Positions 1-64,000 of a stretch of 64,000 bases of DNA are shown piece by piece (positions within the stretch are counted from its first letter, which is position 1; every line of letters starts with the position of its first letter). The notes beneath the pieces were generated by a model, which saw only the letters and a program-made list of their open reading frames with translations, did no database searches and was not told where the DNA came from. This stretch comes from Kudoa neothunni (Eukaryota > Animalia > Cnidaria): contig OZ199840.1 of NCBI GenBank assembly GCA_964304625.1, positions 2,272,532 to 2,336,531 on the forward strand. Direction: 5' to 3'. The translations under genes and the position numbers were made by a program.

Positions 1-759
1 GTGGTATAATGTAACGCTATGCATCATCATAATAAAGTCCACATGCGAGAGACTTCTTTTTTCCATTTGAAAATCCGTATTCTTTTTCGATAATTTTTCT
101 CACTGGAGTAAAAAATCTCCTCAATAACATAAATTTTTCTTTTGGTTCAATTACTCAGAATTGGCATATTTACAAAGGTCCTTCTTCTCTTATTAGCTTC
201 ACTCCGAGTGATGTGTTGAATCAACGGAATTCATCGGCTAATATCAACTTCCATATCTCAAATTATTGGGGAAACTTTTATACCACTCAATGTGTTGTTC
301 TTTGTACCTTAGTTCCAACAGAATTATTATCTGAATGAATGCTTCAACTTCAACTCATCTTTCAGAAACGAAAAATTTGATCTAATACAATTTCAGTAAC
401 ATTCTAAAATCGAATAATCTGTGATTTTCCCCTCCATTTTTTATACTGATAAATCATCCTTTGATTATTCATATTCAGTTTTATTTAAATAGCTAAATTT
501 GTGATTGGACGACTTCATTGTGAGTGTTCCATTTTCCCAATCTTGAATAATTTTCCCCTGCTGTCGTCCAAATTTTTGAGGGGACAGTAGTTGATAACTG
601 GTTATCGGTGACGATATTTTTTTACATTAACGTTGAATTTTATTATGAGGAAACCGGGAAGTTATTATGAACATGAAGTTATATATTAATTAACTTATCT
701 AATGTAAAACAAATTACACAGTTGATAGATACTTCGTTTATTCTTTGGGAAACTATTTT

Positions 760-1560
760 GTATCTTGACAGCCTCCCTCCAGTCTACTTCAATTTTATAT
801 CATTGAGAATGTACAAGTCATGTTTCATTTTTTACTCCTTGGGCAGGACTTAAATCTTGAGGCAACACATGCAAGAAAGAATTTTTATATATTTTATGCC
901 CTATCTCTATACAGTGTGTAATGATTTGTCAAATTACATTTACATGTATGTTAGAAAATATTTTCACCATACATTCATTCTTTTATTCTATCGACCATCC
1001 ATTATGTTTGCTATTAATGCGATTTCCATCACATTGTTTTTTTGGAAACATAGATTTTTAATATATTTATTCCATAGCCTCCTAATGTTCTAAAATCATC
1101 AACTGGCTTTGAAAATACCCATCTTAATATAACGATATTCCGTTATATTATAAGGATTAATCTTAAGATTAATAAGGACGAAAAGAATGTTAGAGTTGAC
1201 TCTTACTGGCACAACTGAGGAATAAAGACTAAAGCCAAAATTAATTTTAATGTATCATAAATAACCCAGATCGTTCGTTAATAACACTCCTTTTCATAAG
1301 CGTATTTAATGGAATCATTCATTGTTGTCATTTCCTAAATTTCTGTTCATGGATTCACCATTCATCATGTGTATTATGTTCTAATAAATCCTAAACATGG
1401 TTAATTGTTCCAACATTCACCAATGCTCTTTATTGAAATAATTATAAATAACCAATGTCTTGAATTGTTTCTTACAACCTAATCCTTTTTAAGCAACTTA
1501 TAATGGTCTTCATTTGGAGCTGTACATGGAATTACCGTTACCAATTAGAACTACTGGACA
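760..1560 (-). mobile_element. Highly decayed non-LTR retrotransposon endonuclease region (RTE-like)
   Basis: VIPCTAPNED resembles the (V/I)IQxYAPT motif and GNDNNE resembles NDNGE; many stops. Confidence 0.3.
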
Positions 1561-1636
1561 TCATTTTTTATTATTACAACTACTTCATAACTTTCAAGAT
1601 GAAGGAGAAAAGATTTCCAAATTTATTACTTATGCA

Positions 1637-1837
1637 TCTCAACTTGAATATAAAAACTAATATGTACATCCGTAGTTTGTGATTTATTTTGTTGGTATTT
1701 CTTTTTTGCGTGTAATGTCTATACATTATATTCTGTTTCTAATACTTAAAAAAGAATGAAATTTTTAAAAAATTTGTTATTCATGATTTAAAACAGTCAG
1801 CTTAACTCTCCCGAGCATCACCGGGTTTTCGCGCTAG
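1637..1837 (+). mobile_element. Small Helitron-like element (clear 3' end)
   Basis: CCCGAGCATCACCGGG hairpin plus GCGCTAG|T. Similar isolated ends occur at 9822-9850 (-) and 31100-31120 (+). The 5' boundary is uncertain. Confidence 0.55.
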
Positions 1838-2432
1838 TTTCTTATACTTCGAATCCTGTACACATGAACTAAAAAATTAAAAGGATTCGTTCAATTTTTC
1901 TATGAACTGAAAAATAATTCTGGCAATTTAATCGATTATTATGAAACTATACAGCATATTAATTACTTGATTAGGCAGGTTTTAAAAAAATTTTGCTGAA
2001 ATAAAAAAATGCTGGGGTCAAATCTGACCCCACTTAGGAACATACACTATTTTGTCGAGCACTGTTCCGTGAGGGTTAATAGGTGCAAATCTCCTAAACA
2101 TTTTTAAACTATTTCAGAGAAAATATTAAAAATAGAGCGTCATGTAGATTTATTTTATTTCTCTTGCTCATTTAAATTTTAAATGAACATTAGGCACGAA
2201 AGGATTAATAAATAGGAATTAAGAAGTGGCGCGCAAAATAAACGTTGCTTAAGCGCTTATATACTTTTAGATAAAAATAAATCTATGTTCAATATGAAAA
2301 AATACTAGTAGTTATCAACTATAATTATATTAATTTAAATATAATTTTCAAACAACTAATAACAAATTTGTTAACTAACTTTTATAATAATATAGGTAAT
2401 TGATGTAAGGGGTGGTGAAAGTATCATCGTTT

Positions 2433-5400
2433 TTATAGATCGTTAGAAATCTCCTTAGAATTCTTTCTGTAAACTGCTATACCTATCACTACCAAAAGTG
2501 AAACCACGATGGGTATCATTGCATATAATCTAAAAAAGATTATCTATAACAAATATGCATTTCCGTTACATGTAACTTCCAACAAACCTATCTAATGTCA
2601 AACTCGGAAATATAAATGTCAATTACGAATAACTATTCTTTGCAGCATCAAAATTGTGATTTTCTTTACTATCTACATTTTTCCTTATTTATCAGATCAT
2701 TAAATTAAAATAATTTTACTAAATATAATCATAAATATGACATGCAAAATCGTTTTTACCCGTTCTCAACCTTTTCTATTAATTTTTGAACGATATCATC
2801 TACTACAATGTCGGTATGCTCACTCCTTATGTTTTCTCCTCCTATGATTTTTTTATTCCACAAGGAATTTCTATTGAATTTACTAAATAAATCATTTTAA
2901 TTATATAGTAAATAGTTGGAATTTAGTTACCCTTTCATTTTACCTATTCTTGAGTCTTCGAAAAATATATTATTAGAAAATACGGATTAATTAATAGTTT
3001 AAACAAAATATATATACACCGAATACTATATTTGTTATAGAGTGAGTAATCCTTTGCTTTCAATTTCAATATATAATCCTTTTCCGTCGACAAGTTATTG
3101 ATGTTAACGATACATTTATTGGCAGAGCATTCTTCGTCATCATTACACCATGTAACAATTTCCCCCTCCTGGTTGTCTCCGATTTTTTCCTGAATCATAA
3201 ACGGACATCTTGAATTGTCATTTTTTCCTGTGAAATCTACTTTAATTGTCAAGTCACTACCTCCATTCAGCGAATGCTTAGTCGAAATAGCACCATTTAC
3301 TGAATAATATTATTAAAACATAAGCTTATTGATTTTGAATACTTGTCTCAACAGTATACTCCTTTTGTTTTTTGCCATCGGATGGTTCGACGGTCAAATC
3401 GTAAGTCGCTCCTAATTCTAGGTTGACAATTTTGAACTTAGCATCACATTTGTTCTCGCATTCTCCCATTTCATCACATGTAGCCATATATTTTGGATCT
3501 GACGTGCCATTTTTTTTAACATAAATTCTGCAGACCGGCAAATAATTATCAAATCCAAATGGTGTTATTGTAGCAGTGGAACCCTTTTTGTTTAATGGTG
3601 TATTATTTGTAGTTAAATCATTTCCCTCAGCTTAATAAACTGTTAGAATTTTTTTTAATTTTAGTCGTTACATGTTCGGAATGTTGCTTTCTTTACATAG
3701 TTATTAATTCCAATGTTGGTTACCGTTACAGAAATTATATAATTTGTACCAGCCGTAAGACCAGTAATAGAGTACATCTCGTCACAGCTAGTGCCGCATT
3801 CACCACTGTCATTACAATTAGCCCGTGCTTCAATCGAAAAAGTATTTGCTCGGCGTATTTTAATTGTACACATTGGGTCAGACATTCCTTTCTTCATACT
3901 CTTATACGCGTTAAGTCCGATAAGGGTGACACCCCTATCTTTAATATCGCTTAAATTTATGGCATTGTCATTTCCTATAACGCATTATTTTTAAAGATAA
4001 ATCCAAATTTACTTTTAAAGTATTGTTCGAACCCATCGATATCAAACCTTCGTTTTACAATTATTCCAATATTCTCACTTTCATCCGTTAAATTGATAAC
4101 ACTATCTTGACAAAGATGGAAACACTCTTTTTTCTCCTCAGTGCATCCATTCAGAACAGTACTTTGTTGAGTTGGGTTACTTTCACTTACCTTAAACACT
4201 TTGATGTGACAAATCTCGTCATTATATGGACCAGGAGAGAATTTTATTTGAAGTTTTCTATTGTTACTAGCATCGCCTGAAATTGAATAAATGATCTGAG
4301 ATTTTAGGGGGGTCTCAGTTTTCAAATAAGTATTATTTACGTAATAGAATATGGCAGGCCAAAGCAGTGTTGAACTGATATTATAATAACTTATGTATCT
4401 ATCAATTAAAAGAGCAGTGGATTTATCCTGTAAATTCTCAGAATACGATTCCATATTCAAGATGGCCTTTTTGGCACTGCTTTGTTCATCATCTTTTCCG
4501 TCATTTTGTATATTCCAATCAGTTATTGAGTTTGATTTGTAAGAGAAAATAACTTTTCCCTCATCATGAGAAAAGCCATAAGTGTTATCTTGTTTGAAAT
4601 CTATAAAAATATTATCATAAATATATATTTTTTTAATTACTCATTATTAATGGGAACACTTGCACCTTTTTACATCTTTTGGCTTCTACGTTGTCTGCGC
4701 CATAACAAACTGATATATATCGATCAACTTTTGAATTAATATATCCAACGTTTAGATCACTGTTGGTGCAGTCCACCAAACAATCATCATTATCTAAGTC
4801 TTCGCAAAGTTCTGGCTTTTTAAATTCGGTTCCTTCAAAATTAATTATCTTTATTACACACTTATTAGCATCAGGAAAACTGGACAGTTTTATTGAAAAT
4901 TTGTCAACTTTATCCGAAGATTGTATAAACTTCTGTTCAAGTTTTCCACGTCGAATGAAAGCTAAAAACGAATGTGAACAGAGATTCTTTTAAAAGTTAC
5001 CTGGTATTGATAACTTGAATGGTGCTGATTTTTTGTCTGCATATATCATCAATCTGTAGTTATACTTATTACTGTATGTATTATGTTCAAATTGAATATC
5101 GTTGCAATCTTTGACATCACCATTATCACAATCAATGCAGGATTTTATTATTCTTGTAGGTGAAACTATTTAACGATAATAAAAGTAATATGACACGATT
5201 ACCTTCGTTTTGGTCATGTTTATATAACTGATAGTAACATTTTGTATTGCTAACGTCTTCCAAAGATGATTTCATTTGTACGAGAAGCTTGTTCTTCTCG
5301 GAATTTGTTGAAACTTCAAAGTTGATTGTTGAACCGCCTAATGGTTATTTCTTCTATTATCGAATATATACATAACGATTGTTACTCTTATTTTGAGTTT

Positions 5401-8400
5401 CTAAAGTTTTTATTCCATAATTTCCACTGGGAACAATTTTGAGGGTATAAGTGGTATGGAAGTTAAGTCCAATAATGTCGAACCCTGATTTGCACGGCTT
5501 TACACACAACTCCTTTCCTGAACAAATGGCAGGATAATATAAATCACTTTTCTCTTTTATGTAGATGGTACAAATTATTGATTCATCTATTGTATTTTGG
5601 GGAACTGTGATTCCGTTCGGACTAGTAGTGATTGAAGACTCTTGAATGGGAAGTTGTTGGTTTGCTTGAGCAGAAAATATATTTAAAATACCGTCTAATT
5701 TTATAAAATACCTATTTTATGGAAAAAATATTTTCTTGGTGAGTAATTAGGTATTTTAGTTATAGTCACCATAATATCATTATGTAAATGATTTGGAGGA
5801 GGAGTAATTTGAACCTCCCCAAAGCTACAAGTAAATGATTGGTCATCTACATCTTTCCTTCCGTTTTCAGTAACTAATGGAGCATATGTGTTCCACATCT
5901 TTATTGAGCATGCAACAGATGGATTAGTTAATTCCTCACCATCTTCATTTTTATTTTTTCCAGTAAGATTAATTTGAATTTCTGTATCTGTTGTTTTCAC
6001 AGAAACATCAGGTAAGTGTTTCACTAAAAATTACAGGTGATTTACTGAATATATCTAAATCTTACGTATGTATATATTATTTTGATAACCGATAGTAGGT
6101 TTCATTCCTAGTTTTAGGACCCTTATTTTAACGGCTTTTACACTCGTGTGCATATTTCCAAATTTGTAGCTCTTGCACGTACTGAAAAAACAATTCTCCC
6201 TATTATCACATTCGTTCGAAAAAAAACCGTTCGAATTCGATGCTGTGGCGTCTATCCATTCAAATATGCACATTTCAGATGGCTCTGGATTAACCAGTTG
6301 AACTGTCAATGTTTCCTCTTGTTCATCATTTTTTAGTTCATAATAAAATCTATTGAAAATTGGGGCTTGGTTTTTAACAAATGTATTGTCGTAGAAATAA
6401 TGAAAATCAAAATATTCCGGACAGCTTATATAATAGTCTTTTATTAACTCGTCGAATTGAATCGAATAACTTCCAAAATCACATTGGGAGATTGTAGATT
6501 GTGTTTCCGTCACAGAATCTAGCACTTGGGTATCCTTATATGCTTTACATGATAATGAGCATTTATTCAAACCTAATTTTATTTTGTCGCCTTCTAATTC
6601 TGCTTTGTGAGTAAGTTCTTTGAAATGATCTTAAGAAATGATTAAATTAATAAAAAAATTATATAATACCTATGTAGTACGAATAGACCTTTCCTATATT
6701 AATAGTGACGCCTATGTCCGTTGGTTGTGGAGGTTTTTCAGGTTCATGTGATGCAAGAGAAGCTCCTTTCTCCATTTCTTCGTTTCCCATTCCTTTTGAA
6801 GATTGCTTTCCTCCATCGTCATTTCCTGGAGATGGCCTAAACTCACCTTCGCCCGATTTTGCAATGATACCTCTGTTAATACCTGATTTCCTCGTAGTTT
6901 TTACAGTTTTAGTTTCTGTATAAGTGACAGAAATGTAATTTGGTTTATTCTGACTATTAGGATCAATTTCGAATGCTGTTGAGAGTTCGGTGCATTTTTT
7001 TTTAATCATCCCGCTACTACCAACATTTTCATAACCCGAAAGGGCTACATTAGATTTTTGGATTGTGCATTCCGTATTCTGCTTACCTGTAAGATCAGTG
7101 TCTATGAATTTTACCATGTACTTTGATTCTGATTTATCGTAATATAGGACCATTTTTTCATTACCTTCTTCAATACCACCTATAAATATAAATTTAATAC
7201 TTCTATAAAAGAAAAAATACATTTTAAGCTTTGTTTTTGGGGGTTAGAGTAATCTACATTTATAACAACTAATGTATATGTGACTTCGCAGTTGAGAGAA
7301 TCCCATACGAAATCTATTGTCTTAGATCCACTAGTTACAGCAAGTTTACAACCGTCATTCAAACAATCCTTAATAATTTTCTTAGATTCTTGTTCCAGTA
7401 GAACGTATGCCCAAGAAGTTCTTAAAGTTTGATCTGAAGAAACAGCATCCAATGTAGCCGTTGTTTTCTTGTCCCCATCATCTGTTGAAACGTCTATTTT
7501 TATTTCGGTTCCAGCAGCTATTAAAATTCATTATTATTAGATTTCATAAATAAATTACTCGACACCGTACCGCCTTCAATACAGTTATATCCTTTAGGAC
7601 AAACAGTTATTTTGTATTCTGTTTTGGGATCAAGATTTATTATATTGAAATTTCCATTACAAGCACCAGAACAGAATTTTTTAGCATCACCTTCTCCACA
7701 TGTGGCGGGATACATCGGTGTATCATTTCCAACGGTTGAATAATACAGATCACATTTTTCCTGATTACCTGTTCCAGCAGAAAATAAATTGGATAAGTTA
7801 AGAGTTATTTTATTATATTGATCAGAAGGATTGGTCGAGGTAAGATCAGCAGTTTTTGTTAATTCATCTCCTATTTGTAATTATGAATACAGAGTAAATA
7901 TTTATCTTTACCTTTAGTTTTGAAATAAAAATAACGGTGATAATAATTAACTTCCGGCGAATCTAATGTGTTAAGTCCTTTTATTTTAACTTTTAAAATA
8001 TATTCGGTTAGTGGCATAAGCAAGCTCAAAATTATCGATTGAAAACCTCCGTTCCCATTATACGCGGGATTTCCCCAATTATCTTTAATTCCCAGATTTT
8101 TCTCAATTATTTTAATTTCTACGATAGCTGCTCCCTCTACAGCACTATCTTCTTCATTTTTATTTAAATTAGTTAACTCTAAAGATGCTTCATTCTTTCC
8201 AATGTCAGTAATAGTGGGTTGACTGGTACGGACTATAAAATTGATAAGAGACATTAGATAGATTACAGTTTACATGTGATAGTTTGAATAAACTCTTTGG
8301 ATATGATCTTGTCTAGGGGTTTTACAAGTACTTGAGCGAATTTCAAGGTTGGATTATGTTGATGATATAATGTCGCTTTGTAGCAAGGCTGAAGACAAGG

Positions 8401-9315
8401 CCCAGCTCTATTCATCTCTGAGCAATAAGAGGAAAAATGAGAGTCATTAATATCTTTTATTCCAAAGTAACAAATTTGCGAAGGTTTTGGATTCTGGAGG
8501 GTAATTGTGTAATAATTATCATTGGTTCCTTTTGACCCTGTTGCAATAAACCAATCCTCATCAAGATTTTTTGGATTCAATAAAATTTCTGGTGAGCGAT
8601 TGTCGATTCCAACCACATACGTAGGTTGATATGATTTAGAAGGTAATGTAATAGATTTGACTGAATAAAAGGCTTCCGACAATCCTTGGTTGTGTCCTGG
8701 AACCGAACCTTTGATTGTTATTTCGCTGTTTTGTTTACTTTGAATTGAAACAATGAATGTATTATTTATTTTAGTTGCTGTCAACGAGCTTTTTATGTAA
8801 AGATCTATTTTATGACATTAAAGTTTTAGAAAAAATGTTATTATACTTTTTGTAGTATAAACCCTCTTTATAGAGCATTTTTTAACATCACTCTCACTCA
8901 TTCCTTGACACCATTTAATATACTTAATGGTTTTAAAACCTTCGCCACTGAGGTTTAAACCAACTTTTCTACATTGGAAAATACACATTTTTGCATCCTC
9001 ATCCACTTTTGCACCACTTATGTCCGTATCGCAGGTAGAAACGGTGTTAATTATTTCCTTATTATAGCCATAATACTGGAGTGCACAGCGTTTGAAGCTA
9101 TTCTCAACATTGTATCCAGAGAGTGATATAATATATTTCTTTGGGCTGTGCGAAAAATTCACTTTCATTATGTTATTATCAATATTATCAGAAATCACAT
9201 TTTCCGCACATAACACTAATAACGATGAATATATATAATCTCAAAGAGAATTACGAGTGAAAATGACGAGATATATTGTAGAATCATATCGTTGTCTCAT
9301 AGACAATCTCATCAT
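2433..9315 (-). CDS. Multi-exon (about 22 exons) type I membrane protein with repeated four-Cys FN3-like modules; three tandem cassettes, about 1,900-2,000 aa
   Basis: Manual splicing gives an open frame from ATG at 9315 (MMRLSMRQRYDSTIYLVIFTLLCA|ENV, signal-peptide-like) across GT-AG introns of about 38-50 nt, all phase 1 between modules. FN3-type L-x-P-x-T-x-Y strands recur (LMPLTEYILKV, LDPKTEYKITV, LNFHTTYTLKI, LTAGTNYIISV, LELGATYDLTV, LSTEKDYILKL), mostly preceded by C..C..CxxxC. It ends with TM LYAMIPIVVSLLVVIGIAVY plus RKNSKEISNDL* (TAA at 2433-2435). Confidence 0.85.
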
Positions 9316-10289
9316 AATTAGCCTACTAGTTGTGAATTAACAAAAAATTCTTGGTTTAAATTTGTATCGATATGAATAGAGGAATTCATCTTGCTAATTA
9401 TTCGTACGTCCAATTCAATTAAAAAATTACCAACGTCGATCTTACGAAAATATAATAACTATTCATATGCGACAAAGTTTTATGTGAATAAACAATCCTC
9501 TTTTCGAGTATTATTGGTCGTTTCTGATGCCCCAACTATCACATACTTCGTTCACTCAAACAATTTTTATATAATATGCAGGAAATATTATTTTAATATT
9601 ATATTATAAATCGTATATAATTTTTGGTTAAAATTTCATATCACCGAAGTGCGATTAGTCAGAAGGCACGATAAAACAAATTTTCAATTGTATAATTGAT
9701 AAAATTACGCAAAAATTATTTTCACGATAAAATAAAATCCTAAAGTGCGTGTGTGCGTGCGCATTGGAACTTTTAATTCCAGAGACTTTACTCACAAATT
9801 ATATACAGATTTAATTTAATACTAGCGCTAATGTCCAGTGTCGCCTGGTACATTATGGTGGAAAATTTTAACTTTTAATTTTTTTTTGAATGGAGAAATT
9901 CTACGTTAAAGTTAATTTAATTGGCACGTTCAACCCTGTAAAGCAGTGTTCCCAACTTTTTTTCTAACGCGTCCCATCTTTTCTTCAAAAATAATTATTT
10001 CTAATTAAATTGTTTTACAACATTGGATCATGATTCCTATCACATTAAAAGTTGATGTTTTTAATAGAAAACATAAAATTATTAAAACTTAATAATGAGC
10101 ATTCAAACCAACAAATAATAATTTTACTGATAAACATTTTTTTGGGTCTTGTCATCTTTATTTGGGTGAAATTATTTTTTAATTTTGTGTTATCCGGGAA
10201 ATTACCAGGTTTTATACAACAAGTCTTTCATATTATTAAATATTTAAAATTCTTAATTGTGCATAACAAACAACAAGTAACATTATAAA

Positions 10290-11468
10290 AAAAATTCAAA
10301 GCAAATAAAAATACATATTGAGCGATATCCTGTGAAAATTATAGCTAAGGGGTCTGGAAGAAAAATAGATATCATATTTGATGAGCCTATTCCCGACACA
10401 ATTTGCAAATTTGAAATCGCCCAAAAGGGTGAAGCATTGACATCTAAATGTGGAAATGGTGAAAATACGTGTTATTAAGTATGTCAAAACGTCACAATGG
10501 AAACAAATTATAATAAAGACAATGACAAAGAATTCGATGTTAAAATATCCACTAGGGGCGTAGAATCCGAGAAAATGTTAATGTCAAGTATTTAACTATT
10601 ATTTTTACTATTTTATCTTATTTCATTAGCTGATAAAAAAGATTTCCCAATAACAATTATCCTTAAGTATGAGGCTACATTGGGAATCTCTATGCTTCAC
10701 GCGGCAAATACCGTATGCATGATGGAATTGTTTGTACAAGAGAACTACGTAAAAGTGGACCCAAATCGTGTGGGATTAAAATTGCATCCAGTTTTTGCTT
10801 CATGTGAAAACGATATAAAATTATTAAATCTTGAGGCTGATACCAAGTATATGGTTAGTGTACAACACAAAGCTTCGAGTGATGCAGCCGATACTGATGT
10901 GATACATATAAATAAAATTTTTAAAACAGGTATAAATATTTATCTTATAAACTTTAATAATTATAAAAAATAGCTAAAATTGATGATGTTACGACTGATG
11001 TTACAACATACCCTCATAACGTGATTATTCCACAAAAAATAGATCAGGAAGACTATAAAGCAGAATGTATGATAATGCAAGCATTGAAAGATACAACTAA
11101 TTTTATTCGATCGGTATGTGAAGAATCCTACAATTGCTACGGCTTGTGCACTTCGGAATTTACTGTCACTAGGCTGCAACCGGATATGGAATACACTTTC
11201 AAAGCAGTTCCACAGAGATTCTATCTGAAAACTGACGCTCCAACGAAAAATGTTAGAACAAGCATTAATGAAAAGTAAATTTCAAAGTTATATGAATCTT
11301 AGGGTCTCTATTTAAAAAGGTAGAACTTGGATAAAATCAGCCACAGGAATTGTACAACGCAGATATGATGGAGAGCCAGTTGAATTGGAACTCTTTATCA
11401 CAGGCCCGGCAGCTGTTACAGCTTCAACAACCGAAGCAACTGCTATCACTACGAGCACCCAAAAATAA
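10290..11468 (+). pseudogene. 5'-truncated pseudogene paralog of the Cys-FN3-like surface protein family
   Basis: Collinear with 12079-14338: IDIIFDEPIPDTICKFEI vs INIIFDEDMRDEICKFEI, NLEADTKYMVSV vs GLEPNTKYIVKV, RYDGEPV vs RYNSEPI. In-frame TAA at 10476-10478 (CY*VC vs CYQLC), no signal exon, internal deletion in the last module and no TM segment. Confidence 0.75.
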
Positions 11469-12078
11469 TTATTATAACATTATTAATTTTGGAATATCTT
11501 ACTTTTCAATGTGAATAAAATAGTAAACAAACTTTTATTTCGATAGTTAAAGTTGATATCTCATATTAATTCTTGTGTATTGTTTCCTTATTTTAACATA
11601 ATAACATATTATGTTGTTTAATTTTTCAATATATTTATGATAATTGTTATTGTTTTTACATATACAAATTTTTACGAAATTAAACTGTATTGATTGTAAA
11701 ATTGGTATAATTACATATAAACGAAAAATTATGAACACTTCTTTACAAAAAATTAATGAGTATATCCATTTGGTCTACCTATTAGTTAACTTAGAAGGGT
11801 TCTATTATGAACCTTCATAAAAAAAAATTAATTGACTTTTAAATGCAGTATTTTGTCTTAAACATGTTTATTTTAAATGAGTTTATCAATAAGAGACATA
11901 AGGATTTAGTTTCGGATGTAAATATTGTTTATTAGCTATCAATTCTATTGTTAAACTGCTATTCACTTGAAGAGTTCGTCCTTAATTTATTTTTCTCGTT
12001 TCTGTTGTCGCCTGAAATCATATTCGTTTGTATAATTCTTATTAAAAATTATAAATCTGTTATAATTAAGAACCAAAA

Positions 12079-14338
12079 ATGTTGATCATTACATTGTTGA
12101 TTTTCTCTTTCAGCTATAATAGTATAATTTGAGGGTTATCGAGTTTTTGCTATTAGATTTTTTTAGTCCAGTCACATAAATACTACGTTGAACGAGATCA
12201 AGCCACGTTAGAAGATAAAATCCATTTACAACTTGAAGGAGTATCTGGAATTAAATGTGACATTAAATTGCTGGAAAAAAATGAACTTTTCTATCACTAT
12301 ATTAACGGTGAATCTGAAAGCGAAACACTTTCAAGACGTCTCTTGTGCGGGAAAATACACCATTTCTACTGGAGCTGCTTTTCCTTCCTATTATATACAG
12401 ATAAAATCAAAATATGCAACCGAAACTCTTAAAATAGTTCATAGTATTAGAGTTATTAGAGATTATGAATAATTTTTTCAATAGTTACTGATCAAACTCC
12501 TGAAACTCATTTTACAATTAATGCAACCGCCATCAAATTTACAACTAAAAATGTCTGCAGTCATCCTCAAACTTGCAGACTAACCAGCGGAGATAAAGTT
12601 CTCGATCAGTTTACGCCAACTCCCAACACCGAATGCAATGAGGAAAGTCACCTTACTGGTTTCTTCGACTCAGCCGGCGACTCAATCGAACTCTCCTGTG
12701 GAGTCAACCAACCGAAAATACACATGAATAGAAAAAACAACAAGTTGATGGAATTAAGTCCATTGGACCGACTTCCTTATCACATTTCTAAAAACGGTAA
12801 CGATAAAATAAATATTATTTTCGACGAAGATATGAGAGATGAAATATGCAAATTTGAAATTAAAAAGAAATCGGAACAAAATTATCAATCAAAATGTTCT
12901 GTTAATCAAAATGAGAATAATTGTTATCAACTCTGTACTGACGCTGTAATGAACTTTGATTCGCTTCAAAACTCAGACAAAGATTTTAAAGTTAGAGTAT
13001 CCACTAGAAATCATGTAGGAACAGAAAAAACTTTAAGAAGTAATTAATTTTATGCAATAATTGTAATTTAAATATTAAATAGTTGGAAAGGGTGACCTAC
13101 GAGTAGCACCAAAAGAAACTAATGCGACTCTTTCTATTGCAAATCTTAAAGGTGATGACTTGACTGACCCAAAATGTGCAATTGAGTTGAGAAAGCAGGT
13201 ATTCCCTAAGGTCCCCGTTGATGTCAAATGCAGTGCTAATCTGGAAACAGCATGCCCTACTGATTGTACTGATGCCACTATTCATGGCCTCGAACCAAAC
13301 ACAAAATACATTGTTAAGGTAACTTATACTCAAACCAGTAGCGGTGCCACATCATATACCGCGGAAAAGCTTTTTAAAACAGGTAAAAAATAAAAAATTA
13401 TTTATATAAAATTATTTTAAGCTGACTACAATATTACACAAAAGCCTGAGATTAAAACATACTATGAGCACGTAATGATGACTGTAGCACCAAACGAAGC
13501 TCTTTTTGATGGAGTATACTGCAAAATTCAACAAAAAATGGAGGGTGCGATTGCTTTTAGTCCTTCGGAATGTGAAGAATCAGTTGATTGTTCGGGTTTA
13601 TGTGGACAACCACTTACCATTAAAAATCTTTTGCCCGATACCAAATACGAGTTCAAATATTTATTTGGCAAATACGTTAGTGACCTTGAAACAAACATTG
13701 TGGCAGTATCAACAAGTAATGTGAAGTAGGATTCCTCAATAACATTTATTAAGCTGACACGCTTCAAAATATTAATGTTACCCATACATGGAATAATACC
13801 GATTTGATTGTGACAACTACCGTGGCCGAAATGGATCCAGACCAAATATGTGATTTTACCTTTGCTGAAATAGTAAATGGGGCGATCAAATACACCTATG
13901 GATTATTTGATAAAACAACTGGATGGGAGGGAAAATGCAACCAAGAAATAACTTTTTACAATGCAGCTTCCTACAAACAAGGCTCAATGAGGGTACAGGC
14001 AAGGTACAATAGTGAGCCGATCGTAGTGAGTCTTTGGAGTGGAACGAATATGGAGAATGATGACCCCACATCACAAGAAACTGCTAAACAAGGTAAATTA
14101 TATTAACAAATTATGTATTATAATTCTTTTTAGGAACTTCAAATAGGTAATATGGTTATCTCTTTAATTATTTAATCTATTTTTAATTTTGATCTAGCGC
14201 TAATGTCGGCGGATCGAAGATTATGTAATATTTTCTGGTGTCATTCGGTTCTAATGATAATTTAGGTTGATTGTTGGTGGAGTTTTAATAGCATTATTGG
14301 TATGTGCTATCGGTTTCTTGGTCTTAACAAAGAAATAA
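12079..14338 (+). CDS. Single-cassette Cys-FN3-like type I membrane protein (about 630 aa) with one apparent frameshift near 12270-12340
   Basis: Signal MLIITLLIFSFSYNIQS, then five module exons joined by phase-1 introns (CAIEL..C..CPTDC..IHGLEPNTKYIVKV; CKIQQ..CEESVDCSGLC..IKNLLPDTKYEF). A 13-nt micro-exon lies at 14134-14146, followed by TM LIVGGVLIALLVCAIGFLVL-TKK*. Confidence 0.8.
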
Positions 14339-17300
14339 ATGAGTCCCTAATTTTCGATTTTACAAAAACATGAATCCAATTTTTAATAAAAATCGTTTAT
14401 TATAAGATCTACTTTTATATGAGCATTTGATAAATCTGATTTTTTACAGAAAAATTTTTAAACGCTAATAATTAACTTTAGAATGTTCTTTTATTATACC
14501 TTTTCCACATGAATACATTAAACAAGATAAATGACAACATAATCCTTAATAAATAATTTAACTCTTTTAAAAGAATTAGCGTATTTAAATGGATAACTAC
14601 GTTTAGAATTATTAAATTAAGAATAAATTAATTTTTTCCATGAAATCTTTAAAACCAAAAATTCTAAAAAAGTAATAAAAATACCTCAATAAATACACGT
14701 GAACCAATCTTTTAGTAGTTTATAATATTAAATAAAGAGCTACTATTAAATATTAAGTATATATAACCACAAATTTATGGTAAATGTCCCTTTTTATCGT
14801 ATTAATAGGAAAAAATATAAACAACAATAATTGAAGTTTGGTGCGTATGCGCCTAATATAATGAGGTGATAATACATTTCGTATTTTGTTTTGGTAAATA
14901 TTTGTGTTTACTCAACATTGATATTATTTTTATATTATAATTTATGGCGGGAATGGATACGTTTGAATTAAAATTAACAATGCTTTTATAGTAATTTTGT
15001 AAATTTCTAGTCTCTTAAATATATTAATAATTCTCTTATGGTTATTTCAAATTAGTCTAAATCTTCTTGGATGTTTTGTGTGGTTAGTTTATATTTTTAT
15101 CCTATATCATATATTTATTTGTGTGTTTCATTTAAATAGTGACTGTAATTTATTCATATTGAAATATAATATGTATAAAATAGTACTTAAAATTCAACTT
15201 GTTAATTTTTAATAATTTTCCAGTAATTAATTGATATAATTTCCATTATCCTACTTTTTATTCTACTAAATATTTCCCTTAAAAATAAATAGATATTATT
15301 CTCCTCATTCGTCATCTTATGAACTTATTATTATTTTTAATTTATAACAGCGCATTGATAATATGCTCACCTTAAAAATAATATTACAAGGAAATTGATT
15401 CAGAATTGATAAATTAAAGGATTTGTCTTCTAGAGCTTCCATATAAAATTAAAGATTGTATCTCTCTATAATCAAATTCATATTGAGAAAAAATAAAGAT
15501 AAATTATATTCTCATGAGATTTAAAACTTTAAGCACAATATTTGATTATGATTTTTACTGTAAAAATACTCTATATTTTTTATGAACAAATTGAATCCCT
15601 ATTCAGTATAAATTCTTTATCTAAATATTCTAAAAATTTTCATAACAATTTCAATGGAAGAGGATAAGAATCAAAATTATGTTTGATACGCACATGCGTG
15701 TATGTGCATAATTATATGATAATGTTTTATATATCAATTTTTGATGTACTCTTTTAAAAATCGATTCTATAGTAATTGATTAATTACTGAGGTCAAAATT
15801 AGTTCCGATTACCCTCTGAACACATTATTCTAGAACTCCATCAAAATTAGTCTCAAATGATAAAAATTAATGTAAAATTTTTTAATATAATATATAAAAA
15901 TATAATCCATATTCAATCGAGATAATTAAAATAATTAAATACTTTTATTTTCAATCTCCAAACATGAATTGGAATGTATGATTATGCAACCAATGTCTGT
16001 GAATAATCCCTAGAAATATTTTATTTCTCTGAGATTATAAACTAAAATAATGAAATATGACTTTTTATTGTATATATTGAAGTTTTTATACAATATATTT
16101 TGAAATAATAGCTAATTACTACGAAAGAATATAGTACTTTAAAGACTGATTGATTTAAACATATTTAAAATCTCTAAGTTTTCAATAACAGAAAATTTTA
16201 CATTTTTATTTTACGTTAGAATTTAATAAAAAAACTTAGATTAAGGGTTTGAACTTAATAATCCTTAAAAAATAGGGAATGATACGATTTTAATACTCTT
16301 ATTGTGAAAACGTTTACGATAATTTTAAGTAGAAACTTCGAGATTATAATTTATTATAATATTAAGGTTAGCGGAGTTTAAATATTGCGAACAAATTTTT
16401 CACTTAATTCGGAGGATGCATTAATCTATTTTACGATTATTTAATTCAAATTTATATTTTATAATTTTTACCTTTTTATATAAAATAAAGAATCTCATAT
16501 TGTTGATTAATCCAAATGTAATTTTTTAATAAGCATGAAATTAATGGAAAATCAAAAATATTTTTTTTCATTTTTGGACTCCAACGGCCCTTTCAGAACA
16601 AATTGTTCAACATATAGATGACGAAATATTTTATAACAATACAATATTAATATTAGGCGTATAAAAATATTAAACGATGTTAACTGGTCAAAAACGGACC
16701 CAAATTTACTATTTTGTTTCTACATTTATGTATTTTTAGTTATTTACTTTGAAAATTATCAAGTTCCTGTATTAGGTGCGTTTCTATGTGTGAATATAGT
16801 TTATAATTTATCGGCTAAGGATTTATGCATAGAATAAGACACAGTTTTCAAATTTCATTTCATATTTGTTGTACTATTTTCTAAACCTCATATATTTATT
16901 ACAATTATGATTTTCTCTCATCAAAATCAAAATTTTTGATCCAAACAACACCGCGAACCGTGAAAAACAATTTTTTTAATATAATCCACAATAGATTAAC
17001 GATAATTAATCCGATTAATTATTCCGTTTGTTTTCGCTTTCGCCTGGGGGGATAACAATATTACTTATAAATTTTTTGCATTTCCTGGATTTTAATATGA
17101 TTCCTAACAACAATTTAATTATTGGTATAAGAGTTGTAACCAATGTCAACTAATGCACGATCAACAACACAGCGGTATGGCGCCACCGCTTTTTAAACTA
17201 TGGCCCACAGGGTTTAACCCCGTCCGCAACCACTCATTGCATCTGTCTTAAGATAAATTTCATAATGAAATATTATATGCCATTTAGTATCATAGAATAT

Positions 17301-17509
17301 TGATTCACTTGATAGTAACACTAATCCTAAATTTTATTACATTACCGAGAAAATGTCTACACGCTAACGAATGTATCTGGAGTTTGCTGCTTAAATATAA
17401 ATTCATACTAATTTTTCATTCCATTTGATGATGAAAATCAACATTATTGATTTTTTAAGGAGTGTAAAATTTACCTATGTTGTTTTAGTTTAACATTATA
17501 CCAATAATG

Positions 17510-19682
17510 GGTAATGAGGGAGTATCCAGCTCCAAAAATTCGACATCTTCCCGTTCACGCGCATTCCCAATTGTTTTATAATTTAATTTAACACATTTTT
17601 AAAATATTGATTGATCACAAATCAGACCAAAATTTTTATTTTTAATTTTTATAATATTATCAAATATTTTACCGCGATTAAAGAATCACACAGGATAGGA
17701 GATATTTTATTTAGTGGTGTTTTAAATTTTCGATAATTATAGATGTAATAGTAACTGTTATATTTATACCTCACGTTAAATTTTAAAATTTATGTTTTAA
17801 TAATTTAATCCGATTAACAATAGTTTTTACTTCAGCGTCAATTTTATAAACTTTTGTTTAATGTGAGTGCTCTATTTACTTACCTAGCGAATAAGGGTCT
17901 ATTACAAAAAATGCCTGATCGGTGCAAGAATTGCCATAGGTATAACACTCTACGCCTCCAAGTTACAACGAGAAAAAGAAACAATACTTCAATCGATCTT
18001 TGTGACGATGATATTGAGAAATACTCGTATACGTGTTCAAAGTACTTTTATTTTATGTATAGTTTTAAAATATTAATTTTAGGAGTGATTGTAGAAGGCA
18101 TTTTCACCCAGGACCTCTACCTTATTTGGCGTCAATAACGCGATGGGGACGAATGTATCCAAATTAGCAGTGTCTCAGCTATTTGAGTTAATATACCTTT
18201 GGTGTATTGAAGAGCAAAGATGCATGGTGGTGGCATTAACTCAAATAACCGAGAAAATCGAATCGTCAAAATTGACAAATGCTTATTAAGAGGTCGCCGT
18301 AAAAAAACCGGGGAAGATTTTTAAGCATAGACAGATGGTTGGCCACCCCTAACTATTTCTTAAGGAGTAGGTTATTCCGTGGAGCGACTCCTTTGAGACG
18401 TCAGCGGAGAAATGAAAGGTATGGTTACAGAATAAACGGCCCTTGGGTTGCTGGCATTTGCGAATGCTCTGTCGATGAAGATGGCAAACGCAAATTGTTA
18501 GAATCAAGATTTTTTATTGTCCAAAAAAGGGATAAACGAACGTTGACCCAACTCGTCTTACAGGAAGTTGAAAACGGGACTACAATCTATACGGACGAGT
18601 GGTTGGGGTACACCTCTCTCCGAATTTACGGCTATAACCGTTAATCACTCTAAAGAGTATGTCACTCCAGAGGGTTACCATACTAATACGGTCGAGGTTG
18701 TGTGCCACGAAATCAGCTGGATTTCTACCTACATGAATCATGGTCGCGTTCCATTCATAAAGAATATTGGAATTTCTTCGAATATATTTTAACAGCGATC
18801 GCTACTATTTAGCAATTAAATAATAGCTAGTGAAACAAAATATTTGTGTTTTGATTCCTTTCATCTTTTATATATTGCTATTTGTCAAAAAAACTTAAGA
18901 AAACTTTAGATTTTACTATATTAGTATTAACTATAAAATTATTATTATATTCGCAGTAAATATATTTGAGATTTCTCGCGCATGTTCGTTTAATGATAAT
19001 AAATTAAAATATATGTTTATGATTTACCGCTAAGGCTTTATTAATGAAAAAATAATTTTCGCTTATAAATGAAATTAGATTATGAATTTTTGTTAAAAAA
19101 AACAAATTTTTAATTTTTGACTCACAATTGTTTCTCAGTCTTGGTAATCAACATGATTATATAATACATTCACTATGAATTATAGTTGTCACGGATCGTT
19201 CCTCAAAGAAGTCAATATATTTGTATAAATCAACATTAAATATTTTATTTTTGACTTATTTATAATCCAATTATAAATAGTTAACGAATTATTCATTATA
19301 CTTTTTGTAATATCATAAGGTTTTCAATTTCTTCAATATGGTTTGTTCGGTATACCGTTATATATTTAATATTAGTACATCAAAAAAATATATGAACTAA
19401 AAAATAAATTTTTAAGTAACAATTAAGAGTCGTTAACGTAAAAAATGAAAAATTTAGGTTTATAAACACAATAAATAACTGACATATATCCTTTCGGTTC
19501 AATTTCATTAATAATTCACAGAACATATTTGATAATATTATAAAAATTAAAAATAAAAATTTTGGTCTGATTTGTGATCAATCAATATTTTAAAAATGTG
19601 TTAAATTAAATTATAAAACAATCGGGAATGCGCGTGAACGGGAAGATGTCGAATTTTTGGAGCTGAATACTCCCTCATTACC
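17510..19682 (+). mobile_element. Merlin (IS1016/ISXO2-like) DNA transposon, complete ends, decayed transposase
   Basis: TIRs of about 160 bp (GGTAATGAGGGAGTATCCAGC.. / ..GCTGAATACTCCCTCATTACC) and a perfect 8-bp TSD CAATAATG (17502-17509, 19683-19690). Transposase motifs IVKID, GPWVAG, IYTDEWLGY and VNHSKEYVTPEGYHTNTVE lie in broken frames. Confidence 0.92.
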
Positions 19683-20027
19683 CAATAATGTTGCTGACAA
19701 AGAAATTCATGTAAATAACTCCAGAAACAGAAATCTGCAGTATATTTGCTACGGAATTGTTAAACTAGGTGTATTGTTTACAATAAATGATACTGAGACA
19801 AATTCAATAAGCTTAAAACATATTTCATCTGAAGTCAAGAATTATCCCAGTAAGGCACACGCGTTTTGTTCCGGAAGTTGGCACAGGGGAAGTTAAATTC
19901 TCAACAACATCCACTAATAAATTTAAGGTTATGAAGAATAAATCATTAAAATTATTCGTCCAACATAATAAAAATTAATCAATTCGTTAGCACAATAAAA
20001 ATTTCTCCTCTGTATTTATATGGTTTG

Positions 20028-20185
20028 TGTTGCTTTCGTCCATCAAACGCAAATAACAAACCATGATGAGGTAACTAACTAACAGTAGATCACTAATCTA
20101 ATCTAATAGGTCGGCTCCTCCCCAAGTGATGCCGCTATCTTAATCGCATATAACAGGGTTAACAACACCACTGATAATTATCACA
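20028..20185 (-). mobile_element. Putative short solo LTR
   Basis: TG..CA termini and flanks GTTTG/ATTTG (5-bp TSD, 1 mismatch). It shares the TGTGATAATTA start and GCAACA end with 34289-34462. Confidence 0.55.
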
Positions 20186-21296
20186 ATTTGAAGAATAATT
20201 TGAGGTAATACTTTACTCACAATAGTTTAGCATCTAATAATCTATGCTAATTTTAAGTTAAACACAACATGTGTTTAACTTCGTATAAATAGGTAAAATC
20301 AAGAGCTGTTTATTTATTAACCCTCGAAGGAGCGTGCTTAAAACACTTCTGCGTGTAACCAGGAGGGTATCCCAGGTACCTCAGATGTTTTCTATGATAG
20401 CGATTGTATTTTCTCTTAATTTTTTACATTTACAAAGGGTGGTATATTTATGACTAATATAAAAAATAATTAACTAATAAGTGAATCAATATAAAATTTC
20501 GAGGGTAATAAGGTAGGATGTGGCACCTAAAAAACACCCTTTTGCGCATCGTTTTTTTGCCGATTCTTCTGCGATTTTTTATATTAAAATAGAAGAATAC
20601 CGAGAGGAAATTTACAGCTAATTATGATGGCATCTAATTTTGGCACAAAATCCCGAATACTACATTGTCGGCACATGTGGAATCATCGTTAAATTTCCAA
20701 TAACCATTAAAAACCCATTTTATTGTTTTAACATTAACTTCTAGGTTTATTAATGTCTTAATAACATTTTTTGGGAATTGATCGTCTCAAAATTATACGC
20801 CTCAGCCGTTTAATTAAGCCTTACGCATCTTATTTTAAATTATTTTCTCTATTTTTTGATGTATGTCGACTATGAATCTATTAAGATAACAATACAATTA
20901 ATCATCACTTATTTTAGTTTATAAATTTTTTTGGCTAATTTATTTGAATTATAAAAAAAGTTATAATCATTTTATCATAAAACTTTTATCATGAAATTTT
21001 TATAGCGGCAATACAATAAATCTTTAATCTTCATTCCATTCGATATCTTTCAAAAAAAATCTGTTAACAATTCATTTTTAAAGAAACACTCTTAACGAAA
21101 GTTATTATACAAAATAAAAGAAGCAACGTAAATAGGAATTTAGCATTATAGTATTAATTATACATTATACTCTGCACTTTATTTTTTAGATACAAATGAT
21201 CTTTTTATTTGATGTTCAATTTTTTGTCATTTTTATAAATATAACGATTGTATCTTAAGCCTTATATGTTACAATGTACCAAATTTTTGAAGACAA

Positions 21297-21490
21297 TCTA
21301 CTATATAAATAAAGCAAACCGGAAATCCGTGTGTACGCATTTTTCATTCTTTATAGAAGGACATATCCCTCCATTTGAGCTCACATATGGAAAGATAAAA
21401 TTTTCTTTTAACACAGAAAATACGTAAAAAATTATAAAAGGTTTTCACCCCGCAAAATGACTAAAAACTTTTTCACGTGATATGATTGGT
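21297..21490 (+). mobile_element. 5' fragment of a family-1 Helitron
   Basis: Matches 37398-37555 (GTACGCATTTTTCATT..CATATGGAAAGATAAAATTTT). Confidence 0.7.
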
Positions 21491-23843
21491 TTGATTTGAG
21501 AATTTATGCAAACATATAGATCATTTCGTTAAAATTATTAAAAAGTAATTTAATAATTAAAATAGTTAAAATAAGGAAGGTAATATTACCTTATGTAGCC
21601 AATAACTAATATGAAATTCATTTGTTGATGTTTAACAAGATTAGTCCTATTCATATGGTATGATTTAGAGATTACTGCAAACAACAAGGAGAAAATCGAT
21701 TATTGAGAGCTCGAACTTATCTATTCCGCTATAACTCAGTATATCGAATAAATGAACAGTATTTTGAAGGTTTAAACGTTTTTTATGGAAAATTGATGAG
21801 AATCCCACTACTGTTTGTTTCAGATGTATGAAACTGTTGCCACATTCATTCTGAATGTTCACGGATCTTATTCCCATCAAATGTCCTATTTTATTGCGCA
21901 AATGATAGTTAAAATATTTATTACATGATATAAATGTGAAATCTACTCAAACGTTAAACTTTAATCGAAAATTGTCATTGCAGATTTTAAGAATACAGTT
22001 TTCGTAGGATTATTAGGTTTACTACACGGATATTAGTTGTTTTACAGCTGAATCTAACTATGAGATTACACCTATTTTTATTTTATTAAATTAAATATTT
22101 TTTATGGTTAGAATGGAGTATTAAGAATTTTTAGTACATTAGAGGTTTAAGGGTTAATATTAAAATTATTTAAATTCGTAATCAGTTTTATTCTATTTTA
22201 AAAGGATAATGAAACAACTTTTTAATATCATTCTCGGAATAATTCCTGTATATTAGCAGGAGTTTTCCATAAAGTAATGAAACGTATAATCATTAATTTA
22301 TTTAAAAATTTACATTAACATTTTGTCACGGATTTTATATTGTTGTCATGGCTTTTATTCCTATATCGTGATCATACGTGATAATTATTTACGGAAAAAT
22401 AAAATCGACGTACACACCTTAATTTTTACAATAACTTCCTGTAATCTTCTTACGTGGGACATCTAGAATATATTTAACAAAAAATAAGGAAATATGACGT
22501 TTTTTCTTATTGTATAATAAATAATGATTTCTTATTGCTCACGCTACTTTTATTTCAAGTCTAAAATTGAGTCAAAAAAGGTTAAGAACTATTAATATGA
22601 AACAGATGGACAAAAGTTTAATTATATTTGTTCACTCTAAAGCAAATATGATTTTTTTAATAGAGAATGAGAATTTGAATACACCCAATTGAAGTAACTA
22701 TAATGATAAAGGTAAAGTTGTATACTAAATAAGTAAAAAAATAATAATTTCAGATATCATTCAATTAAATGAAAAAACATCTTAATAACTAGCTATTTTA
22801 AAAATATGTCAATATGTTTTGTTTTGTACAAGTGCACATGAAGCGTATATTTATTTTACATCATTTTTCTAATCCTCCAAAAAGTGCGTAATAACCAGTT
22901 GTGACTTCACAATGTGTTCGAAGATAATATATCGAAATAATTTATTTAACATTGATTTTTTCATCCTGTAATATCGTAAATAAATGATTTTGAAATCCAT
23001 AATAGAAAGCATTGTAACACTTAAATTAAGGCGAAGAAGAATTAATTATGTTATAAGACAAAAATAATCGTGTAGATTTTTATCATGCCGAGTCTTCCAA
23101 AATGAATTTAAGTACTTTAACGATAGTTTACAGTATTTATAATAAAGAACGCACTTTTTTATTGCTTGTAATATTAGTAAAAAAAATTTTTATTGAATTT
23201 AGTAAATACCTAAGTTTATATATTATAAATATTTTCTAAATATATATCGATCGAATAGTAAAAAAATATAGCTAAAAGTTGTACATAAAAAATTAAACAT
23301 CAACTGACTCGATCAATAAATACACGTTGTAACGATGAATAGGGTTAAATAATAATTTTATATATGCGCCGTAAAGAGAGCTGCTACAGTCTACAAATTA
23401 TCAATGGTTTATTTAAGATGCATAACTAAGGTAATATATTGTTATAATTAACCTCAAAAATGATGTTGAATAAATCATAAAATATATATTGATAATATAA
23501 ATAAAGTTAATTTAAATTTTTGATTCCATCCATATTGAAAATTCTGAAAATGTAAATTTTTAAAACAACATAATATGAAACAAATGTTGCTTTAAAGAGT
23601 CGTCCGTTAGTTAAACGATAAATTTATAATTTATATCCAAATCGAACTGTATTTGGATTCCACTATAAAAATTTTACATATAATGATTTAATTTTATAAT
23701 GCAATTAAGATTTCTTGTTTATAAATAACCATAAATAATAAAATCTAATTTATAAAACGAATGTATCGGTTTATCTAAATTTCACTAAGGCCAAAATCAC
23801 TCTAAAAATTTATTGTAAATATGTCCGGTTTAATGTAAAAATA

Positions 23844-26800
23844 TTACAGTACAACGATCAAGCATCCAAACAGCGAGAGTAAAACAATCAATAAAATCTC
23901 TTAAATATATTTACAAACAAAATTTGATCAATTGATTACTTTCTTTTGTTTTGTTTAATGGTTTGACTTGAGCACCTGACTCTCTATTATTTAAAATTAT
24001 TTATAAAACAAAAATTATATATATAAATTATAACAATTTATTTTGTATTTAAGCTGTCAATAATTGTTTTCAAAGTTATAAATACGTTTTTTTATCTTTT
24101 TCACTCTCATATTCATTTTGTTCGGTTGTTCCATCTTTATTGTTATCAGTCTCTGTTGCCTTGGTGGTTTCATACGTATTTTCTTTTGGAATATCAGATG
24201 TTTCTCTATCAGTTTGTTCATTAATAGTTTCTTTTGGAGCGTGTGTAGTTTCTTTTGGAGCGTGTGTAGTTTCTTTTGGAGCGTGTGTAGTTTCTTTTGG
24301 AGCGTGTGTAGTTTCTTTTGGAGCGTGTGTAGTTTCTTTTGGAGCGTGTGTAGTTTCTTTTGGAGCGTGTGTAGTTTCTTTTGGAGCGTGTGTAGTTTCT
24401 TTTGGAGCGTGTGTAGTTTCTTTTGGAGCGTGTGTAGTTTCTTTTGGAGCGTGTGTAGTTTCTTTTGGAGCGTGTGTAGTTTCTTTTGGAGCGTGTGTAG
24501 TTTCTTGTGAAGCGTGTGTAGTTTCTTTTGGAGCGTGTGTAGTTTCTTTTGGAGCGTGTGTAGTTTCTTTTGGAGCGTGTGTAGTTTCTTTTGGAGCGTG
24601 TGTAGTTTCTTGTGAAGCGTGTGTAGTTTCTTTTGGAGCGTGTGTAGTTTCTTTTGGAGCGTGTGTAGTTTCTTTTGGAGCGTGTGTAGTTTCTTTTGGA
24701 GCGTGTGTAGTTTCTTTTGGAGCGTGTGTAGTTTCTTTTGGAGCGTGTGTAGTTTCTTTTGGAGCGTGTGTAGTTTCTTTTGGAGCGTGTGTAGTTTCTT
24801 TTGGAGCGTGTGTAGTTTCTTTTGGAGCGTGTGTAGTTTCTTTTGGAGCGTGTGTAGTTTCTTTTGGAGCGTGTGTAGTTTCTTTTGGAGCGTGTGTAGT
24901 TTCTTTTGGAGCGTGTGTAGTTTCTTTTGAAGCGTGTGTAGTTTCTTTTGGAGCGTGTGTAGTTTCTTGTGAAGCGTGTGTAGTTTCTTGTGAAGCGTGT
25001 GTAGTTTCTTTTGGAGCGTGTGTAGTTTCTTTTGGAGCGTGTGTAGTTTCTTTTGGAGCGTGTGTAGTTTCTTGTGAAGCGTGTGTAGTTTCTTTTGGAG
25101 CGTGTGTAGTTTCTTTTGGAGCGTGTGTAGTTTCTTTTGGAGCGTGTGTAGTTTCTTTTGGAGCGTGTGTAGTTTCTTGTGAAGCGTGTGTAGTTTCTTT
25201 TGGAGCGTGTGTAGTTTCTTTTGGAGCGTGTGTAGTTTCTTTTGGAGCGTGTGTAGTTTCTTTTGGAGCGTGTGTAGTTTCTTTTGGAGCGTGTGTAGTT
25301 TCTTTTGGAGCGTGTGTAGTTTCTTTTGGAGCGTGTGTAGTTTCTTTTGGAGCGTGTGTAGTTTCTTTTGGAGCGTGTGTAGTTTCTTTTGGAGCGTGTG
25401 TAGTTTCTTTTGGAGCGTGTGTAGTTTCTTTTGGAGCGTGTGTAGTTTCTTTTGGAGCGTGTGTAGTTTCTTTTGGAGCGTGTGTAGTTTCTTTTGAAGC
25501 GTGTGTAGTTTCTTTTGGAGCGTGTGTAGTTTCTTGTGAAGCGTGTGTAGTTTCTTGTGAAGCGTGTGTAGTTTCTTTTGGAGCGTGTGTAGTTTCTTTT
25601 GGAGCGTGTGTAGTTTCTTTTGGAGCGTGTGTAGTTTCTTTTGGAGCGTGTGTAGTTTCTTTTGGAGCGTGTGTAGTTTCTTTTGGAGCGTGTGTAGTTT
25701 CTTTTGAAGCGTGTGTAGTTTCTTTTGAAGCGTGTGTAGTTTCTTTTGGAGCGTGTGTAGTTTCTTTTGGAGCGTGTGTAGTTTCTTTTGGAGCGTGTGT
25801 AGTTTCTTTTGGAGCGTGTGTAGTTTCTTTTGGAGCGTGTGTAGTTTCTTTTGGAGCGTGTGTAGTTTCTTTTGGAGCGTGTGTAGTTTCTTTTGGAGCG
25901 TGTGTAGTTTCTTTTGGAGCGTGTGTAGTTTCTTTTGGAGCGTGTGTAGTTTCTTTTGGAGCGTGTGTAGTTTCTTTTGGAGCGTGTGTAGTTTCTTTTG
26001 GAGCGTGTGTAGTTTCTTTTGGAGCGTGTGTAGTTTCTTTTGGAGCGTGTGTAGTTTCTTTTGGAGCGTGTGTAGTTTCTTTTGGAGCGTATGTAGTTTC
26101 TTTTGGAGCGTGTGTAGTTTCTTTTGGAGCGTGTGTAGTTTCTTTTGAAGCGTATGTAGTCTCCTCATGTTGAGGTTTAGTCGTCGTGTCAAGAGAGTTT
26201 GGTAGTTTGTTTTCGTCGTTGGGATCTATTGGATTACTTTTTGGTTGTTCTGGGGTTAGTTCACCGAAAATTCCGAGATTTTCTGGTCTAGAAAAAATTA
26301 ATCCAGTCGATAAAATAATATTACATTTTATAGGTTGAACACTTCCCTTCCTTGTTACAATACTAGAGGAGGTGAATTTAGAATTTTTAATATAATTTCA
26401 TTAATACTTGGTTGTATGAACATGAGACGTCCTTACAAAGACTAAAATCCTTGTATTCACTCTCACATTTTCCCATCACACACACCTATATTTATTTACT
26501 CCTTGTTTTGAAGTTATATTACTATTCCTTCTGGACAATGAATATTTTCACATGTCAAGCGATTCTTCTGTGCGTTAATGCACCTATTATTAAGACACAT
26601 CTAAATCATTTTCAATGAGTAAAATTCATAACACAAATACACTGTTTTCAGAGCATTTATGCCCATTAGGGACAAAACCCAAGAAATTATCAGACTCTGT
26701 GGGTATCACAAATCTATCATTATTATAAATATATCTCAAATACGAAAACAATTACGGGCATAATCCATCAGATGTACTCAGTTTGTAATATGTTCCAAAA

Positions 26801-28604
26801 ATAATTGCGTCTGGTGGCGCAAAACAGTTTAATAAACCACAGTAAGAAATACTAATAGTAATTAATATAAATTAAAATTCCTTGTGATATGATAACACAT
26901 TTTCACATCTTTTATCGTAATTAACTTTACCTATGACAGAATTTATGTATTAATACTGAATTATTGTCTTACTCGAATTGTGTAACTGATGACATTGTTG
27001 ATTAGCATTAGGACACTTACCATCGACACAATAAGCCTTACATATTATTAATACAATCCCAGTCATCAAGTTAATTTACCAATCCAGAATTACATGGTGT
27101 TCCATCTGGTTTGATATTAGAGGATGGACACTATAATTAATTCAAATATAAATTTCAATAAACAATAATTTTTATTTTAATTACAAATGGACTTTTTCCG
27201 TTACAAGTTTCCTGCATGTGACACTGATCACCTTTTCGGCATACGTTCCCTTTCTTGAGCTGTTTAGTAGTTAAAATGGTTACACCATAACTAATAACGT
27301 ATGAAAGGTTAATAGTTGTCTACCTGACAAGAAGAACAACACTCTCCTTTAGAACATTGAGCATGAGATTTAAGTTTACATGTACTCATATCGCAACATT
27401 CATTTTCTCCGCTTATTATACAATTTGCTTCAAACCCGCAGTCACATTCTTCACCGGGATCCACCATCCCATTGCCGCATACATGAAATGTTTCAAAATT
27501 AACATTTTTCTAATTAGCAACAATAAAAATCATTAAATTATTAATTATATACCAACAAGAAATCATTTTTATGATAATTGTCAAAGTGTTTTTTTATATA
27601 ATCAAAACCTTTCACACTAAATCCGGGAGGATATGGGATATTATCTGGCCTAGATTATTAAATAAATGAATAATACTATTAGCAATAATATACCATCCAC
27701 TTGAACTTGGCCTCATAAGGCATCTCAGATTTATATCAAAACATTTGCTGCCTTGAGATGGAAATTCAAACACAAATATTCTAATAAATAAGATACTCCC
27801 GTGAGGAATGTGAGGCGATCCAAATAAATGGCCTAATTCGTGAGAAAATGTTACGTGATCAATCCATCTATTTAACGGTTCTTGTATTGAAATCTTTTAT
27901 ATATTGATAAAAATAAAATATTTAAATTTATACTTGAACTACAGCTGAACCGAAAACAGGATTATGGTTAAAATTAAAATTCGCTATACCTGACGGTCCC
28001 CCTCCCTCATAAAAATATCGGTAACTAGAATAAATTATTATAATAATTATATTTTTTGTTACATAAACAATATGTGATATCCACTTCGTATAGATGTAGT
28101 TTTGAGAAACTTTCGAAATTCAATCCCCATAATAGTTAAAATGGATTTGGGCTCTTGAAAATTGCTACCTTTAAATGACTTCACAACTAGTTTAATGTTA
28201 TGCCAAGCATAGGTCTATAATAATTTTATAGAAACAATTTTCATTAAGGACGTTACAGTCATTGACTTTATGACGACATCTCTCATATATGCGGGTTCTT
28301 TTAAATCAAGCTTCATCTAAAACAGATTAAACTACGATGTAAAATTTGTATACTGTGCTTTTGGCTTTGTGGATATGAATGTGGGCGTATTTTGTTTTTT
28401 CCATACGCTTAAGATAGTTTTGATCTCTCCACAACTATTTAATTATCATCATCATTTAATAAAACTAAATTTTTACTTCGGTGGCACAAATTCCATATCT
28501 TATAATAACTATTTTAAAGTTTTATAATTGTGAACTGATAATTGATATTTACCACTTAATACAAGAAATACAAGTAAAACCTTTGGCATATTAACTTTGC
28601 TCAT
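23844..28604 (-). CDS. ADAM/reprolysin (M12B) metalloprotease-disintegrin lacking a prodomain, with mucin stalk and GPI-type C-terminus
   Basis: Spliced translation gives: signal [26 protein letters not shown]; zinc motif [11 protein letters not shown] (27810-27842); Met-turn CLMRP; disintegrin [50 protein letters not shown]; Cys-rich domain (PDGTPC, YCVDGKC, CGLLNC, VPNGHKC); ETTHAPK repeat exon; terminal [21 protein letters not shown]. The start could be 28604 or 28589. Confidence 0.9.
24225..26161 (-). repeat. Coding minisatellite, 21-nt unit x about 92, encoding ETTHAPK (variants [21 protein letters not shown])
   Basis: The unit GAAACTACACACGCTCCAAAA is in frame with the ADAM exon (..[40 protein letters not shown]). 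This frame is missing from the ORF track because it has no start codon. Confidence 0.95.
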
Positions 28605-30187
28605 TATTTATGGATTAATTTTTATGTTTTACTTTTTGTCAAGTGTATTACCAAAAATATGCCTATTATTGATTAATATTAGTAATATCTCAATAAATAA
28701 AAATATAATTTTCTAAAATCACTTGAAAAAGTATGATAAATTTTTCAAATTCATGTAATATTTAAAATATAAGTTATAACATAGAACGTAAAGTTTTAAT
28801 CCAAAAAATCAGGGAGGATGCTCGCAGAATGAAGTCAGAACTCCCATTAAAACAGATTAAGTCATATCCTATTATGTAATTTCCCCTTATCCTGGAGTAA
28901 AATTATATTCTAAAATAAGTCGAACATTTATTATTTATTATATTAAATTGTTAATGTTTAATTTGTAAATTATTTCATTATATTTATCATATGCCAGCAG
29001 TATTAATAGTAATTCTAATAAGAGTCTTTTTAATGTGTATAGTTAATTATTTGTGTAATTACTAAAAACAACTTAATAGATAGATTTAATCAATCGATCG
29101 AAATATTATATATCACAAAAATATTTTTAATCAGAATATATAATCCTTGGTTATTCAATTAAGGCGTGGATGCACGGATTGAGTCATCCCATTACCAAAG
29201 TACGTATAGTGAGTATATTGGGAATAAAATTTAGATAATGAAATCTGTGATTATTAATCAGTATAATTACAGTGGGAAGTCTATTTTGAAAAATCCCTTC
29301 TGAACCATTAAAAAGTATGTAAAATCGGTTGCAATTTTTTTCACATACTTTTTGCGCATACACATAATAGTTAAGTATATCATTTTTGGAAATTTTTAAA
29401 ATAAATTATTGTTCGTTTTATTGAAAATTTTCTGTTGAATAAAAGTTCTATAACAGGAAAAAACCAAATGATACGTAGTTTAAATAATTGAACAAATCGA
29501 TTATTTTGGATTGGCTAATATTTTGATCCATTATAACATATAGATAAAAAATCTATATATTTTTAAATTAGCAGTAAAATTTGGATCTTTTTCGGAAATT
29601 GTCATTTAGAGTAGTTGTATGTTAATGCTGAAATGTTTCTCATCAGCCATCTTGATGTTTTGAATGAAATTTTCATAGTATTTATTATTTTTACCTTTGC
29701 TTGCAGACATATATATAATTTTTTGAGAATAATTGTATGTTGGATCAACAAATTTCCTCCAAAAAATGTATTAAATCCAAAAATCACGTGATTGCAAAAG
29801 CATATATTTTACATCATGTACAGTCAACTATTTTAACTAAAGTACCGTTGAGTTGAATATATTTTAATGCATAAACCTAAGAAATACTTAAAATTATAAT
29901 CAAATAATTTTATAAAAAGTGTACAATATCGATTACCAACTATATTTAAATTATATCTTTAACTTTAATCTGTTAATTATTTGAATAGCGATAAATTTAT
30001 AAACTGTGATTTCTTCAATCAATAATAAATTATAAAATATTATTAATTTTTTTAAAATAATATTACAAGAATTCATCTGAATATAATGAATATAATATAT
30101 ATGCGTGAAAGCTTGAATTAACATTTTAAATCTTCATAATAAATTTGAGATGTAACAGAATTAGAGAATATTTTCATATTTTCGCAT

Positions 30188-30680
30188 TAACCTTCTTTGT
30201 ACGACGAGCGTGACCATAATTCGAAAGCCGATGAGGTCATTTTTGACCCCAGATCAAATTAATCTCAAACGTTTCAAATTTTTACCAAGTTAAATCAGCA
30301 CATCTTTTAAAATAATTTCACGCTATTAATAGGTAAAATGGTTTCTGATTTCCAGAAATATTGATGTTAATTTGGGCACGCGCAAATAGGTTACCTACCC
30401 ACAATTCAATGAGAGTTTGAATCATATAAACAAAAATAACGCCGTATTAATTAATTTAAGATTAAAATGAGCTGTGATGAGAAACATCTTCGTTACCAAT
30501 TGGAAGACTAAGAATTGATTAAGTATATTTTGATTAGACAATGCACTTTTGTTCGTGACAACATTTTTTCTAAATTTCTAATTATTCCTTGATTCGTTCT
30601 TTACATTCAAGAAATTTTGTTTCATTCGCGTACGCGCCACCTTGACAGTTTGAAATTAGTCGTTTGATTGAATAGAGTAT
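30188..30680 (-). mobile_element. Possible piggyBac-like terminus
   Basis: TTAA|CC end and a subterminal GGTCATTTTTGACC palindrome. A similar end lies at 2014-2079 (GGGGTCAAATCTGACCCC..GAGGG|TTAA). Confidence 0.35.
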
Positions 30681-33679
30681 CAAGATACTTTATTCAAAAA
30701 AGGACTTTTTTATTAACATATTGAGGATTTAATGTATGACGTCACATATTTTATAATAATGATAAACCATCTTATATATCAATATTTGTATATTTATTAT
30801 AAACTTTTTACAAAACTACTTCAATTAGTTAATAAATTTTTATAATGACCAAATGGTCAGATTTTTAAGTTCACTACAATAATAATGTGCAAAACAAATT
30901 AGTTCAAAATTAATTTTTAAATATTTATATAATATCATGTTTAATATTATTAAAGTTAACTATTATAGTTTTAGTTTTCTATTTTGTAACGAATGTAAAA
31001 TACGCATATATAAATTTAAATAGGCTAAATGAAAGGATTAGTGTATCTTTGGAATTTTTTCAAGATATTTTTCAATGTAGGTATTTCCGATACTGAAATA
31101 AACTAGGCTATTCGCGCTAGTTTGCTAATATAGTAGATGTAGATGCACGCTATTTTAACTAATCCTCAAACATTTAAATGATTCCGTTAATATTGAAATT
31201 TCGAGAATTTAATAGTCTCGATAATCGCATCTATAAACCCCAATTTGATATGTACTCCAGGAGTATTGACGATGTGAAAAAAGGTTCAATAATAGTGCTC
31301 TCTATTAATGGAAAATATCCAGCATTAGGTCAAAGGAATGATACAATTTTCAATGCATGTTTAAATTTATATAAATATTAACTTATAATGATTAAATTCC
31401 TACCAAGCTGTAACGTTAACTATGTAGTAGGAAGAATTTGAATGTTCTATTCGTAGGAAATCACGTTATTTTGTCTTTAAAATCTATCAACATTACGCAT
31501 TACATTTTTTCACCACGTTCAAGATTTTTAAAAATTGTATTAATAGGTTTATATGTTTTTATATCAACCAGATCGATTTGTATATAATGTATAATTCGAA
31601 TTGAGAAAAATTATTATGAATACGGTTTCGTAATGTAAATAACAAAATATTTATTATTGTTTGCATAAGGATTGATATATTATTAGTATAAAATTTTCGG
31701 TGTCATGATTTTGATATATCTCAAAAATTAAAACGTTTTCTTCAAAACTCGTGAATATGGTTTCGTTCGCGATTAGTACCTAAACTGAGGCATGGCTTTA
31801 ATTCGTGATAACACGAACACGAATGAATACTTGTAAGTGTATTGTCTTATTTTGATGGTCCCATTTCTTTTAAAAACGCTGTCTCTAGACTCTGATGAAA
31901 ATTCTTTTCTAGGTATCATGTCATGTTACAAAAATATTTTAGGTATTGTACAAATATAGACATTTTGTAAAGATGTTGGAAATGATTATTGTTGTTATAA
32001 ACAGTATGATGATTAATGTTTTTTTGATAATACTTTATCCTTAATTTTTTCAGTTTTTAAATTAAAAAATATAACTCAATACATCCGATTCACCGATTTG
32101 AAGTGCAAAAGTGTGTATTAAAATTTCCCGATTAAATTGACCCTTCATTCTTTACAGTGGATGAAAAAAATCGCCATCCAACAAATTCTACACGAATAAT
32201 AACAAATTAATGTAGAATTCCTATTTTTGATCCTATGACAATGAAAGCATCTGTTACAATGCTTTTTTTGAAGAATCAAAATCATATTTATAGGGAATGT
32301 CAGATCCCGATATTGAATTAAGCGTAATTTGTATAAGCTATTCGTATCGTTGTATGTATATGTATTATTCGAGCTCATATTGCTTAAGTAAAAAGTAAAT
32401 ATCACATTTAGAGAATAAATTACTACAAAAAATTAAGAAAGTTACGTCTCACAAATACAGAAGGAATGTTAATCTGCTTGTGTAAAAAATCGAGGGTAGG
32501 TTAAAATGTAGAATAGTGGCCACATGTACCGATTAAAGATAATGATAAGATTGAATGGATTTCATCCAATAAAATTATCTTTGATATTAACGTTATTCAT
32601 TTGATACAATTAATTAGTTAATGCTTATATAAAAAATGAAATTCTTATAGACATTGAATTAATAGTAGCCAATTGCTAAGGATGAAATATGACGTTTGAT
32701 AAAAATCATAGCTGTCACACTCAAATTTTAGGATAAATACAAAAATTAAAATAATCAACAGGTTAGATTTTTATCATGGTCGATGATTTGGATTTGGACA
32801 ATTATTCTATATTTTAACAAAACTATTTTATTTCTTTTAAAATATCAGCTAAACTACAGTACCTGTGCACGAACTTCGGGCGGTGTCGCATACAACATCG
32901 GAAATAAAGTCGTTTCCTACAATTCGTCCTGTTAATTCACTTCTTTTTCAAAAGTTTTTTCATTATTGTTCTTATCATAAAAAATTACATTATATAGTTA
33001 AATTTAGATCAAAATGAATTAATCTATAAAGTGGAAATAAATTTTAAGTCGAGCACATTCGGATTCACATGGAATATCTATGTATCTATGTTGTTGATAA
33101 ATTCCTCGAAAAAATTATTATTTCTCTATAATTTTAACAAATTCGAAGTCATTAATTGTTCACTGAATTCTTTTTTATTTGTATCTTTTAGTAATAAGTT
33201 TGTAGATGTTCAATCACGTGACATCGTACTTTCAAAACAGAACTTTCTGATTTATTCTATTAATAATTAAAATGAAGATGATTTAATTTAACTATAGCGT
33301 AAATTAATGTGGTTTTTAGTTTTTAAATTTTTCAGCATAGTTTATTCATGATAAAAAAAATGTTATAACAATATTGGTTCCAAAATTCCAACATGAAAAT
33401 TTTTAATTTATTTGATTAAGTTGACTTTTTATTTATCCACATTAAATAACTAAAAAAAAATATTCAATAATTAATTTTTAATTAAAATTAACTTTAAAGT
33501 AGAGAAATTGTCACAAATAAAAATGTACAATTTTTAGTAATATTAAATTAAACCAACTGTGGATAATAAAGAGTTCCAAGCATTTTTATTTTTTTTATCT
33601 TAACAATAAAACATGATGTAAAAACTCAAAATAAACGTTTATTAGTTGATTTTTTGATATATAATGAAATATTAAGTCA

Positions 33680-34869
33680 TCTATCCTCGTATATATATAA
33701 AGTAGTAGTGTAAACATTTTGTAAACAGATTAGCGCTGACAATAATAAGATTACTTTATCGTATGATTCACTATAATGTTCAGTGATATGCGTAGATAAC
33801 TTAATTTATATTATTTAAATACAACTGAAACTTTGAAAGTTTACTCTTATCTACACTTTTAACTAAGTTGACAAGTTCTACAACATTCTTTCTTGCGTAG
33901 GCGAGGACTCGGTGTAAACGAAGATTTATTGTTTAAATAGGAGATTAATACGTGTGAATAAATTATTTACTTTGAACGTTTAATTAAAGATAAAGTTTTA
34001 AATATTTTTTAAAAAAACATAAAATGATATTAGCACGTTATAATGAAATGGAACATTGTTAAAAACCTTTTAGATTAGTTAGTTTATTGACTGGCTAGTT
34101 AAAGTGATTAATACGCAACTTGAGTTGTAAAAACTTATGATTTCTAAATGAAAATAAAGTCCAATCAAGAAGAAAGTGAAAATGATCGGGTTATTGCTGT
34201 TTATTTCGATCAATACTGTTATAGAAAAGACGATAAAATTATTGATATCCCATTCCTCTTCACTTTCTTCTTTATTGGACTTTATTTTTGTGATAATTAA
34301 TGGCGATGCCGCTAATCTCTGATGAGAAATTAAGAGGCGGCTGATTCAGGCGCGGAAACGAACCTTAACTAGATTAACTAGATTAATTAGATAATCTATT
34401 ATACTGTTGGTGTACTATTGCGTGATATTTTGTACGATGAAGCTAAATGCAAGAATGCAACAACTTTCATTTAGGAATCATAAGTCCTTGCAACTCGTGT
34501 GGCTTATTAATCTCCTATATAAACAACAAATCTTCGTTTACACCAAGTCCCACCTACGCATCAACATATGTTGTAGAATTTGTTAACTTAGTTTTAAATG
34601 TAAAAAGAGTAAAGTTAAAGCTATATACGCATTTTATTGAACATTATAGCGAATCACATGATAAAATAATCTTATTATTATCAGCGTTAATCTGTTTACA
34701 ATAAGTTTACACTACAAATTCACCACTTCATAGACAATCAGATAACCCTGTTGTATTTTTGTAGTTAGTTTTGGATTTTTTAAAGTATACTAAGAAACTC
34801 AAATAGTTTAAAAAGTCTCTGTATGAGGAGATGATTAGTGCATACACATTACTACTTTATATATATAGA
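33680..34869. mobile_element. Inverted pair of 3'-truncated family-2 Helitrons
   Basis: Both halves align to 61513-62200, with TC starts at 33680 (+) and 34869 (-). Confidence 0.75.
34289..34462 (+). mobile_element. Putative short solo LTR inserted in a non-autonomous Helitron
   Basis: TGTGATAATTA..GCAACA with flanks ATTTT/ACTTT. Removing it restores the Helitron sequence seen uninterrupted at 34130-34190 and 62080-62150. Confidence 0.65.
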
Positions 34870-34879
34870 TATCGCCCAT

Positions 34880-36790
34880 GTATACGAGATAGAACTTATT
34901 TATAATTGGATGTAGTATCCGGTTCATCATAGCCTGGAATGTGGGTGGCGCATTGCACAACCCGGATGGCATTCTATTGGATCAGAATAAACCGAACGGT
35001 GTAATGAATGCTATCTTCCATCTTGATGTTTTTTTACTTCAATCCGATGGGATCCTGAAGATAGGTCGAATTTCGAGAATATTGCGGAGCCTCCCAGTCT
35101 ATCAAAATCTTCATCTATTCTAGGTAATGGATAACTATTTTTGATTGTTATATTGTTCAGTCTTCTGTAGTCGATGCAAAGTCTATATTCTACTGTTTTC
35201 TCATTGACTAAGATAACGTTGGATGCCCAGGGGTTCTCCGATGGTTCTAATATTCCCTCGGACAACATTTTATGCATTTGTTTTTCAATTTCGTCGCAAT
35301 GTGAAAAGGTTGCGTCTTAGGAATCCTTCATTCGCTGGAAGCGTATTTATGAAAATTTCAAATTTGTGTTGAGTTCCAGTTGCTTTCTTCAACGGGCCAG
35401 TTTTGTCGTACATCAAATCTGAGAATTCTTCCAGAATATTCCTGATTGTGACCACAAATGGTTTATTTGTTATCTTCGTGCGAAGAACATCTGGCAAACG
35501 TTCGCTGGTTCTAATTCCTTTGTTTCCAGTATCAATAATAATTCCAAATTTTATTAGTAGGTCTAATGCGATTATTAATTCACGACCAGAGACGTTTGGA
35601 ATGAGGAATTCGCATATTTGTATAATATTATTGTAGCAAACTTCTATGCTTGTCGTAAAACTCACAACCGACTTGTATCCTCCCACCAAAAGACTGGTTA
35701 TCTTTGAGATTTTGGGGACGCACTTTGGACGTGTTCTTGCAACGTCCATTGCGATAGAGGATCTACCTGATCCCGTATCGACAAGACCTGTAACCTCAAT
35801 GTCGTTTAACTTGAGGCGAATGGTTAATGAATTGCCGCGCCGAAAAGGTAACCACAAACATAGGAACGTCTGCTAAATTCTGAAATGATGAACTTGTTAT
35901 TTTTAAACCGTTAGGAGAATCTTTTCGCAAAATGTCCAGATTTTCCACACAGGTAGCATACACCGGAGTCATCGCAACTATGAATTTTCGCCTTGTTGAG
36001 CTCTGCCATCATTCCAGGATCGAAAAGTTGTTTTTGTACTGCAGATCTATCCAACTTTTGGGCTACCAGTAGGGCATTTTTGATATCATTCATCTTTGTG
36101 ATCAGTAGGTGGTTTCAAATTTAGATGTGGATAGCCTTGACAAATTGGTTGCATAAGATTCTTCGCAATAAGACCTCCTTTGAACCTTCAAAAGCCAACT
36201 TACTCAGACTTGTAAACCTATCGCAGAATGATTTATGTCTTCTCCATCGTTCTGGAACATTCTAGTTGTAACAGGTAGGAAAGATTTATTGCAACTATAA
36301 TAATCAATCTTTTTTACCTTGAAGTCGTCGAAATCGCTATAATTGTTTATCCCATTGCTAATCATCCTTCCGTATACGACATCAGACAGCATGGGCGAGG
36401 AAGTATCTAACCCAATTCGACTTGTTCATTATTATCAATTTAAATCATCATTCCACTCTTCCAACCATGTGAGCCACTTTCGAGGTTCCATCATACAGAT
36501 CGATCCTAAATAACTCCCCAGTTGTGGGAGTCACAATTTTGCACACAACAAAACACTCGATAAATATGGCAACATTTGCTAATCCGCGTAATGATTATTT
36601 ATGCTCATCGAGGAATATCAGGTAACATCGAGATGACGTCATCGCTTCGCAATTTCTATCATTCATGCTGATGATCTTCCTCGTGCCTAACATAAAGATA
36701 TTCTCATTCGTCTGGCAGAGTATAAACTCCTCAGACGAATCGTTATCAATTTCAGATCTCACACGATTGGATCTAAAATGTTACCTTTCA
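34880..36790 (-). mobile_element. Truncated Ty3/Gypsy retrotransposon (gag-protease-RT fragment)
   Basis: Zinc knuckle CYLCGKSGHFAKR, protease LVDTGS, RT WASNVILV..YRLCIDYRRLN..YPLPRID..FSKFDLSSG and PFGLCNAPPTFQ. Frameshifted and cut at the Helitron at 34869. Confidence 0.9.
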
Positions 36791-37370
36791 AGGGGAAGCA
36801 TCAAGTGTTCCTACTGAAATAGTCTTAGAGTGGTAACAAAAGCTTGTCACTATTCTTGAAAAATGGTCACCTGAAGATATTTTTAATATTGATGAGACTA
36901 GTCTTTTTTCCAACAATACAAAGGTTTATACTAATTAAATGACCTGTTGAAATTTTATTTGTAGATAACGATTATACAACCGGAATGGAAAGCGATGTTA
37001 GGGGAACAAAGCAATTAAAGAACCGGGTAATTGTAACTGTTCTTCTTGGATTTTCAATGACTGGCGAAAAACTCCCTCTATTTATTAATGGGAAATATGA
37101 AAAGCCAAGATGTTTTAAAGGTGTAAGTACATATCCGTTGCTCTACGAGTCGAATAAAAATGCTTGGATGACTTCGGAATTATTTATAAAATATATGAAT
37201 CATCTTTATAATTCTCATGTCTTATCGAAATAAAAAAATTATTCTTTTTCTTGACAGTTTCCCAGCGCACCCTATATAAAACTTACAAATATCAACCATT
37301 TTTGAAGTTGGAAAAGAAATACATAAAATTATCGAAAAGTATATAGAGAAAAAAAGATATCTGATTATTT
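36790..37370 (+). mobile_element. pogo/Tigger-type DDE transposase remnant
   Basis: DIFNIDETSLF, KNRVIVTVLL..TGEKLPLFINGKYEKPRCFK, YESNKNAWMTSELF, FLDSFPAHP. Confidence 0.85.
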
Positions 37371-37397
37371 TCAATTACGATGAATTTTCTAACGTAA

Positions 37398-37690
37398 TCT
37401 ATCCACTATATATATCAAATTTAAATGTCCGTGTGTGTGTCAGAAAGTACGCATTTTTCATTATTTATAGAGAGACATATCGCTCCATTTGAGCGCGCAT
37501 ATGGAAAGATAAAATTTTATTTTAACAGAAAAATACGTAAAAAATTATCACGTGATATAAGTGGGTAGTCTGTATTATTTATCTAAAATACTCTGAATTT
37601 ACTTTGAACTTCAAATGATCTTGGCCTACTCAAGGCTTTAGTCTGCGCGGCCAGGAAAGAAAACCCATGCGAAGGGGGCTTTTGCGCTAG
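37398..37690 (+). mobile_element. Non-autonomous Helitron, family 1
   Basis: A|TC start and hairpin plus GCGCTAG|T end. The 5' part matches 21297-21480 and the 3' part matches 54893-55012 (-). Confidence 0.8.
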
Positions 37691-38491
37691 TTGTATATAA
37701 ATTTAATATGTAAATTTATGTGCTCGTGCAGATACACTCTCTATGTCGGTAGTTTTAACGTATGTGACATGATAAGTATATTTTAAAAGTTCTATTAATG
37801 CTTAAAAATACGAGAAAAAGACTATGTTTGCATCATTAATAACGAATCGGTTGAGCATGCCATAATAGGATAGATTAAAGTATTTAATACGAGCAATAGG
37901 TCCTCGGATTTCATTGAAATCGTCCGCTATGTTGAACTTTCCAGGATTAAATTCAATGCAGATGGTTTTATTTTATTTCATTCAATTATTTATATTGTGT
38001 ATGATGAAATTGAAGTGATTTGTGGTTGTTTATGTGATAAAGTGTGTATAGCTCTTGCCGAGTCAAGAGGTATTAATTTGAGCATAAAATTTAATTTTCG
38101 TCGATCTATATATCTTTTTCTATATATTTGTCTCCCGTAAACAATGGTGCATAAACTTTCGGAGCTGGGTCAATAATAACTTTAAGGGTAATATTTTAAC
38201 GAGATTTAAATAATTCGCGAATGCAAAAAAATACGACACCGACAATAAATTATTTAGCGTTGGTGCTGGGTCACGAAATTTTTAAATGATCGCCGGAATT
38301 TGTACATTCCTTCACAGAAATGATCATGATTTAAATTTCGCTAATCCAAATCGTTGAAACTATGCCACTTAAAAATTATTAAGTATTTAGCGTCTATGGA
38401 TTAATTTTAAATTCCAATATATTTTTTGAATATTATTAAGAAACGTATCTATGTGAAATCTTCCAAAGCAACGCTGGGTATTTCCCGCTAG
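37691..38491 (+). mobile_element. Non-autonomous Helitron, family 3
   Basis: Ends CCAAAGCAACGCTGGG..CGCTAG|T; homologous to about 62830-63395. Confidence 0.75.
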
Positions 38492-38988
38492 TATATATAT
38501 ATATATATAGTTGTTATTTCGAAGAAGTCCGAAGAAGTGTGTGATCACAAGAATGCATGTCCAGCGAATTTTACTTTCTTATATAAAGCTCTAACATTTG
38601 TTTGAAATACGTAAGCGAATTTAGAAAAATGTAACGTTTATGAACAAAAAATAGAACCGATCGAATTGTTACTTTAAAGGCGTGCAAATACGTGCTTAAA
38701 TTTTGAGCTGACTAAACTTCAGATCCGAGTGGATTATAATTAATTTGAAATCGTGTTTGTTGTTGATTTTCAAAATTTTGTACTATTAAATATTGGAGCT
38801 TCCAATACCTAGAAATGAAGTTAAGATGTAGCATATGTTTTAAATTATTGCGAATATTTTTTATTGTGTTTGACCGTCCTGGGTGGTTTTTATTTTGAGA
38901 ATTAAAAGTTATCGAATAGAACCAAATGTAAATAATTTATTTTGTTGAAGAAAACTATATTAAACTTTAATTATAAATTTAGACAAAA

Positions 38989-41351
38989 TCTATATATATA
39001 TATATTATACAAACTTCGGAATTGCCCCGAGATTGTGTCTTCCAAGGAACAGTGACTTTCAAAAATGTTTTGAGACTGATTAAAGCCTAATTTATATGTA
39101 GCAGTAGTATTCGTGCTCGAATAGAGATTGTTAAAATTTCAAAAGATTAGAACAATTTTTAATTGTATTCTTTGGTGTTTTAAGTTTTCATCTAAATCAA
39201 CCTTCGGGTGATCGAGAGGATTAGAGCCACCTGGAGCGTATGTTACGGAGATAAATATGTGTATAGACGTTATATTAAAAAAAATTTACACAATAAACAA
39301 ACACTTTTAAATTATTATTATTATTATTTCGTGAAATAAAGTACGTTGAAAGTTTAAATAACGTTTGCATCTCATGACTCCATAATTTTTTATCGATCGA
39401 TTAAACACATTATTTCGTCCAAACTCTTCCGTCTCTAAGCACTTTAATATTGATGTTTTACGTGTGGTTCTCTAATATTATGCATTGTAAATTTATTTTT
39501 TTCTCCTTCAAAACATTTTTTTGTGAACAAGTTGTTAGCAAGTAAACTATATCGTACGATGGCATCCTTATTGTAATCCTTTACTGAAAATAACATGAAT
39601 TGTTTATAAAAGCAATAATCACGAGGTGTTGTGTCGTTTAAGTGTGTCTTATTCAAGCGTAATTTAAAAAATACAACACTTATTGTCCACAGAGTCAATC
39701 TTATTTTTGACTGTACGCATCGAGACATTCCACACTCAACCGCGCTTTACAATAGACTATTCACATGGGTAGACAATATACTATGCACAATTCATGGAAT
39801 CGTTCAACACTACGACTAAGTAGGCGAATACAAGAGAGGAGAGCATTGGAAACAACATTATAGTAGGGATGTGATTTTTAATAGCAATCAATGCATATTT
39901 CTAATTGAAACCCACCTGCTTCTACTTCTTCTCAGGAGACACCCCTACAGTCACGACGAAATTGTCGACGTTTACGCCTTTCACAAGAAACCGACGAGCA
40001 AAAAGAACGAATACAAGAAGCAAATAGAGTAAGCAATAGAAATCGACATGTACGTGAGACGACTCAACAGAGTCCTGCAGTGTCACCTATAAATGAGCAC
40101 AGCACAAGATCAGACAGTAAATTTGTATCTGAACCTTACTACATTCCTGTTCTATCAGGTCAACAAACGCGAAGTATGTCTGATGATACTTGGAATATGG
40201 TCGCTTTGCATTACGACCTCTGCTACAACATGGGAATGAAATGAATATTACAATTGGAAAAATGTCGAAAACTTTCCAGAAATGCCGTTCTAAGAAATAA
40301 ATAAACGAATCCGCGGGTGTGTTATTACGGCGGTAATGTTATTTTGGACACACTATATGATCCTCCTCATTTTCTACAGACTCCGAAATTTCAAGACACT
40401 TGCTACAAAATATCCGAAAATACAGCTGCGCTTTCCAGATGACATCTTTTTTAAAAAACATAACTAGTAGGGCGGATTCATACCTACTTTTATGGTTCAC
40501 GGTCAAATGTGTCATTGGATTATTGAATCGCTATTGCCTTCTGAAAATGAGCAACGAAATTCTTGCGATTATATTTCATACAAAACATGTATTTTCAAGC
40601 TCAAAATCGATCCAATATGTATCTCTAGCATAGGCATGATATTATTTTAGCGCTTCAAGATATGTATGTTACACAGACACACTAGCTACATCCACAGTTT
40701 TAGGCATGACTTAGAAATGCACCCGTCTTCTGATTTTGATATAATCATAAACGATGCCAAACTTCCATAGGTAGAAAATGAGAGAAAATACAACTCTCCA
40801 ACCTGAAATGAGGTGGCCATCGCAATGTCGGATGAGCAGCATTGTACGAGGGATATTGTTTTGAGGAGTACAAACAACAAACTTCAGAGGATAAGCGAAA
40901 CACACAGATCGCATTATGTATTGCAATATCCATTAACTAATGTCTATGGTCAAGATGGTTACCATTTTCATATTCTACAGATTGACGCAAACGAAAGTGC
41001 TACAGGTAAGGATTTATATTCTTTTTATTTTATGGAAAGGGAAAATAGTTTTAACATGCTTCATCACTTGGGGATATTATTCCTACAATATGCTGTAGGT
41101 ATGTTTGGAAGATGGAATCAGAGAGACTTTGTTTTATCAGAGCGAAACAAGATTAACTTCGTGTTGAATCTTGCATCAATTTAATTGATAGCATTAGTAG
41201 CGACGGTGAAATAAATGGGCGGGATGATTGTACATTTCGCCGTCGACTTTCGCTTTCGTAGGTTCACCACGCTATATAAACGAGAGGATACAGCTTGTCA
41301 TGACCTACTTTTGATGTTTTGGAGGATAACATTCGAGTGCAATCCCTTTTA
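38989..41351 (+). mobile_element. 5' half of an autonomous Helitron (copy A), decayed and cut by an LTR element
   Basis: A|TC start at 38989. Rep N-terminal motifs (NIRKYSCAFQMTSF, RDIVLRSTNNKLQRISETHRSH..LQYPL..GQDG, F.GSPRY). Nearly identical to 59680-60400 on the opposite strand. Confidence 0.88.
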
Positions 41352-44300
41352 TGTTATGTTAGTAGATTAGTACACGGGATTAACAAATCATTAGCTGGGG
41401 AGCGCAATTATTATTGTCGTTGTTATTGTTGCTTTTAGTGTCTCTTTCTTGCGTTCGCAATACTGGCGACGAGGATTCTTACAAACCTACATATGTTTTT
41501 GCCTAATAAGTAATAAGGTGGGTTGGATTTGCTTCATGGGACGGTTTACATGCTTTGTTGAAACCAATGGAGTTGAAACGTAAAGACAGAATAGCCTGTT
41601 ACTTTCTATCATGCATGTTCCAACTTATGGAATGCTGAAAACTTCAAACATCCCGATGAAACTAACAATACCTGAAATTACTAATTAGATGAGCGAACAC
41701 TTCGATACTAAGACTCTTGTTATTTCGGAACGGTTCACTTTCTGGAAAACCGAACAAGATGACAATGAATCTGTCACTGAATATATTATAATATTAAGAA
41801 GAATGCGTGCAAAATGTGCGTTAGGCTCATTCTTGAAGGAGGCTCTCAGGGATAAATTTGTTGGAGGACTTAAGAGTGAATTAGCAAACACACAACGATC
41901 ACTCCTTACGGACTAGAATGTAATATTAGGAAGAGCTATTGAACGAACTTCTGTCCAAGAAGCATCAATGTTACATCAGCGAAAGATGCTGAATGAAAAT
42001 ATTGGAAAAATTTACGATAGAAAAACTGGTGGTAATCGAGAGAAAAATAATGAAATTTCACCAAAATGTTACAGATGCAACGGACCCAACGATCCGAAGA
42101 AATGCAAATTTATGGACGTAAATTATTACAATCGTGGGAAGACAGGCCACATAAATGGAACCTGCAGGAAGCGAATTACAACTATGAATGTTGAAACTGT
42201 TATTATAAGTGACAATAACGAAAAATATTTGAATGAAATGAACCAAGTGACGCCTGTATTTATGCGGATTATAATAAACTCAATATTTGTCAAACTGGAG
42301 ATCGATACAGATCCTCTGTTACTTTATTGGGCTGAAATTTGGTCTAAGCCCACCTAAGCCTCAATAAAATAATGCTTATATTTATTATAAAAACACATTT
42401 TAGAAAAATCACAACAAAACGCCAATAAGAATTTTTTGATTGTAGATTGATTTTTAGAGATTGTATGAAACCACTCCATAAGTCATATTGATTTTTTCTT
42501 CTCCATTGAAATTCACCGAGAAATTCATTAATGACATCCATACGAACAGTTCCATCCTCATTAACCGATGATGTTCTATTTCTGGGAGATCGATATTTTA
42601 TGGCACCCCAAGTGCCCTCAATATATTGGTGTGATCTCCCGAAACACTATCTATATTCTATACTGTGGTAAACAGTGAGATGAGTGTAGAAATTATGGAG
42701 TGTGGCGTAGCTTTTGGAACAGTCAGTGATGATAATTGAGCCTGGTTAACCATAGGTTTTTATTCTTTTTATTAAAGTTTCAGTAGTTCTACCAGGGACC
42801 TCCACTAGAAATACTCTTCTTTCGGGTGTCCTTTCGACACCTCCAAGAACCCGTGCTCCATTAACACCATGACCTTTGTTTATGCTTTATTTTTACCAAA
42901 CTTGGTCTCATCAATTTCTACGACTGTATTTTCTCCTCGAATCCTAAGCTATCGGCCATCATTTGTCTAAGATAGTGGGAATAGTTAGTGATCGTTTGAG
43001 AGGAGTGGCAAGTAATAGTGATCAAGTTAAGAGTTTTTACACCCACTAACCAATAATAAGCCAACTCCATGAAATCATTAACTTTGAATTTCATATTTTT
43101 GAAGATCGTACAGTCAAAAATAGAGACTTCTTTCCGGCAAAACATTGCACAACAACACCAATTTTTTCCGTGGATCGAAAATCTGATCCACCACATTTAC
43201 TTCAATTAATAGGCTCTTCAAGAATGCCCTGTTCAATGAGATAATTGATGGAATTTTTCCCTTCACTACAAATTTTATTGAATGCCTTTCTTGGTGCAAT
43301 CATTGTTGTATGGTTGTTTGTAAATAAGGGCTTAATCCTTATATATTGTGTTGGTGAGTATATAATCCTCATGTTGCGGAATTAGTGTTAGTGGCGGAAA
43401 ACAAACGATTAGCCCACTGTTAATCTCGACAATGTTATAGGATTATTTGGTGACGGATATCAAATGTGATCCTGGACCTTCACTAGAAACATTCTTCTTT
43501 CGGATGTCCTTTCGACACCTCCATGAACCCATGCTCCATTAACACCATGAGCTTTGTTATGCTTTATTTTTACCAAACTTGGACTCATCAATTTCTACGA
43601 CTGTATTTTCTCCTCCAATTATAATGTCGTCGAATCCTAAACTATCGACCATCATTTGTCTAAGATAGTGAGAATAGTTAGTGATAGTTTGAGAAGAGTG
43701 GTCATTAGAGATCATGAAGTTAGAAACGAAAGAAATTGGAAGCTTGTTGAAGAAATATCATAAATTATTTTGGAACGAACTTGGATGTTTCAATGGAACA
43801 AAAACTGCAATATCACTGAAACCTATTACGTCGCCTATTTTTTGTAAATACCGAAGAGTATCTCTTATAAGAAAGAAATGGCTTCAACAGAACTCGATAG
43901 ACTGGTAGAGGCTGGCATATTGAAAGCTATCAGATTCAGCAGATGGGCCACAACTATAGTTGCTGTTGAAAAGATAGGTGGTGGAGTAAGAATTTGTGCT
44001 GATTTTTCTGTCACATTGAACCCTCATCTAAATGTGGATATATATCCACTACCTACAGTAGAAGACATCATGTCTACTCTTGCCGGCGGAGAGTCGTTTA
44101 GTGTTATTGACTTAGAAAATGCTTATCTTCAAATGGATTTTGAGAATACTTCAAAGGAGTTTTTGACGATCACAACACATAAAGGACTGTTTGAATATCA
44201 GAGGCTTCATTTTGGGTTGGCGTCAGCCCCTGCAATTTGACGAAGAACAATGGATATGCTATTGAATGGTATACCAGATGTTCAATGTTATTTGGATAAC

Positions 44301-46520
44301 ATTATTGTTACGGGGAAAACGAGGAATGAACACTTGAGAACGTTAGATAAGGTGCTGAATATATTTCAGCAGCATGGTCTTCGCCTGAACAAAGAGAAAT
44401 GTGCTTTCCTTAACGAATCTATTGAATATTGCAGATACAATGTTTCCAGAAAAGGCCTAATAAAAAGTTAAATGGTGTGGAAGAAGTAATGAGGATGCAA
44501 AAACCTTCTAATAAAACAGACATAAGGATATTCTATGGAATGCTAAATTATTATAGGAAATTTATTCCAAATTTTTCTTCCATACCCAATTCCTGTATAA
44601 CTTGCTGAAGAAAGAAAATGAGTTTACTTTCGAATAAAAATATGCTAGTCTATTTTGATCCATCTCTAAAATTATTATTGACAACAGACGCTTCTGGCAG
44701 TGGTGTTGGTGCAGTATTATCCCATGTTATGGACGATAACCTTGTGAGACCTATCTCATTTATTTCTAGAAGCCTATCAAAAAGAGAGGAAAATTGTTCC
44801 ACGATTAAAAAAGAAGGATTAGCGATCATTTGAGCAATTCAGAAGTTCCATCATTACCTGGAGGGATGACGATTCACCTTGTCAACTGAATATAAGCCAT
44901 TTTTAATCCTAAAAATGGGATACCGAAGACAGCAGCGTCTAGAATCCAAAGGTGGGTAGTCATTATCTGGATACTTGTTTGAAATCAAATATCGAGCGGG
45001 GTCTGAAAATAATCCTGGTGATTGTTTTCCTCGCCTTTTTATGAGAAAGAAGGACGCTAATGAAGAACTTGAAGTGGCAAATGATATGATTGATAAATTA
45101 GTTGTTAAAAAAATTTTAAAACATGGACACTTTCACTTTACGCTTGAAGAACTGACGAGAGAAACAATGGCAGATGAAATCCTAAGTAGTGTTATTAGTC
45201 ATTTTAAGAATGGATGGAAAAGCAAAATACCAATCGGATTGGAACAATTCAAAAGGAGGAAAAATGAGATATCGTTTTTGAATGGATCATTGCTACTTGG
45301 CGGACGGATTATCATACCCAAATCACTCCAAAGTATAGTGTTGAAGGAATTGCATGCGGGGCATATGGGAATATCAAGAACCAAAGAACTAGCGAGAAGT
45401 TATGTTTGGTGGCCTAACATAAACCGTGATATTAAAAGGGTAAACTTCAGCTGCCGCTCATGCCAAGAAGAAAAACGCAAAATGCCTATAAAAAGCAAAG
45501 TACTGCAATGGGAGAATTGTTCACATCCACTGGAAGGAGTACATTTCGATTTTGCTGGTCCTATTAAAGGGTTGTATTTGCTTATAATGGTCGACGCTTA
45601 TTCAAAATGGCCTGAGGTGATACCTATGAGTTCGCCAAATGGAGATAGAACTGTTTCTGTTATGAGGACCTTATTTTCACGTCTTGGTAATCCTGAAACA
45701 ACGGTGTCTGATAATTGTCCCAAATTTGTCCCCAAAGAAATGAGGGATTTTACTGCTAGCAATAACATCAGACATAAATTTATTTTAGCTTACCATCCAT
45801 CTTCCGACGGACTGGCAGAAAGGTTTGTACGACCTTCAAAGGATGCCTTGATAAATCTGATAGTGACATACAAAAAAGTATCGATCGGTTCCTGCTCCAT
45901 CAAAGAAACACACTACACAGCACAACATCAATGGCGCAATCAATCTGTATGATGGGAAGGAGGCCAGGTAGTTTCTTCGACACGTTGAAGATCCAGCCAG
46001 GGAAACCAAGAATGAATAGAGAAAAGGGAACACGAGTACTAGAGCCCGGTGAAACTGTACTGATTCGAAATTTCTTGAAAGGCCCCAAATGAATTAAGGG
46101 TAAAGTTCTTAGAGCGGTTGCACCCCTTACATATTTGGTGTTATCCAACGGACGAGAATTAAAAAGGCATATTGACCATTTGATAATGATTCCATACACT
46201 GAACCAAATGATGAGATTGATGCAAACCCAGCTGAAGAAGATTTACATCAACAACAAATGGTAATGGCCAATACTAAAAACCAATTATAGATTCTACGGC
46301 CCAGGAGGTAGAAAACCCTAATCTTATTGACGATAATGTATCATCTGATAGTGAAGATGTAAATGAACCAACCTTAAGAAGATCTACAAGAAAAGTAAAT
46401 AAACCTGGGAATGAAGAGATGTTATGTTGGTAGATTAATACAGGAGATTAACAAACCATTTGCTAGGGGGCGCAATTATTATTGTTGTTATTGACACTTT
46501 TTTGCTCTCGTCGAACATCA
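41352..46520 (+). mobile_element. Mag-clade Gypsy LTR retrotransposon, decayed, with short LTRs
   Basis: LTRs at about 41352-41462 and 46420-46520 (TGTTATGTT..). PBS TGGCGACGAGGAT at 41464 is complementary to the tRNA-Ser(GCT) 3' end, and a purine tract precedes the 3' LTR. Coding motifs: twin zinc knuckles, protease EIDT, RT WATTIV/VRICADF/YPLP/YLDN, RNase H TDASGSGVGAVL, integrase LHAGH..CRSC, HFDFAGP, SDN, GLAERFV. Confidence 0.92.
42376..43705 (-). mobile_element. Merlin/ISXO2-like transposase copy plus a partial duplicate nested in the Gypsy element
   Basis: VEIDETKFG, GARVLGGVERTPE, IITDCSKSY, TVYHS, WGAIK, FLGEFQWRR. 43490-43700 repeats about 42800-43010 imperfectly. Confidence 0.85.
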
Positions 46521-46989
46521 CTGGTATAGGGAGGAAATAAGAATTATTTAAACAAATCTGTTTATAAAATATATAATGATTCTCTAATTTATTGGGCTTA
46601 TTCTAGCCATTCTAACCTCAAACATCTTGCAAGGTCAATTTATTCTATCCCAGTCCAGTGACTCCTGCGGAATGTAAAAGACAAGCCTAAAAGGCTGGAT
46701 TAATATCACATAAGATCAGTAATCGTTTAAACCAATGCCATTTTGAAAAGTTTGTTCTTCTCAGAAATTATGAATCCTCTGAATAATTATAATAGTTGTT
46801 GAATCAGATAAAACGTACGAAGGTTTTTTAAAGCGACTGCGTATACCCGGCTGTTTCAATATGGAATATCAAGGGTCTGAAGCGGACAATTTTTCTGGAT
46901 AGTTAGTCGGATGATTGTTGGACACGAACCAATTTTATTGAACGTTATACCACCCTGATTAATATGCAATTAAGAAATCTGAGAAAGTA

Positions 46990-48350
46990 TCGATAATTGG
47001 ATGATAAAGTTAAAATAATAAACTATGATGATATAAAAAATTTCGGTAGCTTGAATGCTAAACCCGTTGAGACATTTAAATTTAAATCGGAATCTCCCTT
47101 AAACAAAAAAATATTTAAAAAAAGTATTCTGGAAGATTATAACAATGGGGACCTATATCACAACAGAGAAACCTTAAGAAAAAATAATTTCAACATATTA
47201 GATTCTAAGGTTAAGTAGTGGATTGAGCTAACCAGATCACGTAATATCGAACTCTCTCAGGATGATATAATTAAAAAGTCTACGATTACTCATATAATGT
47301 TAAAACACAATTCTTAAAGTTGATAGAGGGTGGTACATGTTGGTTCTAAGGATTTTCTTCGAGAGTTGGGTGGAAAGTAACAAATTCATACGTAAATCCA
47401 AGAATGTTGTTCCTAAAATAATATCCGCTTGGAAAGATCAACTGTTAAAGTTGATTGGAAATTATGATCCAAAAGATATTTTTAGTTGGATGAAACTGGA
47501 ATATTTTACCAGCAAAAGATAGTTAAAATATCATTTAAATTTATATCTCCATATGAAATTTAATATATGGTTATGCATTTGAAATGGAGGAAAACTTGCA
47601 CGGTTCTAGAAAATCTAGAGAGAGTAACAATTGTTGCGATCTACTCGATGTCAGAAAAAAGACTCATTAATAATTCGCAATCATGAAACACCTTGATGCT
47701 TCCGTGAAATAAACGACCTCACACCTCCCTATTAAACTAACGTGAAGACTTTATTTTTTCAAAATATCTGATAGTATTATTGAAGCTAAAACTTCTCAAT
47801 GTAAGGTAGGAATCATATGATCTGGTAAAAATTTCAAATCTTGAACTCTGGAATCCCCCACAAGGAACAACCAGCGTATTGCAACAATCAGATCAAGGAA
47901 TTATTTAAGATTGTTAATACATTTACAAAAATCATCTGACGAGTTATTTGATCAATAAAGTTACTGTTAATATTATTAATATTTTTGATAACAATTCAAA
48001 TAATGATCCTTCAGATTTACTTGAACATATGTACACGATGAAAGTAATGTGGAAATTAATGAGTGAAGAAACAATCGAAAACTATTTTAATAAATAATTC
48101 TTGTTAATAATTGTGGGTCAGGAGGTATTATCATTTCGACTGGAAGAAAATCCCTAGAAAAATCAAATTGAATGTGGGGCTAACATAGAAGAAACTATTT
48201 CATTTGAAGATCCAGAAGATAAATATGTTAACTCAATAAATAATGAAGTCGACGCAATGAATGTATCCTTTACTCATGAAAATTATTAAAAACCATGCAT
48301 CGTTTTTTTCCATTAATGAAGTTATTGAGCATTTTAATAAACTGAGAGAA
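46990..48350 (+). mobile_element. Second decayed pogo/Tigger-type transposase
   Basis: CENP-B-type HTH remnant (LDSKVK*WIELTRSRNIELS), YDPKDIF..DETGIFY, PPQGTTSVLQQSDQGII; many stops. Confidence 0.7.
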
Positions 48351-48699
48351 AATATTTTTGCTTATGACTTACTTATGTTATAAAATAAAACAAAATGGGA
48401 CTCTTTCGTCTTTAAAATAAGTCACGGTTCGTAATGGAATGATTAGATAGCTGATTATTCTAAAAAAATCTACATATTTTCGAATAATTATGATGTATTT
48501 ATTCGATATTTGTTGTTTGTTGTTTAACATTCAGCTTTGTCAGAATATCTACGAGTTATCATTAATATAAGAAAGAAGATGTAATTTTTGAATACAAAAT
48601 ACGACCGCGCGTCATTATTATCCATCCGGCATAATGTTCGTGCGAGCATGGATACTGTGTACCGCAGGAATACAATTTTAGGGATAGCTACCGAATATC

Positions 48700-49780
48700 G
48701 TTAAATCCGCGCGAATGATTTCCCCAAGATTTGTTAATAATTTTTGCTTGCAATGAGGATAACTCTATCTGTTATCTTATCAATATTTGTATCTTTAAAG
48801 CGCCATCTAACTGTGTAAAATGTAATGGAATTAGCCATTCTATACATCGAAAAAATTGGCGATGCTACTCCAAAATATGCAGAACAGAAACATCCATTTT
48901 TGAGTAGATATTTTTCAGTAATATGAGAATTAAACTTCATGATTTTTTGGAGTTGTCATATTACTGGTTGGTGAGCGTAAAAAGCGTTAACCTGGACACA
49001 ATTATCGGGCACTCTTATCAAACAATTAAGAAATATTGTCGCTATCTTCGTCAGCTGGTAGCAGATAGTTTACGCTTTGAGGAAATAATTATTAAAGAAG
49101 AAAATATAATCGAAGAAATTGATGAGTCAAAATTTGGCAATGTGGAGCATAACGAACGGCATGGGTTCTTGGAGGTGTAGAAAGGACATCAGAAGGAAAG
49201 ATATTTTTGGGGGAAATTCCTGACAAAACCGCCGACACTCTTAAACAAAACGTTAAAACTTTCGTTTACCTGGTTTGATTATTATAACAGATTGCTTCAA
49301 AAGTTATGGAATACTAAATAATTTCTTCACTCATCTCCCCGTAAATCACAGTATAGAATATGTGGATAGTACCACAGAGGCTCATACAAATACCATGGAC
49401 GGAACCTAGGATGCTATCAAATAGAAAATATCACCGAGGAACAGAACATCTTCGGTTAATGAAGATGTTTTTGTCAGTGTGGATGGATGGTATCAATCAA
49501 TTTATTGGTGAATTTCAATGGGGATGAAAATTCAATCTCGGTTTATGGGATGGTTTTATATCCTCGATAAAACAACTTTAATTTACTATCATTTAGATTT
49601 GTATTTGAATGTTTTTGGTAGTTTTTTTCTATTGCGCTAATCTTATGTTAATTTAATGTTAGGGGGTTTATATAAAAGTTCAGCCTAAATTTTTAATATA
49701 AACAAAAATTTCATAGTATTAAATGAGTGTTGTTAAAATGGTCATTAATTAAGGCATTAACACCAGCTGTACCAACTATT
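48700..49780 (+). mobile_element. Merlin/ISXO2-like transposase remnant of the same family as 42376-43705
   Basis: FLELSYYWLV, EIDESKFG, WVLGGVERT, IITDCFKSY, VNHS..AHTNT. No TIRs identified. Confidence 0.85.
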
Positions 49781-49997
49781 ATCCCTATAATTGATAAGTA
49801 ATAATAATTTTACATTAGCAATAATTAGTTATCGAAATTTTTTTAACATTAATTTAATCAAAATTTTTTATTATTCAAATAACATAATAGGCCATTGAAA
49901 CACATTTCTATACAGAACACACTAATACTACTATTAAAATAAATATTTCTAAATTACTACGTAACTTGGTTCTGTATGGAATATAATCGCACTACTA

Positions 49998-52900
49998 TCA
50001 TGCTTTGACGTAAATATTTTCACATTTTTCATAAATTTCATTCTTTTTGACGCTTCTGTATCGTATTACAGCACCAGCGATTGCCATAGCCACCAAGGCT
50101 ACTGCAGCACCTGCCACAATCATCTTGAAATAATCTTTTGCTAATACATTATTAGACTCTCCTAATGCTGCAGCATTTTGATATGAATACGCTTGTTCAT
50201 TTTCGATCTCAGTAGGTTTTTCAGAATCTCCGATTTCAACTACCATTTCTGCGGAAGCGTCAGCTGCTTCAGCTGTTTTAGTTGACGATGTGCTGCTGTT
50301 TAAATCTTGAACATATTTTTCATCTTTTTTTATCGCTTCATTAAGTTTAATCTTAAATTCTTCTGCATCTTCTGGAATAGTGGCTTTGATTTGATCGTCA
50401 TATTCTGTAATTGTAATAGGATTTTTATTTTGATCGACGAACTTCTCTATTTCTGAGATAAGTGCAGTGTATTGTATGAACAACTCGCCAAACTTTTTAT
50501 CATCAGTTTCCGAGCTAATTTCTGTTAATAAAGATTGAATTTGTTTTAATAACTCGGCAGATCTAGATGTTTTTTCGGAATATTCCTGTTCAAGGTCATT
50601 TTTTTGGGTAGTATAATGCGTTTTGGCTTCGGAAATGGTTTCTGAAACTTTTTTCAAATTCTCTTCAAATGTATCTTTCACCCTTTTTTTTTCAGCTTTC
50701 ATTTCAGTAAATGTACTGCTCAGCTCACTAGGAATATCACTTCTATCTTCGCCGGCTTTGGCTAAAATAGCCTCATGTGCTTCTCTGTATTCTCTAAACT
50801 TATTTAAAGTTGCAGACTTTTCTTTTTTTTAATAATTCAGTCCTCTGATTGACCAGTAGATAAAATTCCATCTTGTTTTCGTTTATCAAATCCTTATTTC
50901 GTTTGTATTGAGACTCGGTAACTTCCAAGAATTTATCAAGCTCTCCTTTCTTTTCAGTGAGTTTTTTGTTAGCTTCATTAATTGTAGAGGCTGTTTCTTC
51001 CAGTGAATGCAGTTTCTTAAAGAATGAATTAAGTTTAGTTTTTTCATTTAAAACGTCCCTGGTGTAATCTTCAATTAATTGTGCTTCATTAGAAATCTCA
51101 CTATTCACGTTGCTTTTCATAGTAGACAATTGTGTCAATTCCTTGTCCATTTTGTCGGTTGTGGCTTTGAATAAATCAAACTTTTTCTTTCAAATCAACT
51201 TTCACTTGTTCAATTCTTTTCACAACATCATTATTTGACAATGCAAGTTTATCATTATTAAATGTGTTATAATTTTGAAGAAGGCTCATTATGTCACTCT
51301 GGGCGGTTGCCAAAATGGTGTTGCTCTTCCCATTCTTCGGTAGAAATTGAAGAAAATTCATTTTTCATGATTCTTTATTTTTATTCTCAATTCCAGTAAC
51401 AGATTTATCACACTCGATAATTTAGATTTTTCAAACTCAAAAATTATTATTTCCACTGAGAAATCTTCTTTTCAGGTGTCGCACAATTATTGAACTCTGG
51501 TTAATTTGATTCAATCTTTGCTACCTTATCGTTAGCTTCTTTGATGGTTTCTTTATAATAATCCTTCCCGTTTTTAAGATCATTTGTTTGGATTTTGAGT
51601 GTTTCTTTATATTTCTTAAATAAATTGGTGAGGTCATCTTTGATTCTTGTGAAAGAATTTTGATCCATGATTTCGACTGTATTCAGTCCATAGCTAAGAG
51701 ATTCCACCATATTAGCATGCACATTTTCCATATTTTTGACTTCTATTTCGTAACCGGATTTCAAGGAATTCAATTTGTTAATTTCGTCAACTATACCAGT
51801 AATAGTGGGTTCAATACTTTCATAGGATTTTTCATAGTTTTTGATATCATCTGATAGTTTGTCAGCGTCACTATACTATCGAGATTTAAATTTAAACGTG
51901 ATGTTTCTTCAGATATTATTAAACCAAATTGAACAGGCGTAGTATCTTTACTAGTTGATAATTTCTCTTTTGCTTCTTCTATCATTTTATAATCTTGGGT
52001 TAATTTTTGAGCACGCTCAATGATACTATTCATAAGTACTTTATTAGTTTTGATTTTGGATTGAGCATCAACAATTTTGGATTTTAAATTATCACTCATT
52101 AACGTGGTTTGCCCCAATTTATTTTTGGTAACGCCAACTAAGTTGGAAAACATGTGTGATATTTCACCAGCTCTAGTTTTGAGAAGTGGGGATTTATTTT
52201 CGGAGAGTGACAATTTGAAATTATCATTATTTTCACTCACTTTTTGTATGATTTCAGATGCTGCGGTCAAACTGTTTCCAATTTTTGTTAATTGGGTAAT
52301 ATCAATTTGTGATTCATATGAATCTAAATTTCTTAACAATTCCACCTTTCTATTATCAATATCATTCAATTTGGAGGCGGGATTTGTAAAGGGTAGCATT
52401 TCATCTAATTTTCCCAGATTAAGTTTTTCTCGATATTGTGGAATTTCTTCTTTTGTTATGTGTTCGATTTCAGATATTAACTTTTTGTAGGTATTTAAAG
52501 TATCTGTATTCTCAGTTTTCAATTGGTTGAAAGCTATTTGCCACTGATCAACATTTTCCTTAAATTGAGTATATAATTTTTCAACTTGTTCAAACTCAAG
52601 ATTTAATTTGTTGGCAAATAATTGTCTTGTATTCTTCAAAAATTTTTGAATTTTATCGTTTAATATTTTACCAGCAAACATTCGATTTCTTAATCCGGAT
52701 ATTGACGGGAGTTGGTCAATTTGTGATATATAATCATCAATTTGCTTTTTTATAGGTTTTATGCGGTTAATGGCACCAGAAGTGGCTTCAGGTAATTTTT
52801 CTATACTTTTTATTGTTATTGAAATTTTAGATTGAAGTTCGTTAGTTTTGGTAATCTGATTTTCGTACGATTCAAGCGCTGCTTTTAGTTCGCCAATTTT

Positions 52901-53917
52901 TGTTGTCATTTTATTTGACAATTCTTGCGAGATATAAGAAGCCGTTGATGATAAAACATTCTGTGTATTTGTTAGCGAACGTTGAATTTCATCTACTTTG
53001 TCGACCGACACGCTATCAATCTTCGAATTAAGTAGAATTGAAGTCAGCTTTTCAGAATTATTCAAATAACTTTCAAACAATTCTTGATTGTACTTTGTGA
53101 TAAAAGATTGCATCTCAGATTTGATTTTTTCAAAGTATGGAACCATTGAATTTGTCATATTAGTATAGAAAGGAGTCATTTTATTGTCTCTGTCTTCAAT
53201 TGACGCAATAAGCTCAACAGTGGGATCTTTCGGGCAGTGATATGTTTGAGCATAATAACTTTGTAGATTCTTTTCTAAAACGTGTATTTTTTGTATGGAA
53301 TTTTGTAGGTTTGAAGTTGAATTTTGTATATTAAACGTTGATTTATTGGATAGACAATAGTTATAATCCTCACGAGTTACTTGTTGGACAAATTTGAGAT
53401 CTGTATTTAAAAATGATTTAACACTCTCAGAATATTCTGCAAATTTATCTATCAAGGGAAATATACTCATGACGCTTTTGAGACAATGTTCGGCATTTAT
53501 GCAACGATTTCGAGTATCAATATCCGTTTTCACTATTGACCCGCCTTTAGTATATCCTTTAAATGGTTCTACTTTATAGATTTTATGCCAATCAATCCCC
53601 AAAAATCTGTTTATATATTTCATATCATGCAATGTCTCCATACTAATCATATTCTTGCGAGATTCATAATTTTTCCTGCTGTTTTGAAGGAAATTCAACC
53701 GTTGAGTGCAACGTTGAGATAATGTTATTAATAATTGACGTTGTATAAGAAAGTGTTCCCTTATTCCGTTATAGTAATGACACGCACCGTGTCTATCATT
53801 ATAGTCTATTATAGGAGTAGTGGAATAAGATGACAATGTCATCAACAACACGGAGTCTATGCAACTAATTAGTCAATCTAAATAATAATAGTTTTTACAT
53901 ATTAGTTGATTGAACAT
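49998..53917 (-). CDS. Large alpha-helical/coiled-coil type I membrane protein (about 1,290 aa), interrupted by several single-base frameshifts at about 50.8-51.9 kb
   Basis: ATG at 53917 plus a 42-nt intron gives signal MFNQLIYSVLLMTLSSYSTT. The N-terminal region contains Cys. K/E/N/L/I-rich ORFs (686, 90, 61, 116, 234 aa) join by +/-1 shifts. It ends with TM MIVAGAAVALVAMAIAGAVI and tail RYRSVKKNEIYEKCENIYVKA*. Confidence 0.75.
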
Positions 53918-54660
53918 AGTCGAAAATTTTTTTATGGCTTCTGACTTTTCTTATCAGCAGTTTGTTAGATTAGTTTATTAGGTTATTACAAAATCGTAAA
54001 TATATACAAGAAATGTTTTAATCAGCTTATACAAATTATATCTATAATAGGAGTCTGTATAGATAATTAATAATAGAAAGAATGAATGCTATTCAATTTT
54101 AATAAAATGTATTGTAGTGCAATTTGTAAGTGTATTACATTTAGGATATTTAATTGTTAGTTATTTATTTTTGTGGAATTATAATTTTCTTTAAATTTAA
54201 TAGTTTTAAAAATTTTGATTTAATAAGTAATTATTAATAGCATAACTTTTGTATTCTAAATATGAAAGTCACAGTCACAATTAATACCCGAAGGTTTTTA
54301 GATTATTAAATTCCACGTGATCAAATATAATCAAATCATCATCATCATCATCGATAATGCATTGTCTTTCTATTCATATTAAATTAAACTAAATGATCAA
54401 ATAAAAACAAAATGAATAAATTCATCTCTATTTAATGGATGGAATTATATAAAGATGGAGACATTCAATGAGAAGCACTTTGACATTATCAATTAATTCA
54501 TCACAAATACTTATTAAGAATTTTCATTGTATGAGATATGAATGGTCAAAAATGAATAAATGTATAAGTATATAAGTGTAATAGATAATTAGTGAATTTT
54601 TTTAATTTTTCCCAAAATTAAAATTGCAGAACTTTCATTGATACCATTAAATCTTTAACG

Positions 54661-54850
54661 CAGGGGTTCTCAACCGGGGATAAATTTACCCCTTGGGAGT
54701 AAAATATAAAAGACAGGGAGAAAATTAAGTAACGTCAAAATTAGAAGTGTAAATTTTTGCATAATCGGTTTGTGATGTATTTAAGGATTTCTAAGGAATT
54801 ATGTTATGCGGGGATATTAAAATCAATAACAATCTGGGGGAAATTCTTTT
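54661..54850 (+). mobile_element. hAT-like MITE end
   Basis: CAGGGGTTCTCAAC terminus. A similar CAGTGTTCCCAAC lies at about 9943. Partner ends were not found. Confidence 0.35.
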
Positions 54851-54892
54851 AATGTTTTTAGGAATAAGTTTTTTAACAGCTAATTATAAAAC

Positions 54893-55012
54893 TATAGCGA
54901 CAAAGTCCCGCTTCGCGCAAACTTCCTTGCCCGGCCAAGTAGACTAAAGCCCTGAGTAGGTCATGGTCATGTCAGTTTAAAGTAAATTAAGAATATTTAG
55001 ATAAATAATACA
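54893..55012 (-). mobile_element. 3' fragment of a family-1 Helitron
   Basis: The reverse complement matches about 37570-37690, including the GCGAAGCGGG hairpin. Confidence 0.7.
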
Positions 55013-55015
55013 AAC

Positions 55016-58000
55016 ATGAGTCGTTATACCCGGCTACGCTCGAGGTTTTGGGAATATCTAATTCAGGAAAAAAATTGAAAAAAAAAATGATTTAAATTAT
55101 ATTTTTTAAAATAATAAATGTTTCATTATGTTAATAGCACAAATATTTGTCGAAAATTTACTGCGCGAAATAAACTGCCATAAACGAAACTTAACAAAAT
55201 TTTACTTAATAATGTAATTAGTTTTTATATTTAAGAAGAAAAAGAAAAAAACCTAATAAAAACAAATGAAAATCATTTCGTTTAAATCTCATCATCATTA
55301 TTTGCTGCATCCGTGGTTTTAAGAAACCATGAAAAGCAACTAGAAATCGACGTATACGTGCAGAATTACAACGGAATACAACTATACAGTCAACGCATAA
55401 AGGGATATAGAATCCGAAATTGAATTCTCACTTGAATTTTTTTAGGGGCCTGTTAGTTGAATCATACTTATAACAATGTGGTAGATTAAATTTTTAACAT
55501 TAAACCTTATAAACTCTTACCAGCGAAATTTCGTCAAACACTAAATTTTGAAAAATGCAGACAAACAAAATTCAAAATACTTCCACAAGCATATTCAAAG
55601 ATATGACAACATAATACAAAGCCACTTTTAGATCTAACGCGTTTATTTAATCAGGATTTGTTGTTACTTTAAGATTTGGGGTCAAATTGGTCTTGGAATT
55701 GGATCGTAGTAGCTTTAAGACGATGGCGAACCGACATTTTACAAAATGTATTTCTTGGAAGATTTACATATATAAACATAGAATTGATCAGCAACACGTT
55801 CCCAGAATAGATACAGATACGTATTTTTCTAACAACCAAGATATGTTTAACAAGCAAAATAGCCAAACCTACCATTTTTAGATTGTTTGGAAATCCACCC
55901 AATTTCTCATCCTATTTCAATGAAAGATACTAATGGCATTCTTAAGTAAATAGAGGTTGATATAACACTTCAAGTCACTATTAATGGTCCCCATAAAGTT
56001 AGATCAGCAGCGTGAAGTATTAGACATTTTTTTGTAAAATTAACGCAACACACTTCAAACAATAATCGAAGCACAATAATCGCATAACCTACTGCAACAC
56101 CCAAAATTAAATGTCGGGGATGATGAATGTTATCAGTTTTGCACTCCAAAAATTGGCAAACAAAAGTGTGTCGTGTAAAGTTTCTACTTATATCGCTTAA
56201 TGATGATACAATAATGTTCCACATAACATGGTAGATATATTCCGAAAAATAAAATCAAAGAAACATTGTTTCATATAAATAAATTTGAATGAAATTTATA
56301 TAAACACTGAATTTAAATAGGCGAGTAAGATCCATAAAGATAAGAAAATGATAGCATAGCCAGTTACCGTAATATCTCCCTATAAACTAAACTATATTTT
56401 TGGTCCGACCATTCATTTGGAGAAAAACTGTATAAATTGTATTTGGAACCTACCCTGGAGTTGGCGACATACAACTGCCCATGAGAAAAACACGGTTCCT
56501 CAAAATTTAAACTGGCAACTTTGAAGGTTTCCCCCTGGGTCTTATTTATGGACATTTCAAAGCATGGTTTGATGGGAAATTGCAGTCTCCTAAAATTAAA
56601 GGTGGCGTCTGAAGGAGCAATCGGAATATTTACATTCTCTTAGGCACAACCAGTTACGATAGTGGCCAAAATAAGATAAGACATTAGCGACTTTACCATT
56701 AAACGAGTGCCGTTACACAACCTTGGTGAATCCAAACTTCTTAGCAATATAATTGGAATGGCTAACTTTAGAAGTATCTTGTGCGAAGGAACCCCCGAAA
56801 GCTCTAGAGTCTAGACTGTTGAGGAATTCAACAGGGAATTGACACACTGATATTTGTTCACAACAGTGACATATGGTTTATACACTGAAGAGTCGCCTGG
56901 AATAAGACGAATCAATCTATCATTGATTTTGTTTACGGAATGGTTTGTGGGGGTTTAGATAGTTCGTTCCGAGAGCCAATTTGAGTACGAAAAGTTTGTT
57001 TGTATTTCTAGTAAAATACGGTCTATCAATTCATCCATGAACAAAACCAGGTTTGACACGGAGCATAGAGGATACATCCATCGGACTCAATGGTAAGTTG
57101 ATCATCGCCTATCCGTAGTATTTCTGAAATAAATTGACTAGTTTCTTATTCGTTGCTGATTTGCACTCAAATATTGGCAGTGAGTTGGATGGTTTAACGT
57201 TTGCCCACGTGGAAGAGAACTTTATGGAACATTTTACTAGGTCATATCTTGTACCTCTCGTTATTAAGGGTAGAGTTTAACTAAAATCGCCGGACAAAAT
57301 CATTGTGATTCCGCCAAATGGAATGTTTTTGTATGTTAAATCCCTTATTCTTCTATTTAAAGCTACGAAAAACACTCTGTTTGCCAACGTGCATTCATCC
57401 CATATGATGATCGTGCATCTGGTCAACAATTGGGACAAACCTGCCTCCTTGCTGATTGCACATACTTCGGCTCCATCACCCTTAATCGTGATTAGCAACA
57501 TAAATATACTGTGGGCCGTGCCATTCCCTGATAATAAAGTGGCTGCAATACCCGGAGAAGCAACAGCGAGAAAATTTTAGAATCTATTCTTAATTCGGCA
57601 AATAAATGGTTTGACACTAATGTCTGACCTATACTACCTGGTGCACCAAAAAAAAACGTTACAAACACCTATATTGTAATAAATGCTCCCCAACACTGTT
57701 TTGAATGCAAATCGTCGGTCAGTTGTCAGTTTCGTCTTGTTTATTTCTACAAACTCGGATAATTGTTCAGTGTTGTAGGTTAATTCTCTCTGGATTTCGT
57801 TTGGAAGAGAGGCGCAAAACGTTTTGTCCAAATGAGGAAATCCGTATGAATTTAACATTACTCCATCCATTTGAATTAAGTGTTGTCTGTGTCAATTAGG
57901 GTCATGTTAAAAATGTCAGAATTAAAAATCACCTTTGGCATTAAACTGGTTTGTTACAGTTGATACCGCTAACCTTCCGACATAGGTTTCCTAAAAAGTA

Positions 58001-61000
58001 ACCACAGTTTATGAAGCTGGCGCATTTCGCAATTTCTGATCAACTGTGCGAATAATTTTCGTAATTGACGTGGACTGTTTGCATGAGCAGCTTCCCTTAA
58101 TATACATTCTCAGTGGTTGTTTCCCTTCAACAAATCACTTTCATTGCACGCTTCAAGGAATATTGGATATACCTGGCCGTGAACCTTTTTATGATTTTCA
58201 AAAGTTTTAGGCCCATTTACACAATGGAGCAACATCCTCAAATAAAAACATTCTTGATGTGAAAGATGTACACTGTAAACTCTTCCTATTGTAGAGTCGA
58301 ATCGTATGCCTGGATGGCCTTCAACTGGACATCCTCTTTTCCCAATGCCAAACTATTATCCGACCATATGTAATAAGATGAGACAGAGCGAATTCGTCAT
58401 TCTGGCATAGGCTGAAAAAGCGGTTAATCTCGTGTCCCTTTGGATTTTGTAACCGATTCAACAAAGTTTCGTCGGTGAAATAAATACGCTGACCGTTCTC
58501 CGAAATCCCTCACTACTGCTTATGTAGCGACCAGGCTGGTAATTGGAAACTTCATCCAAACGATCTTCTTGATTAGCAGCAAACATGGTCGCATCAAAAC
58601 CTTTGTTTACATACTTGCATATATATTTGGGGGTCTTGACTGAATTGTAATACTCTACATTAATATGAGTATTGAAAATCTTCGTCAACAAAGGACAATA
58701 GGGAACAATCCACTTATTTTCTATGATGATTTCCCTATCGTTGTTCAGATGGATTGACGCCCGAAAACCCCATCTTCAGGTTTTCTTCTGTAAACATGAT
58801 ATCTTTCAGTATTCGTCTGGGATAGTTTTTGGTGCATTCTCTCTGATCATACATTCACGGGCTTTTTGGATTCAACGCACCACAGAGACCATGGTTGTTC
58901 TTACAATCTGGAGCAATACTGGATCTACACCTGGGTCTGGTAATTCGTTCGATATGAATTTGTCGATATCATTGGAACGCAGTTTCTGGTTCATCTAGAC
59001 CAATATATGAGCGTGTGGAAGCCCTCTTTTCTGTCACTCAATACTATACATATAACACTGAATTTCACCATAAAACTTCAATTTATGAATTAAAATCATC
59101 AAAACATTTAACTTCAAGTTGAATACTCTATCTACTATGTCCAGTCTCTCTTTAGATGCTTGGCCAGGAAATAACTCTTCATTCAGTTAGCTCCAAAATG
59201 GATTACATGTGAATGTTATAAATAGGTCTGGCCCTCTAAAACATCGAACGTAGGTCATGGCAAGTGTCATGTACATAATCTCTTCTTTTAACAACGTTAA
59301 GTATTATAACCTCCTCCCAGCTCCAAAGTACAACACTTAACTTTTTCCTAGCAACCGACTAATGTGATTCATAATCATCGTAAATGATTCTTCCCAATAT
59401 TCAACAAATAGAAATACTCATTCCTTAACATCCATTTCATAACCTTATCCTACAAGACGCCGGTAAATGAATATCTCCAAACATCACGTATTCCACGACG
59501 AGTTCACGCCACAACGCGGGTTGCTTCAATACAAAAATGTAGCATTTAAACATTGTAGTAATTTATCATTAGTCTAATCCCCTTTGTTGTTTTACTTTCA
59601 AACTGTTTTCTTTTACTGGCGCTAGCATTCATAACTTAGTTACAACAACAGGCTGCATTTTCACGTTCATATAGCATGGTGAACCTACGAAAGCGAAAGT
59701 CGACGGCGAAATGTACAATCATCCCGCCCATTTATTTCACCGTCGCTACTAATGCTATCAATTAAATTGATGCAAGATTCAACACGAAGTTAATCTTGTT
59801 TCGCTCTGATAAAACAAAGTCTCTCTGATTCCATCTTCCAAACATACCTACAGCATATTGTAGGAATAATATCCCAAAGTGATGAAGCATGTTAAAACTA
59901 TTTTCCCTTTCCATAAAATAAAAAGAATATAAATCCTTACCTGTAGCACTTTCGTTTGCGTCAATCTGTAGAATACGAAAATGGTAACCATCTTGACCAT
60001 AGACATTAGTTAATGGATATTGCAAAACATAATGCGATCTGTATGTTTCGCTTATCCTCTGAAGTTTGTTGTTTGTACTCCTCAAAACAATATCCCTCGT
60101 ACAATGCTGCTCATCCGACATTGCGATGGCCACCTCATTTCAGGTTGGAGAGTTGTATTTTCTCTCATTTTCTCCTTGTAGAAGCTTGTCAGAGTTTATA
60201 ATTATATCAAAATCAGAAGACGGGTGCATTTCTAAGTCATGCCTAAAACTGTGGATGTAGCTAGTGTGTCTGTGTAACATACATATCTTGAAGCGCTAAA
60301 ATAATATCATGCCTATGCTAGAGATACATATTGGATCGATTTTGAGCTTGAAAATACATGTTTTGTACGAAATATAATCGCAAGAATTTCGTTCCTCATT
60401 TTCAGAAGTCAATAGCGATTCAATTCGATGACACATTCGACCGTGAACCTTGAAAGTAAAGTAGGCATGAATCTGTCCCTACAAATTACGTTCGCTCCAA
60501 AAGATGTCATCTGGAAAGTGCAGTTGTATTTTCGGATATTTTGTAGCAAGTGTCTTGAAATTCCGGAGTCTATAGAAAATGAGATGAATCAGGTAGTGTG
60601 TCCAAAATAACATTACCGCCGGAACAACACAACCGTGGATTCGTTTATTCACTTCTTAGCACGACATTTTTGGCAAATTTTCCAAATTGTAATATTCGTT
60701 TCATTTCCATGTTGTAGCAGAGGTCGTAATGCAAAGCGACCATATTCCAAGTATCATCAGGCATACTTCGCGTTTGTTGACCTAATAGAACAGGAGTGTA
60801 ATAAGGGTCAGGTACAAATTTACTGTCTGATCCTGTATTGTGTTTATTTATAGGTGACACTGCAGGACTCTGTTGAGTCGTCTCATGTACACGTCGATTT
60901 CTATTGCTTACTCTATTTGCTTCTCGTCTCCGTTCTCTTTGCTTGTCGGTTTCTTGTTAAAGGCGTAAACGTCGGCAATTACGTTGTGAGTGTTGGTGTG

Positions 61001-61510
61001 ACCCTGAGAAGAAATAGACGCATGTGGATTTCGATTTGAAATATGCATTCACTGCGATTCTAAATCACACTCAGGCCATATTGTTGTTTCCACAACTCTC
61101 CTCTCTTGTATTCGCCTAGTTCGTCGTAGCGATGAATGATTCGATGAATTTTGCATATTTTATTGTCTACCCATGTGAACAGTCTAATCGAAAGCGGGGT
61201 TGAATGTGCGATGTCTTGGTGTGTATAGTCAAAAATATGGTTGACTCTGTAAAAAATTAGGGGTGCGATCGAATGATATAGTTTACTTACCAACAATTTA
61301 TTCAAAAACAAATGTTTAGAGGGGGACAAGAAGAAATTTCCATTGCATAATATTAGAGTGTAAGACGCAGAACATCAATATTAAAGTGATTGGAGGTGGA
61401 AGATTTTAGGCGAAATAATAAAGAATTAATTCAATTAATAGATTGATAAAAAATTATGGAGTCATGAGATGCAAACGTTATTTAAACTTTCAACGTACTT
61501 TATTAAATTT
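55016..61510 (-). mobile_element. Near full-length decayed autonomous Helitron (Rep + PIF1 helicase), copy B
   Basis: Rep: FITFTCNP, QKRGLPHAHI, HINVEY..KYICKYVNKG. Helicase: VASPGIAATLL, IIIWDEC, PFGGITMILSGDF, RLCNGTRL, MSINKTQG, FSHGQLYVANSRV. A 3' hairpin remnant lies near 55028-55045. Confidence 0.92.
59265..59647. mobile_element. Insertion of about 380 bp in Helitron B, probable solo LTR
   Basis: Absent from the homologous position of Helitron A (about 41295). TGT..ACA termini; the TSD matches at only 3 of 5 bases. Confidence 0.5.
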
Positions 61511-61512
61511 AA

Positions 61513-62296
61513 TCTATATATATAAAGTAGTAGTGTCTGTGTGTGCATTAATCTTCTCTTCATACAGAGACTTTTTAGACTATTTGAATTTCTTAGTATA
61601 CTTTAAAAAAATACCAAGAGGTTGCCTGCTTTCTTATAAAGTGGTTAATTTGTAGTGTAAACTTAGTTCAAACAGATTAGCGCTGATGACAATGAGATTA
61701 CCACTGCACATGATACGCTATAATGTTCAATGATATTCGTAGATAACTCTAATTTTCTGTATTTATATACAACTGAAACTTTGAAAGTTTACTCTTTTCT
61801 ACTTTTGAACGTACTTAAGACTAATTACAACATTTGTTCGTGCGTGGGCGGGGTTTCTGTGCAAACAAAGATTTGTTGCTTAAACGGGAAATTAATAAAT
61901 CAATACGCTTGAATATATTATTCACTTTGCACGTTTAGTTAAAGATAAAAAGTTATATTTTTTTAAATAAACATAAAATTGTGTTAGAACGTTTTGATTA
62001 AGTAAAACATTGTTAACAAACTTTTAGATTAGTTAGTTCATCGACGGGTTGGGTAAAACGATTAATACGCCTCATGATTTGTAAGAACTTATGGTTTCTA
62101 AATGAAAATAAAGTCCGGTGACGAAGAAAGTGATGATGATCGGGTCATTGCTGTTTATTTCGATTATGGTTGTTCTAGAAAGGTCGATAAGATAATTATA
62201 ATTGACTTTGAACTTAAAATAACCTTCGCCCGCTCACGGCTTTTATCAGGGTGGCCGGGCAAGGAAACCAAAGCGAAGCGGGGGTTTTTGCGCTAG
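61513..62296 (+). mobile_element. Non-autonomous Helitron, family 2
   Basis: A|TCTATATATATAAAGTAGTAGTG start and GCGAAGCGGGG..GCGCTAG|T end. Homologous to 33680-34247 (+) and 34248-34869 (-). Confidence 0.85.
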
Positions 62297-63395
62297 TATG
62301 TATATATATAAAGGAGGACTGTCGGTATGTTTGTGTGTGTATGCCCCTAAGTACGCAAGTGCGGATAACTTTTTCCCTAAAGAGATAGTCATATATAAAA
62401 TTTTTATAAATTTGTGATATTTAAAAAATCGTTTAATTGTTTTCGGACTACTAAAGTTTCCAAATGGTATTTATGAAATAGTGATTTTGTCGATTTAAAG
62501 TTGTTTATCGGATTACATGAGTTCAATTATAGGATTATCGTTTGCTTATGTTATGGTGATGGTCGGTTGAAGTTGACTATCTCCCTTATATACTCTATCA
62601 TATGTTAATTGAATGATGCCATCTGTCTTTACATATAAGATTTATGCGTTTATTTTATTGTTTGCACAAATAAATTCCTTATATCAGGAGTTTTAATGTA
62701 ATTGACTTGATAACCACATTTTGAAGGCTCTATCAATGGATTTAGATATGAAAAAATGTCAATATTTGCATTATTATTTAGTTGGTTATATGTTTTATAA
62801 TCAGATAGATTGAAACACTATAACGCAAGTATTGTGTCCGTAGATTTCATTGAAACCGTCCGTTATGTTGAACTTTCAGTGATTCAATTAAGTGCAGATG
62901 GTTATTTCATCCGATTATTTTAATTATTTGTTATAAAAAGCGCATTAGAATTTTTGCGGAACAAAGGATATTAATTTTAGCAATATTAATTAATTTTCAT
63001 ACGTTTTCTTCTATCTCCATTACTTTCTCCATTTTTTTATCTCTTAAAAAGTTAATGGTACACGCAGTTATCGAACGGGCCACAATTCAACTTTTAAAAA
63101 TCCTCCGGCAAAAAAATAACGTTTTAGATAACACTTAAACGGTATTTAAACAATTCAGGAATGAAAAAAATACGATGCTGACCTTAACTTATTTAGCGTT
63201 AGTGCCGAGCCACGAAATCTTAAATGAACATAATTTAAACTTCATAATCAAAATCGTTAAAGTATATTGCTTAAATTTTTTTATTTATTTTGCATCTATG
63301 GGTTAATTTTAGGTTTTAATATATTTTTCGAATATTGTTAAGAAACGCGTATCTATGCGAAATCTTCCCCAAGCAACGCTGGGCAGTTTCGCTAG
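62297..63395 (+). mobile_element. Non-autonomous Helitron, family 3
   Basis: Ends CCCAAGCAACGCTGGG..CGCTAG|T; homologous to 37691-38491. Confidence 0.75.
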
Positions 63396-64000
63396 TTAAT
63401 AGTTAATTTCTACATTTATTATCAAAAAAACGCTTATTATAGATATATATATATATATATTTTATTTAATGTAATTTAATAAGTGTAAAAATACTGGAGA
63501 TAATCTATTTTATTTTATAAATTTTTGTACTTGTTTTTTATTTTTTAAAAGAAAACTTTTTGTCCACTAAAATTGTTTCAATTTATTTTTTAAAGTTAGG
63601 TTATTTTTAATTTTTAGGTTTTATATTGTTCAGTGTGTTGAACAAATTAATATTTATTTATCTCCCATATAAGAAATTAATTTGTCCGTAATAATATCAA
63701 TAATACAAAAATACACAAAATCTATATTATGAATAACATGCCTGTTAATTATTATATAGGGTTTCTCAATTGAACTCGGCGCCATTTTGGTTCCAACAAT
63801 AGTTCATATTTGAACATTAATGATATTTTTAGTAAACGTTTATTAGTTATTCCCGTAAAAAAAAATAAATAAATATCAATGGAAAACACATAATATATTA
63901 CATGTTAAAAACAAGTTTAATTCGATTTCCCCAATAAATTTTTGTGTAACCTTTAATAGGTATCATATAATAATTCCTCTTTAAAATTTATTTTTAAGAA

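What the first reader, a model, noticed from the sequence alone, without database searches (positions are those of the whole stretch)
2433..14338. Candidate new surface-protein family built from four-Cys FN3-like modules, with three paralogs in one divergent cluster
Seen: three homologous genes share a module of about 95 aa, C-x-I-x-I..C..C-x3-C..(I)x(N/G)LxPxTxY, and the module exons are bounded by phase-1 introns. Both near-intact members have a signal peptide, a TM helix and only 3-11 cytoplasmic residues. Established: LxPxTxY is the FN3 E-F strand signature, canonical FN3 domains lack such a Cys set, and phase 1-1 exons typify shuffled extracellular modules. Inference: a rapidly diverging, non-signalling adhesin, coat or decoy family, functionally analogous to the SRS and 6-Cys families of apicomplexans. 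I do not recognise it as a named family.
Basis: partly seen in the sequence, partly recalled or inferred. Interest (0 to 1): 0.82.

Follow-up and report, generated by a model that had tools for sequence, protein, structure and literature searches.

The report
Disulfide-stapled FN3 surface-protein family in Kudoa
A fish-muscle parasite (the myxozoan Kudoa neothunni, a tiny relative of jellyfish) carries a large, undescribed family of membrane-anchored surface proteins made of strings of cysteine-stapled fibronectin-III-like domains, and this locus holds one intact giant member, one dead copy and one frameshifted copy.

Summary
Window 2433-14338 carries three related genes built from ~95-100-aa modules with the pattern C-x-I-x-I..C..C-x3-C..L-x-P-x-T-x-Y. 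Nearly every module is one exon flanked by 37-48-nt phase-1 introns.

- **Fold:** AlphaFold and Foldseek place the module in the FN3 fold (TM about 0.7). Pfam fn3 stays below threshold.
- **Gene A (9315-2433, minus strand):** one intact 19-exon gene of about 1,935 aa. It has a signal peptide, three copies of a cap / double-domain / three-module unit, a TM helix and an 11-aa tail.
- **psiB (10285-11465):** a true pseudogene.
- **Gene C (12079-14338):** the short form, with TM plus TKK, but with a +1 frameshift in exon 2.

The genome matches the published Kudoa neothunni assembly. The module occurs at 54 or more loci on all three chromosomes. Outside this genome I found only two fragmentary relatives among 1.84 billion proteins, and no literature.

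Copies are under purifying selection on the framework (dN/dS 0.01-0.4). They carry hypervariable loop patches and short mosaic tracts. Expression could not be tested.

The scan found this superfamily before on other DNA of the same genome (s1-687395). The surface-protein reading is well supported. A host-facing or antigenic role is inferred only.

The parts
2433..9315 (-). Gene A: intact 19-exon gene, about 1,935 aa. Signal peptide, three repeated ectodomain units, TM helix, 11-aa tail.
   Evidence: An unbroken chain of open exons is joined by 37-48-nt phase-1 GT..AG introns. Summed exon length is 5,808 nt, divisible by 3. All 16 tested exons are also open in the 80%-identical paralog C1:373-383 kb.
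9255..9315 (-). Exon E0 of gene A: start codon and signal peptide (MMRLSMRQRYDSTIYLVIFT).
   Evidence: Sequence read; translation. A 39-nt phase-1 intron (9216-9254) follows.
6670..9215 (-). Unit 1 of gene A (E1 cap, E2 double-domain exon, E3-E6 modules). E6 ends in a low-complexity, stalk-like stretch.
   Evidence: Exon map. E1 resembles E12, and E2 resembles E7, E13 and c3, by blastp. Cys-poor modules E3 and E5 are seen.
5001..6629 (-). Unit 2 of gene A (E7 double-domain exon, E8, E9, and E10+E11, one module split by an extra intron).
   Evidence: The E6/E7 and E11/E12 junctions are 40- and 39-nt introns with no room for a promoter, signal peptide or TM exon. The E9-to-TM exon order is the same in a contig of another species (L031).
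3027..4961 (-). Unit 3 of gene A (E12 cap, E13 double-domain exon, and the four-Cys modules E14, E15, E16).
   Evidence: The AlphaFold model of E14 (3673-3972) has pLDDT 82.5 and an FN3 fold.
2433..2841 (-). Tentative exon E17 (2760-2841) and last exon E18 (2433-2529): TM helix plus RKNSKEISNDL and the stop codon.
   Evidence: Candidate splice sites; translation. The phases (1 then 2) keep the frame. No RNA support.
10285..11465 (+). psiB: pseudogene of a short B-type member.
   Evidence: In-frame TAA at 10476-10478 where intact copies read CYQ(I/V)C. Homology to intact copies stops at 10285, so the 5' exons are missing. Exon b4 has lost about 65 codons.
12079..14338 (+). Gene C: short C-type member. 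Exons: SP 12079-12121, c2 12167-12443, c3 12485-13039, c4 13083-13382, c5 13422-13715, c6 13754-14092, tentative 13-nt micro-exon 14134-14146, and TM exon 14266-14338 ending in TKK.
   Evidence: The AlphaFold model of c3 shows two tandem beta-sandwiches whose best PDB matches are tandem FN3 pairs.
12329..12331 (+). +1 frameshift in exon c2 of gene C (TTT versus TT in three paralogs). It leads to a stop at 12430-12432.
   Evidence: Nucleotide alignment with L038, L040 and L041. I could not check whether this is a real mutation or an assembly error.
12752..13351 (+). Hypervariable, mosaic patches in the distal modules of gene C: 12752-12811, 12872-12991, 13052-13171 and 13292-13351.
   Evidence: These patches are 22-38% diverged from the copy at C1:17.10 Mb, whose background divergence is 0-3%. 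In several patches the window copy is 85-100% identical to other paralogs instead. Patch 12880-12919 is variable in all 15 copies (mean divergence 0.42).

Best explanation
These are members of a lineage-specific superfamily of type I single-pass membrane proteins of the myxozoan Kudoa neothunni.

**Architecture.**
- The ectodomain is a rod of tandem FN3-fold beta-sandwich modules.
- Most modules are stapled by two disulfides, inferred to pair C1-C4 and C2-C3.
- Most modules are encoded by their own phase 1-1 exon.
- A short stalk, one TM helix and a 3-11-residue tail follow, so the protein cannot signal by itself.

**How the family grows.**
- Block duplication: the B+C gene pair exists in at least four places.
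- Tandem arrays.
- Internal triplication of the whole ectodomain unit (gene A).

**How copies diverge.** They keep the framework under purifying selection. They differ in loop patches of the membrane-distal modules, partly through short-tract exchange between paralogs.

**Most likely role (inferred, not shown).** A variable coat or adhesion layer on the parasite surface that faces the fish host.

**State of this locus.** It holds one intact long gene, one pseudogene and one frameshifted short gene.
For: **Shown:**
- FN3 fold: pLDDT 82.5; Foldseek PDB and ESM-Atlas hits are all FN3, TM 0.6-0.72. The double-domain exon folds as tandem beta-sandwiches.
- Signal peptides, TM helices and short tails.
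- 17 N-x-S/T sequons and 62 Cys in 1,840 ectodomain residues.
- Sixteen phase-1 introns of 37-48 nt.
- All 150 scored module matches have E <= 1.7e-9, out of 964 first-look candidates, at 54 or more loci on three chromosomes.
- About 58 full-length homologs of exon E13, most of them open.
- All 15 C-type copies are open across c3-c5.
- dN/dS is 0.18-0.40 overall, 0.01-0.2 in the framework and 0.5-0.65 in loops.
- Mosaic patches.
- Block duplication of B+C.
- Unit correspondences E1=E12, E2=E7=E13=c3, E14=c4=b2 and E4=E9=E15=c5=b3.
- Genome statistics match the K. neothunni assembly in PMC12239612: 40.2 Mb, N50 12.0 Mb, three chromosomes plus a mitochondrial genome, GC 30.4%, median intron 49 nt.

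**Inferred:**
- Disulfide pairing, from co-loss of cysteines: 69 CCCC, 5 CxxC, one CxCC, one CCxC and no other two-Cys pattern among the HMM hits. Module E5 is xCCx.
- Surface location and the host-facing role.
Against: - There is no expression evidence of any kind. Three RNA runs gave zero reads on 2401-8400, which the tool itself calls no test.
- No block of 15 codons reaches dN/dS > 1, so positive selection is not shown.
- No near-identical donor was found for the divergent patches; the best is 80-81% over 260 nt. Gene conversion therefore rests on 40-nt tracts only.
- Two of the three copies here are damaged.
- Disulfide geometry could not be measured, because model coordinates are not exposed.
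Confidence: 0.7

Rival explanations
1. The same proteins serve the parasite's own cell-cell adhesion or spore construction (valve, capsulogenic and sporoplasm cells, plasmodium integrity). They would not be a host-facing variable coat. In animals, FN3 rods with short tails are typical homophilic or matrix adhesion parts.
For: The fold and architecture fit adhesion molecules in general. The best tandem-domain matches include sDscam and titin FN3 pairs. The framework is under purifying selection.
Against: Housekeeping adhesion rarely needs 54 or more loci with hypervariable loops and mosaic exchange. Many copies lie in arrays near chromosome ends (C1:0.34-0.51 Mb and C1:17.10 Mb of 17.15 Mb), as contingency families often do.
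Confidence: 0.2
2. The cluster is mostly genomic debris: a decaying repeat family with no present function.
For: psiB is dead. Gene C has a frameshift. Several E13-type copies carry stops. No RNA was seen.
Against: Gene A and its paralog are open across all 16 tested exons (about 1,840 codons) with dN/dS 0.40. All 15 C-type copies are open across c3-c5, with framework dN/dS 0.01-0.2. The exon order is kept in a contig of another species at 30-53% amino-acid identity.
Confidence: 0.06
3. The genes are diverged orthologs of a known conserved FN3 receptor family (class I cytokine receptors, Dscam/RPTP-type receptors).
For: Foldseek lists cytokine-receptor FN3 pairs among the matches to the double-domain exon. 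Those receptors also carry four Cys in one FN3 domain.
Against: TM scores for those pairs are 0.26-0.53, which is fold-level similarity only. There is no WSxWS motif. The tails are 3-11 aa with no kinase-docking or phosphatase domain. Pfam finds no hit. The profile search returned only generic FN3 E-F-strand matches.
Confidence: 0.02

Closest known systems
Canonical fibronectin type III domain (Pfam PF00041, FN3 fold)
   Same: Seven-strand beta-sandwich of about 95 aa. L-x-P-x-T-x-Y tyrosine-corner motif in the E-F region. Tandem arrays in extracellular proteins. Phase 1-1 exons. TM 0.6-0.72 to tenascin and fibronectin FN3.
   Different: Four conserved Cys (C-x-I-x-I in strand C, one in the C' region, and C-x3-C before strand E). 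No strand-B Trp. Pfam scores of 12.6-18.6 bits are below the 25-bit cut-off and cover only the E-F part.
Class I cytokine-receptor homology module (FN3 pair with four Cys and WSxWS)
   Same: An FN3 tandem pair with two disulfides in one domain. These pairs are among the structural matches to exon c3.
   Different: Those receptors pair consecutive cysteines, whereas nested C1-C4/C2-C3 pairing is inferred here. No WSxWS, no Box motifs, and a tail of 3-11 aa.
Apicomplexan 6-Cys (s48/45) and SRS surface families
   Same: Functional analogy only: parasite multigene families of membrane-anchored, disulfide-stapled beta-sandwich modules in tandem, with no signalling tail.
   Different: A different fold family (the SRS/6-Cys fold, not FN3). 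They are GPI-anchored rather than TM-anchored. There is no sequence or Pfam match, and the host lineage is unrelated (protists versus a cnidarian).
Giardia-type VSPs and the VSP-like genes reported in the myxozoan Sphaerospora molnari (bioRxiv 10.64898/2026.02.11.705288)
   Same: A candidate variable surface family in a myxozoan. Type I membrane proteins with a very short tail.
   Different: VSPs are CXXC-rich (5-10% Cys or more) and are not FN3. Here Cys is 3.4% and there is a single CxxC in all exons.
The FN3-like membrane protein family found earlier by this scan at C3:2.79 Mb (s1-687395)
   Same: The same superfamily. My module HMM hits that locus at E 1.7e-14 to 2.5e-14 with the same four-Cys pattern.
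   Different: A different subfamily. The genes here are the long triplicated A type and the short B and C types, and they were not among the top 150 matches near that locus.

Membership tests
FN3 fold / Pfam PF00041 | Seven-strand beta-sandwich with FN3 topology | tested here: met
   AlphaFold2 model of 3673-3972 with 30 aligned modules: pLDDT 82.5. Top PDB hits are monobodies, tenascin and fibronectin FN3, TM 0.6-0.7. Atlas hits are 89-100% fn3, TM 0.66-0.72, rmsd 2.3-3.0 A.
FN3 fold / Pfam PF00041 | Score above the Pfam gathering threshold (25 bits) | tested here: not met
   Scores of 16.3, 18.6 and 12.6 bits for three modules, matched only over profile positions 44-74. The other 17 exon translations gave no fn3 hit.
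FN3 fold / Pfam PF00041 | E-F tyrosine-corner motif L-x-P-x-T-x-Y | tested here: met
   L72 and Y78 are at least 90% conserved. The consensus is I-x-N-L-x-P-x-T-x-Y.
FN3 fold / Pfam PF00041 | Conserved Trp in strand B | tested here: not met
   No conserved W in the 30-sequence consensus. There are zero W residues in E4, E9, E14, E15, c4 and c5.
Class I cytokine receptor homology module | WSxWS motif and a cytoplasmic Box1/2 region | tested here: not met
   A regular-expression search finds no WS.WS. The tails are 11 and 3 residues.
Apicomplexan 6-Cys / SRS | Match to the s48/45 or SRS domain models, and the SRS-type fold | tested here: not met
   No such Pfam hit at E <= 1 or 0.1. The fold is FN3.
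Giardia-type VSP | Many CXXC motifs and Cys content of 5-10% or more | tested here: not met
   One CxxC in all exons. 62 Cys in 1,840 aa, which is 3.4%.
Variant surface antigen system (functional class) | Large paralogous family of surface proteins | tested here: met
   At least 54 loci, with 964 first-look candidates. About 58 E13-type exons. 15 open C-type copies. The surface location itself is inferred from the signal peptide and TM helix.
Variant surface antigen system (functional class) | Hypervariable regions on a conserved framework, with segmental exchange between copies | tested here: inconclusive
   Patches are 22-38% diverged against a 0-3% background, and the nearest neighbour switches between paralogs. 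However, dN/dS stays below 1, and no near-identical donor was found.
Variant surface antigen system (functional class) | Mutually exclusive or switching expression | not testable with these tools
   No RNA reads of the organism were available. PMC12239612 also reports that very few transcriptomic reads map to K. neothunni.

The most novel reading that the evidence does not exclude
A cnidarian (metazoan) parasite has independently evolved a protozoan-style variant surface antigen repertoire on an FN3 scaffold. The repertoire would be hundreds of disulfide-stapled FN3 rod proteins. Their monobody-like loops (the BC, C-C' and FG regions of the distal modules) would be diversified by short-tract gene conversion among paralogs. 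One or a few would be expressed at a time, to evade or engage the fish immune system.
Probability: 0.18. Interest if true: 0.85.

Novelty: new variant of a known kind. Interest (0 to 1): 0.6.

Why it matters
Myxozoans are economically important fish parasites, and Kudoa spoils tuna and flatfish muscle. Almost nothing is known about how they meet the host surface or avoid immunity.

A family of 54 or more loci, probably well over 100 genes, would be a large share of a proteome annotated at only 5,316 genes. That annotation relied on protein hints from other species (PMC12239612). It may therefore have missed much of a lineage-specific family; this is my inference.

The family offers three things:
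- Candidate antigens, diagnostics and adhesion molecules.
- A natural example of disulfide-stapled FN3 scaffolds with variable loops.
- A clean case of exon-unit triplication through phase 1-1 exons.

It is not unique to this window. The scan already met the superfamily elsewhere in this genome.

Tried and rejected
**Expression.** I laid three metatranscriptomic raw-read runs and one DNA run on 2401-8400. There were no RNA reads at all, and only unspliced DNA contigs. This is no test.

**Word-index protein searches.** A search with module E14, and another with a 26-sequence alignment that included the two outside relatives, both came back blank. The second did not recover even P0078. I therefore treat both as uninformative, not as evidence of absence.

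**Organism identity.**
- An exact look-up of the genome's intronless actin found nothing in the collection.
- Rfam on the fourth contig gave nothing. Its ORFs need TGA=Trp, which fits a mitochondrial genome.
I dropped all four.

**Donor searches.** Searches for the divergent patches of the window copy and of its closest duplicate found no copy better than 80-81% identical.

**Literature and accessions.** Searches on Myxozoa or Kudoa with fibronectin, FN3 or multigene surface families gave nothing relevant. A search for the accession numbers of the two outside contigs gave nothing.

**Two or three genes in 2433-9315?** I rejected this. The unit junctions are 39-40-nt introns. There is no internal start, signal peptide or TM exon. 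The same order is kept in a paralog and in another species.

The full-length fold and full-length homology search were therefore not done.
Full report
**Observation.** Stop-to-stop translation of 2000-15000 shows a run of open exon-sized frames. On the minus strand they run from 9240 to 2436. On the plus strand they run from 10281 to 14338. Aligned exon by exon, they share a module of 95-100 aa: C-x-I-x-I, a second Cys about 18 residues on, C-x3-C, then I-x-x-L-x-P-x-T-x-Y. With 20 paralogous modules from elsewhere in the genome added, two Cys are invariant. The other two Cys, L72 and Y78 are at least 90% conserved. Pfam gives only sub-threshold fn3 matches (12.6-18.6 bits against a 25-bit cut-off), restricted to the E-F strand region. 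Most exons give nothing at all.

**Gene models.** On the minus strand every pair of neighbouring open frames can be joined by exactly one short GT..AG intron of 37-48 nt in phase 1. The first coding exon starts at ATG 9315 and encodes MMRLSMRQRYDSTIYLVIFT, followed by a 39-nt phase-1 intron. The last exon (2529-2433) encodes a TM helix and the 11-residue tail RKNSKEISNDL. One small penultimate exon (2841-2760) is tentative. Together these give 19 exons and 5,808 coding bases, or about 1,935 aa.

I examined whether this is one gene or several. It is one gene, for four reasons:
- The junctions between the repeated units (E6/E7 and E11/E12) are 40- and 39-nt introns.
- There is no internal start codon, signal peptide or TM exon.
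- All 16 tested exons, spanning the three units, are also open in an 80%-identical paralog on chromosome 1.
- The exon order E9 to TM is kept in a 3.1-kb contig of a different species, at 30-53% amino-acid identity.

Exon-against-exon blastp gives these correspondences: E1=E12, E2=E7=E13=c3, E14=c4=b2 and E4=E9=E15=c5=b3. The long gene is therefore roughly a threefold repeat of the ectodomain of the short gene, as another first-stage note (s1-687471) also proposed.

On the plus strand there are two genes.
- **Gene C** runs from ATG 12079 (signal peptide MLIITLLIFSFSYN) through five module exons and a tentative 13-nt micro-exon. It ends in a TM exon with TKK and a stop at 14336-14338. It carries one extra T at 12329-12331 relative to three paralogs. 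That shifts the frame in exon c2. I could not tell a real mutation from an assembly error.
- **psiB (10285-11465)** is dead. It has TAA at 10476-10478 where intact copies read CYQ(I/V)C. Its homology to intact copies stops at 10285. One exon has lost about 65 codons. Its closest duplicate shares the stop.

**Fold.** An AlphaFold2 model of module E14 with 30 aligned modules has mean pLDDT 82.5 and seven strands. Foldseek against the PDB returns only FN3 domains (monobodies, tenascin, fibronectin, sDscam), with TM 0.6-0.7. The ESM-Atlas shape search returns fn3 clusters at TM 0.66-0.72 and rmsd 2.3-3.0 A. The 184-aa exon c3 folds as two tandem beta-sandwiches (pLDDT 73). Its best matches are tandem FN3 pairs. 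The whole ectodomain is therefore a rod of FN3-like domains.

The canonical strand-B Trp is absent. Among HMM-detected modules, 69 have all four Cys and 5 have only the first and last. One has lost only C2 and one only C3, and no other pattern occurs. Module E5 has only the middle two. This co-loss pattern argues for C1-C4 and C2-C3 disulfides.

**Organism.** The assembly has 40,260,978 bases in chromosomes of 17.15, 12.04 and 11.05 Mb, plus an 18.2-kb contig whose ORFs need TGA=Trp. Its actin is of the animal type. An earlier follow-up note (s1-687395) named Kudoa neothunni. I checked this against PMC12239612. That paper reports 40.2 Mb, N50 12.0 Mb, three chromosomes plus a circular mitochondrial genome, genomic GC 30.41%, median intron 49 nt and 5,316 predicted proteins, assembled from yellowfin tuna data. 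The match is close enough to accept.

**Family size and spread.** All 150 scored module matches in the genome (of 964 first-look candidates) have E <= 1.7e-9. They fall in at least 54 loci on all three chromosomes. These include arrays at C1:0.34-0.51 Mb, C2:8.0-8.2 Mb and C1:17.10 Mb, the last 48 kb from the chromosome end. Exon E13 alone has about 58 full-length homologs, most of them open. The psiB+C pair is duplicated as a block at C1:17.10 Mb (91-97% identity), C3:8.14 Mb and C1:2.78 Mb. My module HMM also hits the locus studied in s1-687395, at E 1.7e-14 to 2.5e-14 and with the same Cys pattern. It is one superfamily, already met by this scan.

**Relatives elsewhere.** A profile search of 1.84 billion representatives gave 1,893 hits. 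The top 150 are generic multi-FN3 proteins matched only over the E-F region. The exceptions are P0068 (a Logan contig) and P0078 (an ENA metagenome contig), which have the four-Cys pattern and are colinear with gene A. Two word-index searches were blank and are uninformative. I found no paper describing an FN3 family in Myxozoa. The recent Sphaerospora molnari preprint describes other surface families, namely VSP-, RIFIN/STEVOR- and ETRAMP-like genes.

**Evolutionary pattern.**
- Gene A against its paralog: dN/dS 0.40, range 0.13-0.82 by exon.
- Gene C against three copies: dN/dS 0.18-0.38.
- Across 15 C-type copies, all open in c3-c5: framework blocks have dN/dS 0.01-0.2 and loop blocks 0.5-0.65. 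No block exceeds 1.

Against its recent duplicate (background divergence 0-3%), gene C shows four patches that are 22-38% diverged. In several of these patches the window copy is 85-100% identical to other paralogs over 40 nt. This fits short-tract exchange. However, no near-identical donor for a whole patch exists in the assembly. The patch at 12880-12919, in the stretch between C1 and C3, is variable in every copy.

**Interpretation.**
- Shown: type I membrane topology, an FN3 rod, a conserved Cys set, a large family, purifying selection on the framework, and variable, mosaic loops.
- Inferred: the disulfide pairing, surface exposure and a host-facing coat or adhesion role.
- Not tested: transcription. 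The RNA runs held no reads of this organism on this stretch.

Noticed in passing
window 23844-28604 (minus strand): A long ORF at 24079-26397 is a mucin-like array of KETTHAP heptads. Downstream of it on the minus strand, the ORF at 27615-27896 carries [11 protein letters not shown], a zinc-metalloprotease (reprolysin/ADAM-type) HExxHxxGxxH motif.
   Followed up: no
window 40807-41181 (+) and 59765-60139 (-): Two nearly identical 125-aa open frames (NEVAIAMSDEQHCTRDIVLRS...) lie in inverted orientation about 19 kb apart. Similar flanking ORFs sit at 39909-40241 and 60648-60956. This is probably two copies of one transposable element.
   Followed up: no
window 35014-35872 (-), 43848-46089 (+), 56367-58775 (-): Retrotransposon protease/RT-like and integrase-like open frames, and helicase-like fragments that may be of Helitron/Pif1 type. 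I judged these by eye from the translations only. This part of the window is repeat-rich, in line with the 45% repeat content reported for the genome.
   Followed up: no
window 50001-53872 (-): A very long open frame (693 aa, plus further exons downstream to about 50001) of a coiled-coil-like, Lys/Glu-rich protein.
   Followed up: no
G000 contig C4 (L037, first 10 kb of 18,219): GC is 43%, much higher than the nuclear 30%. Long ORFs appear only if TGA is read as Trp, and there is no Rfam match at gathering thresholds. This fits the divergent Kudoa mitochondrial genomes described in PMC4492933.
   Followed up: partly
L031 (Logan SRR33849685 contig, 3,139 nt, GC 27.7%) and L032 (ENA ERZ28624939 scaffold, 734 nt, GC 32.7%): Two contigs from other samples carry colinear pieces of an A-type gene. 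L031 covers E9 to TM at 30-53% amino-acid identity. L032 covers E3-E5 at 41-70%. They probably come from other Kudoa species. I could not find the sample origins.
   Followed up: partly
gene A versus L039, and gene C versus L040/L041: Synonymous divergence (dS 0.42-0.49) exceeds intron and flank divergence (0.14-0.27) in the same alignments. This could reflect constraint on the tiny introns, poor fit of the distance correction at this AT-rich composition, or exon-biased exchange.
   Followed up: no

Follow-up and report, generated by a model that had tools for sequence, protein, structure and literature searches.

An ADAM-like gene predicted to lack a prodomain and to carry a minisatellite-expanded mucin-like stalk, probably one of a recently duplicated pair

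The prodomains of ADAM proteins are held to be necessary for folding and latency. The gene predicted on the minus strand of the window (the whole stretch of 64,000 nucleotides that was analysed), running from an ATG at 28604 to a TAA at 23846-23844, raises the question of whether an ADAM-like protein can be built without a prodomain, with a long mucin-like stalk and without a cytoplasmic tail, and whether such a build is peculiar to one gene or shared by its relatives. The reading that we favour, with a probability of about 0.65, is that the gene belongs to a recently duplicated pair within a lineage-specific family of prodomain-less ADAM-like surface proteins, and that its stalk minisatellite expanded in one of the two copies.

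The predicted product has 1264 aa, encoded by 22 exons which are separated by GT..AG introns only (median 42 nt). The features of the gene are as follows:

28553-28604, minus strand: exon 1, start codon followed by a hydrophobic stretch resembling a signal peptide (17 codons and 1 nt; donor GTAAAT in phase 1)
28477-28508, minus strand: exon 2, 32-nt micro-exon (11 codons, one Cys), which restores the reading frame
28354-28434, minus strand: exon 3, conserved L-W start and first catalytic strand K-Y-A-H-I-H-I-H
27553-28316, minus strand: exons 4-9 (28316-28257, 28214-28063, 28024-27934, 27893-27797, 27751-27694 and 27649-27553), remainder of the catalytic domain, from paralog tblastx/tblastn, Reprolysin_5 and hhalign
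27807-27842, minus strand: 11-residue zinc motif, then Ile (read from the sequence)
27714-27722, minus strand: Met-turn C-L-M (read from the sequence; C-I-M or C-L-M in paralogs)
27185-27509, minus strand: exons 10-11 (27509-27324 and 27259-27185), disintegrin domain
26641-27130, minus strand: exons 12-16 (27130-27080, 27036-26973, 26930-26897, 26851-26756 and 26713-26641), ADAM cysteine-rich region
26325-26600, minus strand: exons 17-19 (26600-26523, 26485-26408 and 26362-26325), two 4-Cys modules at the position of the EGF domain
24086-26287, minus strand: exon 20, stalk exon (734 codons in one open frame)
24225-26160, minus strand: coding minisatellite, 92 units of 21 nt (ETTHAPK), from TRF and unit typing
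23940-23983, minus strand: exon 21, S-G-A (23979-23971) and polar spacer
23844-23899, minus strand: exon 22, Lys, 17 hydrophobic residues (23897-23847) and TAA
23809-23814, minus strand: AATAAA, 30 nt 3' of the stop codon

Since the open frame is kept over all 22 exons with canonical splice sites throughout, and since a twin copy, intact under the same exon model, differs by just 10 synonymous and 5 non-synonymous changes in 1868 nt, the gene model is not a product of chance. Hydropathy analysis of the joined model found two hydrophobic segments only (residues 4-27 and 1248-1264). The introns flanking exon 2, both GT..AG, measure 44 and 42 nt. A 21-nt intron before exon 16 was considered and dropped in favour of one of 42 nt. 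As for the 3' end, the AATAAA signal agrees with a transcript that stops there without another 3' exon. No annotated protein for the ADAM-like gene was returned when the stalk exon served as query, and three RNA runs carrying the same species label gave 0 reads on the twin locus, which is no test of expression.

Concerning the catalytic domain, exon-wise Pfam searches matched Reprolysin_5 on the zinc exon (E 5.6e-6), and 13 of the 18 residues of the zinc helix are identical to ADAM10. The initial annotation had described an intact zinc motif and Met-turn, with Ile replacing the Asp after the third His, and all three features were read in the sequence, which makes this a reprolysin-fold catalytic domain with HExxHxxGxxH and Met-turn. 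The Asp expected straight after the third zinc His, present in 11 of the 18 motif-bearing library matches (canonical ADAMs), is thus missing here, and the position holds Ile, Val or Phe in every family member for which exon-wise alignments reach it (L002, L003, L004, L008, L009, L010 and L013). Two members have altered zinc motifs: L012 is without the third His and L007 has its Gly changed. When the family profile was compared with 11 canonical ADAM catalytic domains (hhalign), 175 collinear columns were aligned from column 11 onwards (Prob 97.8, E 8e-13), which indicates that the catalytic domain begins right after the N-terminal peptide. Exon 3, kept in all paralogs, aligns in this profile comparison to the first strand of the canonical domains, and the AWHNI motif of exon 5 is shared with a canonical Reprolysin exon matching Reprolysin positions 43-75. 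The region upstream of the zinc helix, taken alone, gave P = 0.04 against canonical ADAMs; its exons had no individual Pfam match, blastp with the catalytic domain found no ADAM, the domain being too divergent, and an atlas search with exon 5 returned only noise.

The downstream part is closer to known proteins. Disintegrin (PF00200) was matched on two exons (E 3.5e-10 and 4.4e-4), on one of them above the cut-off (40.9 bits), and the disintegrin part as a whole had 574 library matches, with P-III venom metalloproteinases of the PDB at E 4e-11. This domain is accompanied by the cysteine-rich domain of ADAMs: ADAM_CR (PF08516) was found on one exon at E 6e-4, short of the cut-off since the domain is divided among exons, and in local blastp the joined disintegrin and cysteine-rich part shows 33-48% identity to ADAMs over stretches of 130-240 aa. 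A K-G-D tripeptide (27235-27227) lies in the disintegrin domain and is not conserved in the paralogs. Where ADAMs have their EGF domain, two modules of four Cys each are present, as annotated, with a C-x4-C-x5-C-x4/5-C spacing and without a CxC motif, and are kept in the paralogs; however, the follistatin-N label once attached to them finds no support, since exon-wise Pfam gave only sub-threshold EGF-like matches (EGF_STAB1-2, E 0.049; DUF7107, E 0.056) with modules straddling exons, and no FOLN match at E up to 10, each module being split by an intron.

At the N-terminus, the signal peptide had been placed within about 15 aa of the first catalytic strand. The gap is indeed short, but it amounts to about 26 residues, not about 15, on account of the intervening micro-exon (28508-28477). 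The join originally proposed, from a donor at 28552 to an acceptor at 28424, keeps the frame in this gene and in L002 but is impossible in L004, L007 and L008; because that acceptor is absent from most sister genes, the micro-exon model was preferred. The micro-exon restores the frame of this gene and of five more members of the family, was found by hand with the same size and phase in L002, L007, L008 and L010 (29 nt in L004), and is also retained in dispersed 5' fragments. An ATG-led hydrophobic exon with a phase-1 GT donor lies 155-195 nt upstream of exon 3 in six of seven family members, and the position and phase of exon 1 and the micro-exon are kept in six members, one of them from another organism. 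Signal peptide and zinc motif are only about 150 residues apart, leaving no room for a prodomain, and the prodomain of about 170-200 aa with its cysteine switch is thus missing from the predicted gene model. The 3.4 kb upstream gave no Pfam signal for a propeptide and the upstream frames gave none for PF01562, which was not matched in the genome either, where the control was silent as well. Comparison with the sister genes bears out the absence first annotated, and this absence is, as judged from the gene models, a family trait. In a canonical ADAM, L025, the Reprolysin exon is preceded at a distance of only about 830 nt by a COA8-like gene; as L025 itself seems short of space for a prodomain, it was unsuitable as a positive control when prodomains were searched for.

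The C-terminus reads, in order, S-G-A, a polar spacer of 11 residues, 17 hydrophobic residues and the stop, so that the tail-less end annotated earlier was found again in the joined model, which has no internal transmembrane helix. The type I transmembrane helix and cytoplasmic tail of ADAMs are therefore replaced by a hydrophobic run ending at the stop codon, and inspection and hydropathy yielded the elements of a GPI signal (a signal peptide, small residues, a spacer and a hydrophobic end of 15-20 residues). Exon 21 has the splice phases of the penultimate exon of L002, tails homologous to exon 22 are found in L002 and L009/L011, and in the other paralogs and L004 a stop-terminated hydrophobic tail follows 270-440 nt past the last Cys exon. 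This arrangement is compatible with GPI anchoring.

The Thr-rich stalk, first put at about 700 aa, spans 734 aa in one open frame (T 27%, E 15%, K 13%, A 13%, H 12% and P 12%, with T+S+P at about 41%), and it is a mucin-like (PTS) tandem repeat both in its 92 heptads and in its composition. TRF counted 92.2 copies of the 21-nt unit with 98% matches; 78 of the 92 units are identical in DNA and a 27-unit higher-order duplication is present, a structure that points to recent growth of the array. In the whole genome, a two-unit pattern has 91 matches here, 6 in the twin and none elsewhere. The twin lies 85.6 kb away, is 99% identical and carries 7 heptads vs. 92; it has S-D-A where the window copy has S-G-A. 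The duplicated block covers about 16 kb with identities from 95 to 99.8%, and unrelated DNA separates the two copies. P-E-N opens the stalk exon and also the short stalk exons found in L002 and L009, and the stalks of the other family members measure about 20-40 aa. The 92-repeat stalk, as read in the assembly, thus belongs to one gene copy, and the long stalk is not a family trait. As a whole, the family comprises at least 13 loci in the 40-Mb genome, together with one relative from a metagenome; all of them share a signal-peptide exon, the micro-exon, the catalytic, disintegrin and cysteine-rich domains, two 4-Cys modules, a short stalk and a hydrophobic C-terminus without a tail.

Several other explanations have to be weighed against this reading. 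That the gene model is wrong at one end, with prodomain exons further upstream or an alternative 3' exon for a transmembrane helix and tail, would agree with a model built on genomic sequence and with the 5' end of the gene sitting in DNA that is also present as dispersed repeats. Against it stand an in-frame TAA two codons 5' of the ATG, a signal peptide that cannot stand downstream of a prodomain, the recurrence of the pair formed by exon 1 and the micro-exon in six family members, the upstream region without coding signal, and the polyadenylation signal just past the stop together with the like ending of all paralogs, so that we consider it very improbable. Somewhat less so, although still improbable, is the view that the 92-unit array and the twin reflect assembly or allelic variation, i.e. 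one gene with a variable repeat. The likeness of the copies would allow a mis-placed allele, the DNA run X1 gave only a window-type contig at the twin locus, and near-identical pairs are common among family members; however, a block of that size with variable identity, set 85.6 kb apart by unrelated DNA, is unlike a collapsed haplotype, and the array has an ordered higher-order structure. Under either reading, two near-identical sequences show a 13-fold difference in stalk length.

The function of the two ends of the protein is also open to other views. It is unlikely that the head is an adhesion module only, its catalytic domain being a pseudo-protease because the Asp next to the third His is gone and no prodomain assists its folding: Ile, Val or Phe occupies this position in every aligned member where most canonical ADAMs have Asp, and L012 and L007 carry the zinc-site changes given above, but most members retain all three His, the catalytic Glu and the Met-turn after diverging to identities of 36-47%, which suggests selection on catalysis, and other metzincin families function with Ser, Glu or Pro after the third His. 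That the protease is constitutively active, as proposed initially, may be suggested but goes beyond these observations. The most credible of the alternatives, even if we find it doubtful, is that the hydrophobic C-terminus is retained as a tail-less type I membrane anchor and is not a GPI signal. The 11-residue spacer is among the longer ones for a GPI signal, L002 shows no clear small-residue triplet, and four families of the GPI transamidase/synthesis pathway had no exon-level match in the genome, namely PF04113 and PF04114, for which no control genome was positive either, so that the result says little, and PF01650 and PF08288, for each of which 1 of 14 prokaryotic control genomes was positive. 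Such exon-by-exon searches with silent controls cannot show absence, and 17 hydrophobic residues running to the stop, with charges on the luminal side only, make a typical GPI signal and a poor stop-transfer anchor. As a matter of method, silent or prokaryotic controls do not show that divergent, intron-split eukaryotic GPI genes would be detected.

For the favoured reading of a duplicated, prodomain-less surface protein, the following course of events can be proposed. Growth of the 21-nt minisatellite to 92 units would have turned a normally short stalk into a Thr/Pro-rich mucin-like rod of 734 residues. The protein would enter the ER by its signal peptide and fold without a prodomain chaperone, and its C-terminal signal would be exchanged for a GPI anchor or else be kept as a tail-less membrane anchor. 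The stalk, if O-glycosylated, would keep the head, with its zinc-competent protease and its adhesion part, at a long distance from the membrane, and its length could shift fast by unequal exchange between repeats. A further possibility, which we regard as improbable, is a prodomain-free ADAM family in which latency, if any, comes from the micro-exon peptide and reach is tuned by the minisatellite: the Cys of this peptide, the only unpaired ectodomain Cys in the window copy, could act as a minimal cysteine switch, and 7 vs. 92 units in 99%-identical copies would represent a length-variation system for a surface enzyme within a very short evolutionary time. Returning to the favoured reading, intact ADAM-like genes lacking a prodomain, a dozen of them or more, would put the rule on folding and latency to the test and offer a source of self-folding reprolysin domains. 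The twin pair would be a natural experiment on stalk length in a surface protease/adhesin. The role in host invasion or mucus penetration proposed initially finds no support in these observations; were the animal a parasite, surface proteins of this kind would be candidates for contact with the host. As to its affinities, HSP70 is 75-78% identical to the proteins of arthropods, rotifers, flatworms and nematodes and places it no more closely than among bilaterian-like animals. A nematode origin was not borne out by any SL1 RNA match, the control being silent too, and a myxozoan origin, to which a divergent mitochondrial contig of 18.2 kb had pointed, is not supported by HSP70.

Among known systems, the gene resembles the ADAM family (MEROPS M12B) in its HExxHxxGxxH catalytic domain with Met-turn, followed by disintegrin and cysteine-rich domains in the same order; domain by domain, the zinc helix is closest to that of ADAM10, and the disintegrin part to P-III venom metalloproteinases, ADAM22 and ADAM28. 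Unlike ADAMs, it has no prodomain or cysteine switch, Ile for Asp, two 4-Cys modules at the position of the EGF domain, and no transmembrane helix and tail. Literature phrase searches found no precedent for GPI-anchored or prodomain-less ADAMs, and to our knowledge there is no well-known precedent for a GPI-type ADAM. MT4-MMP, MT6-MMP and leishmanolysin GP63, which are GPI-anchored metzincins with propeptides (families M10 and M8), likewise combine a metzincin head, a stalk and a tail-less C-terminal hydrophobic signal, but they are without disintegrin and cysteine-rich domains and their stalks count tens, not hundreds, of residues. As for the missing prodomain, ADAMTS13, also of M12B, has a very short propeptide (41 residues, with a furin site) that is needed for neither folding nor latency, an example from which it follows that a reprolysin domain can manage without a full prodomain; it differs in being secreted, in its thrombospondin repeats and in retaining its propeptide. 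In the mite Halotydeus destructor, two predicted ADAM28-like proteins (KAI1293488.1, or P0106, and P0275) have Reprolysin from about residue 44 after a signal peptide, then Disintegrin and ADAM_CR, and no Pep_M12B_propep match, but they lack a hydrophobic C-terminus and a mucin stalk, and with Reprolysin at E 7e-27 they have a canonical catalytic domain, for which no closeness to the present family was detected. Finally, membrane mucins and mucin-stalked surface enzymes have Thr/Pro-rich tandem-repeat stalks whose length is set by repeat number, whereas here the unit is a heptad containing His and Lys/Glu, 98% uniform, and is borne on an ADAM head.

The ADAM-type gene was modelled by three-frame reading and by comparison with its sister genes, the paralogs in the same genome, as 22 exons on the minus strand; all 21 introns run from GT to AG, with a median of 42 nt and a range of 37-102 nt, and the joined product counts 1264 aa. 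The gene is intact and constrained, and its architecture, which a whole family has in common, is borne out at the DNA level. Database, family and structure searches were run one exon at a time. At about 30% GC, the window is AT-rich; it lies on an 11.05-Mb contig of an assembly of 40.26 Mb, made up of three large contigs and one of 18.2 kb. The gene and the other elements observed in the window are:

28604-23844, minus strand: the ADAM-type gene (start codon ATG at 28604, stop codon TAA at 23846-23844)
28508-28477, minus strand: micro-exon of the gene
44975-45952, plus strand: retrotransposon integrase (Integrase_H2C2, rve)
35285-35857, minus strand: weak, sub-threshold aspartyl-protease-like frame (E 0.001, 19.7 bits; cut-off 26)
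12000-21600: repeats with dozens of copies genome-wide, at 77-96% identity

The small contig (C4, loci L014 and L015; 18,219 bp) is probably mitochondrial, with 44% GC vs. about 30% in the nuclear window; it carries highly divergent cox1-, cob- and nad1-like frames on both strands. From its HSP70, the organism was placed no more precisely than among the bilaterian animals.

Concerning the 5' end, six family members have an ATG-led hydrophobic exon 155-195 nt upstream of the L-W exon, in each case with a good phase-1 GT donor directly after the hydrophobic stretch, whereas the conserved acceptor of the L-W exon is of phase 0. A micro-exon resolves this mismatch in all six: it measures 32 nt (in L004, the metagenomic relative, 29 nt) and has an intron of typical size on either side. 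With the micro-exon in place, the first catalytic strand lies about 26 residues past the likely signal-peptide cleavage site, and not about 15 aa as the initial annotation had it. The exon 1 join proposed there is in frame in this gene, but its acceptor is missing from most sister genes.

The absence of a prodomain, also claimed at that stage, holds for the whole family: the gap of about 26 residues, an in-frame stop two codons before the ATG and the lack of upstream or genome-wide propeptide matches leave no place for one in the model. No propeptide signal was found in the upstream frames over the 3.4 kb checked for a prodomain exon, and a genome-wide search for the propeptide family gave no match, its control being likewise silent. 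Another ADAM-like gene in this genome, more canonical in type, has a COA8-like gene (L025:3253-3696; C1:13246752-13247195 of the assembly) only about 830 nt ahead of its Reprolysin exon, so that a prodomain would have little space there as well; short N-termini may be general among the ADAM-like genes of this genome.

The 5' end of the gene (window 28390-29949) has at least five further copies, dispersed over all three large contigs and 80-85% identical to the window:

L019:2538-4166
L020:6082-7707
L021:2456-4079
C1:17038931-17040561
C1:11567-13201

The copied part takes in about 1.3 kb of DNA upstream of the gene, then exon 1, the micro-exon and 15 codons from the start of the exon after it. 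The three copies that were compared (L019, L020 and L021) show 99% mutual identity across at least 2.5 kb, and a stop closes their reading frame directly past the shared part. The copies have the look of gene fragments that a repeat or mobile element has carried along.

As for the head of the protein, exon-wise Pfam searches matched Reprolysin_5 in the zinc exon (E 5.6e-6), Disintegrin in two exons (E 3.5e-10 and 4.4e-4) and ADAM_CR in one (E 6.3e-4). The ADAM-type head has a complete zinc site: as initially described, all three His, the Glu and the Met-turn are in place, and the position after the third His reads Ile instead of the family Asp. The disintegrin exon matches 574 proteins at E <= 0.001 among 1.84 billion searched, its best solved relatives being P-III snake venom metalloproteinases and ADAM22 (E 4e-11 to 3e-7), while the zinc helix is closest to that of ADAM10, with 13/18 residues identical (E 0.012). 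The joined disintegrin and Cys-rich part shares 33-48% identity with ordinary ADAMs, none of which is recovered by blastp with the catalytic part; judged from these comparisons, the catalytic domain is highly divergent. Two observations were made on single motifs in these genes. The disintegrin loop holds a K-G-D triplet (window 27227-27235), but the sister genes read Q-A-D, K-A-D or K-G-G there, and it is therefore not a conserved motif. Another ADAM-like gene (L026:8118-8237; C2:7478617-7478736) has HEIGHNLGSDH followed by Tyr, so that the loss of Asp after the third His is not confined to the family.

A profile of eight aligned family members was compared with one of 11 canonical ADAM catalytic domains taken from library hits. 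The local alignment gave Prob 97.8 and E 8e-13 over 175 collinear columns, starting at family-alignment column 11, which is the K-Y-x-H-I-x-I strand. The upper subdomain alone is weakly supported, since a control from which the zinc helix and everything downstream were removed gave only P = 0.04, over 110 collinear columns. A second line of support comes from the exon that opens with T-Y-A-W-H-N-I: this motif recurs in an exon of another, more canonical ADAM-like gene in the genome, and the latter exon matches Reprolysin positions 43-75. Only about 150 residues separate the signal peptide from the zinc motif, approximately what the upper subdomain of a metzincin requires.

Searches of the genome with the zinc exon and with the disintegrin profile found 13 and 26 places, respectively. 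Exon structure is unchanged between the L-W exon and the last Cys module in members at 36-47% identity, and also in a member from a related organism on a 4.1-kb public-metagenome scaffold. Every member examined has a stop-terminated hydrophobic stretch within 270-440 nt downstream of the last Cys exon, and hence a stalk of about 20-40 aa and no cytoplasmic tail. Homology to the tail of the window gene is recognisable in L002 and in the L009/L011 pair; in this pair, about 125-157 kb before the window, the stop-terminated hydrophobic exon (L009:8112-8162 and L011:2256-2306) lies about 400 nt past the last Cys exon. Genome-wide, many ADAM-like loci form near-identical pairs, in direct or inverted orientation or on different contigs, which could be due to recent duplication or to an assembly effect:

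C3:2115026 (+) and C3:2147247 (-)
C3:9801080 and C3:9845916
C2:115127 and C2:129352
C1:17059825 and C2:11998194

In the window gene, the final pair of exons codes for S-G-A, then a polar spacer of 11 residues, then 17 hydrophobic ones that run to the stop, in agreement with the tail-less hydrophobic end first described; the splice phases of this pair agree with those of L002, and an AATAAA lies 30 nt past the stop codon. This end has the usual form of a GPI signal, which makes the GPI anchor of the initial annotation likely, although exon-level matches to four GPI-pathway Pfam families (PIG-T, GAA1, the C13 peptidases with PIG-K and legumain, and PIG-A) were absent from the whole genome. Because single exons were read and the controls were nearly silent (no control genome matched for two families and one prokaryotic control for the other two), this null result calls for caution and does not mean absence. 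If a splice-aware search confirmed it, this animal would be without GPI anchoring, a remarkable trait.

The stalk exon contains 92 ETTHAPK heptads, of which 78 are identical at the DNA level, with only five DNA variants in all and a 27-unit block duplicated inside the array. An intact twin gene, 85.6 kb away (L001, C3:2208000-2217999, gene at 4487-7502), is 99% identical outside the array, has 7 heptads vs. 92, encodes 669 aa and reads S-D-A in place of S-G-A. Between the two genes, 1868 coding nt show 10 synonymous and 5 non-synonymous changes, the introns differ by 0.93%, and intron 14 of the twin has a 41-nt insertion. The two-unit repeat pattern occurs in these two genes only in the whole genome. 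The long mucin stalk initially reported is thus present but is not the design of the family; the mucin-like repeat is unstable in length and, because the twin has 7 heptads and the repeat is confined to two loci, we read the long stalk as a very recent, copy-specific expansion, added on in one copy. The duplicated block covers about 16 kb (about window 16.9-33.0 kb), with identity ranging from 95% at its left end to 99.8% at its right, and unrelated DNA separates the copies; at the twin locus, DNA run X1 gave a contig of the window type only. The twin may be a second gene or a misplaced allele of one gene.

The protein would be secreted, would fold without a prodomain and would be tethered at the surface, with a stalk predicted to be extended and O-glycosylated and a head predicted to be proteolytically active. 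Myxozoan transcriptomes contain many M12 proteins with reprolysin and disintegrin domains (PMC7296530, PMC7835236), and these reports are silent on GPI anchoring and on the absence of prodomains in ADAMs. No ADAM that is GPI-anchored or has no prodomain turned up in phrase searches of the literature; predicted, unverified ADAM28-like proteins of a mite likewise have no propeptide, so that database precedents, themselves unverified, exist for this absence. Compared with ADAMs, the window gene product lacks three defining features: it has no prodomain, no Asp following the third His and no transmembrane helix with a tail; in carrying its head on what would be a GPI-type tether, it resembles MT4-MMP, MT6-MMP and GP63.
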